Source of the DNA: an uncultured Pseudomonadota bacterium
Lineage (GTDB): Bacteria; Myxococcota_A; UBA796; SXON01
Reading direction: 5' to 3'
Length of the DNA stretch: 64,000 nt
NCBI GenBank assembly: GCA_903885375.1
Contig: CAISIK010000061.1
Location: 1,224-65,223, forward strand
Shown: one piece after another, positions 1 to 64,000 of the stretch
Position numbering within the stretch: the first letter of the stretch is position 1
Layout: the number at the start of each line of letters is the position of its first letter
Notes under the pieces: model-generated
The model's database searches: none
Told to the model about the DNA's origin: nothing
The model's input: only the letters and a program-made list of their open reading frames with translations
Translations under genes and position numbers: made by a program

Positions 1-13
1 ATAATCGAGGGGG

Positions 14-1750
14 ATGCGTGTTCTGGGCCTGAGCTGTTTCTACCACGATGCCGCCGTCTGTCTCATCGACGAAGGGCGCATCGTCGCAGCGGCCACGGAA
101 GAATCCTTCAGCCGGAAGAAGCACGACAGCACTTTCCCCGCCCGGGCGGCGAACTATGCTCTGCGCGAAGGCAGAATCACCGCGAGCGACCTCTCGGCCG
201 TCATCTTCTACGACAAGCCGATGAAGAAGCTGGACCGCGCGCTGCGGACCCACCTCGACCAGTTCCCCTTCGGCCTCGGCCCCTTCGTGCGGAAGATGCC
301 GCACGTCTTCGGCACCGAATTGCGTCTGGCGAAGGTGCTGCGCGAGGAGATCGGGTTCACCGGTCCGCTGCTGTATTCGGAGCACCACCTGAGCCACGCC
401 GCGAGCGCCTTCTTTGCCTCGGGTTGGGAGGAGGCCGCCATCCTCACCGTGGATGGCGTCGGCGAGTGGGCCACCTCCACGTGGGGCGTCGGCCGCGGCA
501 ACAACATCGAACTGCAAGGGGAGACGCGCTTCCCGCACTCCCTCGGGCTCCTGTACTCCGCCATCACCTTCTATCTGGGGTTCAAGGTGAACTCCGCCGA
601 GTACAAGGTCATGGGGCTCGCCCCCTACGGCCACCCGCGGTTCGTGGACCAGATGCGAAAGCTCATCCACATCGCCGATGATGGGAGCTTCCGCCTCGAC
701 ATGAGCTACTTCGACTTCGAGCGCGGGCAGCGCATGTACAACGCCCGGCTCGAGGAGCTGTTCGGGCGGCCCACTCGCCCCCTCGAGGAGGGGGAGCTGG
801 AATCGTTCCATCACGACGTGGCCCGTTCGCTCCAGGTCATCGTGGACGAGGTGATGGTCAAGCTGGCCACCCACATCGTGGAGAAGACGGGGCTCACGCG
901 GCTCTGCCTCGCCGGCGGCGTGGCGCTCAACTGCGTGGCCAACGGGGAGGTGCTTCGCCGCTCTCCCGTCACCGAGATTTTCGTGCAGCCCAGCGCGGGC
1001 GATGCGGGCGGCGCGATGGGCGCGGCCCTTCAGCTCTGGAACGGCCTCCTGCAGAAGCCGCGCCTGCCGCGGCTCGAGTCGGTGTACCTGGGCCCAGGCC
1101 AGAGCACCGAGGAGGTGCGCGCCACACTCGATGGGTATGGCGCGAAGTACGTGGAGCTCGATCGCGAGGCGCTCCTGGCCCGGAGCGTGGAGCTCCTCGC
1201 CAGCAGCAAGGTGGTTGGCTGGCACCACGGCCGTATGGAGTGGGGCCCCCGCGCGCTCGGCCACCGCAGCATCCTCGGCGACCCGCGGGTGCTCGACATG
1301 CGGGACGTCATCAACCGCAAGATCAAGATGCGTGAAGGATTCCGGCCTTTTGCGCCATCCGTCCTCGAGGACAAGGTGAGCGAGTGGTTCGAGATGGACT
1401 GCCCCTCGCCCTACATGCTCCTGGTGGCCCCCGTGCGCGCCGGGAAGACCCCGCTTCCTTCCATCACGCATGTGGACAACAGCGCGAGGGTGCAGACCAT
1501 CTCGCGCGAGCAGGACGCGCTCTACTACGACCTCATCGCGGCCTTCGGCGAGCGGACCGGCGTTCCCGTGCTGATCAACACGTCGATGAACGTGCGCGGC
1601 GAGCCGATGGTGAACACGGCGGACGACACCTACCGGTGTTTCATGCGCACCGGGATGGACGCGCTGGTGATCGACCGGTTCGTGATGTTGAAGGAAGAGC
1701 AGCCGCCCCTGGCGCTCCGCAGCGCTCGCGATGAGTTCGGGCTGGATTGA
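14..1750 (+). CDS. Carbamoyltransferase, NodU/CmcH family
   Basis: 578-aa ORF; ATG 14 preceded by GAGGGGG. N-terminal MRVLGLSCFYHDAAVCL, internal LAGGVALNCVANG and C-terminal THVDNSARVQT / INTSMNVRGEP blocks are typical of NodU/CmcH carbamoyltransferases. Confidence 0.85.
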   Translation: MRVLGLSCFYHDAAVCLIDEGRIVAAATEESFSRKKHDSTFPARAANYALREGRITASDLSAVIFYDKPMKKLDRALRTHLDQFPFGLGPFVRKMPHVFGTELRLAKVLREEIGFTGPLLYSEHHLSHAASAFFASGWEEAAILTVDGVGEWATSTWGVGRGNNIELQGETRFPHSLGLLYSAITFYLGFKVNSAEYKVMGLAPYGHPRFVDQMRKLIHIADDGSFRLDMSYFDFERGQRMYNARLEELFGRPTRPLEEGELESFHHDVARSLQVIVDEVMVKLATHIVEKTGLTRLCLAGGVALNCVANGEVLRRSPVTEIFVQPSAGDAGGAMGAALQLWNGLLQKPRLPRLESVYLGPGQSTEEVRATLDGYGAKYVELDREALLARSVELLASSKVVGWHHGRMEWGPRALGHRSILGDPRVLDMRDVINRKIKMREGFRPFAPSVLEDKVSEWFEMDCPSPYMLLVAPVRAGKTPLPSITHVDNSARVQTISREQDALYYDLIAAFGERTGVPVLINTSMNVRGEPMVNTADDTYRCFMRTGMDALVIDRFVMLKEEQPPLALRSARDEFGLD

Positions 1751-1789
1751 ACGGTCGCCGCCGTGGTAAGGCTCGCTGCGAGGTGAACG

Positions 1790-3190
1790 GTGCCCGACTG
1801 GCTGCAGAAGCTGCTTCCCATCTTCGGTCTGCTCGTGTCGGTTGGGGTGGTGCTTTCGCTCCTCCCGAAGGTGGATGTCGGGCACTCGCCGGCCTTCCGG
1901 CGCCGGCGGTTGATGAACTGGATCCCGCTGGGCCTCACCTACGCTTTCCTGTATTTCGGGCGCTACAACCTCTCTGCGATCGCCGGTGAGCTCGACAAGA
2001 GCGGGGTGCTCACCAAGGCGCAGTTCAACGAGATCGACGGCGTTGGCGCCTGGGTGTACGGCATCGCGTTCCTTGTCAACGGGCCCCTGGCCGACCGCTG
2101 GGGCGGTCGCACTACGATGCTGATCGGCACGGCGGGGTCGGCGCTGGTGAACGTGGGCATGGCCTGGGCCATGCAGCGGTCGGTGAACGAGGGGGCTCTC
2201 GGCAACGAGCAGCTCCGCTCCACGTTCGTGATGCTCAATGCCGCGAACATGTACTTCCAGAGCTTTGGTGCCGTGAGCATCGTGAAGGTGAACGCCCCCT
2301 GGTTCCACGTGCGCGAGCGCGGCGTGCTCGGCGGCCTGTTCGGCGTGCTCATCTCGCTCGGGCTCTACTTCAGCTACGACTGGAGCCTCGGCATCGGGCG
2401 GGAGTTTGGCTGGGCCTTCAGCTTCTGGGTCCCCGCGGCCGTGCTCGGCGCGTGCGTGCTGAGCACCTTCCTCCTCGTTCGGGACACCCCGTCGGGCGCC
2501 GGCTTCCCCGACTTCGACACGGGCGACGCCACATCGGGCGAAACGGGCTCGATGCCGTTGAAGGCGGTGCTCGTGCGCATGTTCTCCAACCGGGTGATCT
2601 GGATCATCATCGCGGTGGAGTTCTGCAGCGGGTTCCTTCGCCAGGCGGTGATGAAGCAGTACCGGCTCTACGCCCGCGCGATCGGGGATGGCGAGAGCTT
2701 TGTGTACGAGAACTGGGGCATGCTCCTGTGCGTGGCCGGCATCCTCGGCGGCGTTTTCGCGGGCTTCATCAGCGACCACGTCTTCGGCAGCCGGCGTGGC
2801 CCGGTGTCGAGCGTGCTCTACGGCGGCCTGCTGCTCGGCGCGATCGCAGCGTTCTTCTCGCTCGGCCAGCCGATGCTCGGCTGGGCGGTGATCGGGATGT
2901 CGCTATGCGTAATCGGCGTGCACGGCATGCTGTCGGGCACGGCCTCGATGGACTTCGGCGGCACGAAGAACGCCGGCGTGGTCACGGGCATCATCGACGG
3001 CTTCGTGTACCTGGGCGCGGGCACGCAGGCCTTCGTGTACGGCGCCACGCTGCCGGTGGGGGATGCGGCCAAGCTCGCCGAGAACTGGCGGGTCTGGCCG
3101 GGCGCGATGCTGCCTGTGGCGCTGGTGGGCCTGCTCCTGTGCACGCGCATCTGGAACGCCAAGCCCAAGCCGCGCGCCGCCGCGCACTGA
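1790..3190 (+). CDS. MFS transporter, organophosphate:Pi antiporter (GlpT/UhpC)-like
   Basis: 466 aa; GTG start after GAGG; about 12 hydrophobic segments. YFGRYNLS and GPLADRWGGR motifs resemble the OPA branch of the MFS. Confidence 0.8.
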   Translation: MPDWLQKLLPIFGLLVSVGVVLSLLPKVDVGHSPAFRRRRLMNWIPLGLTYAFLYFGRYNLSAIAGELDKSGVLTKAQFNEIDGVGAWVYGIAFLVNGPLADRWGGRTTMLIGTAGSALVNVGMAWAMQRSVNEGALGNEQLRSTFVMLNAANMYFQSFGAVSIVKVNAPWFHVRERGVLGGLFGVLISLGLYFSYDWSLGIGREFGWAFSFWVPAAVLGACVLSTFLLVRDTPSGAGFPDFDTGDATSGETGSMPLKAVLVRMFSNRVIWIIIAVEFCSGFLRQAVMKQYRLYARAIGDGESFVYENWGMLLCVAGILGGVFAGFISDHVFGSRRGPVSSVLYGGLLLGAIAAFFSLGQPMLGWAVIGMSLCVIGVHGMLSGTASMDFGGTKNAGVVTGIIDGFVYLGAGTQAFVYGATLPVGDAAKLAENWRVWPGAMLPVALVGLLLCTRIWNAKPKPRAAAH

Positions 3191-3204
3191 ATCGCCCCGA
3201 ACCC

Positions 3205-4758
3205 TCAGTCTACCCGCACGCCCCGGCGCTGCCCGTTGTCGATGACGCCGGCTTCGCGTGCGTGGGCCACCGCCAGCTCGAAGTCGTTCAGACCGAGCAG
3301 CGCGGCATCTGCCGGCTCAAAGCCGAGGTGCTTGGACCACTGTTCAACGATGTACGAAGTGGAGGCGGCGCGGTAGCTGCGGGCCAGATCGACCGGCTGG
3401 GCGCCCACGTTCAGGCTCACGACCTCGGGCGTGCCGCCGACCTCCCGCCAGGTCCACGACACTCCGGACAGCGAGAGGAAGCCCTGCTTCCCGCCGGAGT
3501 CGGCCGCGATGTTCCGCAGGACGATCCCCACCAGTTGGCTGCCGGTGATCGAGAAGAGATGCACCGGGTTCTCGAAGGGGAAGGCCTCGAAGAGGTCCCT
3601 CCGCGTGATGGGTCCGGCGCGCAGCTCGGCCCGGAGGCCGCCACCGTTGTAGATGCCGACCTCGACCTTCGCCTGTACGCGCAGCGCATCGGTGATCCAC
3701 CGGCCGAGCGCGCTCTCGTGGGCGTACTCCTTGTCGAGGGTGGCAGGCGCCTTGGCCACGACCTCGCCGTAGAGAGAGTCGATGTTGGTCTCGTAGTGGG
3801 CAGCGAGCCCCTGCAGCGAGGCGTCGGGCGGAACGGTGGCCGACTCCGGCGTGAGGTCGCGCAGCTTGTACTGGAAGCGGGAGATGGCGTCGTTCTCCAC
3901 GACCATCTCCACCACGCCGAGGCTGCGGCCGTAGCTGCCGGCCTGCACGATGTACGTGTCGCCCTGCTTGACCGCCTCGGTGAGCGGCGTGTGGCTGTGG
4001 CCGCCCACGATGAGGTCGATGCCGGGAACGGCGGCGGCGAGCTTACGATCGGCGTCGACCCCGATGTGGGTGAGGGCGACAACGAGGTCGGTCTGCGGGT
4101 CGAGCACGGCCACCTCGGCGCGCACCGCCTCGGCCACCGACATCGCGTTCATCAGGCTCCAGTCCGCCGGGGAGACGAGGCCGCGGAGCTGGTCGGTGGT
4201 GGCGCCGATCACGCCGACCCGGAGGTTGTTCACGGTGTAGATGCGGCTGAGGCCCTGGCTCGGAAACAGCGGCCCCTTCTGCCCGCCCGGGGCGCGCAGG
4301 TTGGCGCTGAGCACCGCCATCGGCGACTTCGACACCAGCACGCCGAGGTTGGACAGCCCGCGGTCGAATTCGTGGTTGCCGATGACCCAGCCGTCGTACC
4401 CGACGGCCTCCATGAAGCGGAGCATCGGGGTGCCCCAGGCGCCTTCCTCCTTCACCGCGGTGAGCGGGGTGCCGGTGAGGATGTCGCCGCCATCGAGCAG
4501 GAGCGTGTTTGCGCGGCCATTCTGCTCGCGGATCGCGCGGACCTCCTGCTCCAGCCGCACAAACCCGCCGATCTTCGGCGAGCCGGGGAGCCAGTCCGCG
4601 TGGTCGGGGAGGTAGTGGCCATGCAGATCATTGGTGTGCATCACCACGAGGTGGCCGGGCGGGACGAGCGGCGTGGGGGGCGCCTTGGGGCAGCCCACGG
4701 CGAGGAGCGAGGCCCCCGCGGTGAGCGCCAGGACCGTGAGGAACGAGCGCGCCTGCAC
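3205..4758 (-). CDS. 5'-nucleotidase / metallophosphoesterase lipoprotein (UshA-like)
   Basis: 517 aa; lipobox LLAVGC. Metallophosphoesterase motifs HTNDLHG, DGGD, GNHEFD, GGHSH, followed by a 5'-nucleotidase-type C-terminal domain. Confidence 0.85.
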   Translation of the reverse strand: MQARSFLTVLALTAGASLLAVGCPKAPPTPLVPPGHLVVMHTNDLHGHYLPDHADWLPGSPKIGGFVRLEQEVRAIREQNGRANTLLLDGGDILTGTPLTAVKEEGAWGTPMLRFMEAVGYDGWVIGNHEFDRGLSNLGVLVSKSPMAVLSANLRAPGGQKGPLFPSQGLSRIYTVNNLRVGVIGATTDQLRGLVSPADWSLMNAMSVAEAVRAEVAVLDPQTDLVVALTHIGVDADRKLAAAVPGIDLIVGGHSHTPLTEAVKQGDTYIVQAGSYGRSLGVVEMVVENDAISRFQYKLRDLTPESATVPPDASLQGLAAHYETNIDSLYGEVVAKAPATLDKEYAHESALGRWITDALRVQAKVEVGIYNGGGLRAELRAGPITRRDLFEAFPFENPVHLFSITGSQLVGIVLRNIAADSGGKQGFLSLSGVSWTWREVGGTPEVVSLNVGAQPVDLARSYRAASTSYIVEQWSKHLGFEPADAALLGLNDFELAVAHAREAGVIDNGQRRGVRVD

Positions 4759-5454
4759 CTACGCCACTCCCGCCGCGCGCTTCACCGCTGCGATCAGGGG
4801 GAACACATCGTCGTGTTCGATGACGCCGTTTTTCTTCCAGGCCACGGTGCCATCCGGCGCGTAGACGACGGTCTGGGGGATGAGCTCGCTATCGAGGCCC
4901 AGCTCCTTGAAGAGCTCGGCCGGCTCGCCCACGAAGAGCACGCTGGCGTACCCGACGCCCGCGCTGTCGGCGAACGCGGCCACCCGGGCCGCCACCTGCA
5001 CGGGATCGCCCGGGTGATCGAAGAGGTCCCAGCTCAGCCCCATGAACTCGCCGATCTCCGCCACGCCTGCGGCGGCCCGGACGAGCCGGGGGAGCTCATC
5101 CACGCAGGGGTCGCACCAGGAGGCCCAGTGGTTCACCACGAGCGGCTTGCCGTTGGGCGCGAGTGCGCGGCGCAACCCGGCGAGATCGACGGGCCGGCAC
5201 CCTTCCGCCGGCCGGGCGGTGGCGGAATTCTCCCCCTTGACCGCCGCCACGGCGCGCGTGGACGCCGCCACGGCGCGACCGGCGCCCGAAGCGGCGCTGC
5301 CCGCAGCCGCCAACAGCGTGTCGGCTGTGGGCGAAGCCCGGGGCGCGAGCGGCGGCGTGCGCGGGCGCTCGGTGGGACGTTCGAAGAGGTCGTGCTTGGC
5401 GACGAGGCGCGCAATCACCAGAGCGGCGTTTCGGCTGAAGCGGGGGAGGGGCAT
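4759..5454 (-). CDS. TlpA-like thiol:disulfide oxidoreductase (thioredoxin fold)
   Basis: 231 aa; active-site WCDPC (NHWASWCDPCVDELP); hydrophobic N-terminal anchor. Its stop codon directly abuts the start of the nucleotidase gene. Confidence 0.75.
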   Translation of the reverse strand: MPLPRFSRNAALVIARLVAKHDLFERPTERPRTPPLAPRASPTADTLLAAAGSAASGAGRAVAASTRAVAAVKGENSATARPAEGCRPVDLAGLRRALAPNGKPLVVNHWASWCDPCVDELPRLVRAAAGVAEIGEFMGLSWDLFDHPGDPVQVAARVAAFADSAGVGYASVLFVGEPAELFKELGLDSELIPQTVVYAPDGTVAWKKNGVIEHDDVFPLIAAVKRAAGVA

Positions 5455-5468
5455 CGCGGCCTAGCGTA

Positions 5469-6005
5469 TCACTCGCTCAGCGACTGCCCCTCCACGAGCG
5501 ACGTGCTGGTGTCACGAAGCCGGTGCGGGGCGCCCTGATCGGCGAGCGCATCGGCCAGCTGCTGCGTGGTGTTGCGCGCGCGCACGGTGAGGACCTTGGC
5601 GATCTGGTACACGAGCTTGTAGGCGGCGAGGTTGTCCTCCGCGAGCAGCGCCTCGAAGGCATCGCGCGGGAAGCGGAACACGGTGGTTTCCCCACGGGCC
5701 ACGACCGTGGCGCTCCGCGGCGAATGGTCGAGGATGGCCATCTCGCCGAAGCAGGCCCGGGGCCCGATCTGCGAGATCACCTTGGCGGGGCCGAAGTCGT
5801 TGGCCTTCGTGACATCGGCCGCCCCTTCGAAGATCACGTACCAGGCATCCCCCGCATCCCCCTCGCGGAAGATGGGCTGCCCGTCGCGCACGCGCCGGAC
5901 CTGCATGATGTGCACCACCTCGGAGAGCTGACCCGGATCGAGGTCGCCGAACATCGGCGCCTCCAGCAGGAAGGTGATGATCTGCTCCAGCGTGATGGTC
6001 GTCAT
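5469..6005 (-). CDS. Stand-alone cyclic-nucleotide-binding domain protein
   Basis: ATG at 6005 (MTTITLEQ); the track ORF begins at a TTG at 6023. Canonical phosphate-binding cassette FGEMAILDHSPRSATVVA; too short for an HTH or other output domain. Confidence 0.75.
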   Translation of the reverse strand: MTTITLEQIITFLLEAPMFGDLDPGQLSEVVHIMQVRRVRDGQPIFREGDAGDAWYVIFEGAADVTKANDFGPAKVISQIGPRACFGEMAILDHSPRSATVVARGETTVFRFPRDAFEALLAEDNLAAYKLVYQIAKVLTVRARNTTQQLADALADQGAPHRLRDTSTSLVEGQSLSE

Positions 6006-6076
6006 GGGCGTTTCATACCACAAGCGCGAGGACGTGGGCCCCGAACCTTGTTCGGGAAGCGTTCCGGGGCTACCCT

Positions 6077-6265
6077 GTGGTCATGGGACTCCGTGATCGT
6101 TTGAAGAAGGGTGTGGCAGGCGTGATGAACCGGCTGAGCGGCGAGCACTCGGCCGCCGCGCCCGAGGAGATCAAGCCGATGGAGCGCCCGGCTGCGCCCG
6201 ATCCGGATGCGAAGATCCAGTGGGCCAAGCTCAACCGCCCCAAGGATTCGGGCTCCGCCGAGTAG
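6077..6265 (+). CDS. Small hypothetical protein (62 aa)
   Basis: The only ORF filling the 257-nt gap between two minus-strand genes. Codon usage is moderately genome-like. No recognisable motif and no clear RBS (GTG 6077 or ATG 6083). Confidence 0.3.
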   Translation: MVMGLRDRLKKGVAGVMNRLSGEHSAAAPEEIKPMERPAAPDPDAKIQWAKLNRPKDSGSAE

Positions 6266-6280
6266 CAGGCTTCCCGGCGC

Positions 6281-9200
6281 CTACCCAGGCAGGCCCGCGA
6301 GCTCCCACTCCGCCACGAGGCTCGCGATCTGCGCCTCGATCTCGTGCACATCGGCCTCGGTCCAGTCGGGGAGCCGAACGAGCTGGCCTGTGCGGGTGAA
6401 GAGAACGGCCGCGCGCGCGACGGCGCCGTGCCCGAGGGCCGTGAGCACCCTGCTGGCCGCGATGCTGTAGGTGAGGAGCTGCACCCGGTGGTGGGCGGCG
6501 GTTTCGTTGGGGTTCTCGCGCGGGTCCTCCGTTTTGTAGTCGACCACCATCCAGGCGTGATCGGCGGGGTCTACGCAGAGGCGGTCGAGCCGGCCATCGA
6601 TCCGGACGCCCGCGATCTCCATGCGGAGCGGCAGCTCGGCGTGGCCCCGCGCGGCGAGCACGGCCGCCACGTCGGGGCTCGCGCGCATCACCTCGAGCTG
6701 CGCCCGAAGCGGTGCCCACCCGTGGGTGATCGCCTCGTCATCGAGCCCCTCGACGATCGCCTCGGACCGCCAGCGCTGCCAGGCGATGGCCTCGTCGTGG
6801 AGGCACTCATCTTCGAGGAGGCTGTGGATGACGGTGCCGCGCACGGCGGCGAGTTCACGCGCCTTCCCCCGCCGCGCCAGCTCGGCGAGGCCCTCCGGAT
6901 CGTCGTCGGGGATGGCCGACGCTGCGGGTGTCCGGGGGACGGTCGACCGCGCCTCCAGGGCCGCGGCCAGCGCGCTCGGGGAGAGCGACCACCGACGCAC
7001 GCCCACGTGCGGCCGGAGGCTCGCGCGCACGGCCTCGAGGTCGACCCCTTCGCCGCTCCCGGGCTCCGCTGGCGGGGCGACCGGCTCCACCTCGACGAGC
7101 GCCTCCTGCCGCATGGCGGCACCGCAGTTGGCGCCATCGAGGAGGTCGAGCCAGGTGGTGTCGCCCCGGGAGGAGGGTTTTGCCTTCCGCAGCCCCACGA
7201 GCACGAGCGAGTCGATCGCGCGGGTGCAGGCCACGTAGAAGACACGCCGCTGCTCCGCGAGGTTCATCTCGCGGAGGGTGCGCCGGGCGCGCTCCAGCGC
7301 CCCGGGCCGGATGCGCACCCGCCGGGGGCCGTACCGGTCGATGGCGACGCAGTTCACATCCCAACCGCCATCGCGGGCCCGGGAAACGGCCACGTTCCCG
7401 CTCGGCGACCGATCGATGTCGACGCCCAGCTCGGGTACGATGACGACGGGGTATTCGAGCCCCTTGCTGCCGTGCACCGTGAGGATGCAGACCCGCGCGC
7501 CGGTGTCGGGCAGGCTGGCCTCGCCCTCGCGCACCTCCTCGGCCGCGGCATCAAACGCGGCCTGGGCGAACGCGGCCGGGTCGGTGCCGGCTTCATCGGC
7601 AGCGTCGGCCAGCTCGAGGAGACGGTGCACGTTGGCCTCGGCCTGACCGCCGGGGGAGGCCAACGTGAGCACCCACGCGGCGGCCGAGTCGGTGAGCAGC
7701 GCGTGGAGGGCCCCGGCGATGCTCCCCGACGCCACCCGCTCGCGGAGGCGCACCCAGCGCGCATGGGCTTCGAGGAGCTCGGGATCGTCGGCGAGGGACT
7801 CGGGGAGGGGCCCGCGACCGAACTCGGCGAGGGGCTGGGCGCGGGAGAGGCCCACGATCGAACGGTCGGGCACCCCGAAGAACGGCGAACGGAGCGCCCC
7901 GACCACGCTGAGCGCATCGCCCACCGCAAGCGCTCGGAGGCAGTGGGCGCAGTCGAGCACCTCCTGCTGCTGCCAGAACCCGGCACCGCCATCGACCACG
8001 ACGCTCACCCCTTCGGCCCGGAGGGCGGCCTCGAACAGGTGGAGCTTCGCCCGCCGCCGCAGCAGGATCGCAATGGGGGGGGAGGGGTAGCGCTGCGCGT
8101 CGGCGTACTCGGAGCCGGCCCACTCCCCGGTACCCGCGAGGATGCGCTCGCGGATGCTTCGCGCCACCCACGCCGCTTCGCGCTCTGCATCGGCTTCGGC
8201 GTTGCGCGGATCGAGTTTCGGGCCCGTGACCAGCAGCACGCTGCCGCCGGTGCGCGGCGAGGCGGCGCGCATGGCCTCGTAGCCGATCTGCCAGGCCGCG
8301 CGGGCCCCCCCACCGCCGCCGAGGATGGCCCCGAACGCGGCGTTCGCGAACTCGACCACGGCGGGGCGCGATCGGTGGTTGTCGGCGAAGAAGAGGCGGT
8401 GCGCGATGGTCTGGCGGGCGCGCTCGAACACCGCCACATCGCCGCCGCGGAAGCCGTAGATGCTCTGTTTGGGATCGCCCACCACGAAGAGGCGGTCGCG
8501 CGGCTCGCCGTGCCGGGTGATCGCCTCGACGAGGCTCCACTGGTCCACGTCGGTGTCCTGGAACTCATCGACCATGACGTAGCGGTGGCGCTCGCTCAGC
8601 GTGGCGGCGAGGCCGCCCTCCACGACGGCGAGGCGCGCTCGCGCGATCAGCTCGGCGAAGTCGAGCTCGCCGCGCTCATCGAACGATGCGGAGAGCCCCC
8701 GCTCGGCCGCCTGCACCAGCCTGGCCAGCGCGCGGCGGACGATCACGTGGGTGCGATCATGCCGGGTGGGGAGCTCGGCCGCGCGCTCCAGGTGCGTGGG
8801 GATGCTCTCGGCGTAGGCCTGCAGGCTGGCGGCGGCGGCGAGCGCCGCCTCGCGCTGCGGGCCGAGCTCGCCCTTGCTGCCGATCACGGTGTGGTGGTGG
8901 AAGCTCCGCACCCCGCCATCGCGCTTGAGGAGGGTGAGGAGGGCCCTCGACCAGAGCTCGCTCCGGGCGAGGGCATCCTGCCCGGCGAGCACGGCGGCGA
9001 TTTCGGCGGCAACCCCGCGCATGGCCGCGAGCGGAGCCTTGTCGATGTGGGGGGTGCAGGCGAGGAGCGGGGCCACCTCGCGCTGCCAGTCCAGCAGCCA
9101 GACGCCGAGGTCGGCATCGGCGATGCCGGCATCGGCGAGGATGGCTTCGTCGGTGATGGGCGCGGACGCGATACGATCGAGCGCGTGGCGCACCTCGCCT

Positions 9201-9853
9201 CGCCGGGCGAGGAGCGACTCCACCCCGGCGAGCACACTGCCTGCCCCGCCGAAGGACTCGAGCAGGAGGCGGATGTCCTCCCCGCCGCCACGGAGCGCCT
9301 GTTCCACGGCATCGGTGGCGGCCTCGCGCAACCGGCCATCGCAGTCGGCGGTGTCGAGCAGCGCCGCTCCGGGCGGGGTGGCGGACTCGGCGGGGAACTC
9401 CCGAAGCAGACGGGCGCAGAACCCGTGGAAGGTGTGGATGCTCGCGGCGGGGAAACGATCGCGCACCGCGGTCCAGGCGCGGCTGTGGAGGAGGAAGGCG
9501 GCCGCGCTCGGCAGCCCCGCCTCCGCGGCCGACCGGGCCGCATCGGCGCAGGCGCTGGCCATCTCGTTGACCATGCGGAGGCACCGCTCGCGCATCTCGG
9601 CGGCGGCCTTCTCGGTGAAGGTGAGCACGAGCACGTCGGTAGGTTCGGGCGGGACCCCGCGCTCGACGAGCAGGGCGTGCAGGAGCGCGACGTACCGGGC
9701 CGCGAGGGTGGAGGTCTTTCCTGCGCCCGCGCCGGCCACGACGGAGAGCTCCCGGTCGAACGCGAGGGCGCCGGCCTGCTCCTCGCTCAGGCGCCCGAAG
9801 CGGGGTGGCAGCTCGGCGCCAGGGCCGAGATGGACGAGCGGCGGCGTGCTCAT
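6281..9853 (-). CDS. addA: ATP-dependent helicase/nuclease subunit A (UvrD/Rep helicase + RecB-type nuclease)
   Basis: ATG 9853 chosen because it forms an ATGA overlap with the addB stop; the track ORF extends to 9982 through an Arg-rich stretch. Walker A GAGAGKTSTL, VDEFQDT and GDPKQSIYGFRG helicase motifs, C-terminal nuclease motif MVVDYKT. Confidence 0.85.
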   Translation of the reverse strand: MSTPPLVHLGPGAELPPRFGRLSEEQAGALAFDRELSVVAGAGAGKTSTLAARYVALLHALLVERGVPPEPTDVLVLTFTEKAAAEMRERCLRMVNEMASACADAARSAAEAGLPSAAAFLLHSRAWTAVRDRFPAASIHTFHGFCARLLREFPAESATPPGAALLDTADCDGRLREAATDAVEQALRGGGEDIRLLLESFGGAGSVLAGVESLLARRGEVRHALDRIASAPITDEAILADAGIADADLGVWLLDWQREVAPLLACTPHIDKAPLAAMRGVAAEIAAVLAGQDALARSELWSRALLTLLKRDGGVRSFHHHTVIGSKGELGPQREAALAAAASLQAYAESIPTHLERAAELPTRHDRTHVIVRRALARLVQAAERGLSASFDERGELDFAELIARARLAVVEGGLAATLSERHRYVMVDEFQDTDVDQWSLVEAITRHGEPRDRLFVVGDPKQSIYGFRGGDVAVFERARQTIAHRLFFADNHRSRPAVVEFANAAFGAILGGGGGARAAWQIGYEAMRAASPRTGGSVLLVTGPKLDPRNAEADAEREAAWVARSIRERILAGTGEWAGSEYADAQRYPSPPIAILLRRRAKLHLFEAALRAEGVSVVVDGGAGFWQQQEVLDCAHCLRALAVGDALSVVGALRSPFFGVPDRSIVGLSRAQPLAEFGRGPLPESLADDPELLEAHARWVRLRERVASGSIAGALHALLTDSAAAWVLTLASPGGQAEANVHRLLELADAADEAGTDPAAFAQAAFDAAAEEVREGEASLPDTGARVCILTVHGSKGLEYPVVIVPELGVDIDRSPSGNVAVSRARDGGWDVNCVAIDRYGPRRVRIRPGALERARRTLREMNLAEQRRVFYVACTRAIDSLVLVGLRKAKPSSRGDTTWLDLLDGANCGAAMRQEALVEVEPVAPPAEPGSGEGVDLEAVRASLRPHVGVRRWSLSPSALAAALEARSTVPRTPAASAIPDDDPEGLAELARRGKARELAAVRGTVIHSLLEDECLHDEAIAWQRWRSEAIVEGLDDEAITHGWAPLRAQLEVMRASPDVAAVLAARGHAELPLRMEIAGVRIDGRLDRLCVDPADHAWMVVDYKTEDPRENPNETAAHHRVQLLTYSIAASRVLTALGHGAVARAAVLFTRTGQLVRLPDWTEADVHEIEAQIASLVAEWELAGLPG

Positions 9854-12800
9854 TCGGCCTCCTCGGCTTCGGCGGGCGGCGTGCCGAACGGCACCTGTAC
9901 GGTGCCATCCGCGGCCTGACGCCGCTCGGGTGAACGGGCGTGGTCGACCCGGCAGATGGTGGCGTAGGCGCAGTAGCCACACCCGGCCAGGTCGGGATCG
10001 GCGGTGGTGGGGTGGAACCTGCCCGCGGCGAGCCGCGCCGCGCTCGCCTCGAGCCAGTCGTTGAGCCCGGTTCCCGCTTCACCATCGGTGGGGAGCCCGC
10101 CGCGGGAGGACAGCTCGGAGAGCAGGCTGGCCGGGCCGGCCCAGGCGCCGCGCCCCACATCATCGGGGGCGCGCACGCTCGCGAACCCGCCCGCCACCCG
10201 CGGGCGCTCCGCGGTGGCCACGGCGCGCGCGTAGAGCACGCCCTGTACCCGGAATCCGGCGGTGACCTGGCGGGTGGGGAGTCCCCCCGTCTTGTGGTCG
10301 AGCACGAGCTGCGCGTCGGGCCCGAGGTTGTCGACCCGATCGGCGCGACCGCGCAGCCGAAGCGGCCCCACCTCCATCTCGAGATCGAGCTCGACGGCGC
10401 GCACCTGCGAGGGCGGCGCCGCCCGCTCGGCATCGAGCCACGCCCGGAGGAGCCCGGCGGGCTTCTCATCGGCGAGGCCATCGCACCACTCCTCTTCGAG
10501 CAGGCGGCGCTGCACCTCGGGGAGCGCGGCCACATCGCGGTCGGCGGCCAGCTCGGCGGTGGCCGCCTGAGCGAGGAGCGCGAGGTGGCGGGCGGAGACG
10601 GTGGCATCGCCCGTTTGGAGGGTGGCGATGCCCTCGATCATCGCGGTCCGGAAGAACCGCTGGAGGACGCGGTGCAGGAGCCGGCCCCGCGCCGGGGCGG
10701 GGAGATCGAGGCTGAAGCTCTCCTCCGGGCGCAGGCCCAGCAGAGAGCCGTAGAGGTAGCGGGCCGGGCACGCGAGGTAGTTCTCGAAGGCGGTGACCGC
10801 GAGGGGCGCGCCATCGTGAGGCAGACCGGTGACGCCACTCCACGCCCCGAACTCGCGCCCCGCGCGCTCCCGCTCGCTGGCGGCGCGGCGTTCGAGGTCG
10901 CCCCGAAGGAGCGGCTGCCAGAGCGCGTGCGGCTGGCGCGCCGCGGCCCGCATCCAGGCGGCTTCGCCGAAGCGCCCGGCCGGCACCCGCCGGGCGGCCA
11001 CCCGGGCGCGCAGGGGGACGCCGCCCACCTGCACGGACAACAGCTCTTCGACGACGGGGGAGGGGAGGACGAGCTTGCCCGCGATCTGTCGGGGCCAGGA
11101 GAGGGTGAGGGTTCCCCCCGACTGCGCCACCGCGTTCCGGATGGCCGAGCCGAGGAGGTAGCGGGCCTGAGGCATGGCGACCGCGAGCCCGAGCGCATCG
11201 CGGCAGCGGCTGTCGAACAGCCAGTCGTTGGCCGCGCTGCCCGGGAAGTCATCCGCGAGGAGGCCGCCGATGAAAAGGTGCTTCGGGTGGATGCCGCGGA
11301 GCTCCAGCATGCCGACCACGGCGACGCCGCCCTGCAGCGCGGTGCGGGGCGGGGCCGACGCCCCTTCGAGCGCCGCGAGCCAGAGCGCAGTGAGCACGCG
11401 GCCCGAGGGCTCCTCCCGCGCAGTGCGCGCCTCGGCCACGAGGTTGGCGGCGGCGCGGAGCACGTGCCCCGCCCCCCGCCGCGCGGCCACATCGCGCTCG
11501 GGGGTGCCTTCGCGCAACCCCCAGCTGCGCGCGAGCGCGCCGAGCGCCGCCTCCCACGCCTCAGGACCGGGGGCGTCGAACACCGCGGAGAGCCGCTCGA
11601 GCTCGGCCTGCAGTGCGCTGACCCCGGCCGGGTCGTTGGCGGCAGCGAGCGGCACCCAGGCCTCCGGCCCGGCCCGCCGGACGCCCTTCTCCCGGAGCCG
11701 GCGCGCCATTGCCGCCACGGCCGGCGCGGGGAGGCTCGGCAGGTCGACCGGGAGGAGGGCGGCGAGGAGATCGGCCGGCTCATCGGGCCGGACCATGGCG
11801 CGCAGCGTCCCCATCACCGCGCGCGCGCCGGGCAGCGAGCCCACCGATTCGCCGCGGGAGATGGCGTGGGGGATGCCCACCTCGGCGAAGGTGCGGCGGA
11901 CGAGCCCCGCGTACCGGGGGAGGGCGGGGAACGCGACCTGGATGTCGGTTGCCCGCTCGCCGCCATCGAGGAGCGCCCGCACGGCGTGCGCGATGGCCTG
12001 CACTTCGCCGGCGGGATCGGGCCAGCTCTCGAGCGCGAGGCCCGGCGCTTCGGCCTCGCCGGCGGTGCCCCACACGTCGGTCGGGTCGGGCACTTCTTCC
12101 GGTGGGGGGCCGCTGCTGGCCGCGAACTCCGGCCCGGCCACGAAGACGTCGGCGCTCCCATCGGCGATGAGCGCATCGAGGCAGGCACGGCGGAGCCGCG
12201 AGGTGGCGCTGAGCGTGGGGGACAGGCGGCCCTCCCCGTCCTCGAGCCCGAAGTAGCGGGCCTCCTCCTCCACGCCATCCATTCCGCACTCGAACGAGAG
12301 CACCACGTTGGCGCCGGCCGCGGACCAGGCGCGGGAGAGGGCGAGGAGGACCTCCCGATCGAGGGGTGCGGGATCGATCACATCATCCACCACCACGAGA
12401 CTGGAGCGCCGGAGCCAGACCGTGAGGGCCTCGCCGGGTGATTCGAGCCCGCGAATGAGCTCGCGCATGGAAGTGTGGCGACACGCGGCGGAAGGGGAGG
12501 CATCGAGCGCCGCCGCCATGCGCCGGAACAGGGAGACGAGGCGTGCACCGCGCGCGCCGGGCAGGTTGGGCCGGCACGCAGAATCCCACGTGAAGAAGGC
12601 CGAGGCCACGCTCGGCGCCAAGCGCTCCGGGGGGCCCGACTCCTGCAACCAGGGCGGCGCCATCGTGCTGAAGTGGTGGATCAGCCAGAGACCGACGCCG
12701 GCCTCCGACCAGGTGGCCTTGCCCCCGACGTATCGGTTGGCGAGGTGGGTCTGCAGCTCGGCGAGCGTGGCCACCTCGGGCAGGAAGGAGGCGCCGTTGC

Positions 12801-12966
12801 GGTACTGGACGAACTCTTCCTGCACCGTGATTTTCTTGCGCGCCGAGTCGGTGACGAAGAGGAAGTTGGGGCGCCCGAGCACATCGATGCCGGCGAACTG
12901 CTCCGCGCGGAGCGCGCGGCGCCGGCGTTCGCGGGTGCGGCCGAGGAGGAGGGTGAGGGAGCCCAT
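9850..12966 (-). CDS. addB: Helicase/nuclease subunit B (PD-(D/E)XK nuclease with Fe-S cysteines)
   Basis: 1038 aa. Nuclease motif LVLDHKTG flanked by Cys in YLACPARY and the CGYCAYATIC cluster, as in Fe-S AddB. The N-terminal Walker A position is degenerate (LLLGRTRERRRR). Translationally coupled to addA. Confidence 0.8.
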   Translation of the reverse strand: MGSLTLLLGRTRERRRRALRAEQFAGIDVLGRPNFLFVTDSARKKITVQEEFVQYRNGASFLPEVATLAELQTHLANRYVGGKATWSEAGVGLWLIHHFSTMAPPWLQESGPPERLAPSVASAFFTWDSACRPNLPGARGARLVSLFRRMAAALDASPSAACRHTSMRELIRGLESPGEALTVWLRRSSLVVVDDVIDPAPLDREVLLALSRAWSAAGANVVLSFECGMDGVEEEARYFGLEDGEGRLSPTLSATSRLRRACLDALIADGSADVFVAGPEFAASSGPPPEEVPDPTDVWGTAGEAEAPGLALESWPDPAGEVQAIAHAVRALLDGGERATDIQVAFPALPRYAGLVRRTFAEVGIPHAISRGESVGSLPGARAVMGTLRAMVRPDEPADLLAALLPVDLPSLPAPAVAAMARRLREKGVRRAGPEAWVPLAAANDPAGVSALQAELERLSAVFDAPGPEAWEAALGALARSWGLREGTPERDVAARRGAGHVLRAAANLVAEARTAREEPSGRVLTALWLAALEGASAPPRTALQGGVAVVGMLELRGIHPKHLFIGGLLADDFPGSAANDWLFDSRCRDALGLAVAMPQARYLLGSAIRNAVAQSGGTLTLSWPRQIAGKLVLPSPVVEELLSVQVGGVPLRARVAARRVPAGRFGEAAWMRAAARQPHALWQPLLRGDLERRAASERERAGREFGAWSGVTGLPHDGAPLAVTAFENYLACPARYLYGSLLGLRPEESFSLDLPAPARGRLLHRVLQRFFRTAMIEGIATLQTGDATVSARHLALLAQAATAELAADRDVAALPEVQRRLLEEEWCDGLADEKPAGLLRAWLDAERAAPPSQVRAVELDLEMEVGPLRLRGRADRVDNLGPDAQLVLDHKTGGLPTRQVTAGFRVQGVLYARAVATAERPRVAGGFASVRAPDDVGRGAWAGPASLLSELSSRGGLPTDGEAGTGLNDWLEASAARLAAGRFHPTTADPDLAGCGYCAYATICRVDHARSPERRQAADGTVQVPFGTPPAEAEEAE

Positions 12967-12999
12967 GGTCGCATCGTGCTAACCACCCCCCGCCAGGAC

Positions 13000-13020
13000 A
13001 CCGACCAAATTCTGGTCGGT
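13000..13020 (-). terminator. Perfect 8-bp stem / 5-nt loop hairpin between the hydrolase stop and the addB start
   Basis: ACCGACCA-AATTC-TGGTCGGT lies inside the 64-nt intergenic gap 12967-13030. There is no U-tract, so it could be a terminator, an RNA-stability element or an operator. Confidence 0.3.
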
Positions 13021-13030
13021 CGCGCGATCG

Positions 13031-13897
13031 TCAGTCGGTGGTCATCGTCTGGCGCAGCGTGGCCAGCTTCTGGAGGATGGCGCGGTTCGCGGCGAGCGGC
13101 CCACCGGCCAGCCACGCCGGCCGCTCGGGCAGGGTGCCGCGGGGGTGGTCGTTGAGCTGCACCCACGCCGGCCGGCCGCGACGGGCCGCCTCGATCATCC
13201 GCCGCGCGTGGCGCAGCTCCTCCGGCTGGGCGTGGTCGGGGAAGGCCTGCAGGCGCGCATAGCCGCAGCCCAACGCGCCGACATGGGCCACGGCCTCCCG
13301 GGGCGGCCACCAGTCCTCGTCGTCGAGGGAATGGCCCGCTGCCGGCACCATGCGGGTGCCGCCCGCGGTGATGATCTCCCGGTCGCAGGGGCCCTCCCAG
13401 TCGAGGAGCCAGGGCACCGGCAGCTCGGGCCACCGAGCGAGCGCCCCGACGGCGGCGGCGAGGCCGAGCGAGAGGGAGAGCACGCCCACCCGGCCGGTGC
13501 AGTCGGGGCGGGCGGCGAGGGCGCGGATCGCCACGCGCACGTCGTCCTGGTGCTCCGGTCCGCCGAAGTCCTCCTCCCCCCAGCTGTCGCCCCGCCCCGC
13601 GGGGTCGTGCACGAGCACGGCGAAGCCGAGCCGGGCGAGCTCGGCGGCGCTGACGACCGCCGCGTTGCCGGTGAGCGCCGCCACGCCCTGGTGGATGGCC
13701 GGGGACACTACCAGGCCCGGCCAGCTGGTGCCCGACGCCGGGCGCACGAGCACGGCGGCGAGCCGGTATCCAGCGGTGGAGTGGAGCTCTGCCGGTTCGG
13801 TGCGCACTTCGGCAGCGCGGGACAGGTCACGTAGGCGGCGCAGGGCGGCGGTGCCGCGCCAGGCGAGGGCGGGAAGGGAGGGGGGAGCGAGCTTCAT
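13031..13897 (-). CDS. Alpha/beta-fold hydrolase
   Basis: ATG 13897 (MKLAPPSL) forms an ATGA overlap with the upstream stop. Nucleophile-elbow-like SLSLG, and the HDPAGRGDS context typical of dienelactone-hydrolase or prolyl-oligopeptidase-like esterases. The track ORF extension to 14293 is Arg-rich and overlaps the CotH gene. Confidence 0.65.
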   Translation of the reverse strand: MKLAPPSLPALAWRGTAALRRLRDLSRAAEVRTEPAELHSTAGYRLAAVLVRPASGTSWPGLVVSPAIHQGVAALTGNAAVVSAAELARLGFAVLVHDPAGRGDSWGEEDFGGPEHQDDVRVAIRALAARPDCTGRVGVLSLSLGLAAAVGALARWPELPVPWLLDWEGPCDREIITAGGTRMVPAAGHSLDDEDWWPPREAVAHVGALGCGYARLQAFPDHAQPEELRHARRMIEAARRGRPAWVQLNDHPRGTLPERPAWLAGGPLAANRAILQKLATLRQTMTTD

Positions 13898-15105
13898 TCG
13901 GGTTGGCTGGCGAGCCAGTCGTCGAGGTAGCTTCGCCGAAGGGGGACGAAGGCCTCGAGGCTGTCGAGGTAGGCGACGTAGGTTGCGTCGTCGTAGTAGC
14001 GCAGCGGGTCGTCCGCGCCGACCACTTCCGTCTGCGCGCGCATGTCTGCATACGCGGAGCGCATCTCGTCGCTCCCGTAGAGGGCGGTGAGCTCCCGGAG
14101 CGCATCGAGGTAGCCGGCCCAGCCCGCGTCGGTGGCGAGGAGCGCCGTCATGTGCGGGGTGCCGTCGGGGTAGTAGAGCAGGTCGGGCGGCGTGTCGTAG
14201 GCCACCCAGTCGAAGGTGCCGTCCTTGTCCCAGGGCAGCCAGAGGAAGCCCTGCTCCGGATGGTCGTAGAGGTAGTAGTTGTGTCCGCAGCACCAGTAGC
14301 CGTCACCATCGGGGAGGATGGCCTCGGCGGCCCACTCACGGAGCCACTCGTCGCTGTCGCCGAGGGCCGTGAAGCGGACCGGGTCGTAGCTCGACCAGAA
14401 GGCTTCGATCCGCGTGGTGTCGATGTCCTCGTCCTCGTGGTTGTCGAGCACGTAGCCGTACTTCCAGAGGTCTCCGTCTGCGTTGTCGTCGCCGAAGTTG
14501 CGTTCGAGGAACTCCCGATCGAGCTCCTCCATGTGGGCGTAGAGGCCCTGCGTCTCGCCGTTCACGCGGAGCTCGGCGTTGTTCGTGCAGGTTCCGGCGA
14601 GTCCGGCCCGGTGCAGGAACCAGTTGGCGAGACGGTTCTTCAGCACGGTGGGCTCGTAGTAGGGGGCGTCGAACGCCACCTTGCGTTCGCCCTCGACGCG
14701 GGCGTCGGGGTCGACCTCGTTGAAGGCCACCACGAATTGCATCTTCTCGCCCACCCAGCAGCAGCCGTTGTTCCCCTTCAGGCGGATCATCGTGTCGGGG
14801 ACGACCTCGCCATCGATGCGCAGCTCGGTGACGGGGACATAGTCCTTGGTGCCGTCGGCCGTGCGCCACTCGCGTTGGAGGTGCCGCCAGTCGCCCTCCT
14901 CGATGGTCAGCTCGTAGAGCGGCATCCGGTCCTGCGCGAACAGCGTGCTGCAGCCGAACTCGTCCTTCGGGTCGTCGGGCGGGTCCTCCTCGCCGCCGCC
15001 CCCGCCGCCGGGGGCCTCCTCGGAGCCGGAGGTGTCCGTGCCTCCTCCGGCGCCGTCGCCCAGCGCGATCCCGTCGGGAGCGCAGCCGAGGAGGGCGAGC
15101 AGCAT
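13894..15105 (-). CDS. CotH-family protein (atypical protein-kinase fold), lipoprotein
   Basis: ATG 15105 (MLLALLGC lipobox) forms a TGATG overlap with the upstream stop. CotH blocks LKNRLANWF, VNGETQGLYAHMEELDREFLERNF, GDLWKYGY, GHNYYLYDHPEQGFLWLPWDKDGTF. Confidence 0.8.
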   Translation of the reverse strand: MLLALLGCAPDGIALGDGAGGGTDTSGSEEAPGGGGGGEEDPPDDPKDEFGCSTLFAQDRMPLYELTIEEGDWRHLQREWRTADGTKDYVPVTELRIDGEVVPDTMIRLKGNNGCCWVGEKMQFVVAFNEVDPDARVEGERKVAFDAPYYEPTVLKNRLANWFLHRAGLAGTCTNNAELRVNGETQGLYAHMEELDREFLERNFGDDNADGDLWKYGYVLDNHEDEDIDTTRIEAFWSSYDPVRFTALGDSDEWLREWAAEAILPDGDGYWCCGHNYYLYDHPEQGFLWLPWDKDGTFDWVAYDTPPDLLYYPDGTPHMTALLATDAGWAGYLDALRELTALYGSDEMRSAYADMRAQTEVVGADDPLRYYDDATYVAYLDSLEAFVPLRRSYLDDWLASQPE

Positions 15106-16400
15106 CAAAGCGGCACGCTCGTGGCGTGAACCGCCATGCGGTAGAACGACCCCTGACCGCCCGTGCTCCCGTCGGAAGCCACGACCGTCACGGTGTAGCT
15201 GCCCGCCGCCAGCTTCGTCTCCGACTTCACCTCGGGGTCGGTTCCGCCCGACGCCGTGCCCGTGAGGTGGCCGCCCGGCCCGTCGACCTCCACGGTCGCT
15301 TCGAGCAGGCTGCCGTAGTTCAGCGCGCCGAAGGCGATGGCCACGTAGCTGTCCTCGGTGAGGGTGAAGGTGTACCAGTCCTGGTCGCCCGCCGGATCGA
15401 TCCGGCCCTCCACGAAGTCGGCCACCCAGGAGCCCGCGTCGGGGTACTGGTCCTCCAGGGTCAGCGTCATCGGCCCGTCGGCGGAGTCGTTGGGCTCGCG
15501 CTCGCGGCTGTTGCCGTAGCCCTCCTCGCTGTTGGCCACGAACACCCACATGCCGGCGGCGGGGCCGAGCGCGCCGGTCGTGTCGGACACGCCGAGGATG
15601 TAGGTGCTGTCGGGCGGCGAGATGTACTGGCGGAAGTCGGTCTCGGCCACGGTATCGGCCTGCAGGACGGGCGTGCCCTCGCTGTCGTAGAGCGTGAGCG
15701 CCGGCGTGTAGGGGCTGGACTCGATGTGGTGGGCGCGGGCGAAGGTGAGCGCGCCGTCGCTGTGGGCGAGCTCGAGGAGGACGTAGTCCGTGTCGCCGGC
15801 CTCGTCCGCTTGGACGGGGAGCGCGTACCAGCTGTTGTCGTTGTCCATCGCCGCGCCGTTGGCGAGGCGGAGGAGGCTGTCGGGCTCCTCCGGCGGGCCG
15901 GACGGACCGAGGATCTGCACGGTGTAGTCGGTGTCCTCGACGTCACGCTCCGCGCCCTCGAAGGTGCCCTTGTCCACGATACGGACGAAGTAACTGCCCG
16001 CTTCGGGGAAGAAGCCGAAGCAGACGGTGTCGTAGGTACCCACATCGCCCACGGGGTGGTCATCCTCCCAGGCGATGCGCGTCATCGCGGAGTCGTAGAC
16101 CTCCACGACCGTGTCGAGGCTGTCCTCCGAGGCGTTCTCGTCGGCGTTGACGACCTGCACCCGGAAGTGCTGCCCCGCGGACACACCGGTCACCTTGAAC
16201 CAGTCCGCGTCGTCGGCATCGAGCGTGCCGGACTCCTCCGTTTCCCACGCGAGCTCCCGCGCGGTTTCCGGCGTGTCTGCATCCTCCGGGGCGCTGGTGT
16301 CGGTGGAGGGAGTGCCGGTGTCATCGTCGGCGTAATGCGGGCCCTCCTCGGCGCCGGTGCACGCGGCGAGGAGGAGCGGGAGGAACGCGGTGCGGTGCAT
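15105..16400 (-). CDS. Lipoprotein with three pre-peptidase C-terminal (PPC)-like modules
   Basis: 431 aa; lipobox LLLAAC; acidic D/T/G-rich linker. Three repeats carry PPC-like signatures (DADWFKV..GSYFVRI; DTDYVLL..STYILGV; EPNDS..DQDWYTF..GSYTVTV). Confidence 0.7.
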   Translation of the reverse strand: MHRTAFLPLLLAACTGAEEGPHYADDDTGTPSTDTSAPEDADTPETARELAWETEESGTLDADDADWFKVTGVSAGQHFRVQVVNADENASEDSLDTVVEVYDSAMTRIAWEDDHPVGDVGTYDTVCFGFFPEAGSYFVRIVDKGTFEGAERDVEDTDYTVQILGPSGPPEEPDSLLRLANGAAMDNDNSWYALPVQADEAGDTDYVLLELAHSDGALTFARAHHIESSPYTPALTLYDSEGTPVLQADTVAETDFRQYISPPDSTYILGVSDTTGALGPAAGMWVFVANSEEGYGNSREREPNDSADGPMTLTLEDQYPDAGSWVADFVEGRIDPAGDQDWYTFTLTEDSYVAIAFGALNYGSLLEATVEVDGPGGHLTGTASGGTDPEVKSETKLAAGSYTVTVVASDGSTGGQGSFYRMAVHATSVPL

Positions 16401-16472
16401 CTCGGCAGTATAGCGCCCGAAGTAGCGGAGGGGGCTTGTCGCCGGATTCCGCCGTGCCTATCCCCGCCGCCC

Positions 16473-17459
16473 ATGCGCGCCCTGACCGGAATCAAGCCCA
16501 CCGCCACCCCCCACCTGGGCAACCTGCTTGGGGCCATCGCGCCCGCCCTGGCCTTGCAGGAGAAGGCGGATGCCTTCTACTTCATCGCCGACTACCACGC
16601 GCTCACCACCCTTCAGGATGCCGAGCGCATGCGGCAGTACACCCGCGAAGTCGCAGCAACCTGGCTCGCCCTGGGGCTCGATCCAGCGCGCACCAGCCTG
16701 TTCGTGCAGTCCGACATCCCCGAGGTCACGGAGCTCACCTGGCTCCTCGCCTGCGTGCTCGGCAGCGGCGCCCTGGAGCGCGCGCACGCCTACAAGGCCG
16801 CCCAGCAGGATGGCCGCGAGGTGAACGTCGGCACGTTCCTGTACCCGGTGCTGATGGCCGCCGACATCCTGATCTACGACAGCAACGCGGTGCCGGTGGG
16901 CAAGGACCAGAAGCAGCACGTGGAGATGGCCCGCGACATGGCGCAGGCCTTCAACAGCCGCTTCGGCGAGGTCTTCGTGATTCCCGAGCCGATCATCGCG
17001 GAGGCGGTGGCCACCATCCCGGGGCTCGATGGCCGGAAGATGTCGAAGTCCTACGGCAACACCATCGAGGTGTGGCTCCCGGCCAAGCAGCTGCGCAAGA
17101 AGATCATGAGCATCACGACCGACAGCCGCGGGGTGGATGAGGTCAAGGACCCCGACACCTGCAACGTCTTCGCGCTCTACAAGCTCTTCGCCACCCCCGA
17201 GCAGATCGCCGCCCTCGCCGAGCGCTACCGCGCCCCCGGCCTCGGCTACGGGCACGCCAAGGAGGAGCTCTTCCAGGTGGTGGAGGCGCGCCTCGCCCCC
17301 GCCCGCGTCCGGTACGAGCACCTCCTGGCCCACCCCGAGGAGATCGATGCGGTGCTCGATGCCGGCACGCGCCGCGCGCGCACCATCGCCGCTGGGGTGC
17401 TCGCCCGGGCTCGCCAGGCCGTGGGCTTTGCCGGCGCGCCACGTCGGGCGGTCATGTGA
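16473..17459 (+). CDS. trpS: Tryptophan--tRNA ligase
   Basis: 328 aa from ATG 16473. HIGH-type motif TPHLGN and KMSKS (GRKMSKSYGN); full-length class-I TrpRS layout. The 449 aa upstream in the track ORF are antisense to the PPC lipoprotein gene. Confidence 0.95.
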   Translation: MRALTGIKPTATPHLGNLLGAIAPALALQEKADAFYFIADYHALTTLQDAERMRQYTREVAATWLALGLDPARTSLFVQSDIPEVTELTWLLACVLGSGALERAHAYKAAQQDGREVNVGTFLYPVLMAADILIYDSNAVPVGKDQKQHVEMARDMAQAFNSRFGEVFVIPEPIIAEAVATIPGLDGRKMSKSYGNTIEVWLPAKQLRKKIMSITTDSRGVDEVKDPDTCNVFALYKLFATPEQIAALAERYRAPGLGYGHAKEELFQVVEARLAPARVRYEHLLAHPEEIDAVLDAGTRRARTIAAGVLARARQAVGFAGAPRRAVM

Positions 17460-17541
17460 GCGCGCAAGTTGCGGCGAAGCGCCCCACCTCCGCGTGCGAA
17501 AAACCTGCAAAGACCGATGCCGCAACCGAGGCCCCGCGCAG

Positions 17542-17569
17542 TTGACACTTTCTTGACAATCCGTATTCT
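17542..17569 (+). promoter_or_regulatory. Candidate sigma-70-type promoter for the sigma-factor gene
   Basis: TTGACA (17542-17547), 16-nt spacer, TATTCT (17564-17569), in a 256-nt AT-richer intergenic region. A second TTGACA sits 11 nt downstream (17553-17558). Confidence 0.35.
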
Positions 17570-17715
17570 CGGTTGCCCCTATTAACGGCGGCCGGACATC
17601 ACGATCCTTCGTGTTCCACACGCCCCCGAGGCTGTCAGGAATAATCCACCCCCCTGAAACGCTTCACGACTCCCGCCTTCGAACACTTTCCGCATTCTCC
17701 TTCCTCAGGTGATCC

Positions 17716-18762
17716 ATGTCGCTCCGCTTGCGCTCATCCTCCTCCGACGGCGCCCGTCGCCGCTCCGAGCGTCTCACCGCAGAAGAAGAGAAGATGATTG
17801 CCCGTGAAATTCGGAAGGCCGAGCAGGTGGCCCGCGAGTGCGTGGCCGGCATCGATGCCGCCGAGAACATCCTCCGTCGTCGTCCGGACCGTGCGGAGCG
17901 CACCCGCGCCGGCGCGGTCGATCGCCTCGAGGAGGCGGTTCGCGCCGTGGCCAAGGCCGCCCGCAAGGAAGACGATCTGAAGACCTACGCTCGCAAGGCG
18001 CAGGGCGCCTGGCAGCAGGCCGAGGAGCTCCGCTGGCGCCTCGCGATGAGCGGTCGCCGCATCGCCCACGGCGAGGCCCGCAAGCTGGCCGGCCCGTTCA
18101 TGGATGAGGAGGATCTCGTCCAGGAGGGCTACATCGGCCTCCTCCGCGCGGCCAAGCGCTTCGACCCGGACCGGGGCATCCGCTTCTCCACCTACGCGCG
18201 TTGGTGGGTTCGCGCGCAGATGACGCGGGCGATCGACCACACCGGCCGGCCCGTGCGCCTGCCCGGCTGCGCGGTGGAGCAGACCCGCAACCTCCGCAAG
18301 GCCATGAAGCGCTTCGAGGCCGCTGGCATCGAGTACAACGTGGCCGACCTCGCCGAAGAGGTGGGCATCGACAAGGAGCGCGCCGAGCTGCTCCTCTCGC
18401 AGGGCAACACCATCTCGCTCGAGCAGCCGGTGGATGACGGCCCCCGTCCGCGCCCCCTGGAGCGATTCCTCTCGGATGAGGGCGCCGTTTCGCCCGACGA
18501 CGAGAGCATCCAGATCCAGGAGCTTTCGCGCATGACGAAGGCCTTCCACAACGTGCTCAGCGAGCGCCAGCGCTTCGTGCTGACCCGCCGCTACGGCCTC
18601 GAGGATGGTGAGTTCCGCACCCTCTCCGAGGTGGGCAAGGAGATGGGCCTCTCGCGCGAGCGCGTGCGCCAGATCGAGCGCGAGGCCCTCATCCGCCTGC
18701 GCGACCAGTCCGGCATCCGCGACCTTCGTGGCATGCCGCTCCCGGAGCCGGGCGAGGCCTGA
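17716..18762 (+). CDS. RNA polymerase sigma factor, sigma-70 family (regions 1.2, 2, 3, 4)
   Basis: 348 aa; AGGTGA RBS. Region 2 DLVQEGYIGLLRAAKRFDPDRGIRFSTYARWWVRAQMTRAI; region 4 TLSEVGKEMGLSRERVRQIEREALIRLR. About 65 aa are inserted between region 1.2 (LTAEEEKMIAREIRKAE) and region 2.1. Confidence 0.9.
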   Translation: MSLRLRSSSSDGARRRSERLTAEEEKMIAREIRKAEQVARECVAGIDAAENILRRRPDRAERTRAGAVDRLEEAVRAVAKAARKEDDLKTYARKAQGAWQQAEELRWRLAMSGRRIAHGEARKLAGPFMDEEDLVQEGYIGLLRAAKRFDPDRGIRFSTYARWWVRAQMTRAIDHTGRPVRLPGCAVEQTRNLRKAMKRFEAAGIEYNVADLAEEVGIDKERAELLLSQGNTISLEQPVDDGPRPRPLERFLSDEGAVSPDDESIQIQELSRMTKAFHNVLSERQRFVLTRRYGLEDGEFRTLSEVGKEMGLSRERVRQIEREALIRLRDQSGIRDLRGMPLPEPGEA

Positions 18763-18780
18763 TCGAGCGCCCGCCGGCGA

Positions 18781-19206
18781 CTAGTGAAACTGGTCGTCGG
18801 CGGCGGCTTCGTCGGGGTCGGGCTCGGCCGCGATGGGTGAGCCGTGATGCAGGACGAGACGCCAGCCGCCGGGCCGGCGAAGGAACAGGTGCGTGACGGC
18901 CACGCGGCCGATCACCTCCTCGTCGCCCGCCACGCGGATGTCCTCGATGTTGTGCACCCGGGCGATGTCGCCGAGGATCTGCACCACCACATCCACCACC
19001 ACGAACCGCATGGGCACGCCCGTGGCGAAGATGTTGGCCCAGGCCTCCATCACCGCGGCGTGGCCATATACGGGCTCCCAGCCGGGGTGGATGCAGGCAT
19101 CCCCATCGGTTCCGCTCCAGCAGGCCGCCATTCCCTCGATGTCCCGCCGTTCGAACGTGCGGTAGAAGCGATCGTTGGCAGCGAGCACGGCGGCGCGATC
19201 GTCCAT
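18781..19206 (-). CDS. NTF2/SnoaL-like (DUF4440-type) protein
   Basis: 141 aa; NDRFYRTFERRDIEGMAACW ... HPGWEPVYG pattern typical of the SnoaL/NTF2-like fold. Confidence 0.65.
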   Translation of the reverse strand: MDDRAAVLAANDRFYRTFERRDIEGMAACWSGTDGDACIHPGWEPVYGHAAVMEAWANIFATGVPMRFVVVDVVVQILGDIARVHNIEDIRVAGDEEVIGRVAVTHLFLRRPGGWRLVLHHGSPIAAEPDPDEAAADDQFH

Positions 19207-19246
19207 GCGTGCCGAGTATCACGCGCACCCGGCCAGCGCAGGGGGC

Positions 19247-20254
19247 TCAGCCGCCGCAGCCGACCTCGATCACCCGGAGCACGTTGCCGCCGTAAGCGGC
19301 GTGCACCTCCTCGGCCGACCAGCCCAGACGCAGGAGCGCTTCGGTGAGATTGGGCAGCTTTTCGGCGCTGTCGAGGTCCGACGGGTAGAGCGCGAACCCC
19401 TCCCAGTCCGTGCCGAGCGCGCAGTGGCGCACCCCCACGGTTCGGCGGATGTGGTCGAGGTGGCGGGCCGCCGTGACCGCGCCGCCGCCCCCGATGAAGG
19501 GGGTCACGAAGATGATGCCCACGACACCGTCGGTGTCGGCGACGGCGCGGAGCACGTCGTCGTCGACGCCGCGGGGGGACTGGTGAACGCCGGTGCAGCC
19601 GGTGTGGCTCACGATGACGGGCCGGCGCGCTCGGCGACACACTTCGAGCACGGCGGCCTTCCCGAGGTGGGCGGCGTCGACGAGGATGCCGAGGCGCCAC
19701 AGCTCCTCCACGAGCTCCACCCCGAAGCCGGTGAGGCCGGCCTGGTTGCTCGCTCCCCACCCCACCATCGGGCGCGCTGCCTCGTTGGCGGTGAAGTGCA
19801 CGAGGCCCACGTAGCGGAGACCCTTCTCGCGCATGGTCGGCAGCTCGTCGAGCCGACCGTGCAGGCCGTGCGCGCCTTCGAGGCCCGCGAAGCAGGCGAT
19901 GCGGCCGGCCGCCCGTGCCTCGCGGATGGCGCCGGCGCTGCCGCAGAGGGCCATCTCGCCGGGGTTCGCGAGCACGTCGGCCGCGAGCTGATCGAGGTCC
20001 TGGTGGATGGCGGCCGGGCCGGTGGTGCGACGGAGCGGGTTGGTGACGACGCCGAAGGCGATGGCGCCCACGTTGCCCTCCCGGAGGCGGGGGAGGTCGC
20101 AGTGCCCCATCAGCGGCGCGCCGGGGAGCGGGTTGGGACGATGGCGCTTGGCGAGGTCCCACCCGAGGAAGTACCGGGTGAGGAGCAGATCGCAGTGGAG
20201 GTCGACGATGAGCGCCGAGTGGTGCACCGCGAGGGCCTCTTCGGACAGCTTCAT
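19247..20254 (-). CDS. Membrane dipeptidase (peptidase M19)
   Basis: 335 aa; HSALIVDLHCDLL metal-binding N-terminus; LVHFTANE, VSHTG and ALGTDWEG blocks of renal-dipeptidase-family enzymes. Confidence 0.85.
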   Translation of the reverse strand: MKLSEEALAVHHSALIVDLHCDLLLTRYFLGWDLAKRHRPNPLPGAPLMGHCDLPRLREGNVGAIAFGVVTNPLRRTTGPAAIHQDLDQLAADVLANPGEMALCGSAGAIREARAAGRIACFAGLEGAHGLHGRLDELPTMREKGLRYVGLVHFTANEAARPMVGWGASNQAGLTGFGVELVEELWRLGILVDAAHLGKAAVLEVCRRARRPVIVSHTGCTGVHQSPRGVDDDVLRAVADTDGVVGIIFVTPFIGGGGAVTAARHLDHIRRTVGVRHCALGTDWEGFALYPSDLDSAEKLPNLTEALLRLGWSAEEVHAAYGGNVLRVIEVGCGG

Positions 20255-20301
20255 CCGCCAGCGCTAACGGCTTTGGGTGCGGGTCGACGTTAGGCGCCCG
20301 C

Positions 20302-21327
20302 ATGCACCCCCTCGACGCCCTGGCCCGCATCGATGCGGCCACCCTCGGCACGGCGCTCCCGCCCGCCCACGCGCGCGCCGCCTGGGCGCTGGCGATCGAG
20401 GGCGCGCGCTCCGTGCGCACCGACCTGGTACTCCCGGGGCCAGCGCCGCGCGCGGTGGCGCTGGTGGCGAGCGCCAACGTCTTCACGGCGCCGATCGAGT
20501 GGGTGTGGGCGCTCTCGGCGCGCGGAGTGCCGGTGGTGCTGAAGTCCGCGCGCGGGCTCGCCGCCGTGGGCGAGGCGCTGGCCGCGGCCTTCCCCAGCGT
20601 GGAAGCCCGCGACTGGCGCGGCGGTGATCTCGACGCCGAAGCCGCTGCGCTCGCGGAGTGCGATGTGGCCATGGTTTTCGGCGCGGCGGAGACGATCGGT
20701 CGGGTGCGCGCCCGCTCGCCCATCCCGGTGCTCGGCTTCGGCCCCCGCTTCGGGGTGGCGCTCGTGGACGGAGTGGGCGCTGACCAGGCGGCCGGCCTCG
20801 CGCGGGACCACGCGCTCTACGATGGGCGGGGGTGCATGTCGCCGGCGGCGGTGTTCTCGGCGCAGGCGGTGGAGCTGGATCGTCTCGCGGCCGCGCTGGT
20901 CGAGGCCGACGAACGCCTGCCGGCGGGGGAGTTCACGCCCTCGGAGGCGGCGGGGCGGCGGTCCCTGGCCATGCTCGCGCGCATCGAAGGCCGTGTGCTG
21001 GAGGTGGGGAGCTGGGTGGTGGCGGTCCTGCCCGCCGCGCACGTGCGGCCGCGGGGGCTGCCGCGGGTGATCACGGTGCACGAGGGCGTGGCCCCTGCGG
21101 CCGCCGTGGCGCCGTGGCGCGAGGAGCTGGGCACCGTGGCGCTGCCGGGCGCCACCGAGTCGGACCTGCGCGCAGAGCCGGCGCTCGCGGAGGCGCTCGG
21201 CCTTGAGGGCCTGCCGCCGGCGCGGGTGTGTGCGGTCGGGGAAATGCAGCGCCCGCCCGGGGGGCGCCGCCTGCACGACGGCGTGAGCGTGCTGCCCGCG
21301 CTGTGGCATGCGGCGGCGAACCGCTAA
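20302..21327 (+). CDS. LuxC-like acyl-CoA (acyl-protein) reductase
   Basis: 341 aa; aldehyde-dehydrogenase-like fold with candidate catalytic Cys in ALYDGRGCMSPAAVF. The assignment is strengthened by the LuxE-like gene next door. Confidence 0.65.
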   Translation: MHPLDALARIDAATLGTALPPAHARAAWALAIEGARSVRTDLVLPGPAPRAVALVASANVFTAPIEWVWALSARGVPVVLKSARGLAAVGEALAAAFPSVEARDWRGGDLDAEAAALAECDVAMVFGAAETIGRVRARSPIPVLGFGPRFGVALVDGVGADQAAGLARDHALYDGRGCMSPAAVFSAQAVELDRLAAALVEADERLPAGEFTPSEAAGRRSLAMLARIEGRVLEVGSWVVAVLPAAHVRPRGLPRVITVHEGVAPAAAVAPWREELGTVALPGATESDLRAEPALAEALGLEGLPPARVCAVGEMQRPPGGRRLHDGVSVLPALWHAAANR

Positions 21328-21932
21328 CGGGGCGGCGGCCAGCCGAGGAGCGCCGCGGCCACGAGGGCGAAGCGCTCGCGGTCGGCCTCGGCCACGTCGG
21401 CGCCCACCAGCAGGGTGCCGGAGCCGAGCAGGTCCACGGCGGCGAGCAGGCGCTCGCCCTCGCGGATGGCCACGCCGGCCAGGACGGGGCCGGCGAGACC
21501 GCCCGGCTGGCGCACCGGCTCTACCGCGAGGGTGCGCCCCGCGAGGGCGAGCTCGCCGCGCACTTCCACGCTCCGGCCGAGCCGCAGCACCAGCCCCTCC
21601 GCGGTGCACGTGAGCGCATCCTCGAGCACCGACATCCCGCCGGGCCCGGGCGGGCGCGCGCGGCCGGCCTCGCAGCGCACCACCCGCGGCGTGCCCGTGG
21701 GGCCCACGAGCTCGAACCCGAAGCCCACGACCTCCGGCACGAGGCCGGTACCGGTGGCGTCCGGTCCGGCGCTCCACCCGCCCGTGGGCCGCTCCACCCG
21801 GTAGGGGCCGATGTGGTAGCCGGGCGCGAGATCGCCGCGGCCCGTGGCCGCGAAGACCACGGCCGGCTCGGGGAAGCCGGCGGGAGGCGCCATGCGCGCG
21901 GCGCACCCCGCGAGGAGGAGGATCGCCAGCAT
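21324..21932 (-). CDS. Hypothetical lipoprotein
   Basis: ATG 21932 (MLAILLLAGC lipobox), 2 nt after the LuxE-like stop; an alternative GTG at 21938 would overlap it. No known motif. Its 3' end overlaps the convergent luxC-like stop. Confidence 0.5.
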   Translation of the reverse strand: MLAILLLAGCAARMAPPAGFPEPAVVFAATGRGDLAPGYHIGPYRVERPTGGWSAGPDATGTGLVPEVVGFGFELVGPTGTPRVVRCEAGRARPPGPGGMSVLEDALTCTAEGLVLRLGRSVEVRGELALAGRTLAVEPVRQPGGLAGPVLAGVAIREGERLLAAVDLLGSGTLLVGADVAEADRERFALVAAALLGWPPPR

Positions 21933-21934
21933 GT

Positions 21935-22930
21935 TCACCGATCCGAGGCGGCGTCGAGCTCGCGGACGGCGGCCTCGGCGCGCAGCGAGCACCCGCGGAG
22001 CTCGGCGCCTTCCAGCCGGCCGAGGAGCTCCACGCGATCGCCGGCCCGGGAGGGGAGCACCCGCCCGAGGTCCTGCGTTTCGATCGCGAGCACGCTGCCG
22101 GCGTTCGCGAGGTCCCAGAAGCGGAGGACGCCCGGTTCATCGTCGAGGAGGCGGCCGGAGATCGGGTCGGCAGCGCGGACGCGGAGCCAGGGCGGCGCGT
22201 AGAAGACGCCCGGCACCTCGCCACAGGCGACGGGCTGGCTCCAGAGCTGCGAGGAGAGCTCGCTCATTCCGTATTCGCCCACCACCCGCGGGCTGCCCAG
22301 CCGCTTCGGGAGGGCGCGGTAGAGCCCCGGCGCGTCGAGCCTGACCTCGCGGCCCTTGAACCCGCCGGTGACCATCACGACGGACTCGCCGCTGAGCAGC
22401 GCCGAACCGGGCAGGGCAAGGAGCGCATCGAGCGCGAAGGCGGTCGCCGCGAGGAACACGGGCCCCTTCCGGGCGGCGGCGCGCAGGCGCTCCCAGGTGT
22501 CGGGGTGCACCTGGCCGTCGGTGAACGCCGCATCCACCGTGCCGAGGAGGTGCACCATGTGCCCGAGCGAGCTGTCGGGCTCGGTGGGGCAGAGGCTCAC
22601 AATGCGCCGGGGCAGGTTCGGGATGATCCGCCGCGCGTGCAGCACGGAGCCGAGGTCGTAGAGCGCCGTGTGCCGCACTCGTCGGGCCCCACGGACCTGC
22701 CCGGTGGTGCCGCTCGTGCGGAAGGTGCGGTCGGTTGGCATCGGGGGGAGCGGGCCGAGATCGACCTCCTTGAACACCTGCACGGGCACGGGCGCCTCGC
22801 CGATGGCGGCGAGCGGCCCGCCGCGCGCCACGTTCTCCGCGACCGCGGCCGCCAGCAGCTCGCCGAAGTTGCCGAGGCCGGAGAGCATGAAGCCCGAGAT
22901 GGCCTCCTCGGCGGGGCTCAGCGTTGCCAT
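21935..22930 (-). CDS. LuxE-like acyl-protein synthetase (adenylate-forming)
   Basis: 331 aa from ATG 22930 (MATLSPAEE). Adenylation motif FRTSGTTG and a GEYGMSELSSQ block. The track ORF extension to 23488 is Arg-rich and antisense-like. Confidence 0.7.
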   Translation of the reverse strand: MATLSPAEEAISGFMLSGLGNFGELLAAAVAENVARGGPLAAIGEAPVPVQVFKEVDLGPLPPMPTDRTFRTSGTTGQVRGARRVRHTALYDLGSVLHARRIIPNLPRRIVSLCPTEPDSSLGHMVHLLGTVDAAFTDGQVHPDTWERLRAAARKGPVFLAATAFALDALLALPGSALLSGESVVMVTGGFKGREVRLDAPGLYRALPKRLGSPRVVGEYGMSELSSQLWSQPVACGEVPGVFYAPPWLRVRAADPISGRLLDDEPGVLRFWDLANAGSVLAIETQDLGRVLPSRAGDRVELLGRLEGAELRGCSLRAEAAVRELDAASDR

Positions 22931-24168
22931 TGGAGGACCTCGCGGAGGGCCTCGACGAAGCCGCCTGCCTGTTCGGCCGTGAGGCAGTACGGCGGGGTGA
23001 TGCCGAGCGCGTCGGCGCGTTCGCCGCAGGGCAGAACGAGGTAGCCGCGGTCGAGCAGGTCGTGTGTGACCTGCAGGGCGTTGGGCACGTGGACACCCAG
23101 CATCAGGCCGGCGCCGGAAACGGCGCTGACGCCGGCCACGGCACGCAGGGCGGCGGCCAGAGAGGCGCCGAGCTCGGCCACGGTGGGCGCGAGGCGGTCG
23201 AGCTCTTCCAGCGCCGCGAGCGCGGCCGCGCAGCCCACCGGATGGCCGAGAAAGGTCTGGGTGTGGATGGCTGCGCCAGTGCTGGCCTGCCAGGCATCCA
23301 TCGCCGCGGCGGTGCCGAGGCAGGCCGACACCGGGAAGCCGCCGCCGAGCGCCTTGCCGAGGCACAGGAGGTCGGGTGCCACCTCGGCCGCGAGGAAGCG
23401 GCCGGTGCGGCCGCACCCGCTGTAGATCTCGTCGTGGATGACGAGCGCGCCGGCCGCGTGGGCGCGCTCGTGGAGGGCCGCGAGCCACCCCGATGGCGGC
23501 GCGCGCATGCCGCCCCGCCCCTGGATCGGCTCCACGAGCACGGCGGCCACGCCCTCGAGGTCGGGCAGGGGCCCGCCGAAGGGCGCCCAGCTCACGTGCG
23601 TGCCGAGCAGGCCCGCGAAGGGCTCGCGCATGGTGTGGCGGAGGTAGCCGAGGGCGGCGAGCGGGCCGAAGGCGAGTCCGTGGTAGCCGCCCTCGAAGGC
23701 GACGAGGCGGCTCCGGCCGGTGGCCACCACCGCGGTCTTCACCGCCGCATCCACCGCATCGCTCCCCGAGGTGCCGAGGATCACGCGGTCCATGCCGGTG
23801 CGGGCGGCGAGCGCCTCCATCAGCTCGATTCGGCGCGGGTCGGGGAACGCATCACCCATGGCGTGGAGGAGCTGGCCGGACTGCGCGGCCACCGCCTCCA
23901 CCACGCGGGGGTTGCGATGGCCGACGGCGGCCACCCCGAAGCCCGCGGTGAGGTCGACGAAGACGTTGCCATCGGCATCGCGCACGTTGGCGCCGAGCGC
24001 CTCCGCCCACACAATGGGGTCGGTGTCAGCCGCGCCGATCTGCAGCGCCCGGCGCGCCCGGCGGGCGGTGATGGCGGGGCACTCCCGGGCGGCGAGGCGG
24101 TCGACCCAGGCGCGGCTGGCGGGACCGGGGATGGCGGTGACCACCGCAGGGAGGCTGGAGCCGAACAT
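22918..24168 (-). CDS. Class-III PLP-dependent aminotransferase (GabT/omega-transaminase-like)
   Basis: 416 aa; blocks DLTAGFGVAAVGHRNPRV, GSDAVDAAVK, LVAFEGGYHG, IHDEIYSGCGRTGRF. Its 3' end overlaps the LuxE-like start by 13 nt. Confidence 0.85.
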   Translation of the reverse strand: MFGSSLPAVVTAIPGPASRAWVDRLAARECPAITARRARRALQIGAADTDPIVWAEALGANVRDADGNVFVDLTAGFGVAAVGHRNPRVVEAVAAQSGQLLHAMGDAFPDPRRIELMEALAARTGMDRVILGTSGSDAVDAAVKTAVVATGRSRLVAFEGGYHGLAFGPLAALGYLRHTMREPFAGLLGTHVSWAPFGGPLPDLEGVAAVLVEPIQGRGGMRAPPSGWLAALHERAHAAGALVIHDEIYSGCGRTGRFLAAEVAPDLLCLGKALGGGFPVSACLGTAAAMDAWQASTGAAIHTQTFLGHPVGCAAALAALEELDRLAPTVAELGASLAAALRAVAGVSAVSGAGLMLGVHVPNALQVTHDLLDRGYLVLPCGERADALGITPPYCLTAEQAGGFVEALREVLQWQR

Positions 24169-24287
24169 GGCCGCCCACCTATCCGTGGCGACGCGATCCG
24201 CGGCGACCGGATCGCACTCCCGAGGTGGGGCGAACGCGGATCGCCCACCCGCCTGCCCATCTGCGCCCGGAATGCTACCTTGATCCC

Positions 24288-25715
24288 ATGAGCTGGCTGT
24301 GGTTTCTGCTCGGCTGCAAGGAGGCCGTCACCGAGGTGATCCCCGCCCAGGATGGCGCGCTCACGCTGCACCTCGTGAACCCCACGACCTGCTCCTGGTG
24401 TGATGCCTTCGCCGAGGTGGATGAGGTGCGCCTCGACGTGGAGCAGGACGGCGAGGTGATCGCGAGCGACACCTTCGCCTGGCCGGCCGAATCCCTTTCG
24501 TTGCCCGCGCTGGAGGGCTTCGGCGTGGTTCGCATCCGGATGTATGGCGTCGGGGAGGGCTTCGTGGTGAGCTACGGGCAGACGCCGGAGCTCGCCCTCG
24601 GCCCGGGCGAGGAGCTCGAAGCCGCCCTGCTCTTTGCGCCGGTGAACCGCGCCCTGCCGCTCAGCTCGCCGATGCGCGCAGCCCGCCGCGACGCCGCGGT
24701 CGTCACGCTGCGGGATGGTCGGGTGCTCGTGGCCGGCGGGTACGTGAACGAGGGCAGCGCCCTGACCGCGAGCGTGGAGCTCTACGACCCGGGCAGCGGC
24801 GTATTTGCCGATGCGCCCGAGGCCCTGCCCGTGCCGCTGGCCGGCGCCCAGGTGGCCGCGTTCGACTCCGGCGAGCGCTTCTTCGTGGGCGGGGAGTCGG
24901 CGGCTGACGGCACCCCCAGCGCCGAGGCGGTGGACTACGTGGAGGAGGCGGGCACGATGGAGTCGGTGCGGCCGATGAACCGGGCGCGATCGGGACATTG
25001 TGTGTCGGCCTTCCGGGGCGACCAGGCGGTGGTGCTCGGCGGTCACGACGACGACGTTGCGCGTGGCGAGCTCCTGCGCGTGAACGCCGACGACGGGGAG
25101 TGGATATTCAAGGAGCAGCCGTTCGACGACCTCGACGAGGTGAGGGTGACGGGCTGCGCCCCGCTCGCCGATGGTCGCACGGCCGTGCAGGGCCTCGGCG
25201 CGGCCAGCACGGGCATCTGGACGTACTCGCAGGACACCGTGGGCACAGTGGAGCCCGAGAACGCCTTCCTCGCCACCCCAGCCGACGACCCCGGGGCGGG
25301 CGCGGCCTTCGTGCTCGGCGCGAGCATCGTGGCGCTCGCCGATGGGGATGCGTGGTTCGGCGGCGGCGTGGACCCCACGAGCGGCCAGCTCGCTGCAGCC
25401 CGGGAGCTTCGCGCCGCGAGCGTGCGTTTCGACCCTGCGGACGCCCTCCCGCGCCCGCGAGCCTGGGGCGACCTCGAGCGGCTCGACGAGGCGGGCAACG
25501 TGGCCTGGGGGTGCGGGTGGCGGGATGCCTTCCACAACAGCCCGGTGTCGAGCGTGGAGCTCTTCAACGTGGAGACGGGAACGCTCGGCCCCACCGTGGA
25601 GCTGGTGGACGAGCGCCGGGGCTGCGCGCTCGCGGTCCTGCCCGATGGCGCCGTGCTCGTGGTCGGAGGGGCGCTCGCCGCCTCGGCCGAGCTGATCGTG
25701 CCCTACACCCGCTGA
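24288..25715 (+). CDS. Kelch-repeat lipoprotein
   Basis: ATG 24288 (MSWLWFLLGC lipobox). Repeated Kelch-like units such as AAVVTLRDGRVLVAGGY...VELYDP and HCVSAFRGDQAVVLGGH. Confidence 0.7.
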   Translation: MSWLWFLLGCKEAVTEVIPAQDGALTLHLVNPTTCSWCDAFAEVDEVRLDVEQDGEVIASDTFAWPAESLSLPALEGFGVVRIRMYGVGEGFVVSYGQTPELALGPGEELEAALLFAPVNRALPLSSPMRAARRDAAVVTLRDGRVLVAGGYVNEGSALTASVELYDPGSGVFADAPEALPVPLAGAQVAAFDSGERFFVGGESAADGTPSAEAVDYVEEAGTMESVRPMNRARSGHCVSAFRGDQAVVLGGHDDDVARGELLRVNADDGEWIFKEQPFDDLDEVRVTGCAPLADGRTAVQGLGAASTGIWTYSQDTVGTVEPENAFLATPADDPGAGAAFVLGASIVALADGDAWFGGGVDPTSGQLAAARELRAASVRFDPADALPRPRAWGDLERLDEAGNVAWGCGWRDAFHNSPVSSVELFNVETGTLGPTVELVDERRGCALAVLPDGAVLVVGGALAASAELIVPYTR

Positions 25716-25719
25716 ATGC

Positions 25720-27159
25720 TCAGGCGGGGCGGCTGGCCTCGATGGCGGCGATGAGCTTCTTGTGCAGGCCGCCGAAGCCGCCGTTGCTCAGCACCGCGAC
25801 GACATCCCAGGGCAGCGCGTTGGCGGCCACCACCGCCACGATCTCCTCGACGGAGGGGTAGGTGAACGCCTCTTGCCCGCGCGCCCGCAACGCCTGCACC
25901 AGCTCGGCGGCGCTGAAGCGCTCCTCGTCGGCGATGCGGGACTGGTCGTGCGCCCCGGCGATGATCACCACGTCGGCGGCGCCGAAGGCTTCGGCGTAGG
26001 CATCCTGGAACACCTTGCGGCGGCTCGTGGCGCTGCGCGGCTCGAAGATGGTCCACATCCGGCGCTTTCCGAAGCGCAGGCGCAGGGCCTCGAGCGTGAC
26101 CTTCACGGCGGTGGGGTGGTGCGCGAAGTCATCGAGCACGGTGATGTGGCGCGGCTCGCCGATGACCTCCTGGCGCCGCTTCACCCCGCCGAAGCTCCGG
26201 AAGCCGGGGGCGAGGGATTCGGCGGTGAAGCCCTCGCGCTCCAGCGCGGCCACGCCGGCCACCTGGTTGTAGAGGTTGTGCTCGCCCACGAGGACGCTCT
26301 CGAAGCGCCCCCAGAGGTTGCCCTCGTGCAGCACGGCGAAGGTCTGGATGCCGCGCTCGGTGTCGACCTTCTCGATGCGCCCATCCCAGCTCTGACCCAC
26401 GCCGTACCGGCGGATCTCGCAGCGGGCATCGAGGCAGACGTCGCGCACGTTGTCGTGGTCCCACCGGGCCACGACGCACCCATCGTCGGGCACGATGTCC
26501 ACGAGGCGGCGGAAGCTCTGTTTTACGTGGTCGAGGTCGGTGTAGATGTCGGCGTGATCGAACTCCACCGAGGTGATGATCGCGGTGGTGGGGCGGTAGT
26601 GGAGGAACTTCGGCCCCTTGTCGAAGAAGGCGGTGTCGTATTCATCGCCCTCGATGACGAACTGCGCGCCGGAGCCGGTGCGGGCGGTGCGATCGAAGTT
26701 CTTGGCGAGCCCGCCGATGAGGAAGCCCGGGTCCTTGCCGGCGGCATCGACCAGCTGGGCGATCAGCGCGGTGGTGGTGGTCTTGCCGTGGGTGCCCGCG
26801 CACACGATGTTCCGGCGGGAGGCGAGGAAACGTGCGCCGAGCAGCTGCGGCATGGAGGCGTAGGTGAGATCGCTCGCGAGCAGCGCCTGGGCCTCGGCGT
26901 ACTCCGCGCGGATCACGTTGCCCACCACGACGAGATCGGGGTTGTGTTTGAGGTTTTCGGCGTTGTAGCCGATCATCACCTCGATACCGAGCGAGGCGAG
27001 GTAGTCGGACATCGGCGGGTACACGCCGGTATCACTCCCGGTCACGGTGTAGCCGGCATCCTTGAGCATGCCGGCGAAGGCCGCCATGGCGGTGCCACCG
27101 ATACCCATGATGTGGACGGAGCGGACGTCGTCGGGGAGGGGGCCGGCGAGGAGCGGCAT
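25720..27159 (-). CDS. mpl: UDP-N-acetylmuramate:L-Ala-gamma-D-Glu-meso-DAP ligase (murein peptide ligase)
   Basis: 479 aa from ATG 27159. Mur-ligase motifs HIMGIGGTAMAAFAGML and GTHGKTTTTAL, with an Mpl-like overall layout. Confidence 0.85.
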   Translation of the reverse strand: MPLLAGPLPDDVRSVHIMGIGGTAMAAFAGMLKDAGYTVTGSDTGVYPPMSDYLASLGIEVMIGYNAENLKHNPDLVVVGNVIRAEYAEAQALLASDLTYASMPQLLGARFLASRRNIVCAGTHGKTTTTALIAQLVDAAGKDPGFLIGGLAKNFDRTARTGSGAQFVIEGDEYDTAFFDKGPKFLHYRPTTAIITSVEFDHADIYTDLDHVKQSFRRLVDIVPDDGCVVARWDHDNVRDVCLDARCEIRRYGVGQSWDGRIEKVDTERGIQTFAVLHEGNLWGRFESVLVGEHNLYNQVAGVAALEREGFTAESLAPGFRSFGGVKRRQEVIGEPRHITVLDDFAHHPTAVKVTLEALRLRFGKRRMWTIFEPRSATSRRKVFQDAYAEAFGAADVVIIAGAHDQSRIADEERFSAAELVQALRARGQEAFTYPSVEEIVAVVAANALPWDVVAVLSNGGFGGLHKKLIAAIEASRPA

Positions 27160-27232
27160 GGGGAAGGACCGGGGAGGGGAGAGGCGGGAGAGCGGCGGGG
27201 CCGGGAAGATAACCGGGGGATATGGCTCGGGC

Positions 27233-27853
27233 GTGATCCACATCTTCGTTCGGGTGCCCGAGCCCGGCACCGTCAAGACCCGCCTCATTCCCCTGCTCGG
27301 CGCCTCGGGGGCGGCCCGCCTCGCCGCCGCCATGGCCGGCGATGCGGTGGAGCTCGTCCGCGAGTCGCGCCTGCCGTTCCGCGTGGTGCTCTCCGGCCCG
27401 ATCGATCACCCTTGGGTACGCACGCTCGACTGCGAGGTGGAGGCGCAGGCCGAAGGCGACCTCGGCGCGCGCCTCGCCCACGCGCTCCGCGACGGCGGAG
27501 TGGCCATCGGCAGCGATGCGCCCACCCTGCCCGTGAACCTGCTGCTCGAAGCACACGCATCCACCGCGGACGTGGTGCTCGCACCCGCGTTCGACGGGGG
27601 CTTCACCCTCGTGGGAACGCAGGAGCCGGAGGACCTCTTCGACCTCGTGCCCTGGTCCGCGCCCGACACGTTCGCGCGGCAGCACCGGCGTGCGCTCGAC
27701 CTCGGCCGCAGCGTGCGGGTGCTGCCCTTCTGGTACGACGTGGACGACGCCGAGAGCCTCCGCTTCCTCGGCAACCATCTTTCGACGCTGCCCGAACGGG
27801 TGGCGGCGCGCACGCGCGGGTTCCTCGCCGGCTGGCGGGAGCGGTCGGCCTGA
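27233..27853 (+). CDS. DUF2064 / TIGR04282-type nucleotidyltransferase-like protein
   Basis: In-frame GTG 27233 chosen (VIHIFVRVPEPGTVKTRLIPLLG); the upstream part of the track ORF overlaps mpl. Also APAFDGGFTLVG motif. Confidence 0.6.
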   Translation: MIHIFVRVPEPGTVKTRLIPLLGASGAARLAAAMAGDAVELVRESRLPFRVVLSGPIDHPWVRTLDCEVEAQAEGDLGARLAHALRDGGVAIGSDAPTLPVNLLLEAHASTADVVLAPAFDGGFTLVGTQEPEDLFDLVPWSAPDTFARQHRRALDLGRSVRVLPFWYDVDDAESLRFLGNHLSTLPERVAARTRGFLAGWRERSA

Positions 27854-27859
27854 GCGGGT

Positions 27860-29419
27860 TCACGCCCCGGGGTGTTGCGCCAGCGCGACGAGCGCATCGA
27901 AGGCGGGCCCGTCGAGCACCACCGGCTCCTTGACCTGGGCTTCCGGCGCGCCTGCCGCCACCCGGGCGTCGCGCCACCGTTCCCAGGCGGACTCCGGCAG
28001 CGCGATGCAGGCGGGCGGGGCGTAGCGCCCCCCCTCTCGACGATCGGCGTACTCCACGTTGACCTCGGCGAGCGCGCGGTCGAAGGCGGCCGCCGATGGC
28101 GCCGCGGAGCCTTCGGGGAGCCCGAGCGCCACCCGGAGGTGCGGCACTTCCTCCCACACGATGCACGCGGAGACGTGCGTGGCCCCGGGAGCCGCGCGGG
28201 CGGTCGCGGCGAGCAGCTGCGCTTCGGTGACGCGCTCGCCCACGGCCGAGAGCTCGGCCGCCGCGCGACCCACGAAGACGAGCCGCGGGGTGCGCCCGGC
28301 GAAGCCGGTCACCCGCACGAGATCGCCCATGTCGTAGCGGAGGAGCCCGGCCTCGGTGCTCACGACGAGGCGGTAGGTGCGCCCCTCCTCGAGCTCCCAG
28401 GCCCAGCGGGGCGCGCCGCCCTCGTCGATGAACTCGAGGAGGTGGCCGTGCAGCCAGGCCACCGGGTCGCCATCATCGACGGGCACGCCGAAGTAGCCCT
28501 CCGAAGCGGAGAGCCCCGCCTCGCGGATGGGCACGTTCGCGCCGAGCGCCGCGGGAACCCGGGCGGCGAAGAAGGCGGCGGGGCCCCCGCGCCACACGTT
28601 CACGCGGCGGAGCGCCCAGGGCCAGGACGGATCGCCGGAGAGGCGGCGCCGCGGGAGCCGACGCTCGCCGGTGCGACGGAGGGTGCCGTCCGCGAGGTCG
28701 GCCACGAGCTCCTCCCACCACTGGTGGAGCCGCCGCGTGTAGAGCAGGATGGTGGAGGGGTTGGCGGCGGTCCAGCTCCGCACGTCGGCGGCCAGCGCGT
28801 GGCGGAGGATGGCGTACTGGCGCGTTTCGGCGTCGTCGAGGAGGTAGGCCGACCAGGGCACCGGAGCGCGCCACCGCACCCAGAAGGGCTGCTCGAGGAA
28901 CATGCGCCCGGTGTTGCTGCCGTAGGGCACGCCCCCCGCGGTGTGGCCGGCCACGGCGGGGGAGACGATGGAGAGGGCGCTGCCGCCGGCGAGCGCTTCG
29001 TCGTCGCGGAGGAGGCCGAGCACCCACAGCCGCTGCGCCGCTGACACGCTGTCGGACCAGGCGCGGGTGACGGGGATGCGCTTGGCCCGGCCGGTCGTGC
29101 CCGTCGTCTGGACGAGTTGGAGGACCGGCGAGGCGGTGAGCACGCCGCGCTCGCCGGCCTCCACGCGGTCGAGCCACGGGAGGAGCTCCGTGTGCGTGCG
29201 CACCGGCACGGCGGCCCGGAACGCCTCCGCCGACAGGCCCGGAGCGAGCCCGTGCTCCCGCCCGAAGGCGCTGCCGTACACCTCCGCGAGGATGGCCGCG
29301 AGTCGCGACCGTTGCGTGGCCTCGGGCTGCGCGAGCCCTCCTTCGAACGCCGCGACCGGCGCGCCGCCGAACGCGCGGAGCAGGCGGTACGGTCCGTTGC
29401 CTTCGTCGGGGAAGAACAC
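27860..29419 (-). CDS. GH3-family (auxin-responsive GH3-like) acyl-acid amido synthetase homologue
   Basis: 519 aa; GTG start. Adenylation motif VQTTGTTGRAKRIPVT and GH3-type length and layout. Confidence 0.8.
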   Translation of the reverse strand: MFFPDEGNGPYRLLRAFGGAPVAAFEGGLAQPEATQRSRLAAILAEVYGSAFGREHGLAPGLSAEAFRAAVPVRTHTELLPWLDRVEAGERGVLTASPVLQLVQTTGTTGRAKRIPVTRAWSDSVSAAQRLWVLGLLRDDEALAGGSALSIVSPAVAGHTAGGVPYGSNTGRMFLEQPFWVRWRAPVPWSAYLLDDAETRQYAILRHALAADVRSWTAANPSTILLYTRRLHQWWEELVADLADGTLRRTGERRLPRRRLSGDPSWPWALRRVNVWRGGPAAFFAARVPAALGANVPIREAGLSASEGYFGVPVDDGDPVAWLHGHLLEFIDEGGAPRWAWELEEGRTYRLVVSTEAGLLRYDMGDLVRVTGFAGRTPRLVFVGRAAAELSAVGERVTEAQLLAATARAAPGATHVSACIVWEEVPHLRVALGLPEGSAAPSAAAFDRALAEVNVEYADRREGGRYAPPACIALPESAWERWRDARVAAGAPEAQVKEPVVLDGPAFDALVALAQHPGA

Positions 29420-29484
29420 GCTCGCGGGGTAACTCTTGACGGTAGCGGGCGGAGGGCGGGTCCGTTAGCTTCGGCCCCTTCGGG

Positions 29485-31461
29485 ATGGTGATGCGCACCG
29501 GGGATACCGTTCGCGACGGGCAGGGCAATGCCTATCAAGTGGGGCAGCTCCTCGGGCGTGGCCTGTGGGGCAAGTCCTTCCTCGCCCGCCGTGAGGCGAA
29601 CGATCACCTCTACGTCCTGAAGGTGCCGCTGGCGCCGGAGGATCTGCGGGGGGATGGCGCCGCGCCGGATGTGTTCTTCAACGGCTGCCGCGAAGCGCTG
29701 ATGGAGCAGGCCCGCCTCTACGAGCAGGGCCAGCTCCCGATGCTCCCCCGCCTCGAGGCGAGGTTCACGGCGCCCGATGGCCAGCCGGCCATGCTGCTGC
29801 CGCGGCTCGGCGAATCGCTGGAGCGTCGCATCGCCGCCGGTCTTCCCGTGGGCGCGTTGATCGACGTGCTCCTGGCCGTGGCGAAAGAGGTGCGTCGCAT
29901 GCCACCGGAGAGCGCGGGTGCGCCGGGCGTGCACGGCGGCCTGCGCCCCCAGAACATCCTCTTCTCCGAGAGCGGCGAGGTGATCCTCACCGACCTCGCC
30001 ACCCCCGCCGTGCGGAAGCATGCCGCGGCGTGCAGCCACCTCCTCCCGGGCGGGAACCCCTGGTTGCCGCCCGAGATCGTTGGCGCGAACAGCCCCACCG
30101 TGTGGTCCCCCGCGGTGGACACCTGGGCGCTGGCCATGATCCTCTGGCGAGGCGTGGTGGGCCCGGAGCAGCCGGTGGCCTGGCCCGCGCGCGGGCTCGA
30201 CAAGGGCGCGGTCAGCGCGGTGAAGGACCGCCTGATCGACCGGATGAAGACCGAGGACAGCAACCCGCGCTTCCATGGCCGCCTCGCCGAACGGTTCGGC
30301 GTGCTCCTCTCTCGCGCGCTGTCGCTCGAGGTCGCGCCCTCGCCGCCCTACCGCTTCGTGCGGCTCGACGAGTTCGAGCAGCGCCTCGAAGAGCTCGCCG
30401 CGCTCGTGCGCCCGCAGGTCACCAACGTGGGCAAGGTGCTGCACGAGCGGCCGCCTTCGCGCCCGTGGTTCAGCACCGACGAGGCGGTGAGCTTCTCGGT
30501 CACCGTGGGCGCCACGGCGGGTGTGGAAGGGCGCGATGAGATCGGCGTGGGCATCGCGGTGTTCGACCTCGCGAAGGACGAGCGCGTGAAGTCGCTCGAC
30601 CTCGGCTACACCGCCGACAAGCACTCCTCCGGTCGTTACCGCTTCGCGTTCAAGGTGAACGGCCTCACCCCCGGGCCCTACCGCGCCCGGGTGGCGTTCG
30701 CGATCCGGGACAGCGGGCAGCCGCCCGCCACGGCCGAGACCGAGTTCGAAGTGCGCGCCGCCCCCGGGTGGGTGCCGCCGGCCGAGCCTCCGCCCACCGG
30801 TCAGCCCCTGCAGTTCCAGCGGGAGCACACCCAGGCCACCGTGCCGCGCATGGAGCCGGCCGATCCCAGCGTCACGCCCGCGATGGGAACGGTGATTCCG
30901 CCCCGCTTCGATGCGCCCGCGGCCAGCCCGCCGCCCGGTTCGACACCGACCGCGCCGCCCTTCCCGAGCGCGCCGCGGTGGTCGCCGCCCGTGCCCGATT
31001 CGGCGGTTGGTAGCGGCGATACGCTCGTGCCCGCGCTGCGCGTCGAGCCGGCGGAGGAGCCCGCGCCCACCCCGCTGCGCGTGCCGAAGCCGCTGCTGCC
31101 CCCCTCGATGGATGCGCCCGAGCCCGTGGCGCCCCCGCGGGCGCCGATCGCGCCCGCCCCGATCGCCACCCCGCTGCCTCCTGCGCCGGCCGCCATGGGC
31201 GGCCCCTCGGCACCGGAGGAGCCCGTGTTCGAGCCCCCCCGGAACTGGACCTACGAGCCCATCCCCCGGGCGAAGGCCACCACTTCCGCCCAGCGCGAAG
31301 AAGACCCGCCCTCGCAGATCGAGCCCGAGGAGGACGGCGAGCCAGGCCCGATCCAGCGCTTCTTCGAGAGCGCGAAGAACGATCCCTTCGTGCTGGTGAT
31401 GGTGTCCCTCGGCGCCCTCAGTCTCGCCCTCGTCATCGTGTACCTCGTCATTCGGAGCTGA
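29485..31461 (+). CDS. Tail-anchored Ser/Thr-kinase-like protein (predicted pseudokinase)
   Basis: 658 aa. Gly-loop GRGLWG, VAIK-like YVLKV, DFG-like TDLA and APE-like PPE are present, but the HRD box reads HGGLRPQN (29932-29940). Followed by a beta-rich middle region, a Pro-rich segment and a terminal TM helix FVLVMVSLGALSLALVIVYLVI. Confidence 0.75.
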   Translation: MVMRTGDTVRDGQGNAYQVGQLLGRGLWGKSFLARREANDHLYVLKVPLAPEDLRGDGAAPDVFFNGCREALMEQARLYEQGQLPMLPRLEARFTAPDGQPAMLLPRLGESLERRIAAGLPVGALIDVLLAVAKEVRRMPPESAGAPGVHGGLRPQNILFSESGEVILTDLATPAVRKHAAACSHLLPGGNPWLPPEIVGANSPTVWSPAVDTWALAMILWRGVVGPEQPVAWPARGLDKGAVSAVKDRLIDRMKTEDSNPRFHGRLAERFGVLLSRALSLEVAPSPPYRFVRLDEFEQRLEELAALVRPQVTNVGKVLHERPPSRPWFSTDEAVSFSVTVGATAGVEGRDEIGVGIAVFDLAKDERVKSLDLGYTADKHSSGRYRFAFKVNGLTPGPYRARVAFAIRDSGQPPATAETEFEVRAAPGWVPPAEPPPTGQPLQFQREHTQATVPRMEPADPSVTPAMGTVIPPRFDAPAASPPPGSTPTAPPFPSAPRWSPPVPDSAVGSGDTLVPALRVEPAEEPAPTPLRVPKPLLPPSMDAPEPVAPPRAPIAPAPIATPLPPAPAAMGGPSAPEEPVFEPPRNWTYEPIPRAKATTSAQREEDPPSQIEPEEDGEPGPIQRFFESAKNDPFVLVMVSLGALSLALVIVYLVIRS

Positions 31462-31467
31462 CTCTTC

Positions 31468-32931
31468 ATGCGTACCTCTTTCTCCAGCGATCGCGCCGCC
31501 AAGACCGCGGCCGATGTGCTCGCCGTCTTCGTTCCCGCCGGTCGTGTGGCGGGCTGCCTCGCCGACCTCGATGCCACCGATGCCTATGCGGGCTCGCTCG
31601 CGGGCGCGGCCCGGGATGATGGCTTCGAGGGCCGTCCGGCCTCCACGTTCGTGCTCCCCGGCCTCGGCCGCGTGGCCGCCAAGCGGGTGGTGCTCGTGGG
31701 TGCGGGCGCCGGTTCGGCCTCCGATCTGCGCGGCGCCGCCGGTGCGCTCGGCAAGCTCGTTCGGGAGAAGGGCGCCCGCAAGGTGGCGGTCCTCTCGCCC
31801 GAGGCGGCCATCGCCGGCGAAACGCTGTCGCTGATGATCGAGGCCTTCGCCGAGGGCAACTACCGCTTCGACAAGTACAAGCCGGTGGCGCAGCGAAAGG
31901 CCGCGGCCGAGGAGCTGTGCTTCGTGGGGGTGGCGGCCGATGCCGCCGCCGTGGCCACCGCCGAGGCGCTCGCCGCCGGTCAGGAGCTGGCCCGCAACCT
32001 CGTGAACGAGCCCGCCGCCGAAATCTACCCCGACACGCTGGCCGCCGTGGCCGAGTCGCTCCAGGGCGGCGAGGTCTCCGTCGTGGCTTCCCTCGGCTTC
32101 GCGGAAATCCAGGCGAAGGGCATGGGCGGCATCGTGGGCGTGGGTCAGGGCAGCGCGCGCAAGCCCCGCTTCGTGCACCTCCGATACGAGCCCGCGGGCG
32201 GGGCGAAGGCCCACGTGGCGCTGGTGGGCAAGGGCGTGACCTTCGACTCCGGCGGTCTCTCCATCAAGCCCAGCGATGGCATGCTCACGATGCGGTGCGA
32301 CATGGCCGGCGCCGCCGCCGTGATCGGCACCATGAAGGCCATCGCCGCCACGCGCCCCAACGTGCGGGTCGACGTGATCTTCGGCGCCGTCGAGAACATG
32401 CCCAGCAGCAACGCCTACAAGCTCGGCGACATCCTCACGATGTACAGCGGCAAGCGCGTGGAGATCCACAACACCGACGCCGAAGGGCGTCTGGTGCTCG
32501 CCGACTGCCTGCACTACGCGAGCGAGCTCAAGCCCGATGTGGTGGTCGACCTCGCCACGCTCACCGGCGCGGCGGTGGTGGCCCTCGGCGACTGGTACAG
32601 CGCGCTGTACTCCCGCGAGGACAGCACGGCCGCCGGCCTGCTCGGCGCCGCCGAGCGCTCGGGTGAAGGCGCCTGGCGCATGCCGCTGCCCGACCTCTAC
32701 CGCGACAAGATCAAGGCCGAGTGGGGCGAGACCAAGAACACCGGCGGCCGGGCTGCGGGCAGCATCACCGCGGCGCTCTTCCTGAGCGACTTCGTGACCA
32801 CCCCCAAGTGGGCCCACATCGACATCGCCGGCCCCGCCTTCATGGACAGCCCGCTGCTGCACTACGTGCAGGGCGGCACCGGCATCATGGTGCGCACCCT
32901 CACGCGGTGGATCACGAGCCTCGGCGCGTAG
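31468..32931 (+). CDS. pepA: Leucyl aminopeptidase (M17)
   Basis: 487 aa; M17 signature NTDAEGRLVLAD and VGKGVTFDSGG block. Confidence 0.95.
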   Translation: MRTSFSSDRAAKTAADVLAVFVPAGRVAGCLADLDATDAYAGSLAGAARDDGFEGRPASTFVLPGLGRVAAKRVVLVGAGAGSASDLRGAAGALGKLVREKGARKVAVLSPEAAIAGETLSLMIEAFAEGNYRFDKYKPVAQRKAAAEELCFVGVAADAAAVATAEALAAGQELARNLVNEPAAEIYPDTLAAVAESLQGGEVSVVASLGFAEIQAKGMGGIVGVGQGSARKPRFVHLRYEPAGGAKAHVALVGKGVTFDSGGLSIKPSDGMLTMRCDMAGAAAVIGTMKAIAATRPNVRVDVIFGAVENMPSSNAYKLGDILTMYSGKRVEIHNTDAEGRLVLADCLHYASELKPDVVVDLATLTGAAVVALGDWYSALYSREDSTAAGLLGAAERSGEGAWRMPLPDLYRDKIKAEWGETKNTGGRAAGSITAALFLSDFVTTPKWAHIDIAGPAFMDSPLLHYVQGGTGIMVRTLTRWITSLGA

Positions 32932-32948
32932 GCGGACTGCGCCTTCTC

Positions 32949-33773
32949 CTACTTGCCCAGCAGATGGAGGATCTTGCGGTAGGCGTCGCGTTTGCTGAGG
33001 CCGGTGGCCTCGGCCAGCGCGTCGCGCGCGCTGCGGGCATCCATGCCGCGGTCCAGCAGGGTGCGGGCGAGGGCATCGGCGTCGGCCACGAGCGGCGCCT
33101 CCACCGGGGGCCCCAGCAGCAGGACGACCTCGCCGCGGGTTTCGCTGCCCAGCTCGGCGCGCACCTCGCTGGCCGTGCCGCGCAGCCACTGCTCGTGGGT
33201 GCGCGTGATGTTGCGGGCCACGCAAACGGGGCGGTCGTTCCAGTGCTGCGTGAGCCACTCGAGGGTGGCCGCGAGGCGCAAGGGGGACTCGAAGAACACG
33301 AGCGTAGCGCGCAGGCCGCGGAGCTCGTCCACCAGGGTGAGGCGCGGCCCGGCGTCGCGCGGGAAGAAGCCGCCGTACCAGAAACGGTCCACCGGGAGGC
33401 CGGCGCCGGTGAGGGCGGCGATGGGGGCGCAGGCGCCGGGCACGATGTCGACGGGGATGCCCGCTTCGAGCGCGGCGCGCACGAGCCGGAAGCCGGGGTC
33501 GTTCACCATCGGGGTGCCGGCCTCGCTCACGAGCGCGATGTGCTGGCCCCGCTGGAGGCGGCTGAGCACCTCCTCGAGCCGGCCGCCCTCGTTGTGGTCG
33601 TGGAAGCTGAAACAGCGCGCGGTCTGGCCGTGGTGCGCCAGCAGGGCCGAGGTGGTGCGGGTGTCCTCGCAGGCTATGGCATCGGCCTCGCGGAGGATGC
33701 GCAGCGCGCGGATCGTGATGTCGTCGGCGTTTCCGATGGGCACCGACACGACGGAGAGGCGGCCAGGCGTCAT
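32949..33773 (-). CDS. rsmI: 16S rRNA (cytidine1402-2'-O)-methyltransferase
   Basis: 274 aa from ATG 33773, which forms an ATGA overlap with the upstream stop. GNADDITIRALRILREADAIACEDTR and SEAGTP..DPG blocks of RsmI. Confidence 0.9.
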   Translation of the reverse strand: MTPGRLSVVSVPIGNADDITIRALRILREADAIACEDTRTTSALLAHHGQTARCFSFHDHNEGGRLEEVLSRLQRGQHIALVSEAGTPMVNDPGFRLVRAALEAGIPVDIVPGACAPIAALTGAGLPVDRFWYGGFFPRDAGPRLTLVDELRGLRATLVFFESPLRLAATLEWLTQHWNDRPVCVARNITRTHEQWLRGTASEVRAELGSETRGEVVLLLGPPVEAPLVADADALARTLLDRGMDARSARDALAEATGLSKRDAYRKILHLLGK

Positions 33774-34744
33774 GAGGGTTCGGCCTGGGCCCAGGTGCAG
33801 ACGGACACGCCGGCCACCACATGGCTGCGTTCGGCCGGGGCAAGCACGAACCCGCGCGAATCGGCCACCACCTCCTCCAGCAGAACGCCGGAAAAGCCGC
33901 GCACCTCGGCCACCACCTGCCCGCGCTCCAGAAGCACGCCCGCGCGCGTACGCGGCAGCAGCAGTCCGGTCGTGCTCGCGCGGGGACCGTTCTCGCGGCG
34001 CCACGGCCCGCCGGGTACGCGCTGGGGGTGGGCGGCCGACGGAGAGGCGAGCATGCCGAGGCTGGTGAGGGTGCCGAGGACGGCGCGCACCGTGAGGTCC
34101 ACAGCGTCGGGGTCGAGCACGAGGCGGGGGCCGGCTTCGATGGTGACCGCGGGAATCCGCAGGCGGTTGAGCGCGGCGCCCGACAGGCTGCGATCGAGCC
34201 GGAAGCGGAGGTAGCGGTCGTCGGGGTATTCGTTGACGACGGTGAGGCCGGTGGCCTCGGCGGCCGACAGCGAGGCGGCTTCGAGCGTGCGGCGGGGCTC
34301 GCCCTTGAGGGAGGCCGCGCGGTCCACCAGCGCGTAGGGCAGCGCCCCGGGGGCATCGGCGTGCAGATCGACGAGCAAGTCGGGTTGGCGGGCCGCGATG
34401 TCGGTCCACGCGGCGTGGGCGAGGCGCTCGGCGGGCGTGCCCGCGGGATCGCCCGGGAACTGGCGGTTGAGGTCCTGGTCATCCTCGGGGACGCGGCGCA
34501 CGCGCCGCTCGAGCCCGTCGGGGTTCAAGCTCGGGTAGATGTGCACGGCGCCGTGCAGGAGCTCCGACTCGAGGATCGGCAGGAGGCGCAACGCCGCGCC
34601 CGACCCGGTGCACTCATCGCCGTGCACGTTGGCGGTGACGACCACGACGGGGCCACGCTCGGCGCGGGTGTGCGGGGTGACGGTGACCACGTAGAGGTCG
34701 CCGCCGCGCCCGCCGTAGCTCACCCGCGAAACGCTGCGCGGCAT
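33770..34744 (-). CDS. Succinylglutamate desuccinylase/aspartoacylase-family (M14-like) zinc deacylase
   Basis: 324 aa from ATG 34744 (TGATG overlap). Zn motif NVHGDECTG, plus LNRQFPG and DLHAD blocks typical of the AstE/AspA family. Confidence 0.7.
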   Translation of the reverse strand: MPRSVSRVSYGGRGGDLYVVTVTPHTRAERGPVVVVTANVHGDECTGSGAALRLLPILESELLHGAVHIYPSLNPDGLERRVRRVPEDDQDLNRQFPGDPAGTPAERLAHAAWTDIAARQPDLLVDLHADAPGALPYALVDRAASLKGEPRRTLEAASLSAAEATGLTVVNEYPDDRYLRFRLDRSLSGAALNRLRIPAVTIEAGPRLVLDPDAVDLTVRAVLGTLTSLGMLASPSAAHPQRVPGGPWRRENGPRASTTGLLLPRTRAGVLLERGQVVAEVRGFSGVLLEEVVADSRGFVLAPAERSHVVAGVSVCTWAQAEPS

Positions 34745-35961
34745 CAGTCGGCCTCCATGACCCAGAACTTCAGGTAGCGGCTCTCGGGGAAGTGCAGCGC
34801 GGCGGGATGGTCCGGGCCGGTGGTGCCCTCGTGGATCAGCCTGAGCCGGCGCTCGGCGCGGTCGGCGCCTTCGGCGAGCGCAGCGCCGAAGTGTTTGGGG
34901 GACTGCGTGCCGAGGTTGCTCGCGGCGATGAGCCAGCCACCGGGTTCGAGCACGCGCAGGCAGGCGGCCGACAGCCGCGGCCACTCCTTTTCGCCCTGCC
35001 ACACCCCCGCCTCGCTGTGGCTGTACCCGGGCGGGTCGACCACCACCCGGTCGAACTTCCGGCCCTGGCGGCGGAGGCGATCGAGCGTCTTGAACACATC
35101 CTCCGCGTAGAGCTCGCCGGGGTCGAGCTCGTTGAGCTCGAAGTTGCGGCGCATGCGCGCGAGGTAGGCCTCCGAGAGGTCCACGCTCACCACCTCGGCG
35201 GCGCCGTGCGTCCGCGCGCTCACCGAGAAGGCGCCGGTGTGCGCGAAGAGGTTCAACACCCGGGTGCCCTTCCAGTGGGGCGCGAGCCAGGCGCGGTTCT
35301 GGCGCATGTCGGTGAAGAGGCCGGCGTCCTTGCCGAGCGAGGGGCGCACCTCGTAGGCGAGGCCCAGCTCGCGCACGGTGACATCCTCGGGGCCGGCGCC
35401 GAAGAGCCGGCGGGGAGGGGGGAGGCGCCCGGCGGTGTCGCGCGGGTCGCGCCGCTCGGCCAGCCACGCGCCGGTCAGCCCGGGCACCTGCTCGCGGAGG
35501 GCGGCGGCGAGCTGCCCCGCGAGGTCCACCAGCGAGGCGCTGTCCACGCTCACTACGAGCTCGGGGCCCCAGCGGTCGGCCCGGAGGCCGGGCAGGTCGT
35601 CGCTCTCGGCGTTGACGAGCCGAAGGGCGGTGGTGTCGGCGTCGACGTGCGCGCGCGCGCGGAGCGTGGCGACCACGCGCTCGGCGAGCCAGGCGGAATC
35701 GAGCGGGCCGGGGGTGGTGCGGAAGCGGCGGGCCGCGATCCAGCCGGTGTCGGCGATGGCGGTGCCGAGGCTCGAGCCGCCCTCGCCGCGGAGCTCCACG
35801 GCTTCCCCCGGGCGCGCCCGGCCGCGCACGACCTCGGCGGGGTACACCCAGGGAAAGCCGCGCTTCAGCCACCCCGTGCTGTAGGCATTCACCACCAGCC
35901 CGCTGGCCGAGCTACGATCGGCCTCGGCAGGGAGCCTCGGAGTGGAACGACCGCCCTTCAT
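34744..35961 (-). CDS. rlmI: 23S rRNA m5C methyltransferase (RlmI-like, PUA + class I SAM MTase)
   Basis: 405 aa; N-terminal LKRGFPWVY (PUA-like); SAM-binding VLNLFAHTGAFSV and catalytic VVDPPGYS. Confidence 0.8.
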   Translation of the reverse strand: MKGGRSTPRLPAEADRSSASGLVVNAYSTGWLKRGFPWVYPAEVVRGRARPGEAVELRGEGGSSLGTAIADTGWIAARRFRTTPGPLDSAWLAERVVATLRARAHVDADTTALRLVNAESDDLPGLRADRWGPELVVSVDSASLVDLAGQLAAALREQVPGLTGAWLAERRDPRDTAGRLPPPRRLFGAGPEDVTVRELGLAYEVRPSLGKDAGLFTDMRQNRAWLAPHWKGTRVLNLFAHTGAFSVSARTHGAAEVVSVDLSEAYLARMRRNFELNELDPGELYAEDVFKTLDRLRRQGRKFDRVVVDPPGYSHSEAGVWQGEKEWPRLSAACLRVLEPGGWLIAASNLGTQSPKHFGAALAEGADRAERRLRLIHEGTTGPDHPAALHFPESRYLKFWVMEAD

Positions 35962-37264
35962 GCACTCATCCGCGGGGCTGGTCGGGGAATTCTACCAGCT
36001 CGTCCTGGCGGCCACCTACCATGGCGACGGCCTCTGGGGGGATGCGACCTTCGACCTCTACGCGCGCGGGATGCCTTCCTCGTGGGGCTACATGGTGGCC
36101 GCCGGCCTCGAACCGGTGCTGCAGATGCTCGAGGGGTTCGCGTTCTCCGAGGCGGAGGTGGCCGCGCTACAGGCGCTACCGCCGTTCGCGCGGGTGCCCG
36201 GCGCGTTCTTCGATGCGCTCCGCCGGCTTCGTTTCGAAGGGGAGGTGATGGCCGTGCCGGAGGGAACGCCCATGTTCCCCAACGAGCCGCTCCTGCGCAT
36301 CACGGCGCCGCTCTGGGTCGTCACCCTCCTCGAAACGCGGCTGATCCAGATCGTCGGCTTCTCCACCGCCGTGGCTACGCGCGCCGCCCGGCTCGTGGAT
36401 GTCGCGGAGGGCCGCGCCGTCTACGACTTCGGCTCGCGGCGCTGCGCGGGCGGGGAGAGCTCTCTCCTTGCGGCGCGGTCCGCCTGGATCGGCGGCGTGG
36501 CGGGCACCACCAACGCCAATGCCATCGTCTCGCTCGGCGTGCCGGCGTTCGGCACCATGTCCGACACCTTCCTCGCCTCCTACCCCGCCGACCGCGCGGC
36601 CTACGATGCCTTCCGGGTGCGCTTCCCCACCCTCGGCCACTACACCCTCCCCGACGACGATCCGCTCGATGGCGTGCTCCGCTTCGCGCGGTTCCACGAC
36701 GAGGTCCGGCTCGTTCGCATCGACCACGACGATCTGGCCGGCCTCTCGCGGAGCGTGCGCGCGAGCCTCGATGCCGGCGGCATGCGCGACACCCGCATCC
36801 TCGGCTCCGGCCACCTCGACGAGGCGGCGATCGCCCGCCTGGTCCGCTCCGGCGCGCCCATCGACATGTTCGCCGTGGGCCGGGCGCTCGGCGGCATGAC
36901 CGAGGATGGCATGCGCCTCGCCTTTCGCCTCGCGGAGCTCCAGCGCGGCGTCGGTTCGGCGCCGGTCACCCGTCCGGGGAGCAGCGCGTACCCGGGGCGG
37001 AAGCAGGTGGTTCGTTTCGCCGACCACGATCTCCTCTGCCTCGAAGCCGAGGCCAGCGCCTATTCGCGCTCCGGCTGGCCGCTCTTGCGCGCGTTCATGA
37101 CGGGCGGGGCGCGTACCGGTGCCGCCGAACCGCTCACCTCCACTCGGGACCGCCGCGCGGCGATGGTCGCGGCGTTGCCCCCGGGCCTGCGCGGTATCCA
37201 GGCCACCGACACCCGCGAGGTTCGCATCAGCGACCGGCTCGCCCACCTCACCCTGGCCGGCTGA
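35960..37264 (+). CDS. pncB: Nicotinate phosphoribosyltransferase-like
   Basis: ATG 35960 (alternative GTG 35942). N-terminal GEFYQLVLAATY..ATFDLYAR plus FGSRR and GTTN blocks of the NAPRTase family. Confidence 0.8.
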   Translation: MHSSAGLVGEFYQLVLAATYHGDGLWGDATFDLYARGMPSSWGYMVAAGLEPVLQMLEGFAFSEAEVAALQALPPFARVPGAFFDALRRLRFEGEVMAVPEGTPMFPNEPLLRITAPLWVVTLLETRLIQIVGFSTAVATRAARLVDVAEGRAVYDFGSRRCAGGESSLLAARSAWIGGVAGTTNANAIVSLGVPAFGTMSDTFLASYPADRAAYDAFRVRFPTLGHYTLPDDDPLDGVLRFARFHDEVRLVRIDHDDLAGLSRSVRASLDAGGMRDTRILGSGHLDEAAIARLVRSGAPIDMFAVGRALGGMTEDGMRLAFRLAELQRGVGSAPVTRPGSSAYPGRKQVVRFADHDLLCLEAEASAYSRSGWPLLRAFMTGGARTGAAEPLTSTRDRRAAMVAALPPGLRGIQATDTREVRISDRLAHLTLAG

Positions 37265-37277
37265 GCCGGCGCAGCGG

Positions 37278-37781
37278 TCAGATCAGGCTGCCGCCCGGGA
37301 TCGAGGCGGCCACATCCTCGGCCGTGAGGGTGGCGAGCCCGGCCAGCTCGGCGATGCGGTGGTTGGTGGCGCGCAGATCGCGCACCAGCTGCCGGCAGAC
37401 GAGCATGAGGAAGCGGGCGCCCAGCGGCGTGGAGGCTTCCGTGAGGCGCTGGAAGTCTTCCGCGGTGATCTCGAGCACGCGGGCTTCGGTGACGGCCCGG
37501 CAGGAAACGGCGCGCGTGCCCCCATCCAGGAGCGCGATCCCGCCGAAGATGGCGCCGCGCGAGAGCAGGCCGAGGCTGGTGCGGTTGCCACCCGGCAGGC
37601 GGCGGATGACCTCGACCTCGCCGCTGTAGAGCACGTAGGCGGCGCGGGCGCGTTCGGCCTGCTCGATGATCGTGCTCTCAGGCGGAAAGACCAGCGTGCG
37701 GCAGATGCCATCGAGCAGCGCGAGGTCGTGATCCGGGAACTCGGCGAAGTCGGGCAGGTTGCGGAGGGGAGAGGGGCTCAT
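37278..37781 (-). CDS. Stand-alone cNMP-binding domain protein (degenerate phosphate-binding cassette)
   Basis: 167 aa; CAP effector-domain pattern, but the cassette reads FGGIALLDGGTRAVS (Glu replaced by Gly). No HTH. ATGA overlap with the upstream gene. Confidence 0.7.
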   Translation of the reverse strand: MSPSPLRNLPDFAEFPDHDLALLDGICRTLVFPPESTIIEQAERARAAYVLYSGEVEVIRRLPGGNRTSLGLLSRGAIFGGIALLDGGTRAVSCRAVTEARVLEITAEDFQRLTEASTPLGARFLMLVCRQLVRDLRATNHRIAELAGLATLTAEDVAASIPGGSLI

Positions 37782-38293
37782 CGGGTGATCTTCTCCCGTG
37801 AATCGGCCAGATCGCGGCGGAGGTTCACGCCTTCGCCGGTGAGGAGCCGGTCGAGCTTGGTCTCGAGCTCGCGGAGGCGGCCGCAGACCTGGAGCGAAAC
37901 GGTGCGGAGGATGCCGCTCGCGGCCGGGTGGCCCGCGGCGAGGAGGTCGGCGAAGGCGTGGGCATCGATGTTGAGCACCACGGTTTCTTCGATGGCGGTG
38001 GCGGTGGCGGCGCGCGGCGCGGGGTCGATCAGTGCCATCTCACCGATGAGCGCGCCGGAAGCCACGCTCGCCACGACGAGGTCGGGCCCGTCGGGCACCG
38101 ACACGGAAATCTGGACGAGGCCGCTCACCACGATGGTGACGCTGTCCGCGAACTCCCCCTCGCTGAAGATGCGCATGCCGGGCTTGTAGCGGAGCCCCAT
38201 GCAGCGGGAGGCGAGCGCCACGGCTTCCTCGCTGCCCAGCGAGCTGAAGACCGGAAGGCGGCGCAGGAGGTTGGCGAGTTCCTGGTAGGGCAT
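37778..38293 (-). CDS. Stand-alone cNMP-binding domain protein
   Basis: 171 aa from ATG 38293 (MPYQELANLL), 1 nt after the cyclase stop. Cassette IGEMALIDPAPRAATATA (R-A-A instead of R-S/T-A). No output domain. Confidence 0.75.
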   Translation of the reverse strand: MPYQELANLLRRLPVFSSLGSEEAVALASRCMGLRYKPGMRIFSEGEFADSVTIVVSGLVQISVSVPDGPDLVVASVASGALIGEMALIDPAPRAATATAIEETVVLNIDAHAFADLLAAGHPAASGILRTVSLQVCGRLRELETKLDRLLTGEGVNLRRDLADSREKITR

Positions 38294-38294
38294 G

Positions 38295-39839
38295 TCAGGG
38301 TCCAGCTTCGCGAAGGGCGACGACCGTGGTCCCCACGAGGATGGCATCGCCCACGTGGACGGTGCGCGCGCTCGGGAGTCGGGAGACGGTGCCTTCGGCG
38401 GTGAGGAGGAGCGTGGGGCAGGTTTCGTGCAGCGGGATGACCACGATGCCGCCTCCGCCCGCTTCGACGGCGGTCTGGCGCCGGCCGGTGAGCGACTTGT
38501 CCATCGTGAATCCCTTTTCGCGGGCCCGTGCGGCCCGCGGCCCGGCACACCAGCGGATGTTGTCCTGGCTGTTGCGGTCGGGCAGCAGCAGACCGGGATG
38601 CGCAGGCTCGCGGCCCAGCTCCACCCGCTCACCCAGGCCCACGCCGCGGTGCATGGGCGAATCGCCCACGAGCGCGCCCATGAACCCATCCACCGAGAAG
38701 GCGTGGTAGCGCATCGGCCCGAGGTGGGTCTGCACCATGCTGCCCGGGCGAAGCGGCCAGGTGGTCTGGATGCCGGCGTGCTGGCCATCCACCGACACCC
38801 CGGGCGCGAGGATGGTGAGTCCGACACCGGACTGCGACACATCGAGCCGCAGCACGGCCCGCTCGCTGCGGTTCACCCAGCGGCCATCGGGCAGCAGATC
38901 GTAGCTGTAGCCAGCCACCACCTCCGCGAAGGGCACGGCCGGCAGGCAGACCCCGGCGATGACGAGGTTGAAGATCGCGGCGCCGCCGGCATCGAGGATG
39001 ATGGTGTCGCTGCCGAGCGCCCGCTGCAGCGGGGCGGCGTAGCGGGCCACGGTGGCGGTGAGGGCCTCGGCGGTGGTGACCACGAGCCCGCGGCCGTGCT
39101 GCGCCCACTCGATGCGCTCGGCCGGCCCGATGTGGTGGGCCTGCAGCCAGATGTGCGACGGGTCGAGCACCGGGAGGGCATCCACAGCCTGGGAGAGCGA
39201 GGCGCTCCCGGGCTGGAAGCCGACGAGCACGATGTGGCCGTTGGCCGGCGCGCTGGGAACAGGGTCGCCTTCGTTCCAGACCACCAGGCGGCTGGTGCGG
39301 ACGGCCGCCACGAGCGGGTCGGGCAGGGCGCAGTGGTGCCGGGCCACGGCCCGGAAGACCTCGACCTCGCCGGGGATGCCCTTGAGCACGTGCCGGCCGG
39401 TGGACTCCCAGGGAATCTCGGCCTGGTTCATGCAGTGCCACGTGCCGGCGGAAATCCAGACCTCGCCCGCAGGAATACGGGCGTTGATCCGCGCCGAGAG
39501 GTTCACCGTTTCGCCGAAGGCGTCGTTGTCGGTCTCTTCGACATCGCCCGTGGCGCACGATGCACGGAAGGTGACCCCGGCGCTGGCCTGGGGCGGGTGG
39601 GCCTCGATGAGGTCGAGGCAGGCCCGAACGGCATCGGTGGCCGTGTCGAACAAGGCCATGAACGAATCGCCGATGCCCTTCACAACGCGACCGCCGCGCG
39701 CGATGAGCACGGGCTCCACCATCGCCTGGTGACGCTGCAGGAGGGCGCGGAGCTCCTCACGGTCGCTCTTCACCACCGACTTGGTGTAGTCGGCCATGTC
39801 GGTGAAAACCACCGTCTTGGTGCGCGTACGCAGCTCCAC
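38295..39839 (-). CDS. Class III adenylate/guanylate cyclase with unknown middle region and FHA-like C-terminus
   Basis: 514 aa; GTG start. Cyclase motifs VVFTDMADYT, KGIGDSFMALF, GETVNLSARI. The C-terminal ~110 aa (LGREP...TGRRQTAVE...VHVGDAILVGTTVVAL) resemble an FHA domain. Confidence 0.8.
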   Translation of the reverse strand: MELRTRTKTVVFTDMADYTKSVVKSDREELRALLQRHQAMVEPVLIARGGRVVKGIGDSFMALFDTATDAVRACLDLIEAHPPQASAGVTFRASCATGDVEETDNDAFGETVNLSARINARIPAGEVWISAGTWHCMNQAEIPWESTGRHVLKGIPGEVEVFRAVARHHCALPDPLVAAVRTSRLVVWNEGDPVPSAPANGHIVLVGFQPGSASLSQAVDALPVLDPSHIWLQAHHIGPAERIEWAQHGRGLVVTTAEALTATVARYAAPLQRALGSDTIILDAGGAAIFNLVIAGVCLPAVPFAEVVAGYSYDLLPDGRWVNRSERAVLRLDVSQSGVGLTILAPGVSVDGQHAGIQTTWPLRPGSMVQTHLGPMRYHAFSVDGFMGALVGDSPMHRGVGLGERVELGREPAHPGLLLPDRNSQDNIRWCAGPRAARAREKGFTMDKSLTGRRQTAVEAGGGGIVVIPLHETCPTLLLTAEGTVSRLPSARTVHVGDAILVGTTVVALREAGP

Positions 39840-40008
39840 CGTTCTTCCCTCAGCCTCGCCGGCTTATCGCCTCGGGCCCCTCCCGTCGAACGTCTCCGGC
39901 CGGGTAGGGCGGATATGCCTCCGGGCCAGCGGCCGTCGATGTTTGCAACCGCCGTGGACATCGGGTGACGGACATCTTGTCACGACCTCGACCACCTCTC
40001 TTGCCAAC

Positions 40009-40040
40009 TTGACAAGGTGGCGGAACGATCGCAAATTATC
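40009..40040 (+). promoter_or_regulatory. Candidate promoter elements upstream of gspC
   Basis: TTGACA at 40009-40014 with weak -10 candidates (CAAATT / AATTAT). It overlaps a sigma-54-like TGGCGG-N5-TCGCA (40018-40033) with correct GG/GC spacing. The region is AT-richer. Confidence 0.2.
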
Positions 40041-40093
40041 AAGCTGATTCGAGCACTCGGCAGCCGGCATGGTTCTTGCTATTCTTGACGCCG

Positions 40094-41029
40094 ATGCGTT
40101 TCCCTCCTGAACTCACTCGCCTCCGAGCCCTCATGGCCCTGGGCGTTTCCCTCGTGGTGGGCCTCGCCGCCGGCACGGGGGCGAACGTATTCGCGGGCAC
40201 CCGGCTCACCCTCCCGGATGATGTCACGCTGCCCGAGTACACCGATGCTCCCGTGGCCGAGGCCGGGGAGGGGAGCGTGGCTGCCCCGGTGGAAGAGAGC
40301 GGGAGCGCGGAAGAATCCGCCCCGCTCGTGGCCGATCGTCGCCTCTACAACGATGCGATCGTGCGGCGGAACATCTTCGATTCGGCCGCCACTCCCTCCG
40401 AAACGGTGGCCAACGCCGGCTCGCAGGACTGCAAGGAGAGCGGCTCGCGGCTGCTCGCCACGGTCGTGGCCGACCTCCCCGAGTACTCGAGCGCGCTCAT
40501 CGGCGGCAGCGGCAAGTCCGGCCGCGCCCTCGGCTACAAGGTGGGCGACTCGGTGGGTTCCGAGGGCCGCATCGTGGCCATCGAGCAGAAGAAGGTCTGT
40601 CTCGACGCAGGCGGCTGCATCTGCATGGGCGAGAATGCCAGGTTGGCGGAAGCCGGCCCCACCGCCGAAGCGGGCGCCGAGGACTCGGGCGGGGTCACCA
40701 AGCTCTCCGACACCAAGTTCCTCGTGGATCGGTCCTTCCTCGAGAAGCAGCTCGGCAACGTGGAAACGCTCGCCTCCCAGATCCGGGCCTCGCCCAAGAC
40801 CGAGGATGGCCAGATTGTCGGGTTCCGCCTCTCCGCCATCCGCAAGGGGAGCGTGTTCGACAAGCTGGGCATCAAGAACGGGGACGTCGTGCACAACGTG
40901 AACGGCCAGGCCCTCACGAGCATGGAAACGGCCATGGGGGTCTACGGCTCCCTCCAGAACGAACGCGGCTTCAACTTCGAAGTGACGCGCCGCAACCAGA
41001 AGATGACGATCGAGTACGAGGTTCGCTGA
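40094..41029 (+). CDS. gspC: Type II secretion system protein C (PDZ-containing)
   Basis: ATG 40094 (MRFPPELTRLRALMALGVSLVV TM anchor). C-terminal PDZ-like GFRLSAIRKGSVFDKLGIKNGDVVHNVNG. TGATG overlap with gspD. Confidence 0.75.
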   Translation: MRFPPELTRLRALMALGVSLVVGLAAGTGANVFAGTRLTLPDDVTLPEYTDAPVAEAGEGSVAAPVEESGSAEESAPLVADRRLYNDAIVRRNIFDSAATPSETVANAGSQDCKESGSRLLATVVADLPEYSSALIGGSGKSGRALGYKVGDSVGSEGRIVAIEQKKVCLDAGGCICMGENARLAEAGPTAEAGAEDSGGVTKLSDTKFLVDRSFLEKQLGNVETLASQIRASPKTEDGQIVGFRLSAIRKGSVFDKLGIKNGDVVHNVNGQALTSMETAMGVYGSLQNERGFNFEVTRRNQKMTIEYEVR

Positions 41030-43857
41030 TGATTACGCAAGTCCTTCTCCAGAATGCCCGTCGCGTGGGAATGATCCTCGCCCTCGGCCTCGTGTCGCTC
41101 CCCGTGGCCTTCGCCGCCGGCGACGACGAGGAGCCGCCCGAGGAGCCAGTCGGTGAGCCGGGTCAGCCGCTGCCGGGCGGGCCCGATCGCATCCTCCCCA
41201 ACGGCGCCGGCAACAAGCTGCCGTTCCGCCCCGGCCAGGGCGGCGCGGGCGGCCAGGGCGGGGCGGGGGGCCAGGGCGCGGGGGGGCCCGGCATGGGCGG
41301 TCCGGGCATGGGCGGCGCGGGCATGGGCGGCGAAGGTGGTCCCGGCATGGGCGGCCCCGGCATGGGCGGCCCCGGCATGGGCGGTCCCGAGGGGATGGAC
41401 GGTCCGGGCAGCAAGCAGGGAACGAGCTTCGTGCCCGGCGGCGCCGGCGAAGCGCCCCCCGGCGGCGAGCCGGCCGCCTCCAAGCAGAAGGCCCCCTGCA
41501 TGCCCAGCAAGGGCAAGATCACCATGGACTACGTCGATGCCCCCGTGGGCGACGTCGTGAAGTACATGGCCGAGATCACGTGCCGCAACTTCATCATCAA
41601 GGACGATCTCTCCGGCAAGGTCACCATCATCAGCCACCAGCAGGTGGGGGTCGATGAGGCCTACGAGGCCTTCCTCAGCGCGCTGGAGATCAACGGCTAC
41701 ACCACCGTGCAGGTCGGGAAGAACACGCAGGTCGTCCCCACCACCGAGGCGGCCAACCACCCGCTCCGCGTACTGCAGCCGGATGATGCCATCCCGGCCA
41801 CCGACAACTACGTCACCCAGATCGTCCAGGTCGAGAACGTGAGCGTGAGCGACATGGCCTCCGTGGTCAAGGAGCTCGCGGGCACCAAGGTGCGCGTGGT
41901 GGCCTACGCCCCCACGAACACGCTCATCATCACCGACTCGGCGTTCAACATCCGCCGCGTGGTGAAGATCGTGGCGCAGCTCGATGTGGCCGCCCCCAAG
42001 GCCAAGCTCGAGGTGGTGCCGCTGAAGCACGCCACCGCCTCGGAGGTGGAGACCATCCTCAAGGACATCTACTCGGTGGAGAGCTCGTCATCGTCGTCGA
42101 GCAAGACCTCGAGCGCCGACCGCAACTCGCGCACGCGCAAGGGCAAGAAGGACGCGGAGCCCACCGGCGGCTCGGCCACGAGCGTGGGCGCCGAGGGCAC
42201 CTACATCTCCAAGATCATCTCCGATGAGCGCACCAACTCGCTCATCATCATGGCCAACGAGGAGGCGCTCACGGCGGTCAAGGGCCTCATCGCCACGCTC
42301 GATCAGGACATCGATCCGAGCAGCCGTTCGCAGATCCACGTCGTCTACCTCGAGAACGCCAAGGCCTCCGATGTGGCGGCGGTGCTCCAGGACCTCTCCT
42401 CCTCGACGAGCAGCGGCGGGTCGAGCCGCTCATCCTCGTCGTCGTCGAGCTCCCGCAGCAAGTCGTCGAACTCGAGCTCCCGCAGCAGCACCCCCAGCCG
42501 AAGCTCCAACAGCGGCGGATACGGCGGCGGCGGCGGCTCCCGCGGCGGCGGCTCGAGTGGCGGCATGCCCGGCGGCGCGCCTGGCGATGGCCCCGGCGGG
42601 CCACCCGGCGGCTTTGGCGGTCCCAGCGGTCCCGGCGGCGGCAACTCCACCGGCGTGGTAGCGGCCTTCGACAGCGGGATGCGCATCACGGCCGACGAGA
42701 ACACCAACTCGCTCGTGATCATCGCCGCCCCCGAGGACTACCGCGTGATCCAGGGCGTGATCTCCAAGCTCGACATCCGGCGTCGCCAGGTGTTCGTGGA
42801 GGCGGTCGTGCTCGAGGTGGGCAGCGAGGACGAGTTCGACTTCGGGATCGGCTACCACGGCGGCCTGCCCGACTCCGACGGCAACATGCAACTGGCTTCG
42901 GCCCAGCTCAACGGCAGCTCCTTCGGGGCCACCACCGATGCGCTCAGCGGCCTCGCCATGGGCATCTTCGGCGCCGAAACGGTGGACATCCCGCTGTTCA
43001 GCAGCTCGGGCGAGAGCACCGTCCTCTCCATCCCCACCTTCGGCATCGCGCTCAACGCCCTGGCCTCCAACTCGGGCGTGGACATCCTCTCCAACCCTTC
43101 GTTGCTCATCGTCGACAACGAGGAGGCCACGATCAGCGTGGGCCGCAACGTGCCGTTCCCGGTGTCCAGCGGGCGGGACAACAACAACAACCCGATCGTG
43201 AGCTACCAGCGCGAAGACGTGGGCATCGAGCTCAAGGTCACGCCGCAGATCAACGAGAGCAACACCGTCACCATGGAGCTCTCGCTCAAGGTGGCCGAGG
43301 TGGAGGAGGACAGCTCCGGGCTCGACGTGAGCACGGCGGGCTTCATCACGTCGGAGCGCGAGATGGAGAACGTGGCCGTGGTCGACGACAACCAGACCAT
43401 CGTGATCGGCGGCCTCATCGGCAAGACTGCCACCACGGTGGAAACCAAGATTCCCATCCTCGGCGACATTCCGCTCATCGGCGCGCTCTTCCGCGGCACG
43501 CGCAACACCGAGCGCAAGACGAACCTGCTCATCTTCCTCACGCCCCACGTCATCAACGAGGGCGACGATCTGCAGGAGGTGTACCGCGTGAAGTGGGCGC
43601 AGCGGCAGGAGTTCGTAAAGCGCTTCTACGGCAAGTCGCGTGATGCCCAGCAGAAGGAGCTGGCCGCCATCCTCGCCGGGTCGATGACCGCCATCGACGA
43701 GCCGAGTCAGTACCGTCCCAAGGCGCGCCCCGTGCAGTCCGACGAGGCCATCGGCGAGCGCGGCATGGGCACCATCCTCCCCGCTGCCGGTGAGGCGCCG
43801 CCCGCCCCCGCCGCGCCCGCCGAGCCCACCCCGCCGCCGGCCGGCGGGGGAGAGTAG
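41029..43857 (+). CDS. gspD: Type II secretion system secretin
   Basis: 942 aa. N-domains (VKYMAEITCRNFII; NTLIITDS; NSLIIMAN; NSLVIIAAPED) and secretin core (VPILGDIPLIGALFR...NLLIFLTPHVI), with long low-complexity inserts. Confidence 0.9.
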   Translation: MITQVLLQNARRVGMILALGLVSLPVAFAAGDDEEPPEEPVGEPGQPLPGGPDRILPNGAGNKLPFRPGQGGAGGQGGAGGQGAGGPGMGGPGMGGAGMGGEGGPGMGGPGMGGPGMGGPEGMDGPGSKQGTSFVPGGAGEAPPGGEPAASKQKAPCMPSKGKITMDYVDAPVGDVVKYMAEITCRNFIIKDDLSGKVTIISHQQVGVDEAYEAFLSALEINGYTTVQVGKNTQVVPTTEAANHPLRVLQPDDAIPATDNYVTQIVQVENVSVSDMASVVKELAGTKVRVVAYAPTNTLIITDSAFNIRRVVKIVAQLDVAAPKAKLEVVPLKHATASEVETILKDIYSVESSSSSSSKTSSADRNSRTRKGKKDAEPTGGSATSVGAEGTYISKIISDERTNSLIIMANEEALTAVKGLIATLDQDIDPSSRSQIHVVYLENAKASDVAAVLQDLSSSTSSGGSSRSSSSSSSSRSKSSNSSSRSSTPSRSSNSGGYGGGGGSRGGGSSGGMPGGAPGDGPGGPPGGFGGPSGPGGGNSTGVVAAFDSGMRITADENTNSLVIIAAPEDYRVIQGVISKLDIRRRQVFVEAVVLEVGSEDEFDFGIGYHGGLPDSDGNMQLASAQLNGSSFGATTDALSGLAMGIFGAETVDIPLFSSSGESTVLSIPTFGIALNALASNSGVDILSNPSLLIVDNEEATISVGRNVPFPVSSGRDNNNNPIVSYQREDVGIELKVTPQINESNTVTMELSLKVAEVEEDSSGLDVSTAGFITSEREMENVAVVDDNQTIVIGGLIGKTATTVETKIPILGDIPLIGALFRGTRNTERKTNLLIFLTPHVINEGDDLQEVYRVKWAQRQEFVKRFYGKSRDAQQKELAAILAGSMTAIDEPSQYRPKARPVQSDEAIGERGMGTILPAAGEAPPAPAAPAEPTPPPAGGGE
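41287..41385 (+). repeat. Coding 15-nt tandem repeat (CCCGGCATGGGCGGY, = PGMGG) inside gspD
   Basis: Three units at 41287-41331, a 9-nt interruption, then three more units at 41341-41385. Read directly from the sequence. Confidence 0.9.
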
Positions 43858-43860
43858 GTC

Positions 43861-45570
43861 ATGGCGGTTCGTCGGGAGGGAATGGAGGAGCTGCTCCTTC
43901 GCGGTGGCGCCGATGCCGGCCGCCTTCGCGATGCGCGCAAGGAGTCCCAACGAGGGGGCGTGAGCCTGCTCGAAGGCATCCAGCGCACCCAGGCGGTGCC
44001 GTCGGAGCAGGTGGGCCGCGCGCTCGCCGAGATGCTCGGGCTCCCCTACCGCGAGTCGATCGACCACGAGGCCGTCGAGGTGGAGCTGGTGCGGCCGATC
44101 TCGCTGGCCATGGCCCGCGAGGAGGGTTTCCTCCCCTGCTGGCGCGAGGGCGCCTTCGTGCGCGTGGCCATCGCCGATGGTCGCGCCGTGGGCGTGCTCG
44201 AGGACCTGCGCCTGCTCTACCGCACGCCGGTGCGCGCCTTCGTGGTGTCGGCCGATGTGCTCCGCAACGCCACCAACAAGGCCTACGACCGCGCCTCCCG
44301 CAGCGCGTCGGCCACCCTCGAGGGCATCATCGAGGATGGCCTCGAGCAGGAGGATGGCGACCTCAACCTCACCGGCGACATCGTCGACGACCCGAACCAG
44401 GCGCCGATCATCAAGTTCGTGAACTCGCTCCTGAGCCAGGCGGTGAAGGACCGCGCGAGCGACATCCACATCGAGCCCTTCGAGAAGGAGCTCGTGGTGC
44501 GCTTCCGCATCGACGGCGTGCTCTACGAGATCGTGAAACCGCCGCCCAAGCTGCAGGCCAGCATCGTGAGCCGCGTGAAGATCATGGCGGGGCTCAACAT
44601 CGCGGAGAAGCGCATCCCGCAGGATGGTCGCATCCGCACCCGTTTTGCCGGCCGCGAGATCGACCTTCGTGTGTCGACCCTGCCCGTCCGCCACGGCGAG
44701 CGCGTGGTGATGCGTATTCTCGAGAAGGGGACGGTGTTCTCGCTCGACGGCGTGGGCATGGGCGCCGACACCGTCGCGCTGTTCCGCGAGGTCATCTCCC
44801 GTCCGCACGGCATCGTGCTCGTGACCGGCCCCACCGGCTCCGGCAAGACCACCACGCTGTACTCGGCGCTCGCCGAGATCAACGCGCCGGACCTCAACAT
44901 CCTCACCATCGAGGACCCGATCGAGTACGAGCTGCGCGGCATCGGCCAGACCCAGGTGAACCCGAAGATCGACCTCACGTTCGCTTCGGCGCTCCGCGCC
45001 CACCTCCGCCAGGACCCCGACGTCATCCTCGTGGGCGAAATCCGCGACAAGGAAACGGCCGACAACGCCGTTCAGGCCTCGCTCACCGGTCACCTCGTGT
45101 TCAGCACGCTGCACACGAACGACGCGGCCACGGCCTTCACCCGGCTCATCGACATGGGCGTGGAGAAGTTCCTCGTCACCAGCTCGCTGCTCGCGGTGCT
45201 GGCGCAACGCCTCGTCCGTCGGTTGTGTCCGCAGTGCAAGGTCGCCTACACGCCCTCGGAGGGCGAGCTGGCGGAAGCCGGCGTGGAACGCGGCCGTTTC
45301 CACGGCCACACCGTTTACAAGGCGGTGGGGTGTCCCGCCTGCCTGATGACCGGGTACAAGGGGCGAACCGGCATCTACGAGTTCCTCTCGGTGGCCGACG
45401 AAATTCGCGAGCTCGTACTCAAGAACGTGCCCGCAAACCTCGTTTCGCGCCGCGCGCGCGAGCTCGGCATGCGGTCGTTGCGGGATGACGGCATGCGCGT
45501 GGTTGCCGAAGGGCGCACCTCGCTCGACGAGGTGATGCGCGTCACCCAGATCGACGTACAGGGGGCCTGA
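43861..45570 (+). CDS. gspE: Type II secretion ATPase
   Basis: 569 aa; Walker A GPTGSGKTTT, Asp/His boxes, tetracysteine CPQC...CPAC. Confidence 0.95.
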   Translation: MAVRREGMEELLLRGGADAGRLRDARKESQRGGVSLLEGIQRTQAVPSEQVGRALAEMLGLPYRESIDHEAVEVELVRPISLAMAREEGFLPCWREGAFVRVAIADGRAVGVLEDLRLLYRTPVRAFVVSADVLRNATNKAYDRASRSASATLEGIIEDGLEQEDGDLNLTGDIVDDPNQAPIIKFVNSLLSQAVKDRASDIHIEPFEKELVVRFRIDGVLYEIVKPPPKLQASIVSRVKIMAGLNIAEKRIPQDGRIRTRFAGREIDLRVSTLPVRHGERVVMRILEKGTVFSLDGVGMGADTVALFREVISRPHGIVLVTGPTGSGKTTTLYSALAEINAPDLNILTIEDPIEYELRGIGQTQVNPKIDLTFASALRAHLRQDPDVILVGEIRDKETADNAVQASLTGHLVFSTLHTNDAATAFTRLIDMGVEKFLVTSSLLAVLAQRLVRRLCPQCKVAYTPSEGELAEAGVERGRFHGHTVYKAVGCPACLMTGYKGRTGIYEFLSVADEIRELVLKNVPANLVSRRARELGMRSLRDDGMRVVAEGRTSLDEVMRVTQIDVQGA

Positions 45571-46802
45571 TGGGCGTCTACGAGTACGCAGGGCTCGACG
45601 CCGCCGGCAAGCCGGTGAAGGGAGTGGTCGAAGCGGACTCGCAGAAGACCGCGCGGGCGCGCCTGCGCAAGCAGGGGCTCTACCCCACCGACGTGAACGA
45701 GCAGAAGCAGGGGTCGGTGCGGGGTTCGGGCCTGTCGATGGAGATCGACTTCTCGAAGTGGTTCCAGCGCGTGAGCCCGCAGGACATCGCCACGCTCACC
45801 ACGCAGATGTCCACGCTCGTGGGCGCGAACATCCCCATGGTGGAGGCGCTCGGCGCGCTCACGGAGCAGACCGAGAACCCCAAGCTCAAGGCCGTGCTCA
45901 CCGAAGTCACCGGCAAGGTGAACGAAGGCTTCACGCTCGCGAAGGCGCTCCGAGCCCACCCGACGGTGTTCGACGACCTCTTCGTGAACATGGTGGATGC
46001 GGGCGAGCAGTCCGGCGCGCTCGAGCTCGTGCTCACCCGGCTGAGCGCCTACACCGAAGCGAGCGTGGCCCTGCGGGGCAAGCTCGTGACCGCGATCACC
46101 TACCCCATCCTGATGATGGTGGTGTCGTCGGGGTTGGTGCTTGGCCTGTTCACCTTCGTGATCCCGCGAATCAAGCGCATCTTCGACAGCTTCGGCAAGG
46201 AGCTGCCCATCCTCACGCGGTTCCTTTTCGGGGTGTCCAACCTCGTCACCGAGCACTACATCATCCTCGGCGTGGTGGTCTTCGGGAGCATCTTCGGCGC
46301 CCGGTGGTGGCTGAAGACGCCCGCAGGCCGCGCCTGGTGGCACCGCAAGCAGCTCACCGTCCCGGTTTTCGGGCCGTTGAACCGCACGGTCGCGGTGTCG
46401 CGTTTCTGCCGTACCTTGGGCACCCTCCTCGTTTCCGGTGTTCCCATCCTCACCGCGCTGGCCATCGTGAAGACGGTCGTCGGCAACGACGTGATCGCCG
46501 CCGCCGTGGAGGGCGCCGGCAAGAACATCGCCGAGGGACAGTCCATCGCGGTGCCCCTGAAACAAAGTGGGGAGTTCCCACCAATCGTGACACACATGAT
46601 CACCATCGGGGAAAAAACCGGCGAGCTCGAAGGTATGTTGACCAAGGTGGCCGACGCATACGACGCCGAGGTGGAAAACACCGTCAACTCGCTCACTTCC
46701 CTGCTCACCCCCATCCTGACCATCTTCATGGGTCTGGTGGTTGCCACCATCGCGCTCGGCATCCTCCTCCCCATGCTCCAACTCGCTTCCGCCGTCAAAT
46801 AA
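45570..46802 (+). CDS. gspF: Type II secretion inner-membrane platform protein
   Basis: 410 aa; duplicated GspF domain (GANIPMVEAL / SGVPILTAL; GEQSGALE / GEKTGELE). TGATG overlap with gspE. Confidence 0.95.
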   Translation: MGVYEYAGLDAAGKPVKGVVEADSQKTARARLRKQGLYPTDVNEQKQGSVRGSGLSMEIDFSKWFQRVSPQDIATLTTQMSTLVGANIPMVEALGALTEQTENPKLKAVLTEVTGKVNEGFTLAKALRAHPTVFDDLFVNMVDAGEQSGALELVLTRLSAYTEASVALRGKLVTAITYPILMMVVSSGLVLGLFTFVIPRIKRIFDSFGKELPILTRFLFGVSNLVTEHYIILGVVVFGSIFGARWWLKTPAGRAWWHRKQLTVPVFGPLNRTVAVSRFCRTLGTLLVSGVPILTALAIVKTVVGNDVIAAAVEGAGKNIAEGQSIAVPLKQSGEFPPIVTHMITIGEKTGELEGMLTKVADAYDAEVENTVNSLTSLLTPILTIFMGLVVATIALGILLPMLQLASAVK

Positions 46803-46812
46803 AGGAGAACCC

Positions 46813-47229
46813 ATGCGCAAGTCCCGCCTCGTCACCAACCGGAAGGGCATGTCCCTCGTGGAGATCATGGTCGTGATCGCCATCATCGGCGTGCTGATGA
46901 CCGTGATCGCCGTCAACGTGACCGGCTTCCTCGACGACGCCAACGTGTCCTCGACCAAGATCCAGATCAACAACCTCGAGAAGGCCCTCGTGGCCTACTC
47001 GGCGAAGCACAAGGGCAAGTACCCTTCGACCTCCGAAGGCCTCGACGCGGCCAAGAAGTACTTCCCGAACGACACCACGCCGCAGGATGCCTGGGGCAAC
47101 AACTTCCAGTACTACTCGCCCGGCACGCACGGCAAGCACGACTACGAGATCGTCTCGCTGGGCAAGGACGGCAAGGAGGGCGGCGAGGAGTCCGACGCCG
47201 ACATCTACAGCTGGGCGATGGCCGACTGA
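46813..47229 (+). CDS. gspG: Major pseudopilin
   Basis: 138 aa; AAGGAG RBS at 46802-46807. Prepilin motif KG/MSLVEIMVVIAIIGVL; GspG blocks DAWGNNFQY and SLGKDGKEGG. Confidence 0.95.
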   Translation: MRKSRLVTNRKGMSLVEIMVVIAIIGVLMTVIAVNVTGFLDDANVSSTKIQINNLEKALVAYSAKHKGKYPSTSEGLDAAKKYFPNDTTPQDAWGNNFQYYSPGTHGKHDYEIVSLGKDGKEGGEESDADIYSWAMAD

Positions 47230-47230
47230 C

Positions 47231-47935
47231 ATGAAGCGCGGGGTCACCCTCATCGAGATGATGGTGGTGATGGCGGTCATGGCCGTCGTCATCGCCGTGG
47301 GCGCGCCTGTGCTCACCTCGGTGTTCGACCTCCAGCAGCGCGGCGCGGCGAAGACCCTCGCCGATGCCTACCGGCTCCTCCAGACCGAGGCAATGCTCCG
47401 CAACGTGACCTTCCGCATCGCCTACAACCTCGATCGGTCCACGTGGAGCGTGGAGGTGGGCGATCCTTCGGCGCTCATCTTCACCGACCCGCGCAGCCGC
47501 GAGGAGTGGGAGGAGGAGCAGCAGCGGAAGTTGAAGCGTTTTACCAAGAAGGAGATCGAGTCGGGGGAGGCGAGCGACATCACCGATCAGGGCGGTCGCT
47601 TTTCCGGGCTCGAGGTTCCCGGCTTCCCCACCAAGGGCGAGCTTCCCGACAGTTGCCGCTTCGCCTACGTGTACACCCCGCAGTACGGCGATCCGGTCAC
47701 CCCTTCGGAGCAGATGCCCGAGGAAAAGGAAGACGAACGGGTGGTGTACAGCCACATCTTCCCCGACGGCACGATGGAGTTCACGGTGGTCCGCATCGTG
47801 GACGTAGAGGACCCGGCCGATGGCTACACGGTGGAGGTGGAGCCCTTTTCCGGGCAGGTGCGCCTGGAAACGGAGGAGGCCTCGATCGGCTCCAGCCTGT
47901 CGTGGATTCCGTCGGAGGCGCCGACCAGCCGATGA
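47231..47935 (+). CDS. gspH: Minor pseudopilin, GspH-like
   Basis: 234 aa; prepilin motif RG/VTLIEMMVVMAV. The name is assigned by operon position. Confidence 0.6.
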   Translation: MKRGVTLIEMMVVMAVMAVVIAVGAPVLTSVFDLQQRGAAKTLADAYRLLQTEAMLRNVTFRIAYNLDRSTWSVEVGDPSALIFTDPRSREEWEEEQQRKLKRFTKKEIESGEASDITDQGGRFSGLEVPGFPTKGELPDSCRFAYVYTPQYGDPVTPSEQMPEEKEDERVVYSHIFPDGTMEFTVVRIVDVEDPADGYTVEVEPFSGQVRLETEEASIGSSLSWIPSEAPTSR

Positions 47936-48582
47936 TCCGCCGCCACGCCTTCACCCTCATGGAGATCGTGATCTCCCTCGCGATCCTCGCCGTCTCGCTG
48001 ATGGTGCTCGTGGAGTCGCAGATCGCCAGCGTCGTCCAGACGATGGATGGGCAGCGCATCCTCACGGCCACCCAACTGGCGGAGGCCAAGCTGGCCGAGG
48101 TGCTGCTCACGCTCGAGATGGAAGGCTTCCAGGAGAGCGAGAAGGGCGAGGAGGGCACCTTCGAGGAGTTCGGCGACAACGGCGAGTACGGCGAGGTCGT
48201 GGACTTCGAGGGCGAGTACGACGACTACGGCTACGCCTGGACCGTGCGCAAAGTGGAGATGCAGCTCGGCGACATCGGCGGCACCCTCGAGGAGCTGCAG
48301 CAGTCGGGCGAGCTCGACCAGACCGGCACCGGAACGACCTCCTCGGCGGATGACGCCGGCATCGACTCCTCGATGTTCTCGAGTTTCCTGTCGCCGGACA
48401 CCATCAACGACACCCTCTCGCCCTGGATGCGGGAGGTGCGCGTGATCGTGTGGTGGGGCGACGATCCGGGGGAGCAGGAGGGGGAGTCCAGCTGCGAGAA
48501 CTGTGTCGAGATCGTGACCCACGTCTTCAACCCGAGCGGCAAGGTGTTCAACACCGAGTCCGGCGCGGCGGAGACTCCATGA
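47932..48582 (+). CDS. gspI: Minor pseudopilin, GspI-like, with acidic insert
   Basis: 216 aa; HA/FTLMEIVISLAIL; ATGA overlap. Acidic insert EGFQESEKGEEGTFEEFGDNGEYGEVVDFEGEYDDYG. Confidence 0.6.
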   Translation: MIRRHAFTLMEIVISLAILAVSLMVLVESQIASVVQTMDGQRILTATQLAEAKLAEVLLTLEMEGFQESEKGEEGTFEEFGDNGEYGEVVDFEGEYDDYGYAWTVRKVEMQLGDIGGTLEELQQSGELDQTGTGTTSSADDAGIDSSMFSSFLSPDTINDTLSPWMREVRVIVWWGDDPGEQEGESSCENCVEIVTHVFNPSGKVFNTESGAAETP

Positions 48583-49298
48583 TGCGGTCTCGCGCCGGCT
48601 TCTCGCTGCTCGAGGTGGTGGTGGCCCTCGGCATCATGGGCCTGATCGGGTTGATCACGTTCGAGACCATCGCCAGCGCGCTCGACACGCGCGATGTGCT
48701 GGAGGAGGAGGATGCCTCCAACCAGTCCGCGCGTGTGGCGCTCGATCGCCTCCGGCGCGACCTTCGGGTGGCCTACCTCACCACCAACACCAGCGCGGTG
48801 AACACCTACAAGACGCAGTTCATCGGCAAGAACGACGGTCCCGATTCATTGTGGTTCACCACCCTGTCGCACCACCGCCTGTTCCGCGAATCGCGCGAAT
48901 GCGACCAGACCGAGGTCACCTATTGGACCGAGGACGACCCCACGATGAAGGGCGCCAAGGTGCTCTTGAGGCGCGAGGCGCCGCGTATCGACAACGAGCC
49001 CGAGAAAGGCGGGCTCATCGCGCCGTTGGCCTACAACCTGAAGGCCGTGGAATACCGCTACATCAACCCGAAGACCAACGAGTGGTTGGAGGAGTGGGAC
49101 AGCACCGGGGTGGACCTCGCGAACAAGCTGCCGCGTGCCGTGCAGATCGCCCTGGTGTTCCTCGTGGCCGATCCGGACGATCCCGAAAAGCTCGTGGAGC
49201 GTCCGTACGCCACCACCGTGATGCTGTACTACGGCGACAAGCTCACCACCAAGGTGAGCAGCAGCGACAGCACGAGCAGCACCGAGGACAACAACTGA
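48579..49298 (+). CDS. gspJ: Minor pseudopilin, GspJ-like
   Basis: 239 aa; AG/FSLLEVVVALGI; ATGA overlap; GspJ-like RVALDRLRRDLR block. Confidence 0.65.
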   Translation: MMRSRAGFSLLEVVVALGIMGLIGLITFETIASALDTRDVLEEEDASNQSARVALDRLRRDLRVAYLTTNTSAVNTYKTQFIGKNDGPDSLWFTTLSHHRLFRESRECDQTEVTYWTEDDPTMKGAKVLLRREAPRIDNEPEKGGLIAPLAYNLKAVEYRYINPKTNEWLEEWDSTGVDLANKLPRAVQIALVFLVADPDDPEKLVERPYATTVMLYYGDKLTTKVSSSDSTSSTEDNN

Positions 49299-50521
49299 TG
49301 CCCTCGTTGCGCCAGCTGCGTCGCCAGCGTGCCCGGCGCTCCCGCGGTGGGATCGCGCTGCTCGTGGTGATCGCCGCGGTGATGTTCCTGACCGTGCTCG
49401 TCACCGACATCGACTTCGGCTCCCGCGTTCGTTTCGTGGCGGCCGCGCACAGCCGCGATGGCTCGCAGGCCTACTGGGTGGCCAACTCGGGCATGAGCCT
49501 CTACCGGCTCGTCCTGATGGGGAACAAGCAGCTCGGAAAATACCTCACCGGCTCGGGCAAGGACTTCTGCGAGGTGGTGGCGATGCAGGGCATCAGCTGC
49601 AGCGACCCGCTCCTCAGCTTCATCCCCTTCCTCAACACGGGCATGCTGCGGAGCATGCTCGTGAGCGGCGGCGACCTCGAAGAGGAAGACATCGAGGAGC
49701 TGAAGGCCACCGGCCAGGCCACCGAGGCCACCACCGACGAGTCCCGCGAGAAGTCGGCGTCCCGCTTCGGAAAGCAGGGGTTCCTCGACTTCAACGGTGA
49801 CTTCACCGCTACCGTGCAGGGCGAGGACTGCAAGGTGAACATTTCGGGCCTCGCCACGCACAGCGAGCCCCTGAGCGAGGACCCGCTCTACGAGATGCTC
49901 GAGCAGCTGATGTCGGGCGAGGAGAACGAAGCCTGGCTCCGCGAACGGAACCTCACGGCGCTCGAGCTCATCGGCAACCTCGCCGACTGGGTGGACTCCG
50001 ACTCCAACGTGGCCAGCGGCAACGGCAGCTACGAAGACAACCTCTACAGCGGCCTCGCCAGCCCGTACATGACCAAGAACGCCCCGTTCGACAGCACCGA
50101 GGAAATCCGGCTCGTGGAGGGGTGGCAGGACTCCGTGTACGAGCGCTGGGGCGACAAGCTCACGATCTACGGGTCGAAGAAGGTGAACATCACCTGCGCG
50201 GACAAGGAAGTCCTCAAGATGATGCTCCGGGCCTACGGGGGGCTCACCACGGACTCGCAAGTCGATGCGGCGCTCACCGCGCTCGAACAGTACAAGCTGC
50301 AGGGCAACGTGATCGCCACCTGTGATCAATTCTCCAAGGCCCTCACCGAGGAGCAGGGGATCACGATGTCGAGTGATTTTGCCGAGAAGTGCACCAATCG
50401 CAACACGGTGTACCGGGTCACCTCCACGGGGGTGGTGTCCAATGTGAACGTGAAGATCACCGCGGTGATCGATCAATCGAGTTCCGACGCGGGTCGCGTG
50501 AAATACTGGCTGGTGGAGTAA
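49298..50521 (+). CDS. gspK: Minor pseudopilin GspK-like
   Basis: 407 aa; hydrophobic N-terminus GIALLVVIAAVMFL without Glu+5. GspK-like SYEDNLY..PYMTKNAPFDSTEEIRLVEGW block. TGATG overlap. Confidence 0.7.
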   Translation: MPSLRQLRRQRARRSRGGIALLVVIAAVMFLTVLVTDIDFGSRVRFVAAAHSRDGSQAYWVANSGMSLYRLVLMGNKQLGKYLTGSGKDFCEVVAMQGISCSDPLLSFIPFLNTGMLRSMLVSGGDLEEEDIEELKATGQATEATTDESREKSASRFGKQGFLDFNGDFTATVQGEDCKVNISGLATHSEPLSEDPLYEMLEQLMSGEENEAWLRERNLTALELIGNLADWVDSDSNVASGNGSYEDNLYSGLASPYMTKNAPFDSTEEIRLVEGWQDSVYERWGDKLTIYGSKKVNITCADKEVLKMMLRAYGGLTTDSQVDAALTALEQYKLQGNVIATCDQFSKALTEEQGITMSSDFAEKCTNRNTVYRVTSTGVVSNVNVKITAVIDQSSSDAGRVKYWLVE

Positions 50522-50523
50522 GC

Positions 50524-52131
50524 ATGGCGCAGGTTCAAGGCATTGATCTCGGAGCGTGGCGCGTTCGCGTCGCCACGATGGACGGCAGTTTCCGCCGTCG
50601 CATCCTCCGCGACGTGGTGGAGATGGATGCCTCGGTGGGCACCGGCAAGGCCATCGAGGCCATCGCAGCCGGCGAGCCCGGCTGGTCCACCGCGGAGCGC
50701 GCTGCGGCCTTCCCGCTGGAGCAGGGTGCCGTGCGCACGGTGCGCATGCCCTTCACCGACCGCGCCACGATCGCCCGGGCGCTCCCCGCGGAGATCGAGA
50801 GCAACGTCCCCTACGAGCTCGACGAGATGGTGCTCGCGTCGCGGGTCATCCTCCAGGACAAGGCGGGTTCGCTCACCCGGGCCGTCATCGCACCGAAGGT
50901 GGAGCTCCGCGATCGGCTCGCCCTCCTCGTCGCGGCAGGGTCGGAGCCGAAGCTGGTGGTGCTGGATGCCGAAGCGCTGGCTTCGTACTCGGACCGTGGG
51001 GTGCAGGCGGTGATCGACTTCGGTCACGAGCGCATCCTGATGGCGCTGTGTCGGGGGGGCGAGCTGCTCGCGGGGCGCCTGATCCCAATGGGCGGCGCGG
51101 CGTTGACGCAGGCTATCGCGGAAGCGCTGAACGTCCCGGTCGCGGATGCGGAAGCCATCAAGCACGAGGCAGCCGTGCCGGCCGATCGCGACGACGGATG
51201 GCGGGGATCGGAGCCCACCGACGGGCAGGGCACGCGGGTGGACGCCCAACGGGTGCTGGCCGCCCTGATTCCCGTGCTCGACGACCAGATCGCCGAGCTC
51301 CGGGCGCGCCTCGTGGCCTTCGAGGATGAGTTCGAGGTGGGCATCGACGAGGTCCTGCTGGCCGGCGGCGGCAGCCAGCTCGCGGGTGTGGCCGACCGCA
51401 TCGCCACCTTCGTGGGGGTGCCCTGCCGCTCGGTCATCGTGCCGGGTGGCCACCCGCCCGCGTGTGCGCTGGCCGTGGCGCTCGCACGCGTGGCGGCCGG
51501 CGAAGTGCCGGCTACCGACCTCCGGATCGGCGAGTTCACCTTCCGCGGTCACGCGGAAATCCTCTGGAACGTGGTGAGCTACGGCGGCCTCGCCACCGCG
51601 GGAGCCCTGCTCGTGGGAACCCTGGTGCTCGGCGTGCGTGTGATGCAGGCATGGGACGAAATGAGCGCGCTCGACACGCGCATCGTCGACTCCGTGAACC
51701 GCAGCGTGCCCGGCGTCGACCCGTCGCGGCTCTCCGACTCGGGCATGGCGCTCGCCATCGTGCAGGAACGCGCGGATGCGATGGAGGAGCGCGTGAACAC
51801 GTTGGGGAGCATCGTCGGGGGCGAGCCGCCCACGCTGGGCATGCTCAAGCGCCTCTCCGACTCGCTGCCCGCCAACCAGGTGGCCCGGGTCGACGTTCGC
51901 GAGCTCACCCTCACCGCCGAGGCGCTCAGCTTCAAGGCCGAGACCGACAGCTACGAGTCCGTGGCCAAGATCGAAGAAACGCTGAAGGCCACGACCACCT
52001 TCGCCCAGGCGGTGAAGGGGGAGGAGAAAAAATCTGGCGAAATGCTGGTGTTCAACATGAGCATTCCGCTCGGTGAGCCGGAAGCCAAGGCCGAAGAAGG
52101 CGTCGAAGCAGACGCCGGCAAGGAGGGTTGA
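50524..52131 (+). CDS. gspL: GspL-like assembly protein (actin-like/PilM-type N-domain, TM, periplasmic domain)
   Basis: 535 aa; GIDLGAWRVRVA and AVIDFGHERI actin-fold motifs; TM VVSYGGLATAGALLVGTLVLGV. Confidence 0.7.
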   Translation: MAQVQGIDLGAWRVRVATMDGSFRRRILRDVVEMDASVGTGKAIEAIAAGEPGWSTAERAAAFPLEQGAVRTVRMPFTDRATIARALPAEIESNVPYELDEMVLASRVILQDKAGSLTRAVIAPKVELRDRLALLVAAGSEPKLVVLDAEALASYSDRGVQAVIDFGHERILMALCRGGELLAGRLIPMGGAALTQAIAEALNVPVADAEAIKHEAAVPADRDDGWRGSEPTDGQGTRVDAQRVLAALIPVLDDQIAELRARLVAFEDEFEVGIDEVLLAGGGSQLAGVADRIATFVGVPCRSVIVPGGHPPACALAVALARVAAGEVPATDLRIGEFTFRGHAEILWNVVSYGGLATAGALLVGTLVLGVRVMQAWDEMSALDTRIVDSVNRSVPGVDPSRLSDSGMALAIVQERADAMEERVNTLGSIVGGEPPTLGMLKRLSDSLPANQVARVDVRELTLTAEALSFKAETDSYESVAKIEETLKATTTFAQAVKGEEKKSGEMLVFNMSIPLGEPEAKAEEGVEADAGKEG

Positions 52132-52724
52132 TGTCCGCGCTCCTCGAACCCGCACGCGCCCGTTTCAACGGGTACGTCTCCGACATGAGCCCGCGCGATC
52201 GCGCGCTCTTCCTCGGCCTCACCCTCAGCCTCTACGGCGGGCTCCTCCTCGGCGCCCTCTGGCTCGGCAGCTCCATCCTCGGCGACCTGCGCTCCCGTAG
52301 CTCGGCGCGGGATGCCGTGGCCACCCGGCTCGAAGCGATGGAGTCGGAGCTGAAAGCCAATTCGGCGAAGGCGGCCGAGATCGAAACCGTCCTGCGCGAG
52401 AACGCCAACCAGGACCTGCCGAGTTTTGTGGAGAAGGCCGCCCTGAAGCTGAGCCTCGGGAGCAACCTCAAGGCCGTGAAGGCCAAGGGCACGACCTCGA
52501 TCGGCAACATCGAGGAGAAGTCCTTCAACATCGAGCTCGACAAGATCTCGCTCGGGCAGCTCACCGAGCTCCTGTTCGAGATGGAGACCACCGGCTACCC
52601 CCTGCGCATCCGCACCACGCGCCTGAAGACCGTTGGCCCTCCGGGCCAGCGCCTCCTCTCGGGCACCCTGGAAGTCAGCCGTTTCAAGCTCGATGAGTCG
52701 GGCACCACCACCGAGGGGAACTAG
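52131..52724 (+). CDS. gspM: GspM-like protein
   Basis: 197 aa from ATG 52131 (TGATG overlap). Single TM LFLGLTLSLYGGLLLGALWL followed by a periplasmic domain. The name is assigned by position and size. Confidence 0.6.
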   Translation: MSALLEPARARFNGYVSDMSPRDRALFLGLTLSLYGGLLLGALWLGSSILGDLRSRSSARDAVATRLEAMESELKANSAKAAEIETVLRENANQDLPSFVEKAALKLSLGSNLKAVKAKGTTSIGNIEEKSFNIELDKISLGQLTELLFEMETTGYPLRIRTTRLKTVGPPGQRLLSGTLEVSRFKLDESGTTTEGN

Positions 52725-54047
52725 ATGATCCGCTGGGCGCTTCTGTTGGCCGGCTGTGCGGGTGCTTCGCTCCTCGGCCTCGCGTTTGGCTTCTACGCCA
52801 CCTTCCCCTCCGAAGAGGCGGCGACCTACGCCGAATACGAGTTCCACCACCGCAATCGCGACTACGCGATGGAGGTCGGCGACGTCTCGCCGTGGTGGAT
52901 TCCGGGTGTTCGCGCCACCGACGTCACGATCTACACGGTGAAGCGCGGTCGGCGCACGAAGGACGTGCCCAAGCCCGGCCTCGAGCGTACGCCGATGCTC
53001 AAGCTCGATTCGCTCGGGGTTCGCGCCCAGGTGCTCCCGCTCCTGATGGGCAGGGAGAGCTACGGGTTCAGCGCGGCGCTGATCGGTGGCACCGTGGCAG
53101 GCCACTTCGCGCAGGGGGATGCCGGCATCGACCTCTCCTTCGCCGCGTCGGGTCTCGACCTCACGCAGATGCCGATCGAGAAGGACAACGTGATCGTCCA
53201 CCTCGGCGGCACCCTTTCCGGAAAGAGCGACCTTTCGCTCGACGCCGAGGACGTGCAGAACTCCACCGGCTCGCTCTCCTTCTCCTTCGATGGCCTGAAG
53301 CTCGACGAGGGCACGAAGGTCATGGGCATCGCGCTCCCGGTCGTCACCTTCGCCACGGCGGCCGTAAAACTCGACGCCACGGAGGGCAAGCTCGTGGTGA
53401 GCGAGGGCACGTTCGACGGCGATGTGCTCGACATGACGCTGGTGGGCGACATCGCGTTGAACAAGAAGCTCGCGCGGAGCCGCAACCGCCTGGAGCTGAT
53501 GGTCACGCTTCCCGAAGACCTCGACCGCCTCGCGAAGATCGCGCCGCTGATGAAACGGGCGCGTGATTCCGAAGGCACCTACCACTTCAACATCGGCGGA
53601 ACGATCCTGAGCCCGACGTTCCGCGCCGGGAAAGCGGCGGCCGGCGGCCTCGCCAGCAGCGACGAGCCGGGCGGATCGCGCATCGGTGGGCTCGGGCCGG
53701 CGATGGGGGAGGATGAGGCGGGCGACGCCAATCCGGATGACGCGCGCGAGGAGCGGCGGAAGCGTCGCGAGGAGCGCATCAAGGAGCGCCGCGAGCGCCT
53801 GCGGAAGCGCCGCGAGGAGGCCGCGGCGAACGGGGGAGGGGGTGCCATCGGCGATGAGCACGACGAGGAGCCGGTGGGCGAGGACATGGAGGAGCCTCGG
53901 ATCGGTCGCCGTCCCCGCGCCAACATGGGCGAAGAGGACGTGGAACAGGGCGACTTCGACATGGGCCGCGGGCCCCCGCAGATGGACATGCCCGACATCG
54001 GCCCTCCCGGCAACGAAGGGCCTGCGGAGGACTTCGAGGAGCAGTAG
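52725..54047 (+). CDS. gspN: GspN-like protein with long charged C-terminal tail
   Basis: 440 aa; the start abuts the gspM stop. N-terminal TM, a GspN-like body (~300 aa), then the tail EERRKRREERIKERRERLRKRREE... and an acidic end. Confidence 0.6.
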   Translation: MIRWALLLAGCAGASLLGLAFGFYATFPSEEAATYAEYEFHHRNRDYAMEVGDVSPWWIPGVRATDVTIYTVKRGRRTKDVPKPGLERTPMLKLDSLGVRAQVLPLLMGRESYGFSAALIGGTVAGHFAQGDAGIDLSFAASGLDLTQMPIEKDNVIVHLGGTLSGKSDLSLDAEDVQNSTGSLSFSFDGLKLDEGTKVMGIALPVVTFATAAVKLDATEGKLVVSEGTFDGDVLDMTLVGDIALNKKLARSRNRLELMVTLPEDLDRLAKIAPLMKRARDSEGTYHFNIGGTILSPTFRAGKAAAGGLASSDEPGGSRIGGLGPAMGEDEAGDANPDDAREERRKRREERIKERRERLRKRREEAAANGGGGAIGDEHDEEPVGEDMEEPRIGRRPRANMGEEDVEQGDFDMGRGPPQMDMPDIGPPGNEGPAEDFEEQ

Positions 54048-54131
54048 CGGCACGGAACGCCGCATGGCAAGATCCTGCGGCCAGACGCGGCGCCGGTCGA
54101 CCGGTTAGCCCTGCCGAGCCGTGGGAGTCCG

Positions 54132-55898
54132 ATGTTGCTGATCCTCGCCAGCTCCGCCCTTGCGGGCGTCCTCGTCAACGAGGTCTACTACGACCCCGAT
54201 CCCGAGGGTGACGACGGCAACGAGTGGATCGAGCTGTGCAACAACGGCGTCGAAACGGTCGACCTCAGCGGGTGGTGGATCGAGGCGGGCGGGTCCTCGT
54301 TCGACAGCTGCTTCGACATCGCCTCGGCCTCCATCGATGCCGGCGGCTACGTCCTGATCGGTGGCGCCAGCGGCCCGGTGCCCGGCAGCTTCTCGCCGAA
54401 CCTGCAGAATGGGGGGAGCGAGTCGGATGGCGTGCGCCTCGTGAACGCCGAAGGCGTGGTCGTGGACACCGTGCTCTACGACGAGGACAACACCAGCCTC
54501 CTCCCCGACGATCTGGGCGGCACCTCGAGCGCGCCTGCGCCCGACGTTTCGGGCGGCCACTCGATCGGCCGCTGGAACGGCAGCTCCGACTGTGTCGACA
54601 CCGATGTGTCCGGCGCCGACTTCATCGACTACGAAGTGCCGTCGGCCGGCGTGGCCAACCCCGCCCCCGCCACCGATCCGGGCGGCGATGCCGACTGCAC
54701 CGGGGCTCCCTCGGTGCGCGTGAACGAGTTCCTCTCCAACCCCGAGGGCAGCGACGACGACCTCGAGTGGGTGGAGCTCTACAACGGCGGCACCGAGTCC
54801 TTCGACCTCTCTGGTTGGGTGGTGCGCGGCGCCACGAAGTCCACCGGTGGGTCCTCCAACGTGATCCCCGAGGGCTCCCTGCTGGAAGCGGGCGCGTTCC
54901 TCGTCGTGGGCAACGGCGGCATCGGCACCATCTCCCTGGGCAACGGCACCGGCGGCGATGGGGTGTACCTCGAATGCAACGGCGCGGTGGTCGACACCAT
55001 CATCTACGGCACGAGCAACAGCGACGCGCTCCCCGATGAGTCCGGCGCGGTGGCCACGCTGCTGGGCGCCGTGCCCTCGGAAGGCGTGTCGCTCTCCCGC
55101 CGGGTGGACGGTGGGGACTCCGACGACCCCACGGCCGATTGGACCTCGTCGTCCGTGAACACCCCCGGCGCCGCCAACCAGACGCCCCAGTGCAACCCCG
55201 CGGGCGCCGAGGGCCTCAAGGTCAACGAGGTGATGTACGACCCCTCGAGTGATGACTCCACCAACGAGTTCGTGGAGTTGGTCAACACCGGCTCCGTGGC
55301 GATCCAGCTCGAAGGTTTCGTGCTGGAAGCGGCCAAGAGCTCCTGGGGCATCAACGCTACGCTTCCGGCCGGCGCGGTCATCGAGCCGGGCGAGTTCTTC
55401 GTGGTCGGCGGCGGCACCGTCACCAACGAGGACTACACCGCCTCCAAGCTGGACCTTGGCAATGGCACCGACGGGGATGGCGTGCGCATCCTCGATTGCA
55501 CCGGCGTGGTGCTCGACAGCATGCTCTACGGCGGCGCCACCGGCGATGGGCTCGAAGGAGACAACGGGTCGACCGACGTGGCCGACAAGGTGAGCGCCGG
55601 AACTTCGCTGGGTCGGTACCCCGACGGCGCCGACAGCGATGCCCACACCGACTGGTTCCCGTACTCCACCCCCACGCCGGGCGCCGCCAACGCCGATCCC
55701 GGCGCGGAGGACACCGGTTCGGGCTCCGACACCGGCAACGGCGGGGACACCGGTTCCGGGGGAGACACGGGCGTGTGCGGGCCCAGCGCCGAGCGTCCCG
55801 ATGGGGCGGCGTGCGCCACCACCGGGCTTCCGTTCGGGGGCCTGGAGGTGGTGGCCGCCGCGATCGTGGCGGTGCGTCGTCGTCGCCGCGCCGGTTGA
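54132..55898 (+). CDS. Secreted protein with three lamin-tail domains and a MYXO-CTERM-like C-terminal tag
   Basis: 588 aa; GGGAG RBS; short signal peptide. Three LTD repeats (VLVNEVYYDPDPEGDDGNEWIELCNNG; VRVNEFLSNPEGSDDDLEWVELYNGG; LKVNEVMYDPSSDDSTNEFVELVNTG). C-terminus as described in the next feature. Confidence 0.8.
   Translation: MLLILASSALAGVLVNEVYYDPDPEGDDGNEWIELCNNGVETVDLSGWWIEAGGSSFDSCFDIASASIDAGGYVLIGGASGPVPGSFSPNLQNGGSESDGVRLVNAEGVVVDTVLYDEDNTSLLPDDLGGTSSAPAPDVSGGHSIGRWNGSSDCVDTDVSGADFIDYEVPSAGVANPAPATDPGGDADCTGAPSVRVNEFLSNPEGSDDDLEWVELYNGGTESFDLSGWVVRGATKSTGGSSNVIPEGSLLEAGAFLVVGNGGIGTISLGNGTGGDGVYLECNGAVVDTIIYGTSNSDALPDESGAVATLLGAVPSEGVSLSRRVDGGDSDDPTADWTSSSVNTPGAANQTPQCNPAGAEGLKVNEVMYDPSSDDSTNEFVELVNTGSVAIQLEGFVLEAAKSSWGINATLPAGAVIEPGEFFVVGGGTVTNEDYTASKLDLGNGTDGDGVRILDCTGVVLDSMLYGGATGDGLEGDNGSTDVADKVSAGTSLGRYPDGADSDAHTDWFPYSTPTPGAANADPGAEDTGSGSDTGNGGDTGSGGDTGVCGPSAERPDGAACATTGLPFGGLEVVAAAIVAVRRRRRAG
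55770..55895 (+). other. C-terminal sorting-tag-like region (Cys / small residues / hydrophobic helix / Arg cluster)
   Basis: GVCGPSAERPDGAACATTGLPFGGLEVVAAAIVAVRRRRRAG, the last 42 codons of the LTD protein. Confidence 0.6.
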
Positions 55899-55955
55899 GG
55901 CTCGCCGGGAGGGATTCGGTTCATCGCGGGTGAATCGGGCGGTATAGTGGCGCCC

Positions 55956-56912
55956 ATGTGCTCGCTCCTCCTGCTCCTCCTCGCCGCCTGCCCCAACACA
56001 CCCGAAGAAAGTGGCCAGCCCACCGATACCGACACCGGCGGCGGCATCGTGGATGGCGACCCGACCACCATCCCGCTCAACGGCGTCTGCCCCCTCGATA
56101 CGCGCTGGGGCGGGTTCAAGGTCGAGGCAAACGTCGACTACTCGGCGATCGACGGGTACATCTCCAACGGTGTCGTGCCGGGAAACGTGATGGAGGAGGC
56201 GGGGAAGGAAGGGGACTGCCGCCTGATGAAGCGCGAGAACCCCTACTGCAACCCCGTTTGCGAGGCGGGCGAGACCTGCGACTTCGACGGCACCTGTCTC
56301 CCGTACCCGGAGAACCAGGACCTCGGCACGGTCACCATCGAGGGGCTCCGCAACGCGGTATCGATGGAGCCCTCGGAGTCCGGGAAGAAATACTTCTACA
56401 CCCAGCTCGATCCCCTCGCGTTCGATGCCGGGGTGCTCATCCAGTTGAAGACGGAGGGCGAGGCGTACGCACCGCTCACGCTCAACGGCGTGGGTGTGGT
56501 GCCGCTCGTGCCCACCTCGACGGAGTGGACCATCGCCGAAGGACAGGACCTCGCCGTCGCCTGGGATGCCCCCACGGACGCCGTGCGCAGCGAAATCTTC
56601 CTCACCCTGAACGTGGACCAGCACGGGCTCACCCCGCTCAACCTCGAGTGTGTCTTCGAGGATGATGGCGCCGCCACCGTGCCGGCCTCGGTCATCGATG
56701 CCCTCCTTAGCGCCGGCGTCACGGGCTACCCCACGGGCAAGGTGCAGCGCCGCACGGCTGACAAGGTCGCGCTCGGCGCGGGCTGCGCCGACTTCATCGT
56801 GGACTACTCCTGGGCCACCACGATCACGGTGTCGGGGCATACGCCCTGCAAGTCGGATCGGGACTGTCCCGACGGTGAAACCTGCGACATTCCCAACGAG
56901 ACCTGTGAGTGA
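55956..56912 (+). CDS. Cys-rich hypothetical lipoprotein
   Basis: ATG 55956 (MCSLLLLLLAAC lipobox; alternative GTG 55947). D/T/G linker, then Cys-rich patches YCNPVCEAGETCDFDGTCLPYP and PCKSDRDCPDGETCDIPNETCE. Confidence 0.6.
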   Translation: MCSLLLLLLAACPNTPEESGQPTDTDTGGGIVDGDPTTIPLNGVCPLDTRWGGFKVEANVDYSAIDGYISNGVVPGNVMEEAGKEGDCRLMKRENPYCNPVCEAGETCDFDGTCLPYPENQDLGTVTIEGLRNAVSMEPSESGKKYFYTQLDPLAFDAGVLIQLKTEGEAYAPLTLNGVGVVPLVPTSTEWTIAEGQDLAVAWDAPTDAVRSEIFLTLNVDQHGLTPLNLECVFEDDGAATVPASVIDALLSAGVTGYPTGKVQRRTADKVALGAGCADFIVDYSWATTITVSGHTPCKSDRDCPDGETCDIPNETCE

Positions 56913-58417
56913 TGCGCGGGCTCCTGCTGGTCCTCGTGGGCTGCCCCTCGGGCACGCTGGAGGTGGGCGAGACGGGTGAGCGCGGCCGGGACTCGGGCGG
57001 CGTGGACTCCGGCACCGACACCGCCGATACGGGGGTTGACCCGTCCCTCTGCGACTCCCTCACGCCGCTTCCGCTGGACCGCCCTCGCTCCCTCGGTACC
57101 TTCACCAACGGGGAGGACTTCACGTTCAACGAGGATGGCCAGCACGTGAGCGTGGATGCCCAGGGCAACCTCGTGGGAATCACGATCGATGGCACGCAGC
57201 AGCTCCTGTACCCGGGCCTCGGCACCACGGCCGGCATCCACATGCTTCCGGACGGCTCCGTGGTCTACGCCGACGTGCTGAACAACACCGTGGTGAACGT
57301 CGACTATCGAACGGGCGACTTCCGGATCATCGCTGCGGGCCTCTCCTACCCCAACGGTCTCGACGTGGGTCGGGACGGGATGGTGTACGTGGCCGAGACG
57401 GGGCGGGGTGGGCTCAGGCGCATCGACCCGGCCACCGGCGAGTCGGAGGTGATCGCGCTCGGGCTCGAGGCCCCCAACGGCGTGAGCTTCGGCCCAACCT
57501 GGGATGACCTCTACGTGGGCAGCTTCGGCGGCGGGGCGGTGTACCGCCTGCAGCGCGAAGCAAATGATACATGGTCCCGCCCGGAGGTCTTCGCGCTCAC
57601 TCCCGAGGCCTTGGCGCCGGTGAACGCGTGCGCCGAGGCGGCGCTGGGCACACGTTGCGCGGCCTCCTACTACGGCCTGGAGGGCGAATGTGTGTCATCA
57701 GAGCTTGGCTACAACGTCTGTGAAATCGTGTATGACACACCAGCATGTGTCGGGCTCGCCGTGGGTGATTCATGCGTCACTGAACTTGGGCAGCAGAGCA
57801 TCGAGTCGATCTGTGTGGAGACCAGCGCGGTGGAGGGCGCGTTCTGCGCCTCGGCGCCGGCCGAGCTCGTCGAGCCGTGCGCGGGGAACGAGCAGGGCTC
57901 GCCATGCCGCCTCGACGATGGAACCCTCGCCACCTGCACCCCCACCTTTGAAGGGGTCAACATCTGCTACCCGCAGGCCACCGACTACTCGGAGTACACC
58001 GAGCCCTGCGTGGACCAGGCGCTGGGCGCCGAATGTACCGTGGAAAGCTGGACGTATCCGGTGCATGGCGTTTGCCAGGATGGGTCGACATTCGGCATCC
58101 CGGGCAATTTCTGCTGGACTGCACCCTCGCTCGGCGGTGAGTTCGGAATGCTCGACGGCCTGAACGTGGACGTGTGCGGAAACGTGTACGCCACGGCCTA
58201 CATCGCGGGGCACGTGTACCGGTGGTCGGCCGCCGGCACCGAGCCCGAGCTCGTGGTCGACGTGCGCAGCTCCTGGATTCCGAACCTCCACTGGGGCAAC
58301 GGCGTGGGCGGCTGGGAGAAGAACGTGCTGTACATGGCCGATCGGCAGAGGGGAGGGGTCTTCCCCCTCGACGTGGGCGTCGAAGGGCACGGCGAAGCCT
58401 ACGAGGTGGCGCCGTGA
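56912..58417 (+). CDS. Lipoprotein, SMP-30/gluconolactonase/LRE-like beta-propeller with inserted Cys-rich repeats
   Basis: ATG 56912 (TGATG overlap; lipobox LVLVGC). Propeller-blade motifs SYPNGLDVGRDGMVYVAE, EAPNGVSFGP, LYVGSFGGGAVYRL, GNVYATAYIAGHVYRW. A 16-Cys insert lies at 57629-58114. Confidence 0.7.
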   Translation: MRGLLLVLVGCPSGTLEVGETGERGRDSGGVDSGTDTADTGVDPSLCDSLTPLPLDRPRSLGTFTNGEDFTFNEDGQHVSVDAQGNLVGITIDGTQQLLYPGLGTTAGIHMLPDGSVVYADVLNNTVVNVDYRTGDFRIIAAGLSYPNGLDVGRDGMVYVAETGRGGLRRIDPATGESEVIALGLEAPNGVSFGPTWDDLYVGSFGGGAVYRLQREANDTWSRPEVFALTPEALAPVNACAEAALGTRCAASYYGLEGECVSSELGYNVCEIVYDTPACVGLAVGDSCVTELGQQSIESICVETSAVEGAFCASAPAELVEPCAGNEQGSPCRLDDGTLATCTPTFEGVNICYPQATDYSEYTEPCVDQALGAECTVESWTYPVHGVCQDGSTFGIPGNFCWTAPSLGGEFGMLDGLNVDVCGNVYATAYIAGHVYRWSAAGTEPELVVDVRSSWIPNLHWGNGVGGWEKNVLYMADRQRGGVFPLDVGVEGHGEAYEVAP

Positions 58418-59037
58418 GCGGAGCCTCGCTCGCCTCGATGCTCTTGGCTCCGGGCGCCAGCCTTTCCGACGTTGCCGCCCTCCTCGATGGCCTCGACCAC
58501 GCGGGACGCCGGGCCGCCGTGGAGGCCTGCGGGTTGGCCGAGCTGGGGCGCCTGTACGAGCTGGCCGCGGCGTCCGACCCCATCACCGCCGCCCACTTCG
58601 TCGGCGCGGGGGCGCCCCTGCACCCCACCGTGCACGATGGCTGGAACTCGTTGCCGCTCCCCGCGTTCGGGCGGCGGTTCCAGAAGGTGTTCTGCCGGCC
58701 CGAGCCGGGCGGGCCGGACCGCATCTTCGGCTACAACGAGGGCGGGGCCCGTTGGCTCATCGGCCCGGGCTACTTCCAGCTCGTGCCTACCGCCGGCAAC
58801 GCCGAGTTCGAAGCGCGCGGGGCCTGGGTGGTGGACTACTTCAAGGTGCCCGACGGGCCCGTGCCGGCGTCCTGGCCGTGGGTGGTGCCCAACTGGGTCG
58901 GCCCGCAGGTGCTCGTTTACAACGGCACCCGCGACTTCATGCGCAAGGTGAGCGAGCACGTGAGCGTGGGCAAGCCGTGGTCGCGGCTCGGCGAGCTGCC
59001 CTTCTGCTTCGTGCTGGTCCGGCGGCCGGAGGCGTAG
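58414..59037 (+). CDS. Hypothetical protein
   Basis: GTG 58414 forms a GTGA overlap with the upstream stop (alternative ATG 58438). About 207 aa, genome-like codon usage, no family confidently recognised. Confidence 0.45.
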   Translation: MSGASLASMLLAPGASLSDVAALLDGLDHAGRRAAVEACGLAELGRLYELAAASDPITAAHFVGAGAPLHPTVHDGWNSLPLPAFGRRFQKVFCRPEPGGPDRIFGYNEGGARWLIGPGYFQLVPTAGNAEFEARGAWVVDYFKVPDGPVPASWPWVVPNWVGPQVLVYNGTRDFMRKVSEHVSVGKPWSRLGELPFCFVLVRRPEA

Positions 59038-59054
59038 GCAGCTCCCCCGAGGTG

Positions 59055-59098
59055 GGTCGCGGCGCGGCTTCCCGGCCCGGCGGCAAACCGCCGCGACC
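59055..59098. terminator. GC-rich inverted repeat in a convergent gap (candidate bidirectional terminator)
   Basis: GGTCGCGGCG (59055-59064) and CGCCGCGACC (59089-59098) form a 10-bp perfect stem with a 24-nt loop. It fills the 61-nt gap between convergent genes. Confidence 0.35.
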
Positions 59099-59803
59099 TC
59101 AGCTTGCCGGCACCCGGAGCGCGGCCCGCATCTCCGCTGCCAGGCCGCGGAAGGGCTCGGGTTGGAGGACCGGCTCGCCGTGGCCGAAGACGGCGCCGAT
59201 CGGCGGTACACGTTCGAGCTCCTCGGCGAACCACCGGGCGAACGCCGGCCGGTCCTGCACCACCACGTTGCGACAGCCAAAACCGTTCACCGCGAGCCCC
59301 ACCCGGAAGTCGAGGAAACCGAGGAGCCAGGAGAGCGGCGGCTTGCCGAGGCTGTCGAGGTTCACGACGAGGTCGTTGAGGTACCAGAGGCCTCCCGCCG
59401 GCGTGGCGAAGTGGCCCACCACGTCGGGCCGCTTCACGTGCGGGGGCACGAGCAGCTCCACGCCGGCGGGGAGCCGCTCCACGAGCTCCGCCATGGGGCG
59501 GGGAGGCCGGCCGCGCACGGCTTTTGCCCCCACCCGGTCGAGCATCAGCTCCGGCGCGTAGAGCACCGCCTCCGGAAAACGCTCCTGGCCGCCCCGGACG
59601 CCGAGGCGGTGGTTGCCGTTCGGCGCGAGCAGCGAGGTGACCGTGCCGAGCTCCGCCAGCGCGTTCAGAAGGGAAGGCGCCACCTCGCCCGGCCCCATGC
59701 CGATGGCCACGCTCGAGGCGCTGCCCTGACCGAACCAGTAGGTCGCCCGGTAGAGGCGCAGGGTGGCATCCACGCAGGTCCAGGAGGAGGAGGGTTCATG
59801 CAT
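59099..59803 (-). CDS. Hypothetical protein (possibly DUF4336 / metallo-beta-lactamase-fold-like)
   Basis: 234 aa from ATG 59803 (MHEPSSSW). The rest of the 630-aa track ORF is Arg/Gly-rich and antisense to the EEP gene. The family assignment is only tentative. Confidence 0.5.
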   Translation of the reverse strand: MHEPSSSWTCVDATLRLYRATYWFGQGSASSVAIGMGPGEVAPSLLNALAELGTVTSLLAPNGNHRLGVRGGQERFPEAVLYAPELMLDRVGAKAVRGRPPRPMAELVERLPAGVELLVPPHVKRPDVVGHFATPAGGLWYLNDLVVNLDSLGKPPLSWLLGFLDFRVGLAVNGFGCRNVVVQDRPAFARWFAEELERVPPIGAVFGHGEPVLQPEPFRGLAAEMRAALRVPAS

Positions 59804-59854
59804 GCGCGGGTGTAGCTTCGGGTAGACTCCCACGCAGGGGCTGGGGGCGCAGAG

Positions 59855-60715
59855 ATGGCCGTTCGCGACACGCTGGTGGTGGTGGTGCTCCTCGGTTGCG
59901 ACGCCGAGGAGTCGCTGCCCGCAACGGGTTCGGTCCGCATGCTGAGCTACAATGTTCATGGCTTGCCATCTGGGATTACTGGCGATGATACACCGGCGCG
60001 TATCGCGCAGATCGCCCCCCTGCTCCCGGACTACGACCTCCTCGGCCTTCAGGAAGTCTGGATCGCCGAGGATCAGGCGGTGCTCACCGCCCAGTGCGAG
60101 CATCCTACGCAGGAGTACTTCGATGAACGACTCGATGCCGACCGGGCCTACGGCGCGGGGCTGAACCTGCTCGGGCCCGCGCCCACCCGGCTCGTGCACG
60201 AACAGCACTACACCCAGTGTTACGGCCTGCTCGACGGCGCGAGCGACTGTTTTGCCAGCAAGGGCTTCCAGCTCGTGCGCTTCGAGCTCGGCGCCGGTTC
60301 GGTCGACGTGTACAACAGCCACTTCGAAGCCGGAAGCGGCGAGGAGGATGCGGCGGCGCGCGCCAGCAACGTGGCGGAGCTGCTCGACGCGATGGCCGAG
60401 CTCTCGGGGGGGCGCGCCATCCTCTTCATGGGCGACACCAACCTCGATGGGGACGATCCGGCCGACGAGCCCATCCTCGACGCCCTCTTCGCCGCGGGGC
60501 TCGAGGATGCCTGCGACATCGTGGGCTGCCCCGAGCCCGGGCGCATCGACCGCTTCCTCCTTCGTGATGGCAACGACGTGCGCCTCCGGCCACACGACTG
60601 GAGCGTGGCCGACGGCTTCGTGGATGCGGGAGGCGTGCCGCTTTCGGACCACGATCCCATCGAGCTCTCGATCGATTGGGAGGTCCTGGTGCCCCCTGAC
60701 CAGCTTCCGCGATAG
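59855..60715 (+). CDS. Endonuclease/exonuclease/phosphatase (EEP)-family lipoprotein
   Basis: 286 aa; lipobox VLLGC. EEP motifs MLSYNVHGL, LLGLQEV, FMGDTNL, LSDHDP. Confidence 0.8.
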   Translation: MAVRDTLVVVVLLGCDAEESLPATGSVRMLSYNVHGLPSGITGDDTPARIAQIAPLLPDYDLLGLQEVWIAEDQAVLTAQCEHPTQEYFDERLDADRAYGAGLNLLGPAPTRLVHEQHYTQCYGLLDGASDCFASKGFQLVRFELGAGSVDVYNSHFEAGSGEEDAAARASNVAELLDAMAELSGGRAILFMGDTNLDGDDPADEPILDALFAAGLEDACDIVGCPEPGRIDRFLLRDGNDVRLRPHDWSVADGFVDAGGVPLSDHDPIELSIDWEVLVPPDQLPR

Positions 60716-60725
60716 CCGAGGGGTC

Positions 60726-62870
60726 GTGCGCTCCAGTCCCCAGAGCCTCTCCCGCCGCGGCTTCCTCGCTGGCCTCGGCGTGCTCCTTGTGGCCGTGCAC
60801 CTCCCGCCGGCCGAGGCGGCGGCGGTCGGCTCTCCCTCGCCGTTGAGCGCGTTCGTGGGCATCGCGGCCGATGGCACCACCACGATCCTGTCGCCGTCGT
60901 CCGAAATGGGGCAGGGCGTGTGTACGGCGCTCGCCCAGCTCCTCGCCGAGGAGCTGGATGCGGACTGGTCCCTGGTGCGGGTGGTCACCACGGAGGGGCC
61001 GGAGTTCCGGCGGTCCCTGGGCCCCGGCTACACCATGCAGGTCACGGGCGGGTCCACGAGCGTTCCGGTGTGGAGCGAGCCGTTGCGGGCGGCCGGCGCC
61101 TCTGCGCGGGACAGGCTGGTTCGGGCGGCGGCGGCGCGCTGGGGCGCTCCGGCGGCGAGCCTCACCACGGATGCGGGCGTGGTGCACCACCCCGATGGTC
61201 GCAGCGCCACCTACGGGGAGCTCGCCCTCGAAGCGTCGAAGCTCCGCGCCTCGCGCAACCCGCCGCGGAAGCCGCGCACCGTCGACCGTCTCGTGGGCAC
61301 CTCGGTGCCGCGCAACGATCTCGTGGCGAAGGTCACGGGCGCGGCGACCTTTGGCGTGGACATCCGCATCCCCGGCATGCTCCGCGCGTGTTCGGTGGCC
61401 TGCCCCGTGTTCGGCGGGCGCGTGGGCGCCGTGGAGGATGCGGCCGCCCGCGCCATCCCCGGCGTGCGCGACGTGCTGGTGTTCGAGGACTTCGTGGCGG
61501 TGGTGGCCGATACGTGGTGGCCGGCGAAGCGGGCGGTGGAGGCGCTGAAGATCACCTGGGAAGAGGGCGCGAACGCCGGGCTGGATTCGGCCGGCGTGTC
61601 GGCCGCCCTCCGCGCGGGGCTCGACGCCGAGCGGCCGTTCGTGGGGCGCAGCGAGGGGCGCTCGCCGGCGCTGTGGCCCGCGGAAGAGGTGCTCAGCGCC
61701 GACTACGAGGTGCCCTACCTCGACCATGCGCCGATGGAGCCGCTGAACTGCACGGTGCACATCCAGCCCGACCGCTGCGATGTGTGGGTGGGCACGCAGG
61801 TGCAGACCATGGTGCTCCAGGCCGCGGCGAAGGCCACCGGGCTCCGCGAGGAGCAGGTCTTCGTGCACACGCCCTACCTCGGTGGCGGTTTTGGGCGGCG
61901 CGGCAACAACGACTGGGTGGAGCAGGCGCTGGCCATCGCGGTGCGGCTCCAGAAGCCCGTCCAGCTGTTGTGGACGCGCGAAGAGGGCATCCGCCACGGC
62001 TTCTACCGGCCGGCGTTCGCAGGCCGGCTGCGCGCGCGCGTGGCCGCGGGGGAGGTGAGGGGTCTCCACGTGCGGGTGGCGGGCGACAACATCCTCCACC
62101 GCTACCGGCCGCGCCTCCTGCAGGGGCTCCCGCTCGCCAAGGCGCTGCCCATGGAGGGCCTCCTCGAATCGAGCCCTTACGGGTTCGACGATGTGCGGAT
62201 GGAGGGCGTGCTGGTGGATCTGCCGGTGCCCATCGGGTTCTGGCGGTCGGTGTCCCACAGCTACACCGCCTTCTTCGTGGAGTCCTTCCTCGACGAGGTG
62301 GCCGCGAAGATCGGTGTGGATTCCGTCGCGCTGCGCCGTGGTCTCATCCGCGACTCCCACGCGCGCTTCCGCGCGGTGCTGGAGCTCGCGGTGGAAAAGG
62401 GGGCGTGGGGCAAGCCGGAAGCCGGCCGGTTCCAGGGCGTGGCGTTGCACGAGAGCTTCGGCTCGATCTGCGCGCAGGTGGTGGAGCTCTCGATGGTGGG
62501 CGGGCTCCCGAAGGTGCACCGGATCACGGCAGCGGTGGATTGTGGTCCGGTGGTGAACCCCGACCTCGTTCGTGCGCAGATCATGGGCGGCGCCCTCTTC
62601 GGCCTCTCCGAAGCGCTGGGCGCCCGCCTCGACTTCAAGGCGGGCCGCGTGGTGCAGGGCAACTTCCACGACTACCCGCTCCTCCGCATGAAGGACGCCC
62701 CGAACGTGGAGGTGCACATCGTGGAGAACCCCACGGCCCCCGTCGGCGGAATCGGCGAGATCGGCACCCCGCCCATCGCGCCCGCCGTGTGCAACGCCAT
62801 CTTCGCCGCCACCGGTCGTCGGGTCCGCTCCCTGCCGATCCTGCCGGCGCTCGCCGGGGGCAAGGCATGA
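60726..62870 (+). CDS. Molybdopterin-binding oxidoreductase large subunit (IorB / aldehyde-oxidase family) with Tat signal
   Basis: GTG 60726 chosen; twin-arginine signal [39 protein letters not shown] and [14 protein letters not shown] blocks of xanthine-oxidase-family Mo subunits. Confidence 0.85.
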
Positions 62871-63331
62871 AGTTCACGGTCAACGGCAAGGCGGTGGAGG
62901 TGTCCGCCACCCCCGACACGCCGCTTTTGTGGGTGCTCCGCGACCACCTCGACCTCACGGGAACGAAGTTCGGCTGCGGACTTGCGCAGTGTGGCGCCTG
63001 CACCGTCCACCTCGATGGTCGGGCCATCCGCTCCTGCGTCACGCCCGTGGTCGAGGTCCAGGGCCGCACCGTCCGCACCATCGAGGGGCTCGCGCCCGAG
63101 CAGGGGCTCCACCCCGTGCAGACCGCGTGGATCGAGGCCGGCGCGCCGCAGTGCGGATATTGCCAGAGCGGACAGATCATGAGCGCGGTGGCGCTCCTCG
63201 CCGCTGTTCCCGACCCGACCGACGCCGACATCGATGCCGCGCTCTCCCCGAACCTCTGCCGCTGCGCCACCTACCCGCGCATCCGCGATGCGGTGCACCG
63301 TGCGGCCGCAAGGATGCGTGATGCGCGCTGA
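62867..63331 (+). CDS. [2Fe-2S]-binding small subunit of the molybdo-hydroxylase
   Basis: 154 aa; ATGA overlap. Two Fe-S motifs, [12 protein letters not shown] and [11 protein letters not shown]...CRC. Confidence 0.9.
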
Positions 63332-63896
63332 TCTCCTCGGTCTGGCGCTCGCGTGGGTGTCGTCGGCGTCCGCGGCCCCGCCGTCGGCGCCCGTCGCGCC
63401 GCCCCCACCGCCGCCGGTTCCGGTGGAGGAGGGCATCGCCGCGTTCCGCGCGGTTGCCTCCGTCCTGCAGAGCCCGCGCTGCCAGAACTGCCACCCCGCG
63501 GGGAACGCACCTTTGCAAACGGATGCGAGCGTGCCGCACAGCATGGGCATCACGCGGGACAGTCCCCGCGTGGGGCTCGACTGCGCCACGTGTCACCGCG
63601 AGGTCGGCCTCGGGCTGCCGCTCGTGCCCCCGGCCAACCCCCAGTGGCACCTGCCGCCGGCCGTGCAGGTCTTCGAGGGGCGCACCCCCGCCGAGTTGTG
63701 CGCCCAGCTCAAGGACCCGGCGCAGACCGGCGGGCGCGACCTCGCCGCGCTCCAGGAGCACGTGGCTGGCGATCCGCTCGTGCTCTACGGGTGGGATCCG
63801 GGCGGCGGGCGGAGCGTTCCGCCGCTGAGCCATGCCACCTTCGTGGCGCGGTTCCGCACCTGGGTGGAGGCGGGCGCACCCTGCCCGTCGCCGTGA
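63321..63896 (+). CDS. Secreted dihaem c-type cytochrome-like protein
   Basis: 191 aa from ATG 63321 (11-nt overlap with the upstream gene). Signal peptide [11 protein letters not shown]; two CxxCH motifs (CQNCH, CATCH). Confidence 0.6.
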
Positions 63897-64000
63897 TCCT
63901 CGGCTACCTGCTCGTGGCGGGGGCCGCGCTCTTCTGGCTCGGCGTGGCGGCGAAGGTGGCCGGCGGGCGCTCGGACACCCGCTACAAGCTTGGCCCCGAC
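63893..64000 (+). CDS. Partial ORF (5' end only), probable membrane protein
   Basis: GTG 63893 forms a GTGA overlap with the preceding stop. It is open to the window edge and encodes a hydrophobic start, [20 protein letters not shown]. Confidence 0.25.

What the first reader, a model, noticed from the sequence alone, without database searches (positions are those of the whole stretch)
13031..16400. Translationally coupled envelope operon: PPC-repeat lipoprotein, CotH-family lipoprotein and alpha/beta hydrolase
Seen: three minus-strand genes joined by TGATG (15103-15107) and ATGA (13894-13897) overlaps. The first two have lipoboxes. The middle one carries the conserved CotH blocks. Established: CotH proteins adopt an atypical protein-kinase fold. 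Bacillus CotH phosphorylates spore-coat proteins, and other family members are surface or adhesion proteins. Inference: an exported, lipid-anchored CotH kinase in a Gram-negative-type envelope implies extracytoplasmic phosphorylation or a non-kinase role. The strictly coupled PPC-module protein is a plausible substrate or scaffold, and the hydrolase a plausible partner.
Basis: partly seen in the sequence, partly recalled or inferred. Interest (0 to 1): 0.55.

Follow-up and report, generated by a model that had tools for sequence, protein, structure and literature searches.

The report
Lipoprotein CotH kinase three-gene operon
A freshwater myxobacterial lineage carries a tightly packed three-gene cluster (a surface binding-type lipoprotein, a CotH-family kinase-fold lipoprotein with an intact active site, and a cytoplasmic-looking hydrolase); the genes are real but of known kinds, and the only unusual feature is the kinase's extremely short export signal.

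Summary
Three minus-strand genes (15105-16400, 13894-15105, 13031-13897) are joined by the reported TGATG and ATGA overlaps.

- **Gene 2** is a true CotH-family protein: Pfam E=5.5e-24, and its model matches B. cereus CotH at TM 0.66-0.75. The catalytic Asp, Asn and metal-binding Asp are invariant in 120 homologues.
- **Gene 1** is a canonical lipoprotein with three PPC/collagen-binding-like beta-sandwich modules.
- **Gene 3** is a small serine alpha/beta-hydrolase. It has no signal peptide in any of 11 orthologues, so "envelope operon" fits only two of the three genes.

The trio is conserved in all 11 genomes of one shallow clade, always with a stop/start overlap between genes 1 and 2. Outside that clade each gene occurs alone, so a kinase-substrate relationship has no comparative support.

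The CotH "lipobox start" is correct but odd. Only 7 residues, with no basic residue, precede the invariant Cys. In-frame stops in relatives show this shortness is real. 46 of 111 CotH homologues and several other secreted-type proteins in the window share it, whereas more distant homologues have normal lipoprotein signals.

Verdict: a new member of known kinds, of modest interest. The minimal signal peptides are the one lead worth following.

The parts
15105..16400 (-). g1: 431-aa acidic lipoprotein (mature pI about 4.1) with a disordered Asp/Thr/Ser-rich tether (residues about 15-45) and three beta-sandwich PPC/collagen-binding-domain-like modules (about 50-165, 175-290, 300-428)
   Evidence: ORF. 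Weak PPC and borderline NF038127 matches. 21-sequence alignment with invariant Cys14. AF2 model pLDDT 81, all-beta. Foldseek hits to tandem CUB domains and the ColG s3a-s3b collagen-binding domains, 5IKU. pI.
16359..16400 (-). g1 lipoprotein signal peptide MHRTAFLPLLLAAC (lipobox LAAC, Cys14)
   Evidence: The Cys is invariant in 21 orthologues.
15103..15108 (-). g1 stop / g2 start overlap (TTG-ATG with TGA: TTGATG)
   Evidence: NTGA overlap in 11 of 11 clade genomes.
13894..15105 (-). g2: 403-aa CotH-family kinase-fold protein (start ATG 15105, or TTG 15108), with a disordered acidic/Gly-rich tether at residues 9-45
   Evidence: PF08757 E=5.5e-24. PDB 5JD9 profile match E=3.5e-21. AF2 pLDDT 80.6. 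Foldseek 5JDA/5JD9 TM 0.66-0.75.
15082..15105 (-). g2 minimal lipobox N-terminus MLLALLGC (Cys8), with no basic residue
   Evidence: Cys invariant in the 21-sequence alignment and present in 111 of 120 homologues. In-frame stops 39-48 nt upstream with no start codon between in L006 and L009. Stops 4-6 codons upstream in paralogues.
14221..14304 (-). g2 catalytic segment: D268 (catalytic Asp), N276, D293 (metal-binding Asp), D295
   Evidence: Alignment to B. cereus CotH. All four residues invariant in 120 of 120 homologues.
13894..13897 (-). g2 stop / g3 start overlap ATGA
   Evidence: The junction varies among orthologues but is always 16 nt or less.
13031..13897 (-). g3: 288-aa alpha/beta-hydrolase (CocE/NonD-type N-terminal domain only) with no signal peptide. 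Nucleophile elbow S141-L-S143-L-G (S143 codon at 13469-13471). Conserved DWEGPCDRE and PDHAQP motifs are candidate Asp and His.
   Evidence: 11-orthologue alignment. Alignment of the elbow to GISYG of lipase 8YZO.
16401..16472 (.). 72-nt divergent intergenic region between g1 and trpS (16473-17459, + strand); presumed promoter region of the cluster
   Evidence: Gene calls in L082. No sigma-70 consensus found. trpS confirmed by Pfam.

Best explanation
This is a lineage-specific three-gene transcription unit in a high-GC freshwater Myxococcota genome.

- **g1** is a conventional lipoprotein. It has a flexible acidic tether followed by three PPC/collagen-binding-like beta-sandwich modules, which is the architecture of a binding or adhesion protein.
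- **g2** is translated by re-initiation at a start codon overlapping the g1 stop. It is a CotH-family atypical kinase with a complete catalytic set, so it is most likely enzymatically active. Its N-terminus is a minimal lipobox: Met, then 6 hydrophobic or small residues, then Cys. In this lineage that segment replaces the ordinary 15-25-residue lipoprotein signal found in more distant homologues. The most likely fate is therefore export and lipid anchoring at the envelope, where it would phosphorylate an unidentified envelope or surface substrate.
- **g3** is a soluble, apparently cytoplasmic serine hydrolase. It is merely co-transcribed.

**Shown here:** gene structures, family membership, fold, conservation of the catalytic residues, junction conservation, and the limits of the synteny.

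**Inferred only:** export and lipidation of g2, kinase activity, co-transcription, and any functional relationship among the three products.
For: **Gene structure and overlaps.**

**CotH identity and fold.**

**Catalytic residues.** D268, N276, D293 and D295, plus K121 and E193, are invariant in 120 homologues. The B. subtilis D228Q and D251A mutants are inactive (PMC7821199).

**Export of g2.**
- The Cys is present in 111 of 120 homologues.
- 64 of the 111 have 12 or more residues before the Cys, mostly canonical K/R-containing lipoprotein signals; 47 have 11 or fewer.
- A disordered acidic tether follows the Cys.
- C52 and C173 are conserved in 116-120 of 120 homologues. C173 aligns to a Lys in cytoplasmic Bacillus CotH.
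- The same short N-terminus occurs on other secreted-type proteins in the window: an SGL beta-propeller, an Exo_endo_phos protein and a Kelch propeller.

**g1 architecture.**

**g3.** It lacks a signal peptide and has a serine elbow.

**Synteny.** The block trpS/g1/g2/g3 is kept in all 10 related genomes, while the downstream flank differs.
Against: - A pre-Cys segment of 5-10 residues with no charge is far shorter than any lipoprotein signal peptide I know of (own knowledge). Export is therefore not assured.
- No source of ATP is known outside the cytoplasm (own knowledge).
- No promoter or terminator was detected, so the operon status rests on spacing alone.
- The ATP-binding Lys could not be mapped onto the solved structure by sequence.
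- Linkage is confined to one clade in which neighbouring housekeeping genes are also syntenic. It may therefore reflect shared ancestry and not selection.
Confidence: 0.62

Rival explanations
1. First reader's model. The three products form one functional envelope module: lipid-anchored CotH phosphorylates, or is scaffolded by, the co-translated PPC lipoprotein, with the hydrolase as a partner.
For: - The stop/start overlap between g1 and g2 is kept in 11 of 11 genomes, although g1 has diverged to 45-68% identity.
- g1 has a Ser/Thr/Asp-rich tether.
- The 403-aa orthologues lack the C-terminal MopE and C-type-lectin modules that many longer CotH homologues carry. A binding module supplied in trans is therefore conceivable.
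Against: - The g1 homologue P0143 (33% identity) stands alone at the syntenic position next to the sigma-factor gene.
- g3 homologues have unrelated neighbours.
- About 70 other CotH loci have no g1 or g3 homologue.
- The second CotH copy in the same genomes follows a T2SS-E ATPase gene instead.
- No CotH-PPC fusion is seen among 120 homologues.
- g3 has no export signal.
Confidence: 0.15
2. The g2 N-terminus is too short to work as a signal peptide. CotH would then stay in the cytoplasm, where ATP is available, or be peripherally attached to the inner face of the membrane. The conserved Cys would serve some other purpose.
For: - Only 5-10 residues, with no K/R, precede the Cys in 46 of 111 homologues.
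- In-frame stops exclude a longer leader.
- The only characterised bacterial CotH acts in a cytoplasmic compartment (PMC7821199).
Against: - Related CotH proteins carry full lipoprotein signals ending at the aligned Cys.
- The hydrophobic run plus [AG]-C is exactly a lipobox.
- A long disordered acidic tether follows the Cys, as in lipoproteins.
- There are six further Cys, two of them family-invariant and absent in Bacillus CotH.
- The same leader occurs on beta-propeller and nuclease/phosphatase-type proteins that are typically secreted.
Confidence: 0.2
3. g1 and g2 are made as one fusion protein by programmed frameshifting near the g1 stop. The hydrophobic stretch would then be internal.
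For: - The g2 reading frame is open for at least 39 nt upstream of its start in all 11 loci.
- That frame reads Arg/His-rich sequence resembling an n-region.
Against: - There is no X XXY YYZ slippery heptamer in the last 40 nt of g1.
- The conserved g1 C-terminus FYR.AVH.TSV is also kept in P0143, which has no downstream CotH, so its conservation is explained by g1 itself.
- Paralogues have the same short N-terminus with no overlapping upstream gene, and with stops in frame 4-6 codons upstream.
Confidence: 0.02

Closest known systems
Bacillus CotH spore-coat protein kinase (PF08757; PDB 5JD9/5JDA)
   Same: - Same Pfam family and same atypical kinase fold (TM 0.66-0.75).
- The catalytic Asp, Asn and metal-binding Asp are conserved.
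   Different: - Only 18-19% identical.
- Carries a lipobox N-terminus, an acidic tether and six extra Cys.
- Comes from a non-sporulating-type Gram-negative lineage, with no CotB/CotG-like Ser/Lys/Arg-rich substrates nearby.
- Location is presumably extracytoplasmic, not the mother-cell cytoplasm.
Uncharacterised "CotH kinase family protein" lipoproteins of Myxococcota MAGs (NCBI annotation)
   Same: - Direct homologues at 30-81% identity, all with the conserved N-terminal Cys.
- The window protein itself is already in public collections at 100% identity (P0001).
   Different: - Many relatives are longer, with C-terminal MopE (PF11617) or C-type lectin (PF00059) modules and normal signal peptides.
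- This clade is 397-409 aa, has the minimal leader, and is coupled to the PPC gene.
Clostridial collagenase ColG tandem collagen-binding domains / PPC pre-peptidase C-terminal domains (PF04151; PDB 5IKU)
   Same: - g1 modules are beta-sandwiches.
- Module 3 has the PPC-type EPND...DxDWY...Y signature.
- Foldseek matches ColG s3a-s3b.
   Different: - No peptidase domain is attached.
- Pfam scores are below the gathering threshold.
- There are three modules on a lipid anchor.
- Module 1 is closer to the NF038127 (DVUA0089) family.
CocE/NonD (Peptidase_S15) alpha/beta-hydrolases
   Same: g3 matches the N-terminal catalytic half and aligns its serine elbow.
   Different: - Only 288 aa, with no C-terminal beta-sandwich domain.
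- The TIGR00976 score of 39.7 is below its cut-off of 66.3.
- The elbow is S/A-x-S-x-G, not G-x-S-x-G.

Membership tests
CotH kinase family (PF08757) | Match to the family HMM above the curated threshold | tested here: met
   85.7 bits against a cut-off of 23.8, E=5.5e-24, covering residues 120-394.
CotH kinase family (PF08757) | Atypical protein-kinase-like fold as in B. cereus CotH | tested here: met
   The AF2 model (pLDDT 80.6) has top Foldseek hits 5JDA/5JD9 at E about 3e-16 and TM 0.66-0.75. The next hits are HipA and PI3K kinases.
CotH kinase family (PF08757) | Catalytic Asp and metal-binding Asp (B. subtilis D228 and D251) | tested here: met
   D268 and D293 align to B. cereus chain positions D224 and D247, which have the same 23-residue spacing as Bs D228/D251. 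N276 aligns to N229. All are invariant in 120 of 120 homologues. The mutant phenotypes come from PMC7821199. The Bs-to-Bc numbering correspondence is my inference from the spacing.
CotH kinase family (PF08757) | ATP-dependent protein phosphorylation | not testable with these tools
   Needs a biochemical assay.
Bacterial lipoproteins (Lgt/LspA substrates) | Lipobox [LVI][ASTVI][GAS]C at the end of the N-terminal hydrophobic segment | tested here: met
   g1 has LAAC (Cys14) and g2 has LLGC (Cys8). The Cys is invariant in orthologues.
Bacterial lipoproteins (Lgt/LspA substrates) | Signal peptide with a basic n-region and a membrane-spanning h-region (typically about 15-25 residues in total) | tested here: not met
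   Met for g1 only marginally: 13 residues, with His and Arg. Not met for g2: 7 residues and no K/R. In-frame stops in orthologues and paralogues exclude a longer leader.
Bacterial lipoproteins (Lgt/LspA substrates) | Demonstrated lipid modification and signal peptidase II cleavage | not testable with these tools
   Requires globomycin treatment, palmitate labelling or mass spectrometry.
PPC pre-peptidase C-terminal domain (PF04151) | HMM match above the gathering threshold | tested here: not met
   22.4 bits against a cut-off of 25.9 for the whole protein. Modules 1 and 3 score 14.7 and 19.3 bits, and module 2 gives no hit. 10 of the 23 closest homologues listed (P0121-P0143) do carry a precomputed PF04151 hit.
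PPC pre-peptidase C-terminal domain (PF04151) | Beta-sandwich fold resembling collagen-binding / PPC domains | tested here: inconclusive
   The model is all-beta with three modules. Foldseek hits include ColG s3a-s3b (5IKU, E=3e-9), but also CUB-domain proteins. Whole-chain TM scores are low (0.2-0.4) because the match spans several domains.
DVUA0089 family (NCBIfam NF038127) | HMM score at or above the curated cut-off | tested here: inconclusive
   29.0 bits against a cut-off of 29, covering residues 55-152 only.
CocE/NonD family hydrolase (TIGR00976 / PF02129) | Full-length match including the C-terminal domain | tested here: not met
   TIGR00976 scores 39.7 against a cut-off of 66.3. Only profile positions 6-105 of 550 are matched, and the protein is 288 aa. 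The N-terminal Pfam domain PF02129 is above threshold at 42.8 against 23.
Serine alpha/beta-hydrolases | Nucleophile elbow with a conserved Ser, plus Asp and His | tested here: met
   [S/A]-L-S143-L-G is invariant in 11 orthologues and aligns to GISYG of lipase 8YZO. Invariant DWEGPCDRE and PDHAQP motifs supply candidate Asp and His; these assignments are inferred.
Translationally coupled operon | Overlapping stop and start codons between consecutive same-strand genes | tested here: met
   TGATG/TTGA at 15103-15108 and ATGA at 13894-13897. The g1/g2 overlap is conserved in 11 of 11 genomes.
Translationally coupled operon | Single transcript and dependence of downstream translation on upstream translation | not testable with these tools
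   No promoter or terminator consensus was found. RNA data are needed.

The most novel reading that the evidence does not exclude
The ultra-short, uncharged N-termini (Met, then 4-9 hydrophobic residues, then [AG]-Cys, for example MLLLLAC) may be genuine, fully functional lipoprotein export signals. This freshwater Myxococcota lineage would then use them widely in place of classical 15-25-residue signal peptides.

They are seen on this CotH, on 46 of 111 of its homologues, and on several unrelated secreted-type proteins in the window.

If this is right, it implies either a relaxed or altered targeting, Lgt and LspA recognition system, or a much smaller minimal signal than textbooks allow. It would also mean that standard predictors systematically miss part of the lipoproteome in these genomes.
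Probability: 0.4. Interest if true: 0.6.

Novelty: new member of a known kind. Interest (0 to 1): 0.33.

Why it matters
**The cluster itself adds little.** CotH-family proteins with lipoprotein signals are already abundant, and already annotated, in Myxococcota assemblies. The PPC-like protein and the hydrolase belong to known folds, and their linkage to CotH is confined to one shallow clade.

**Two points have wider value.**
1. The catalytic residues of these presumably exported CotH proteins are strictly conserved. This sharpens the open question of what an extracytoplasmic bacterial kinase phosphorylates, and with what phosphate donor. The conserved pairing with a single co-translated lipoprotein gives one concrete, cheap candidate substrate to test.
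2. The minimal, charge-free lipobox leaders are provably short and recurrent. If they do direct export, they bear on the minimal requirements for Sec targeting and lipoprotein processing, and on the completeness of lipoprotein prediction in metagenome-derived genomes.

Tried and rejected
1. **A longer g2 leader from an upstream start.** Rejected. There is no ATG, GTG or TTG upstream in frame until 15549, deep inside g1. In L006 and L009 an in-frame stop lies 39-48 nt upstream with no start codon between. Paralogues have stops 4-6 codons upstream.

2. **A g1-g2 fusion by frameshifting.** Rejected. No slippery site is present, and the conservation of the g1 C-terminus is explained by g1 itself.

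3. **Covariation of the CC pairs at 115/116 and 272/273 as evidence for disulfides.** I first noted this from the 21-sequence alignment. With 120 sequences the 272/273 pair occurs without Cys at 115/116, so I withdrew it. Only the invariance of C52 and C173 is retained as weak support.

4. **Mapping the ATP-binding Lys onto B. cereus CotH.** Sequence alignments start only at residue 136 of g2, so K121 is only a candidate.

5. **Nguyen et al. 2016 (PNAS), the CotH structure paper.** Not held in the library. The residue roles were taken from PMC7821199 instead.

6. **Promoter/terminator scan and Rfam search over the region.** Nothing found. The hairpin between g3 and the downstream gene is not significant, with z = -1.2.

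7. **A recurrent neighbour of more distant CotH genes.** Pfam scans of 26 flanking ORFs gave no shared family apart from a T2SS-E ATPase in four closely related loci.

8. **Literature searches.** Searches for CotH in Myxococcota, for secreted bacterial CotH, and for unusually short lipoprotein signals returned nothing relevant.

Full report
**1. What is in the sequence**

The window is high-GC (66-78% in 2-kb windows). Long spurious ORFs cover both strands, and third-position GC content picks out the real genes. Three consecutive coding ORFs lie on the minus strand.

| Gene | Coordinates | Length |
|---|---|---|
| g1 | 16400->15105 | 431 aa |
| g2 | 15105->13894 | 403 aa |
| g3 | 13897->13031 | 288 aa |

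Reading the DNA confirms both overlaps.
- The g1 stop is TGA at 15107-15105.
- The g2 ATG is at 15105-15103, which gives TGATG. A TTG one codon upstream (15108-15106) would give a TTGA overlap.
- The g2 stop is TGA at 13896-13894 and the g3 ATG is at 13897-13895, which gives ATGA.

The surroundings are as follows.
- trpS is divergent, 72 nt upstream of g1, at 16473-17459 on the + strand.
- A sigma-70-family gene follows at 17716-18762.
- An AddB-like PD-(D/E)XK nuclease gene starts 64 nt downstream of g3.

No Rfam family, sigma-70-type promoter or intrinsic terminator was detected in the region.

**2. The three proteins**

*g2.*
- It matches Pfam CotH at 85.7 bits (cut-off 23.8).
- A profile of 21 orthologues and paralogues matches B. 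cereus CotH (5JD9) at E=3.5e-21 over residues 136-399.
- The AlphaFold model has pLDDT 80.6. Residues 1-43 are disordered.
- The model superposes on 5JDA/5JD9 with TM 0.66-0.75.
- In the alignments, D268, N276, D293 and D295 pair with chain positions D224, N229, D247 and D249 of B. cereus CotH.
- The 23-residue spacing between D224 and D247 equals that between B. subtilis D228 and D251. Changing those residues (D228Q, D251A) inactivates the kinase (PMC7821199). The correspondence between the two numbering schemes is my inference.
- All four residues, plus K121, Q123, D146 and E193, are invariant in 120 homologues.
- The active site therefore looks intact.

*g1.*
- It begins MHRTAFLPLLLAAC, a normal if short lipoprotein signal.
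- An Asp/Thr/Ser-rich disordered tether follows, then three beta-sandwich modules.
- PPC matches are below threshold: 22.4 bits for the whole protein against 25.9. Module 3 carries the typical EPND...DxDWY signature.
- Module 1 matches NCBIfam NF038127 exactly at its cut-off.
- Foldseek finds tandem CUB domains and the ColG collagen-binding tandem.

*g3.*
- It matches only the N-terminal catalytic half of CocE/NonD/Peptidase_S15.
- It has an invariant [S/A]-L-S-L-G elbow, which aligns with GISYG of a solved lipase.
- It has no hydrophobic N-terminal segment in any of 11 orthologues.

g1 and g2 are very acidic, with mature pI about 4.1. g3 has pI 7.1.

**3. Is the CotH start right, and is it a lipoprotein?**

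The public gene call for the identical protein uses the same start (P0001). In the 21-sequence alignment the Cys at position 8 is invariant. Every sequence but one has only 5-10 residues before it, and none of those contains Lys or Arg.

Ten related genomes were recovered by a scan of species-representative genomes. In all of them the g1 stop is TGA overlapped by a g2 start codon as NTGA. Including the window, the counts are GTGA x8, ATGA x1 and TTGA x2. In two of them (L006, L009) the g2 frame is closed by a stop 39-48 nt upstream with no start codon between.

Paralogous and more distant copies show the same feature without any overlapping gene.
- L010-L012 read TGA, then 15 nt, then ATG CTG CTG CTC GTC GCC TGC.
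- L015, L017 and L057 have in-frame stops 4-6 codons before the Met.

The short N-terminus is therefore real. A frameshift fusion to g1 is not supported. No slippery site is present. The conserved g1 C-terminus is also kept in a homologue that has no downstream CotH.

Across 111 homologues with an aligned Cys:
- 47 have 11 or fewer residues before it, and 46 of those have no basic residue;
- the remaining 64 have 12 or more, mostly ordinary K/R-containing lipoprotein signals.

The short form thus sits exactly where relatives have a classical signal, which argues that it is the functional equivalent.

The window holds further examples on proteins of secreted type:
- MIRWALLLAGC at 52725;
- VAPMCSLLLLLLAAC at about 55944;
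- VMRGLLLVLVGC at 56909, on an SGL-type beta-propeller;
- MAVRDTLVVVVLLGC at 59855, on an Exo_endo_phos protein;
- MSWLWFLLGC at 24288, on a Kelch propeller.

Other loci of the lineage also hold non-CotH cases.

Export of g2 is therefore the more likely reading. It remains an inference, because such leaders fall outside the accepted form of lipoprotein signal peptides.

**4. Is the gene linkage meaningful?**

All ten ortholog loci keep the order g1, g2, g3. The longer ones also keep M19-peptidase, SnoaL-like, sigma and trpS upstream.

| Gene | Amino-acid identity to the window |
|---|---|
| sigma factor | 96-99% |
| trpS | 76-85% |
| g3 | 62-82% |
| g2 | 63-69% |
| g1 | 45-68% |

Downstream of g3, the AddB-like gene is found only in the window and in L001. 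The trio is thus part of a larger syntenic block in closely related genomes. That limits what its conservation says about function.

Outside the clade the genes separate.
- The only distant g1 homologue (P0143, 33% identity) lies next to the same sigma-factor gene. It is followed by a convergent polyprenyl synthase gene, not by CotH or the hydrolase.
- Three g3 homologues at 60-65% identity sit among ABC transporters, an alpha-amylase gene or other genes.
- The roughly 70 CotH loci below 48% identity have no g1 or g3 homologue within 6 kb.
- At least five of the genomes that have the trio also have a second CotH at 40-47% identity. In four related loci this copy directly follows a T2SS-E/MshEN ATPase gene.
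- No CotH-PPC fusion occurs among 120 homologues. Their extra domains are MopE-type and C-type lectin.

"No conserved gene linkage" is met beyond the shallow clade. "Catalytic residues absent" is not met.

**5. Interpretation**

The best-supported reading is a lineage-specific operon. It encodes two co-translated envelope lipoproteins, a three-module binding-type protein and an active CotH-type kinase, followed by a cytoplasmic serine hydrolase.

The g1/g2 overlap is maintained despite substantial divergence. The paired lipoprotein is therefore a reasonable first candidate for a partner or substrate. Nothing comparative supports this beyond co-inheritance, and I put it at about 0.15.

The alternative that CotH stays in the cytoplasm, because its leader is too short, cannot be excluded. 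I put it at about 0.2.

**6. Novelty and score**

The proteins are members of known families and are already present in public collections, where relatives are annotated "CotH kinase family protein". The arrangement is an ordinary tight operon. I rate the finding as a new member of a known kind, with interest 0.33.

The most novel reading still open is that the minimal, uncharged lipobox leaders are a real export signal used widely in this lineage. I give this a probability of about 0.4 and an interest of 0.6 if true.

Noticed in passing
window 52725-54047(+), 55944-56912(+), 56909-58414(+), 59855-60715(+), 24288-25715(+), 21324-21932(-); also L014, L016, L049, L057: Several unrelated ORFs of secreted type (an SGL beta-propeller, an Exo_endo_phos protein, a Kelch propeller and proteins of unknown family) begin with very short lipobox leaders, for example MIRWALLLAGC, MCSLLLLLLAAC, VMRGLLLVLVGC, MSWLWFLLGC. 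For some, an in-frame stop directly upstream shows that the leader cannot be longer. This looks like a lineage-wide trait and not a peculiarity of CotH.
   Followed up: partly
L010:3526-5373, L011:2516-4363, L012:2487-4334, L015:3819-5981: In sister genomes a second CotH copy (42-47% identical to g2) lies 13-15 nt downstream of a 615-aa T2SS-E/MshEN-type secretion ATPase gene. This association is conserved in four related loci.
   Followed up: partly
window 17716-18762 (+): The sigma-70-family gene next to trpS is 96-99% identical in protein sequence across genomes whose trpS is only 76-85% identical and whose g1 is 45-68% identical. That is unusually strong conservation for its neighbourhood.
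   Followed up: no
window 6281-12966 (-): Two very large, slightly overlapping genes lie downstream of g3. They appear to be an AddA/AddB-like helicase-nuclease pair; the AddB-like one carries a PD-(D/E)XK domain. This flank is shared only with the closest relative, L001.
   Followed up: no
window about 40000-56900 (+): A long same-strand run of genes appears to be a type II secretion / pilus-like cluster, to judge from ORF translations resembling a GspE-type ATPase, GspF and pseudopilins with the typical N-terminal hydrophobic helix. Two of the short-leader lipoprotein ORFs sit at its end. These domains were not checked with Pfam.
   Followed up: no
window 12990-13030 (-): An 8-bp GC-rich hairpin (ACCGACCA...TGGTCGGT) lies just after the g3 stop and has no T-run. 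Its folding energy is not significant against shuffles, with z = -1.2.
   Followed up: yes
g2 homologues P0023-P0120: Many longer CotH homologues carry C-terminal Cu-binding_MopE (PF11617) and C-type lectin (PF00059) modules. The 403-aa clade studied here has none.
   Followed up: no

Follow-up and report, generated by a model that had tools for sequence, protein, structure and literature searches.

The window analysed, a stretch of DNA of 64,000 nucleotides, contains three genes encoding a LuxC-like reductase, a LuxE-like adenylating enzyme and a class III PLP enzyme, which with a probability of about 0.55 form one machine that would turn a carboxylic acid into a primary amine via the aldehyde. 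This module shows homology to LuxC and LuxE, conserved mechanistic residues and genetic coupling that includes fusions, and it most likely represents a carboxylic acid reductase of the LuxEC type that works without phosphopantetheine and supplies a transaminase. The trio is kept together in many uncultured bacteria, at times as one fused protein, and no description of the combination was found in the literature searched. The statement of the earlier note on this DNA that no characterised example was known holds for the trio as a whole and has to be amended for TabE/TabA, which is a partial precedent. The trio is an enzymology lead worth pursuing, as a variant of the known acid-to-aldehyde-to-amine logic (TabE/TabA, PigE, ArgBCD).

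The first module gene encodes the class III PLP enzyme (22918-24168, minus strand, 416 aa) and is followed by the gene encoding the LuxE-like ATP-dependent acyl-protein synthetase (21935-22930, minus strand, 331 aa); the two overlap by 13 nt, from the LuxE-like ATG at 22930 to the stop of the aminotransferase at 22918. Behind them is a lipoprotein ORF (21324-21932, minus strand, 202 aa), whose ATG at 21932 is separated by a 2-nt gap from the LuxE-like stop at 21935. The gene encoding the short LuxC-family acyl-thioester reductase (20302-21327, plus strand, 341 aa) converges on the lipoprotein ORF, and the two stops overlap tail-to-tail (TAA at 21325-21327 and lipoprotein stop at 21324-21326). 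A gene encoding an M19 metallopeptidase without signal peptide (19247-20254, minus strand, 335 aa) is divergent from the LuxC-like gene, with 47 nt between them, and a Kelch gene (plus strand) is divergent from the aminotransferase gene, with 56 nt between them. Downstream of the M19 gene, a SnoaL_3/DUF4440 (NTF2-like) protein is encoded (18781-19206, minus strand). Lipoboxes of two lipoproteins are visible, LLAGC in the lipoprotein ORF and LLGC, and all ORFs show a coding signal (GC3 0.92-0.96 vs GC2 0.49-0.59). Base-by-base reading and the translations agree with the gene layout, junctions and motifs described earlier, including the M19 dipeptidase and the Kelch lipoprotein as divergent flanks. 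In most relatives LuxC is co-directional with the other genes, and the convergent layout of the window is a local inversion. Luciferase and LuxD families were absent from the 34 window ORFs scanned, as had been noted for luxAB and luxD; this set leaves out stretches such as 46.7-52.1, 55.9-60.3 and 62.9-64 kb.

The reductase shows 52.6 bits to Pfam LuxC (cut-off 21), and PF05893 is carried by all 56 LuxC-like homologues. Its only match among PDB sequences is LuxC (7xc6_A), with cysteine aligned to cysteine. This residue, Cys178, lies in the GRGCMSP motif and is conserved in 59 of 59 LuxC-like members, and the cofactor-site Lys81 in 58 of 59. The AF2 model (pLDDT 93) has LuxC as best fold match (E 6.3e-16, TM 0.72), five orders of magnitude ahead of generic ALDHs. 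With 341 residues the reductase falls about 135 short of LuxC (477 in the solved chain) and is classed as a short LuxC-family protein; the LuxC-like identity proposed before is thus borne out by the Pfam score, the sole PDB match, the fold match and the invariant cysteine.

The LuxE-like protein contains FRTSGTTG at residues 70-77, the further motifs GGFKGR and EYGMSELSSQ, and a C-terminal swinging arm, GR(305)...RGC(314)SL. The window copy reaches 17.8 bits to Pfam LuxE, below the cut-off of 24.9, and this model matches 17 of 26 family members. The family profile matches LuxE (7xc6_E) as the only solved structure (E 9.4e-15), and KGCSL of LuxE aligns with RGCSL of the window protein. Cys314, aligned with LuxE Cys364, is conserved in 81 of 81 LuxE-like members. 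Arg355 is essential in LuxE, and Arg305 precedes Cys314 by nine residues with the same spacing (PMC9157457); this arginine is conserved in the family. Lys192 is only a candidate counterpart of LuxE Lys238. The AF2 model (pLDDT 87.7) shows an ANL/PaaK-like fold, and residues 313-321 fall below 50, so that the arm is predicted to be flexible or disordered like that of LuxE. The enzyme is taken to be a distant relative of LuxE: the exclusive profile match and the conserved Cys and Arg argue for the proposed identity, against a window protein under the Pfam threshold. Of the family searches suggested by the earlier note, those for LuxC and Aminotran_3 (255 bits) gave clear matches, and that for LuxE stayed below the cut-off for the window protein.

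That Aminotran_3 score places the PLP enzyme in class III. It reaches none of the NCBIfam cut-offs: the best match is ArgD (239 vs 457 bits), PigE gives one of the better scores (188 bits, cut-off 850), and hemL is not in the top matches. Similarity is highest to the ArgD, LysJ and YgjG transaminases (179-167 bits), ArgD and LysJ being the closest solved ones, and a partial match of 117 bits was obtained to GSA aminomutase. The catalytic Lys272 is present. In class III transaminases two arginines bind the carboxylates of glutamate and 2-oxoglutarate; residue-by-residue alignment to the ArgD, LysJ and YgjG structures places Leu165 at the position of GabT Arg141, Arg218 at that of the Glu211 "switch", and Gly389 at that of Arg398. 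An ECPAITxRRxRRA motif is found at the N-terminus. R36, R37, R39, R40, L165, R218 and K272 are invariant in the 73 family members, and Arg is never found at position 389. The class III part of the earlier assignment therefore stands and the GabT-like part falls, both arginines and the Glu switch being gone. Since these active-site residues of GabT, ArgD and OAT are missing, the label aminotransferase is used here as a probable one, and the loss of both carboxylate-binding arginines means that the enzyme may use another amino donor or have a non-transaminase activity. The invariant Leu, replacing the residue which binds the distal carboxylate in ArgD, GabT and OAT, favours as substrate an aldehyde whose tail is neutral or hydrophobic rather than an amino-acid semialdehyde. 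Members of the same aminotransferase clade are also found without Lux genes, beside a radical SAM gene or between ferredoxins.

The related locus set comprises 80 species-level loci, with adjacency counted in species-representative genomes. The aminotransferase gene is adjacent to and co-directional with LuxE in 67 of 73 loci, overlapping it by 4-13 nt in most lineages, and LuxC directly follows LuxE in 50 of 67. The aminotransferase-LuxE link is thus tighter than the LuxE-LuxC link. In one clade LuxC has moved elsewhere but is retained, and another clade shows a KAS III gene after LuxE and no LuxC nearby. All three pairs occur as fusions: LuxE-LuxC as a single ORF nine times, aminotransferase-LuxE four times, and LuxC-aminotransferase once, with a LuxE gene upstream. 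The trio is found on contigs of 48%, 66% and >70% GC, and also by itself among unrelated genes; a contig of 33% GC carries an aminotransferase-LuxE fusion and no visible LuxC. Because most of the 80 loci have these genes together, the arrangement is far beyond chance, and a functional unit is strongly supported. The proposed co-conservation and synteny of the three genes are confirmed by adjacency, overlaps and pairwise fusions.

We infer every chemical step, cofactor, the amino donor and the step order from sequence. The LuxE-like enzyme would adenylate the acid with ATP, and the acyl group would pass to its own Cys314 on the flexible arm, which would hand it to Cys178 of the LuxC-like reductase. 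The aldehyde would be freed there, probably with NADPH, and turned into the amine by the PLP enzyme, probably within a complex and without release of the aldehyde. CoA, ACP and a phosphopantetheinyl transferase would be dispensable. Since the aminotransferase-LuxE pair is the tighter one and the KAS III clade shows no nearby LuxC, the LuxE thioester may have acceptors besides LuxC, or the first step may be that of the PLP enzyme.

The nearest solved relatives are LuxC-LuxE of Photobacterium phosphoreum (PDB 7XC6), which share with the window an ANL-type enzyme without the usual C-terminal domain, an ALDH-fold reductase, and, for the window as a prediction, the acyl group carried on the C-terminal Cys arm of the former and then on the Cys of the latter; the window family has kept the two cysteines and LuxE Arg355. 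The window differs in the lack of luxA, luxB and luxD, in an identity of about 20%, in shorter proteins (331 vs 373 aa and 341 vs 477 aa), in scores far under the cut-offs of the NCBIfam equivalogs, and in its linkage or fusion to a PLP enzyme. Carboxylic acid reductases (CAR, A-T-R) resemble the proposed module in using ATP and NADPH to turn a free acid into an aldehyde and in carrying the acyl group on a swinging thiol, and the LuxE-LuxC fusions are single-chain analogues; the window thiol would be the enzyme's own cysteine instead of phosphopantetheine, and the window reductase is of the ALDH fold rather than the SDR fold. ArgB/ArgC/ArgD and LysZ/LysY/LysJ activate an acid, reduce it with NADPH via a Cys thioester and end with class III transamination. 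They differ in activation by phosphorylation and a GAPDH-type reductase fold, and the window transaminase lacks the active-site arginines of ArgD and LysJ. In PigE and TamH a reductase is joined to a class III transaminase and an activated acyl group becomes aldehyde and then amine, without LuxE-type activation; their reductase belongs to the SDR-type thioester reductases, not to the LuxC/ALDH fold, and its substrate is carrier-bound. In the Streptomyces tambjamine BE-18591 pathway, TabE, an ALDH-family reductase clustering with LuxC, gives a fatty aldehyde, and the omega-transaminase TabA converts it into dodecylamine, a primary amine (bioRxiv 10.1101/2025.08.11.669332). By description, this stand-alone reductase followed by a separate omega-transaminase also makes a fatty amine, and it follows the common scheme from thioester reduction on, without acid activation; TabE uses acyl-ACP or acyl-CoA thioesters, needs neither ATP nor a LuxE partner, and belongs to a secondary-metabolite cluster. 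Flagellin glycosylation islands of Aeromonas and Enterobacteriaceae also contain LuxC/LuxE homologues without luciferase, but alongside ACP, FabG, CoA ligase and glycosyltransferases, and a class III PLP enzyme, conserved and overlapping, is not described for them.

The order of the steps could be swapped, with the PLP enzyme first making an amino acid (e.g. an omega-amino acid from an oxo-acid) whose carboxylate is then reduced by the LuxE/LuxC-like pair to an amino aldehyde, possibly followed by cyclisation to an imine. The aminotransferase-LuxE link being the tightest, with fusions in four representatives and persistence where LuxC is distant or absent, would suit this order, which is nevertheless unlikely: the LuxC-aminotransferase fusion fits a direct passage of the aldehyde between these two enzymes, transamination comes last in ArgBCD, PigE and TabE/TabA, and an amino-acid substrate of the PLP enzyme is disfavoured by the loss of the Arg141 equivalent. 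It is quite unlikely that the PLP enzyme acts on the aldehyde as an aminomutase, racemase or lyase, as in the pairing of glutamyl-tRNA reductase with glutamate-1-semialdehyde aminomutase. In GSA aminomutase, too, the two arginines are missing and the carboxylate is bound by an N-terminal Arg, which recalls the missing arginines and Glu switch and the four invariant N-terminal arginines of the window enzyme, and class III is known to contain racemases and mutases, which are among the matches of the window enzyme. Still, the stronger similarity to ArgD, LysJ and YgjG than to GSA aminomutase and the lack of hemL among the top matches point to a transaminase, and Arg218 is placed where it could replace Arg398 in donor binding.

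A route resembling arginine or lysine biosynthesis, from a protected amino acid (dipeptide, N-acyl-glutamate) through a semialdehyde to a protected diamino acid deprotected by M19, is very unlikely. Acetylornithine and LysW-aminoadipate-semialdehyde aminotransferases are the nearest characterised transaminases and M19 is present in 24 of 80 loci, usually directly behind LuxC or LuxE, but the Arg for the acetylornithine alpha-carboxylate is an invariant Leu, the ArgD similarity is generic and far under the family cut-off, and most loci lack M19, as does the trio in other phyla. Least probable is an aldehyde as end product (wax, alkane, alcohol, signalling, light) with the aminotransferase as mere neighbour. 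LuxC/LuxE homologues without luciferase are known, as in the flagellin islands, but the fusions of the aminotransferase to LuxE or LuxC in several lineages make a mere neighbour unlikely; it also overlaps LuxE by a few nucleotides in most lineages, and the ORFs scanned nearby include none for a luciferase, a decarbonylase or alcohol formation.

The lipoprotein ORF (GC3 0.96) shows no family matches in Pfam or NCBIfam, and tblastn found no homologue in any of the 80 related loci. In the locus of the closest genome (L001), LuxC directly follows LuxE, without a lipoprotein gene. The lipoprotein is a lineage-specific insertion behind the LuxE-like gene and is probably outside the module; it had been regarded as a partner, and the envelope role proposed from it loses its basis. 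M19 (Peptidase_M19, 249.6 bits in Pfam) is an accessory gene directly behind LuxC in a subset of lineages; where present, it is usually co-directional and right behind LuxC or LuxE. The Kelch gene scores above its family cut-off. The SnoaL_3 gene (89 bits in Pfam) follows M19 in L003, L004, L007, L008, L009 and L085 as well, and only in the closest relatives does it run in the same direction as the module.

The region around the module, in a window with a GC content of about 72%, contains six ORFs: an M19 peptidase gene (19247-20254, minus strand; Pfam Peptidase_M19, 249.6 bits), a LuxC-like reductase gene (20302-21327, plus strand), a gene encoding a lipoprotein of 202 aa (21324-21932, minus strand), a LuxE-like gene (21935-22930, minus strand), a gene encoding a class III PLP enzyme (22918-24168, minus strand; Pfam Aminotran_3, 255 bits) and a Kelch lipoprotein gene (24225-25715, plus strand), supported by Pfam Kelch. 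All ORFs of the earlier note are present and their codon-position GC fits coding: it is 0.90-0.96 in third positions and 0.49-0.59 in second positions, values typical of genuine coding regions in genomes of this kind. A base-by-base reading also agrees with the 13-nt overlap between the PLP enzyme and LuxE-like genes, the 2-nt gap between the LuxE-like and lipoprotein genes, and the overlapping stop codons of the LuxC-like and lipoprotein genes, which meet tail to tail. No promoter or terminator was found between 18.6 and 24.4 kb, a scan which is uninformative at 75% GC. The convergent orientation of the LuxC-like gene is a local inversion, shared by the window with the related loci L001 and L003; in most lineages (L005, L010, L016 and others) this gene is co-directional after the LuxE-like gene. 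A short spacer of 47 nt separates the inverted gene from the start of the divergent M19 gene, and promoters for the two would have to be in this spacer or close to it. The lux operon has luxA, luxB and luxD beside luxC and luxE, whereas the absence of luciferase genes reported in the earlier note holds: the scan of 34 window ORFs gave no match to the luxA, luxB or luxD families, and the called genes of the related loci contain none either.

When genomes were scanned, one for each species, 366 stretches were found to encode relatives of the LuxE-like protein. Nearly all of the top 80 loci, which were examined, belong to MAGs of Myxococcota or 'Deltaproteobacteria'. Among the loci with enough flank (n=73 for the PLP gene and n=67 for LuxC), the PLP gene is directly upstream of the LuxE-like gene and on the same strand in 67 of 73, and divergent in four. 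The LuxC-like gene is directly downstream and on the same strand in 50 of 67; in the others it is farther off (three loci), inverted (two loci, the nearest relatives of the window) or outside the flank (12 loci). One clade without an adjacent LuxC gene has it elsewhere in the same assembly. Overlaps of 4 nt are typical for the called genes of the trio, the identity of the aminotransferase between loci is 50-84%, and locus L083 shows the trio alone amid unrelated genes. Fusions were found for every pairwise combination, and the three genes form a co-conserved functional unit. LuxE and LuxC share one uninterrupted frame in nine species, and both cysteine motifs are intact in the two fusions that were read through (L053 and L048). 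Four representative proteins are fusions of the PLP enzyme and LuxE (P0298, P0304, P0305 and P0352) and one is a fusion of LuxC and the PLP enzyme (P0334), with a LuxE gene before it that scores above the Pfam cut-off. The module is not confined to Myxococcota, since it occurs as separate PLP-LuxE-LuxC genes on a contig of 48.5% GC (L092), as a LuxE gene and a LuxC-PLP fusion on a contig of 66% GC (L089), and as the PLP-LuxE fusion P0352, with no LuxC in view, on a contig of 33% GC (L088, 4759-8224). Next to the gene encoding P0352 are an overlapping GT4 glycosyltransferase gene and a divergent gene encoding a VLCAD-type acyl-CoA dehydrogenase. Some MAG records (L008, L015, L017, L022, L048 and others) are titled Klebsiella pneumoniae or Enterobacterales, labels that look wrong for a high-GC locus syntenic with Myxococcota.

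The LuxE-like protein of the window scores 17.8 bits with Pfam LuxE (PF04443), below the cut-off of 24.9, and 16.7 bits with the AMP-binding family; it also misses the luminescence-specific LuxE model of NCBIfam by a wide margin. Individually, 17 of 26 relatives match Pfam LuxE at E<=0.01 (best 3.1e-8), and relatives in fusions or other phyla pass its cut-off (P0298 with 37 bits and the LuxE of L089 with 32.9 bits). When a profile of the 26 relatives was searched against all solved structures, it found LuxE of the Photobacterium phosphoreum LuxC-LuxE complex (7xc6_E) at E 9.4e-15, with the next match at 0.025 and no PaaK among the matches. By this profile search LuxE is a nearer relative than PaaK or any other characterised ANL enzyme. 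LuxE has no C-terminal domain of the usual ANL kind; its acyl carrier is Cys364, in the flexible motif TRxxKGCxLS, and it requires Lys238 and Arg355 (PMC9157457). The profile aligns KGCSL of 7xc6_E with the family RGCSL and places the upstream VRRL on the family (K)GRL. The window protein ends 17 residues past RGC(314)SL, and Cys314 is kept in 81/81 sequences. Arg305 is invariant and aligned to LuxE Arg355, nine residues before the Cys as in LuxE. Lys192, in GGFKGR, is also invariant and is 122 residues from the Cys versus 126 for Lys238 of LuxE; a fragment search with the middle region of the protein, meant to place Lys238, gave only noise and no alignment of this region to LuxE. In the AlphaFold model (pLDDT 87.7) confidence is low at residues 313-321, exactly this C-terminal arm, which predicts a flexible arm. 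Judged by its fold only, the model is a generic ANL or PaaK-like enzyme; the lack of 7xc6_E in the fold matches carries little weight, since 7XC6 has just 118 of the 373 LuxE residues modelled.

The LuxC-like protein reaches 52.6 bits with Pfam LuxC (PF05893; cut-off 21) over residues 107-334, and the domain is present in 56/56 homologues of 290-380 aa each, which defines a short LuxC subfamily; the window protein has 341 aa versus 477 aa in luminescence LuxC. The luminescence LuxC equivalog of NCBIfam (NF052251) gives 17.8 bits against a cut-off of 750, so that the protein falls outside the luminescence orthologs. Its sole relative by sequence among solved structures is LuxC 7xc6_A, in which YDQQACFS, containing the acyl-accepting catalytic Cys296 of P. 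phosphoreum, is aligned to YDGRGCMS; the corresponding Cys178 is kept in 59/59 members. LuxC 7xc6_A is also the best fold match of the AlphaFold model (pLDDT 93), with E 6.3e-16 and a TM (TMq) of 0.72, and generic aldehyde dehydrogenases rank behind it, the first at E 3.6e-11. Lys81, in a K-P/S-A motif, is invariant in 58/59 members and seems to resemble the cofactor-binding Lys of aldehyde dehydrogenases; this residue is the support for a putative NADPH-dependent reduction of an acyl thioester to aldehyde.

The nearest structures to the PLP enzyme are ArgD, LysJ and then putrescine aminotransferase (179-167 bits). Its Lys272 is aligned with the catalytic, Schiff-base Lys of ArgD, LysJ and YgjG and is kept in 73/73 members. 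The rest of the site differs from that of GabT, where we take Arg141 to bind the distal carboxylate of the substrate, Arg398 the alpha-carboxylate of glutamate or 2-oxoglutarate, and Glu211 to be the switch residue. HGRT is replaced by YHGL, with an invariant Leu at the Arg141 position; QGEGG by QGRGG, with an invariant Arg at the Glu211 position; and (I/V)R(L/F)xPP by LGITPP, the Arg398 position being Gly, Ala, Cys, Gln or Glu across the family and never Arg. An N-terminal ECPAITxRRxRRA, with four invariant arginines, is unique to the family. This signature is no local oddity: in an exhaustive search of 1.84 billion representatives it is shown by about 115 of the 150 nearest 50%-identity representatives, and canonical Arg/Glu/Arg sequences were seen only near the bottom of those 150. 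The window enzyme scores at best 239 bits with the NCBIfam transaminase families (cut-off 457), none of eight relatives from the clade reaches an NCBIfam cut-off, and no member of the clade has a solved structure. With both carboxylate arginines and the switch Glu lost and no named family reached, the "GabT-like" label of the earlier note is wrong, and "aminotransferase" is itself an inference. The clade is not dedicated to the trio, since some members have no Lux genes nearby. At L093 (5060-6364) a relative with the Leu/Arg signature is between genes encoding 2Fe-2S and 4Fe-4S ferredoxins, and at L090 (6001-7257) another overlaps a gene encoding a radical SAM protein of 216 aa.

From the homology, the residue conservation and the genetic linkage of the trio, the best-supported reading is a LuxEC-type two-component carboxylic acid reductase feeding the PLP enzyme. 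The LuxE-like protein would adenylate an acid and form an acyl thioester on its own Cys314 arm, the acyl group would move from Cys314 to Cys178, hydride reduction, presumably from NADPH, would give the aldehyde, and this would be handed to the PLP enzyme and transaminated with an amino donor, in that order. The invariant Leu at the distal-carboxylate site would be compatible with an aliphatic aldehyde, and Arg218 may stand in for Arg398 in donor binding. In its full form this reading, to which we give a probability of about 0.4, is that of a cross-phylum machine, sometimes a single chain, in which a LuxE-type adenylase that thioesterifies itself, a LuxC-type reductase of minimal size and a re-wired class III PLP enzyme of an unnamed clade would convert a free acid to a primary amine without CoA, ACP or phosphopantetheine, the product being an unrecognised metabolite conserved in many uncultured Myxococcota.

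The very tight link between the PLP and LuxE-like genes would also suit a pathway in which the PLP enzyme acts first, as would the loci where LuxE has other neighbours; this order is unlikely. In four related loci (L023, L024, L026 and L027) and in the locus of P0095 a KAS III-like gene (ACP_syn_III_C) takes the place of LuxC after the LuxE-like gene, which suggests that the LuxE thioester of this clade may feed another acceptor; here the PLP gene is divergent, with a guanylate-cyclase-domain gene before it. The re-wired active site leaves a small chance that the PLP enzyme has an activity other than transamination. A route like those of arginine and lysine, with the M19 peptidase as the deprotecting enzyme, is improbable, as the invariant Leu speaks against acetylglutamate semialdehyde and other amino-acid semialdehydes, and M19 follows LuxC in only 24 of 80 loci. 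It is very improbable that the aldehyde is the end product, the PLP enzyme being fused to LuxE or to LuxC in several lineages. The catabolic direction, from amine to acid, was rejected on logic, because ATP-dependent activation by LuxE has no role in it.

The chemistry of LuxC and LuxE is established for bioluminescence only, and homologues of both without luciferase are found, uncharacterised, in flagellin glycosylation islands. The acid to aldehyde to amine logic proposed for the trio is that of ArgBCD, LysZYJ and the fused PigE and TamH. TabE/TabA, of tambjamine BE-18591 biosynthesis in Streptomyces, follows it as well: a LuxC-related reductase and an omega-transaminase give dodecylamine there without LuxE (bioRxiv 10.1101/2025.08.11.669332), whereas the trio has a LuxE-like enzyme. 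The trio is therefore a variant on a known logic, and the literature searched contains no paper describing the LuxE-LuxC-class III module, or LuxC/LuxE in Myxococcota, in agreement with the earlier note, which knew of no characterised example. The module is widespread, fused in every pairwise combination and tied to a large uncharacterised class III PLP clade with an unusual active site. If the proposed reading is true, it would be a natural, widespread route from free acid to amine built on rare LuxEC chemistry hitherto tied to bioluminescence, and would point to an amine metabolite kept under strong selection in many uncultured, mostly freshwater Myxococcota. The LuxE-LuxC fusions would be carboxylic acid reductases with no need of a phosphopantetheinyl transferase, attractive for biocatalysis, and a transaminase fusion would give a ready-made acid-to-amine cascade.

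The lipoprotein, proposed in the earlier note as a partner pointing to the envelope, lacks homologues throughout the 80 related loci and its gene is missing from the closest genome; it is thus an insertion, and the envelope argument falls. The M19 gene and the SnoaL-like gene, which follows M19 in the closest relatives only, are at most accessory. The other conserved neighbours, encoding Mpl, a sigma factor (70-98% identity), TrpRS and Kelch proteins, reflect lineage synteny, and a link to peptidoglycan recycling through Mpl and M19 was set aside for this reason and because the trio also occurs without them. The neighbour genes gave no substrate clue consistent across lineages: some show M19 and SnoaL, one clade KAS III, one an acyl-CoA dehydrogenase and GT4, and one MFS and B12-radical SAM genes. 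Genes encoding an Mpl-type Mur ligase, a DUF2064 protein and a GH3-family adenylating enzyme adjoin the module (25720-29419) and are kept in several related loci (L001, L007 and L085); to our knowledge, bacterial GH3 proteins are poorly understood. An ORF of 1960 aa on the minus strand (28600-34482) overlaps the GH3, kinase and M17 aminopeptidase genes and, given the high GC content, is an antisense artefact and not a gene. The sigma-70-family protein (17716-18762, 348 aa) is conserved in related MAGs far above its neighbours. Beside the TrpRS gene are genes encoding a CotH-kinase-domain protein and a PPC-domain lipoprotein (13894-16400), and L085 contains two copies of CotH. The window also contains two large helicase-nuclease genes resembling AddAB (6281-12966), one encoding a UvrD-like protein with PD-(D/E)XK and the other a second PD-(D/E)XK protein, two genes encoding cNMP-binding proteins and one encoding an adenylate/guanylate cyclase-domain protein (5469-6023, 37278-37781 and 38295-39839), and type II secretion genes (40076-46802) encoding a GspC-like protein, the secretin GspD, the ATPase GspE and GspF, followed by pseudopilin-sized ORFs.

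Follow-up and report, generated by a model that had tools for sequence, protein, structure and literature searches.

A conserved operon coupling a predicted adenylyl cyclase to two stand-alone cNMP-binding proteins in uncultured Myxococcota

The mycobacterial class IIIc cyclases (Ma1120/Rv1120c-type, Rv1264 and Rv1900c/LipJ) are soluble enzymes in which a catalytic domain of ~160 residues is joined to an appended regulatory domain, a pH-sensing N-domain in Rv1264 and a lipase domain in Rv1900c. Synechocystis Cya1 is an FHA-containing class III cyclase, and with the FHA domain of the Chlamydia CT664 'adenylate cyclase-like protein' (PDB 3gqs) it shows that FHA/cyclase-type combinations are already known; both FHA domains match Pfam and lie N-terminal to the catalytic domain. 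In Bdellovibrio, DgcB is an FHA-GGDEF diguanylate cyclase (PDB 6hbz, 6hc1) whose FHA domain binds a self-derived phospho-Thr tail, which activates the cyclase (PMC6733907). On the receptor side, CAP-type cNMP domains lacking a DNA-binding output occur in Pseudomonas aeruginosa CbpA and in the CNB proteins 3gyd and 5d1i. CbpA reportedly combines a functional CAP domain with a degenerate one. It is cited as a second, non-Vfr cAMP effector of P. aeruginosa (PMC11139211). Two further systems resemble the locus described here in layout: CRP/Vfr-type secretion control, where a cAMP signal likewise stands beside a secretion operon, and Pycsar, where genes encoding proteins with cNMP-binding domains come after a cyclase gene.

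The locus lies in a window of 64,000 nucleotides (the whole stretch of DNA analysed), where an open-reading frame check returned three minus-strand genes:
38295-39839, minus strand: gene 1, predicted soluble multidomain class III adenylyl cyclase, 514 aa, GTG start, TGA stop (AlphaFold pLDDT 87)
37778-38293, minus strand: gene 2, stand-alone cNMP-binding protein with a canonical cassette, 171 aa
37278-37781, minus strand: gene 3, stand-alone cNMP-binding protein whose cassette lacks the Glu, 167 aa

Genes 1 and 2 are separated by a single nucleotide (TGA-C-ATG), genes 2 and 3 overlap by 4 nt (ATGA), the same three genes were returned by an independent metagenome gene call, and their GC3 of 0.90-0.92 matches the expectation for real genes, as the genome is 71% GC. 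The first-pass annotation had described a three-gene minus-strand operon with this gap and overlap, which we confirm, and the motifs it cited were found in the sequences. At least 118 species-level Myxococcota MAGs carry the gene 1 family, and full-length homologues of ~510 aa number more than 400. We examined the neighbours in 80 loci, using the 75 species-level loci with enough flank for adjacency counts. The arrangement cyclase, cNMP2-type gene, cNMP3-type gene recurs in 23 of the 75, in constant order, <100 nt apart and in several deep clades, in agreement with the earlier proposal of a self-contained operon of one synthase and two receptor-like proteins without a helix-turn-helix (HTH). 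The cNMP pair is missing from 52 of 75 loci, so the cyclase is independent of these receptors. We consider it probable (roughly 0.7) that the operon is a cytoplasmic cAMP synthase-plus-receptors module, a conserved variant of a familiar signalling module.

The proposed synthase activity resides in the N-terminal part of gene 1:
39345-39839, minus strand: cyclase homology domain, residues 1-165, class IIIc-like

Guanylate_cyc (PF00211) matches residues 8-162 with 39.7 bits (Pfam cut-off 21.9), and Foldseek aligned the domain to Ma1120, Rv1900c and Rv1264 with a TM-score of 0.9 (0.88-0.92) and an rmsd of ~1.8 A (1.7-2.2 A), the same fold at 22-27% identity. Residue-by-residue alignment to Ma1120 placed the metal Asp residues at D14 and D58, the substrate pair at K54/D106 (K54 4 residues before D58, D106 7 before N113) and the transition-state residues at N113 and R117. 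The mycobacterial enzymes have the same six catalytic residues, among them the adenine-specifying Lys/Asp pair; K153 was also aligned with a catalytic residue of Ma1120. D14, K54, D58, D106, N113, R117 and K153 are invariant in 36 gene 1 homologues of 48-85% identity (alignment A1), and the metal Asp pair and the transition-state Asn and Arg all lie on one chain, as in a homodimer-competent enzyme. The intact class III domain claimed for this N-terminus is therefore present: the fold is that of the class and no catalytic or adenine-specifying residue is missing or varies, from which we infer cyclase activity. Inspection of the substrate-specifying residues, a check proposed earlier, predicts ATP from the Lys54/Asp106 pair, as opposed to the Glu/Cys-type residues for GTP. 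As the catalytic residues are invariant and this pair predicts ATP, gene 1 should, judging from its sequence, be a soluble class IIIc adenylyl cyclase that makes cAMP from ATP, and would act as a homodimer. The protein is soluble, as its sole hydrophobic stretch (residues 287-305) is a modelled beta-strand (pLDDT >90) with no hydrophobic counterpart in distant homologues. Gene 1 differs from the mycobacterial cyclases in that its catalytic domain is N-terminal and is followed by a 350-residue module without a counterpart in those enzymes.

Genes 2 and 3 were each described at first as a single CAP-type cNMP domain without an HTH, a description that stands: cNMP_binding (PF00027) scores 75.3 bits in gene 2 and 71.3 bits in gene 3 (Pfam cut-off 27.5), no HTH was found by Pfam in either, and both end 45-50 residues after the cassette. 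Their matches to the CRP model span only positions ~19-142 of ~214, and neither has the C-terminal helix-turn-helix of CRP/FNR proteins. The N-domain of each aligns with CRP, as does a long C-terminal helix, which corresponds to the CRP dimerisation helix; the two proteins share 29% identity. Elsewhere in the window, a cNMP gene used for comparison lies on the minus strand at 5469-6005.

Both cassettes had been called degenerate, which is true only of gene 3. In gene 2, aligned to CRP-type and PKA-R domains, the cassette GEMALIDPAPRAAT (residues 83-97, nt 38003-38047; IGEMAL..PRAAT) carries the Gly-Glu...Arg-(Ser/Thr/Ala)-Ala signature, its G-E...R-A-A-T is the PKA-RI pattern, and it is conserved as GEM..PR[AS]A[ST] in 26/26 orthologues. 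Since this cassette is canonical, gene 2 is predicted to bind cAMP, and should do so. The gene 3 cassette FGGIALLDGGTRAVS (residues 79-93, nt 37503-37547; FGG..TRAVS), its register confirmed against Thermus thermophilus CRP, does deviate from that signature: the Glu is absent in 25/25 orthologues (Gly in the window; S/A/T/L/V/I/D elsewhere), whilst the Arg is kept in 23 of the 25. With the ribose-contacting Glu lost in all orthologues and the phosphate-binding Arg kept, gene 3 should, on this prediction, show weaker or altered binding, or act as a partner to gene 2. In Epac the cassette Glu is also replaced, yet cAMP is bound, so the change in gene 3 is unreadable as a loss of binding. This precedent and the retention of the Arg within its Gly/Ala framework in 23/25 orthologues, a pattern suggestive of retained phosphate binding, make it somewhat unlikely that gene 3 is a non-binding pseudo-receptor with a structural role, for example in a heterodimer with gene 2 through the CRP-like C-helix that acts as one asymmetric sensor. 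Such a role would nevertheless suit the universal loss of the Glu, the additional loss of the Arg in two orthologues (L049 and L068), the fixed gene order with translational coupling, the dimerisation-type helices and the combination reported for CbpA, whose canonical and variant domains recall genes 2 and 3. Unlike CbpA, 3gyd and 5d1i, however, genes 2 and 3 are separate, translationally coupled proteins directly behind the presumed synthase.

Within the synthase-plus-receptors module, genes 2 and 3 would be the local receptors. Since both retain a C-helix like that of CRP and carry no output domain, any output would have to run through protein-protein contacts with a target protein. This reading of the operon draws on the PF00027 matches without an HTH, the cassette patterns and the registers against solved CNB domains.

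The output of gene 1 itself would probably be set by its C-terminal module, which is conserved throughout the family, is absent from domain libraries, and consists of the following:
39030-39320, minus strand: alpha/beta domain, residues ~174-270, confidently modelled
38985-39029, minus strand: linker, residues 271-285, conserved motif GSDT(I)I(L)D, invariant columns in A1, low pLDDT in both models
38652-38984, minus strand: first beta-rich domain, residues 286-396, with an invariant VVAGYSYDLLPDGRW motif (AlphaFold strands, pLDDT ~90)
38298-38651, minus strand: divergent FHA-fold domain, residues 397-514 (~118 residues)
38490-38576, minus strand: Arg-rich two-helix insert of 29 residues (422-450, RNSQDNIRWCAGPRAARAREKGFTMDKSL) in the FHA beta4-beta5 loop, the highest conservation in A1

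The gene 1 models have pLDDT values of 84-87 and pTM values of 0.54-0.62, and so do not define the relative arrangement of the domains; ~230 residues separate the cyclase from the FHA-fold domain. Two of the four C-terminal parts have no fold assignment by PDB profile or sequence searches: the alpha/beta domain has no Pfam match and no PDB sequence match, and the first beta-rich domain has no PDB profile match and, by hhalign, no significant similarity to the FHA-like domain. Thr279 of the linker is invariant in A1 although its pLDDT is <50; it is followed by hydrophobic residues (GSDTIILD), and a linker-type motif [ST]-[IV]-[IVL]-[PL]-[DE] is also retained in distant large homologues. The linker motif and two-beta-domain unit recurs in Pfam-less proteins of 555-1130 aa.

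An FHA-like C-terminus had been suggested from the letters of the sequence, and the fold is upheld whilst a native Pfam match is not. Foldseek searches of the PDB with the AlphaFold model of residues 171-514 matched only FHA domains (all top 50 hits, probability 1.0), among them that of DgcB, the best target being FhaA 3oun (TM 0.76, rmsd 2.2 A); the E-values were modest (3e-4 to 1e-2), and the model has the eleven-strand beta-sandwich of FHA domains. The native sequence gave no Pfam FHA match even at E<=10, and the native family profile, insert included, found nothing in the PDB. Pfam misses the fold because the conserved 29-residue insert interrupts the domain, and its removal restores the FHA register: insert-deleted sequences gave sub-threshold Pfam matches to FHA (14.4 bits, cut-off 20.7) and Yop-YscD_cpl (18 bits, cut-off 33.2), though in only 2/10 homologues, and the insert-deleted family profile matched five PDB chains, all FHA (ArnA 5a8i, E=2e-4; 8s05, E=2.7e-4; 3gqs and APLF weaker). 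The gene 1 domain, C-terminal and below the Pfam threshold, thus differs from the FHA domains of Cya1 and CT664 and forms a separate, unannotated family.

The ligand face of this domain is remodelled. With DgcB as reference for the phosphothreonine-binding residues (an Arg in the beta3-4 loop, Ser-Arg and His in beta4-5, Thr-Asn in beta6-7), Arg410 and Arg453 are kept and invariant in A1, the Ser that contacts phosphothreonine is an invariant Gly452, the His is mostly Gln455 (His in a few homologues), and the Asn of the NG motif is Cys474; the conserved set is thus incomplete. The insert, with modelled helices at residues 434-441 and 446-450, precedes the Ser position in the beta4-5 loop. From the Ser to Gly and Asn to Cys changes and the Arg-rich insert, we infer that the ligand of the domain is probably not a standard phosphothreonine peptide, or that such a peptide is bound in an unusual manner. 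This weakens the earlier idea that an FHA domain would link the operon to Ser/Thr phosphorylation: the fold is there, but contact residues for the phosphothreonine are replaced.

We regard as rather unlikely a gene 1 C-terminus that works as a phosphothreonine reader in the manner of DgcB, GarA and OdhI, in which a Ser/Thr kinase would phosphorylate a Thr, such as linker Thr279, and the domain would switch the cyclase by binding it, either in cis or across the dimer. The fold, the invariant Arg pair (R453 adjoining the Ser position), an invariant Thr in a conserved, low-pLDDT motif that persists in distant homologues, a small PP2C-like gene adjoining one distant homologue and the precedent of an FHA-regulated nucleotide cyclase (PMC6733907) all fit, and by analogy the phospho-Thr tail of DgcB is a possible model for the linker motif. 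The replaced Ser, Asn and His, the insert that fills the same loop, the sub-threshold Pfam scores and the lack of a recurrent kinase or phosphatase neighbour across 80 loci do not. DgcB and gene 1 are alike in the fusion of a nucleotide-cyclase enzyme to an FHA-fold domain, but in DgcB that domain is N-terminal, compact and of consensus type (R61, S75, R76, T96, N97), with a GGDEF output, whereas in gene 1 it is C-terminal, contains the insert, has neither the Ser nor the Asn, and follows a class III adenylyl cyclase from which two additional domains separate it.

Upstream of gene 1 lies a divergent type II secretion (T2SS) operon:
39840-40093, no strand: divergent intergenic region shared with gspC, 254 nt
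40094-41029, plus strand: gspC, at the head of the divergent T2SS operon (context, outside the module)
39965-39983, plus strand: box A of a conserved dual palindrome, GTGACGGACATCTTGTCAC, core GACA-N3-TGTC, in the gsp promoter region, unique in the window
40009-40022, plus strand: box B, TTGACAAGGTGGCG, a second, degenerate copy at a distance of 40 bp from box A, with the gspC ATG ~78 nt further on

The AT-richer region that the operon was said to share with gspC is as described (61.8% GC against 70.8% for the window), and gspC, with its ATG at 40094, is identified by GspC_delta (189 bits, NCBIfam cut-off 150) and followed by gspD, E, F, G, J, K and an L-like gene. The region contained no Rfam family and no consensus sigma-70 promoter or terminator; the dual boxes are its sole deeply conserved cis-element. 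In 30/35 loci gspC is preceded by a pair of boxes spaced 40-43 bp apart. The boxes remain with gspC in three loci (L038, L046 and L079) where it is 2-9 kb from the cyclase, and they were not found upstream of the cyclase in non-gsp loci. The dual TGACA-N3-TGTCA boxes travel with gspC, not with the cyclase. They also differ from the CRP consensus, TGTGA-N6-TCACA.

That the operon may regulate secretion was proposed from its position, and control of this kind is possible, with synteny its sole support. Divergent adjacency to gspC does recur, in 31/75 species-level loci with cyclase identities from 86% down to 47%, but 44/75 lack an adjacent gsp gene and have pdxJ, gltX, thiC or similar housekeeping genes as the divergent neighbour. 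The linkage is thus not obligate; it looks like an ancestral family arrangement that has been broken repeatedly, and adjacency by itself is no proof of secretion control. An RlmI-like rRNA methyltransferase neighbours the cyclase more consistently than gsp does (61/80 loci), so synteny here is not function-specific. The cNMP pair is found in 16/30 gsp-adjacent loci vs. 4/41 non-adjacent loci (Fisher p=1e-4, uncorrected for phylogeny), and the combined state of adjacent gsp and cNMP pair, seen in several deep clades, is probably ancestral.

A dedicated regulator of the adjacent T2SS, in which cAMP from gene 1 would act via the small receptor pair to affect gsp expression or the machinery itself, could draw on this association, on the depth of the adjacency and on a shared intergenic region that holds a conserved dual operator. 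We nonetheless find it doubtful, given the housekeeping neighbours elsewhere, the more constant methyltransferase, boxes that keep to gspC, and receptors which, in contrast to CRP/Vfr, have no DNA-binding domain. More speculative still, and improbable in our estimation, is a local cAMP circuit for post-translational tuning of the adjacent T2SS: the previously undescribed FHA-derived sensor module, also found in large anti-sigma-like proteins, would read a phospho- or other signal via its Arg-rich face, perhaps with Thr279, and set cAMP, and the receptor pair would dock on a Gsp component. Such a pathway from cAMP to the T2SS, if real, would be the first to dispense with a transcription factor. 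Finally, a Pycsar-like anti-phage system, or other non-cAMP signalling in which the cyclase makes cCMP, cUMP or another nucleotide for variant cNMP domains, is highly improbable: the superficially similar gene content, the non-canonical gene 3 cassette and the weak PADLOC matches to PycC (E ~3e-3) and, in PycTIR effectors, to the cNMP part are set against matches confined to generic cyclase and cNMP portions (the unrelated cNMP protein at 5469-6023 scores similarly), the lack of a TIR or transmembrane effector domain in either small protein (Pfam), the adenine-specifying Lys/Asp pair K54/D106, which also denies synthase-side support to the earlier suggestion of receptors tuned to a non-cAMP ligand, and a stable core-genome block between housekeeping genes in at least 118 species, as opposed to a variable defence island.

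The synthase-plus-receptors operon is part of the core genome conserved in an uncultured Myxococcota lineage, and is linked to the neighbouring secretion genes by position only. The FHA-like tail of its probable cAMP-making enzyme is unusual.

Because the window has a GC content of ~71%, long spurious open-reading frames are common in it. The three minus-strand frames of the operon are genuine genes, given their GC3 of 0.90–0.92, the Pfam domains they bear at curated thresholds and an independent metagenome gene call on an identical contig, which returned the same three genes:

38295–39839, minus strand: gene 1, 514 aa, cyclase with an FHA-like C-terminus, GTG start with GAGGGAAG before it
37778–38293, minus strand: gene 2, 171 aa, cNMP-binding protein
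37278–37781, minus strand: gene 3, 167 aa, cNMP-binding protein

The 1-nt gap and 4-nt overlap reported in the first-pass annotation are correct (junction sequences TGA-C-ATG and ATGA), no terminator-like site was found inside the operon, and pncB is convergent with it, 13 nt past gene 3. Upstream lies the divergent type II secretion system (T2SS) operon, in which gspC scores above the NCBIfam GspC_delta cut-off and is followed by gspD, E, F, G, H/I-type pseudopilins, J, K and an L-like gene. The alignment of relatives best supports an ATG at 40094 (MRFPPELTRL) as the gspC start, which bears out the earlier figure of 254 nt for the shared intergenic region (61.8% GC).

The sole Pfam match of gene 1 is Guanylate_cyc (residues 8–162), and its AlphaFold model (mean pLDDT 87) superposes on the mycobacterial class IIIc proteins Ma1120, Rv1900c and Rv1264 with a TM of ~0.9 and an rmsd of 1.7–2.2 Å. 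Assigned by HMMER alignment to Ma1120, the metal ligands Asp14 (FTD) and Asp58 (GDSF) are at canonical positions, as are Lys54 (four residues N-terminal of Asp58), Asp106 (seven residues N-terminal of Asn113), Arg117 (four residues past Asn113) and Lys153-Gly154, and the aligned catalytic residues are invariant in 36 of 36 homologues sharing 48–85% identity with the window protein. In class III cyclases a Lys/Asp pair gives ATP specificity, a rule with which the Ma1120 ‘KDA to EGY’ conversion entries among the structure matches are consistent. Since the pair specifies ATP and the catalytic residues are invariant, gene 1 is predicted to encode a homodimeric, catalytically complete adenylyl cyclase. 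A membrane anchor at its single hydrophobic stretch (residues 287–305, KD 2.06) was ruled out, as the stretch is a confident beta-strand in the model (pLDDT >90), includes a Pro-x-x-Pro (LPAVP) and is replaced by hydrophilic residues in distant homologues; the enzyme is treated here as soluble. At the N-terminus, residues 5–9 (window 39813–39827) form an alternating basic/Thr strand, R-T-R-T-K-T, that other class III cyclases lack; in it Thr7 never varies, and conservation of Thr5 and Thr9 reaches at least 90%.

Genes 2 and 3, which share 29% identity, each encode one CAP-type cNMP-binding domain that has a long helix at its C-terminus and lacks an HTH. The first-pass annotation had called both phosphate-binding cassettes degenerate, and for gene 2 this is wrong: all 26 orthologues drawn from related loci carry G-E-M-[AS]-...-P-R-[AS]-A-[ST], and the PRAAT of gene 2, which is the cassette of PKA RI-alpha, aligns with the PRTAT of a solved CRP-type domain. 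In gene 3 the cassette Glu is absent from 25 of 25 orthologues, being replaced by G, S, A, T, L, V, I or D, and the Arg is kept in 23; the register of Gly81 in place of Glu was confirmed against Thermus thermophilus CRP (FGEMSLLDEGERSAS). As Epac-type domains lack the same Glu and bind cAMP nonetheless, we regard gene 3 as a receptor that has been altered systematically and is not proven to be dead.

The cNMP-binding protein that had served as the canonical comparison does have such a cassette (CFGEMAILDHSPRSAT). It is a third stand-alone canonical cNMP-binding protein in the window, and heads a trio (listed upstream to downstream) that may be another small nucleotide-signalling unit, spanning 3205–6023:

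5469–6023, minus strand: canonical cNMP-binding protein
4759–5454, minus strand: AhpC/redoxin-like gene
3205–4758, minus strand: Metallophos/5'-nucleotidase-C gene, UshA/CpdB-like

Database searches with gene 1 matched more than 400 proteins; the complete ones listed are nearly all ~510 aa and aligned over their full length, with PF00211 as the sole annotation of the listed homologues. Such full-length conservation, with only the cyclase domain annotated, makes the C-terminal part a conserved module absent from Pfam. In AlphaFold models, its ~350 residues fall into four parts:

Residues ~174–270 of gene 1: alpha/beta domain
Residues 271–285: low-confidence segment (pLDDT <50)
Residues 286–396: beta-rich domain
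Residues 397–511: second beta-sandwich, with two short helices inserted at 434–450

When the model of residues 171–514 was compared with the PDB using Foldseek, all 50 best matches were FHA domains, including FhaA (3oun; TM 0.76, rmsd 2.2 Å), DgcB, GarA, OdhI, EmbR, APLF and Ki67, with probabilities of 1.0 and modest E-values (3e-4 to 1e-2). Native sequences gave no match, either in Pfam scans of the C-terminal 344 and 119 residues (E ≤ 10) or in a PDB profile search with the C-terminal alignment of the family. A regular-expression search of the loci for canonical FHA domains, intended for a local FHA profile, found a single one, and the profile was replaced by an insert-deletion test. Set against the FHA consensus, residues 422–450 looked like an insert separating beta4 from the ‘S-R-x-H’ loop, and they were removed from the family sequences before further FHA searches. 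Single insert-deleted sequences then gave sub-threshold FHA-clan matches in Pfam, whilst a ten-sequence profile matched five sequences in the PDB, all of them FHA domains, with ArnA at the top (E = 2e-4). The profile alignment fixes the register, with GRE(410) as the FHA Gly-Arg, L-T-G452-R453-R-Q455 as v-S-R-x-H and E-T473-C474-P-T as S-T-N-G-T, and the second beta-sandwich is thus an FHA homologue. Whether the beta-rich domain before it is a duplicated FHA was also considered, and this was dropped as unproven, hhalign between the two beta regions being not significant (probability 0.7–2%).

The fold proposed for the C-terminus in the first-pass annotation was therefore right, as both the exclusively FHA matches in Foldseek and the insert-deleted profile indicate. 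Ordinary phosphothreonine signalling through it, which had also been proposed, is weakened: where canonical domains contact the phosphate through Ser and Asn, this family has an invariant Gly and a Cys that hardly varies, and the Arg-rich two-helix insert, the most conserved stretch of the entire protein, sits in the same loop. For comparison, the phosphate-binding residues of the DgcB FHA domain are R61, S75, R76, T96 and N97 (PMC6733907). The linker at residues 271–285 (window 38985–39029), the sole segment of gene 1 with pLDDT <50, contains a conserved GSDTIILD with an invariant Thr279, which may accept a phosphate or act as a docking strand. Such a conserved Thr motif, in a stretch modelled by AlphaFold as disordered and immediately ahead of an FHA-derived unit, is reminiscent of the self-binding phospho-tails in DgcB, GarA and OdhI, a likeness we offer as a lead only.

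A profile of residues 171–514 matched 149 of 1.84 billion representative proteins, most of them cyclase family members or fragments of these. About 25 were proteins of 555–1130 aa (among our handles P0199–P0268, and at loci L082, L084 and L085), aligned only at profile positions ~103–340, that is, the linker motif and both beta domains. They keep [ST]-[IV]-[IVL]-[PL]-[DE] where the cyclase family has GSDTIILD, and also a PDR...NI.W element. Eight of the ten scanned had no Pfam domain and two had an N-terminal zf-HC2 anti-sigma zinc finger; one large protein is divergent to an ECF sigma gene, and a second has behind it a small gene with weak similarity to PP2C.

Scanning one genome per species, we found 118 loci encoding the cyclase family, the best 80 of which were fetched for synteny work. 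The genomes are all metagenome-assembled, many from freshwater, and most are labelled Myxococcota or Deltaproteobacteria; submitter taxonomy is evidently wrong for L005, L009, L010, L016, L032 and other loci, labelled Klebsiella pneumoniae, Enterobacteriaceae or Alphaproteobacteria. Neighbours were tallied from tblastn with the genes around the window operon and phmmer on downstream open-reading frames. The cyclase is followed by a gene 2-type and then a gene 3-type protein in 23 of the 75 loci with enough downstream sequence, always in this order and within 100 nt, and is adjoined by a divergent gspC in 31 of the 75 whose upstream sequence is long enough. Of the 71 loci in which the two flanks are both present, 16 combine gsp and the pair, 14 show gsp alone, 4 the pair alone and 37 neither of them. 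The state with both is seen in several deep clades of a neighbour-joining cyclase tree; the simplest reading is that it is ancestral and has been lost repeatedly. In two loci, L059 (10001–13146) and L062 (10001–13154), a second full-length cyclase paralogue (~40% identity to the query) replaces the pair.

No gene accompanies the cyclase more constantly than an RlmI-like 23S rRNA C5-methyltransferase gene (61 of 80 loci; 34744–35961, minus strand, in the window), which is commoner than gsp and lies close by in several arrangements, now upstream, now downstream. Loci without gsp have pdxJ or gltX as the divergent upstream gene, with thiC, topoisomerase and similar genes near, and the remainder of the window is housekeeping genes. 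The cyclase–gsp linkage is therefore long-lived without being obligatory, and conserved gene order within the lineage is not function-specific. Two other window proteins may be mentioned. A 658-aa protein ~8 kb from the operon (29485–31461, plus strand) matches the protein-kinase model below its threshold (PF00069; 29.3 bits, cut-off 31.7); kinases are not recurrent cyclase neighbours in other loci. GspE, the T2SS ATPase (43861–45570, plus strand), carries an MshEN N-domain (PF05157, E = 2e-8), a type that binds c-di-GMP in other systems, and this is a possible different nucleotide input to the secretion system.

Alignment of the intergenic region in nine close relatives revealed two conserved blocks, which across all loci resolve to a pair of 13-bp palindromes, TGACA-N3-TGTCA, 40–43 bp apart centre to centre. 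Their window counterparts are:

39965–39983: box A, TGACA-N3-TGTCA palindrome
40009–40022: box B, degenerate palindrome

The pair stands 5' of gspC in 30 of 35 gspC-containing loci, and only 56 boxes with at most one mismatch turn up in the 1.35 Mb that the loci cover. Loci that have no gsp lack the pair upstream of their cyclase, with the single exception of L055, whose ~480 nt of upstream sequence is too short to exclude an adjoining gspC. Where gspC is 2–9 kb from the cyclase, the pair is in front of gspC (L038 at 8264/8307, L046 at 15867/15907, L079 at 19327/19367). A full palindrome just past the cyclase stop in L022 (3679) is the only one in the 1.35 Mb not 5' of gspC.

As the arms are conserved, the spacer varies and an Rfam search of the region matched no family, the pair points to a protein-binding operator of the gsp operon, probably the target of a regulator, and an RNA element was rejected, this conservation being unlike that of a hairpin. 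A CRP site at GTGAC-N9-GTCAC was set aside in favour of the deeper pair, since its spacing is wrong and it is conserved in the near clade only. A sigma-54 promoter 5' of gspC was also rejected; the window fits GG-N10-GC but close relatives do not. The box pair may co-regulate the cyclase operon where this is adjacent to gsp; it is no evidence for cyclase control of secretion. We found no literature on the motif, nor on a cyclase–T2SS link in Myxococcota. What the first-pass annotation observed was thus largely correct, and its interpretation is supported in part, the proposed link of the operon to secretion being positional only.

A Pycsar-like defence system was dismissed: the PADLOC similarity is at domain level only, no TIR/TM effector is encoded, the specificity residues of the cyclase are of the purine type, and the locus forms a block of the core genome. 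We read it as a cAMP synthase-plus-receptors operon, known parts in a new combination, which includes a previously unannotated FHA-derived regulatory module. Current understanding is not overturned by any of these findings. In almost every known case, cAMP signalling in bacteria acts through CRP-type transcription factors; operons of a cyclase with HTH-less receptors point to poorly understood, protein-level cAMP outputs. The family is a clean comparative system: it spans at least 118 species, its gene order is fixed, one of its receptors is canonical and the other systematically altered, and some lineages have lost the two. An FHA-derived module whose insert and linker motif are conserved is also brought to light, and it recurs in large uncharacterised proteins. 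The most directly testable result may be a by-product, the dual TGACA-N3-TGTCA operator, whose strong conservation before gsp across this Myxococcota lineage gives a handle on secretion regulation in these uncultured bacteria.
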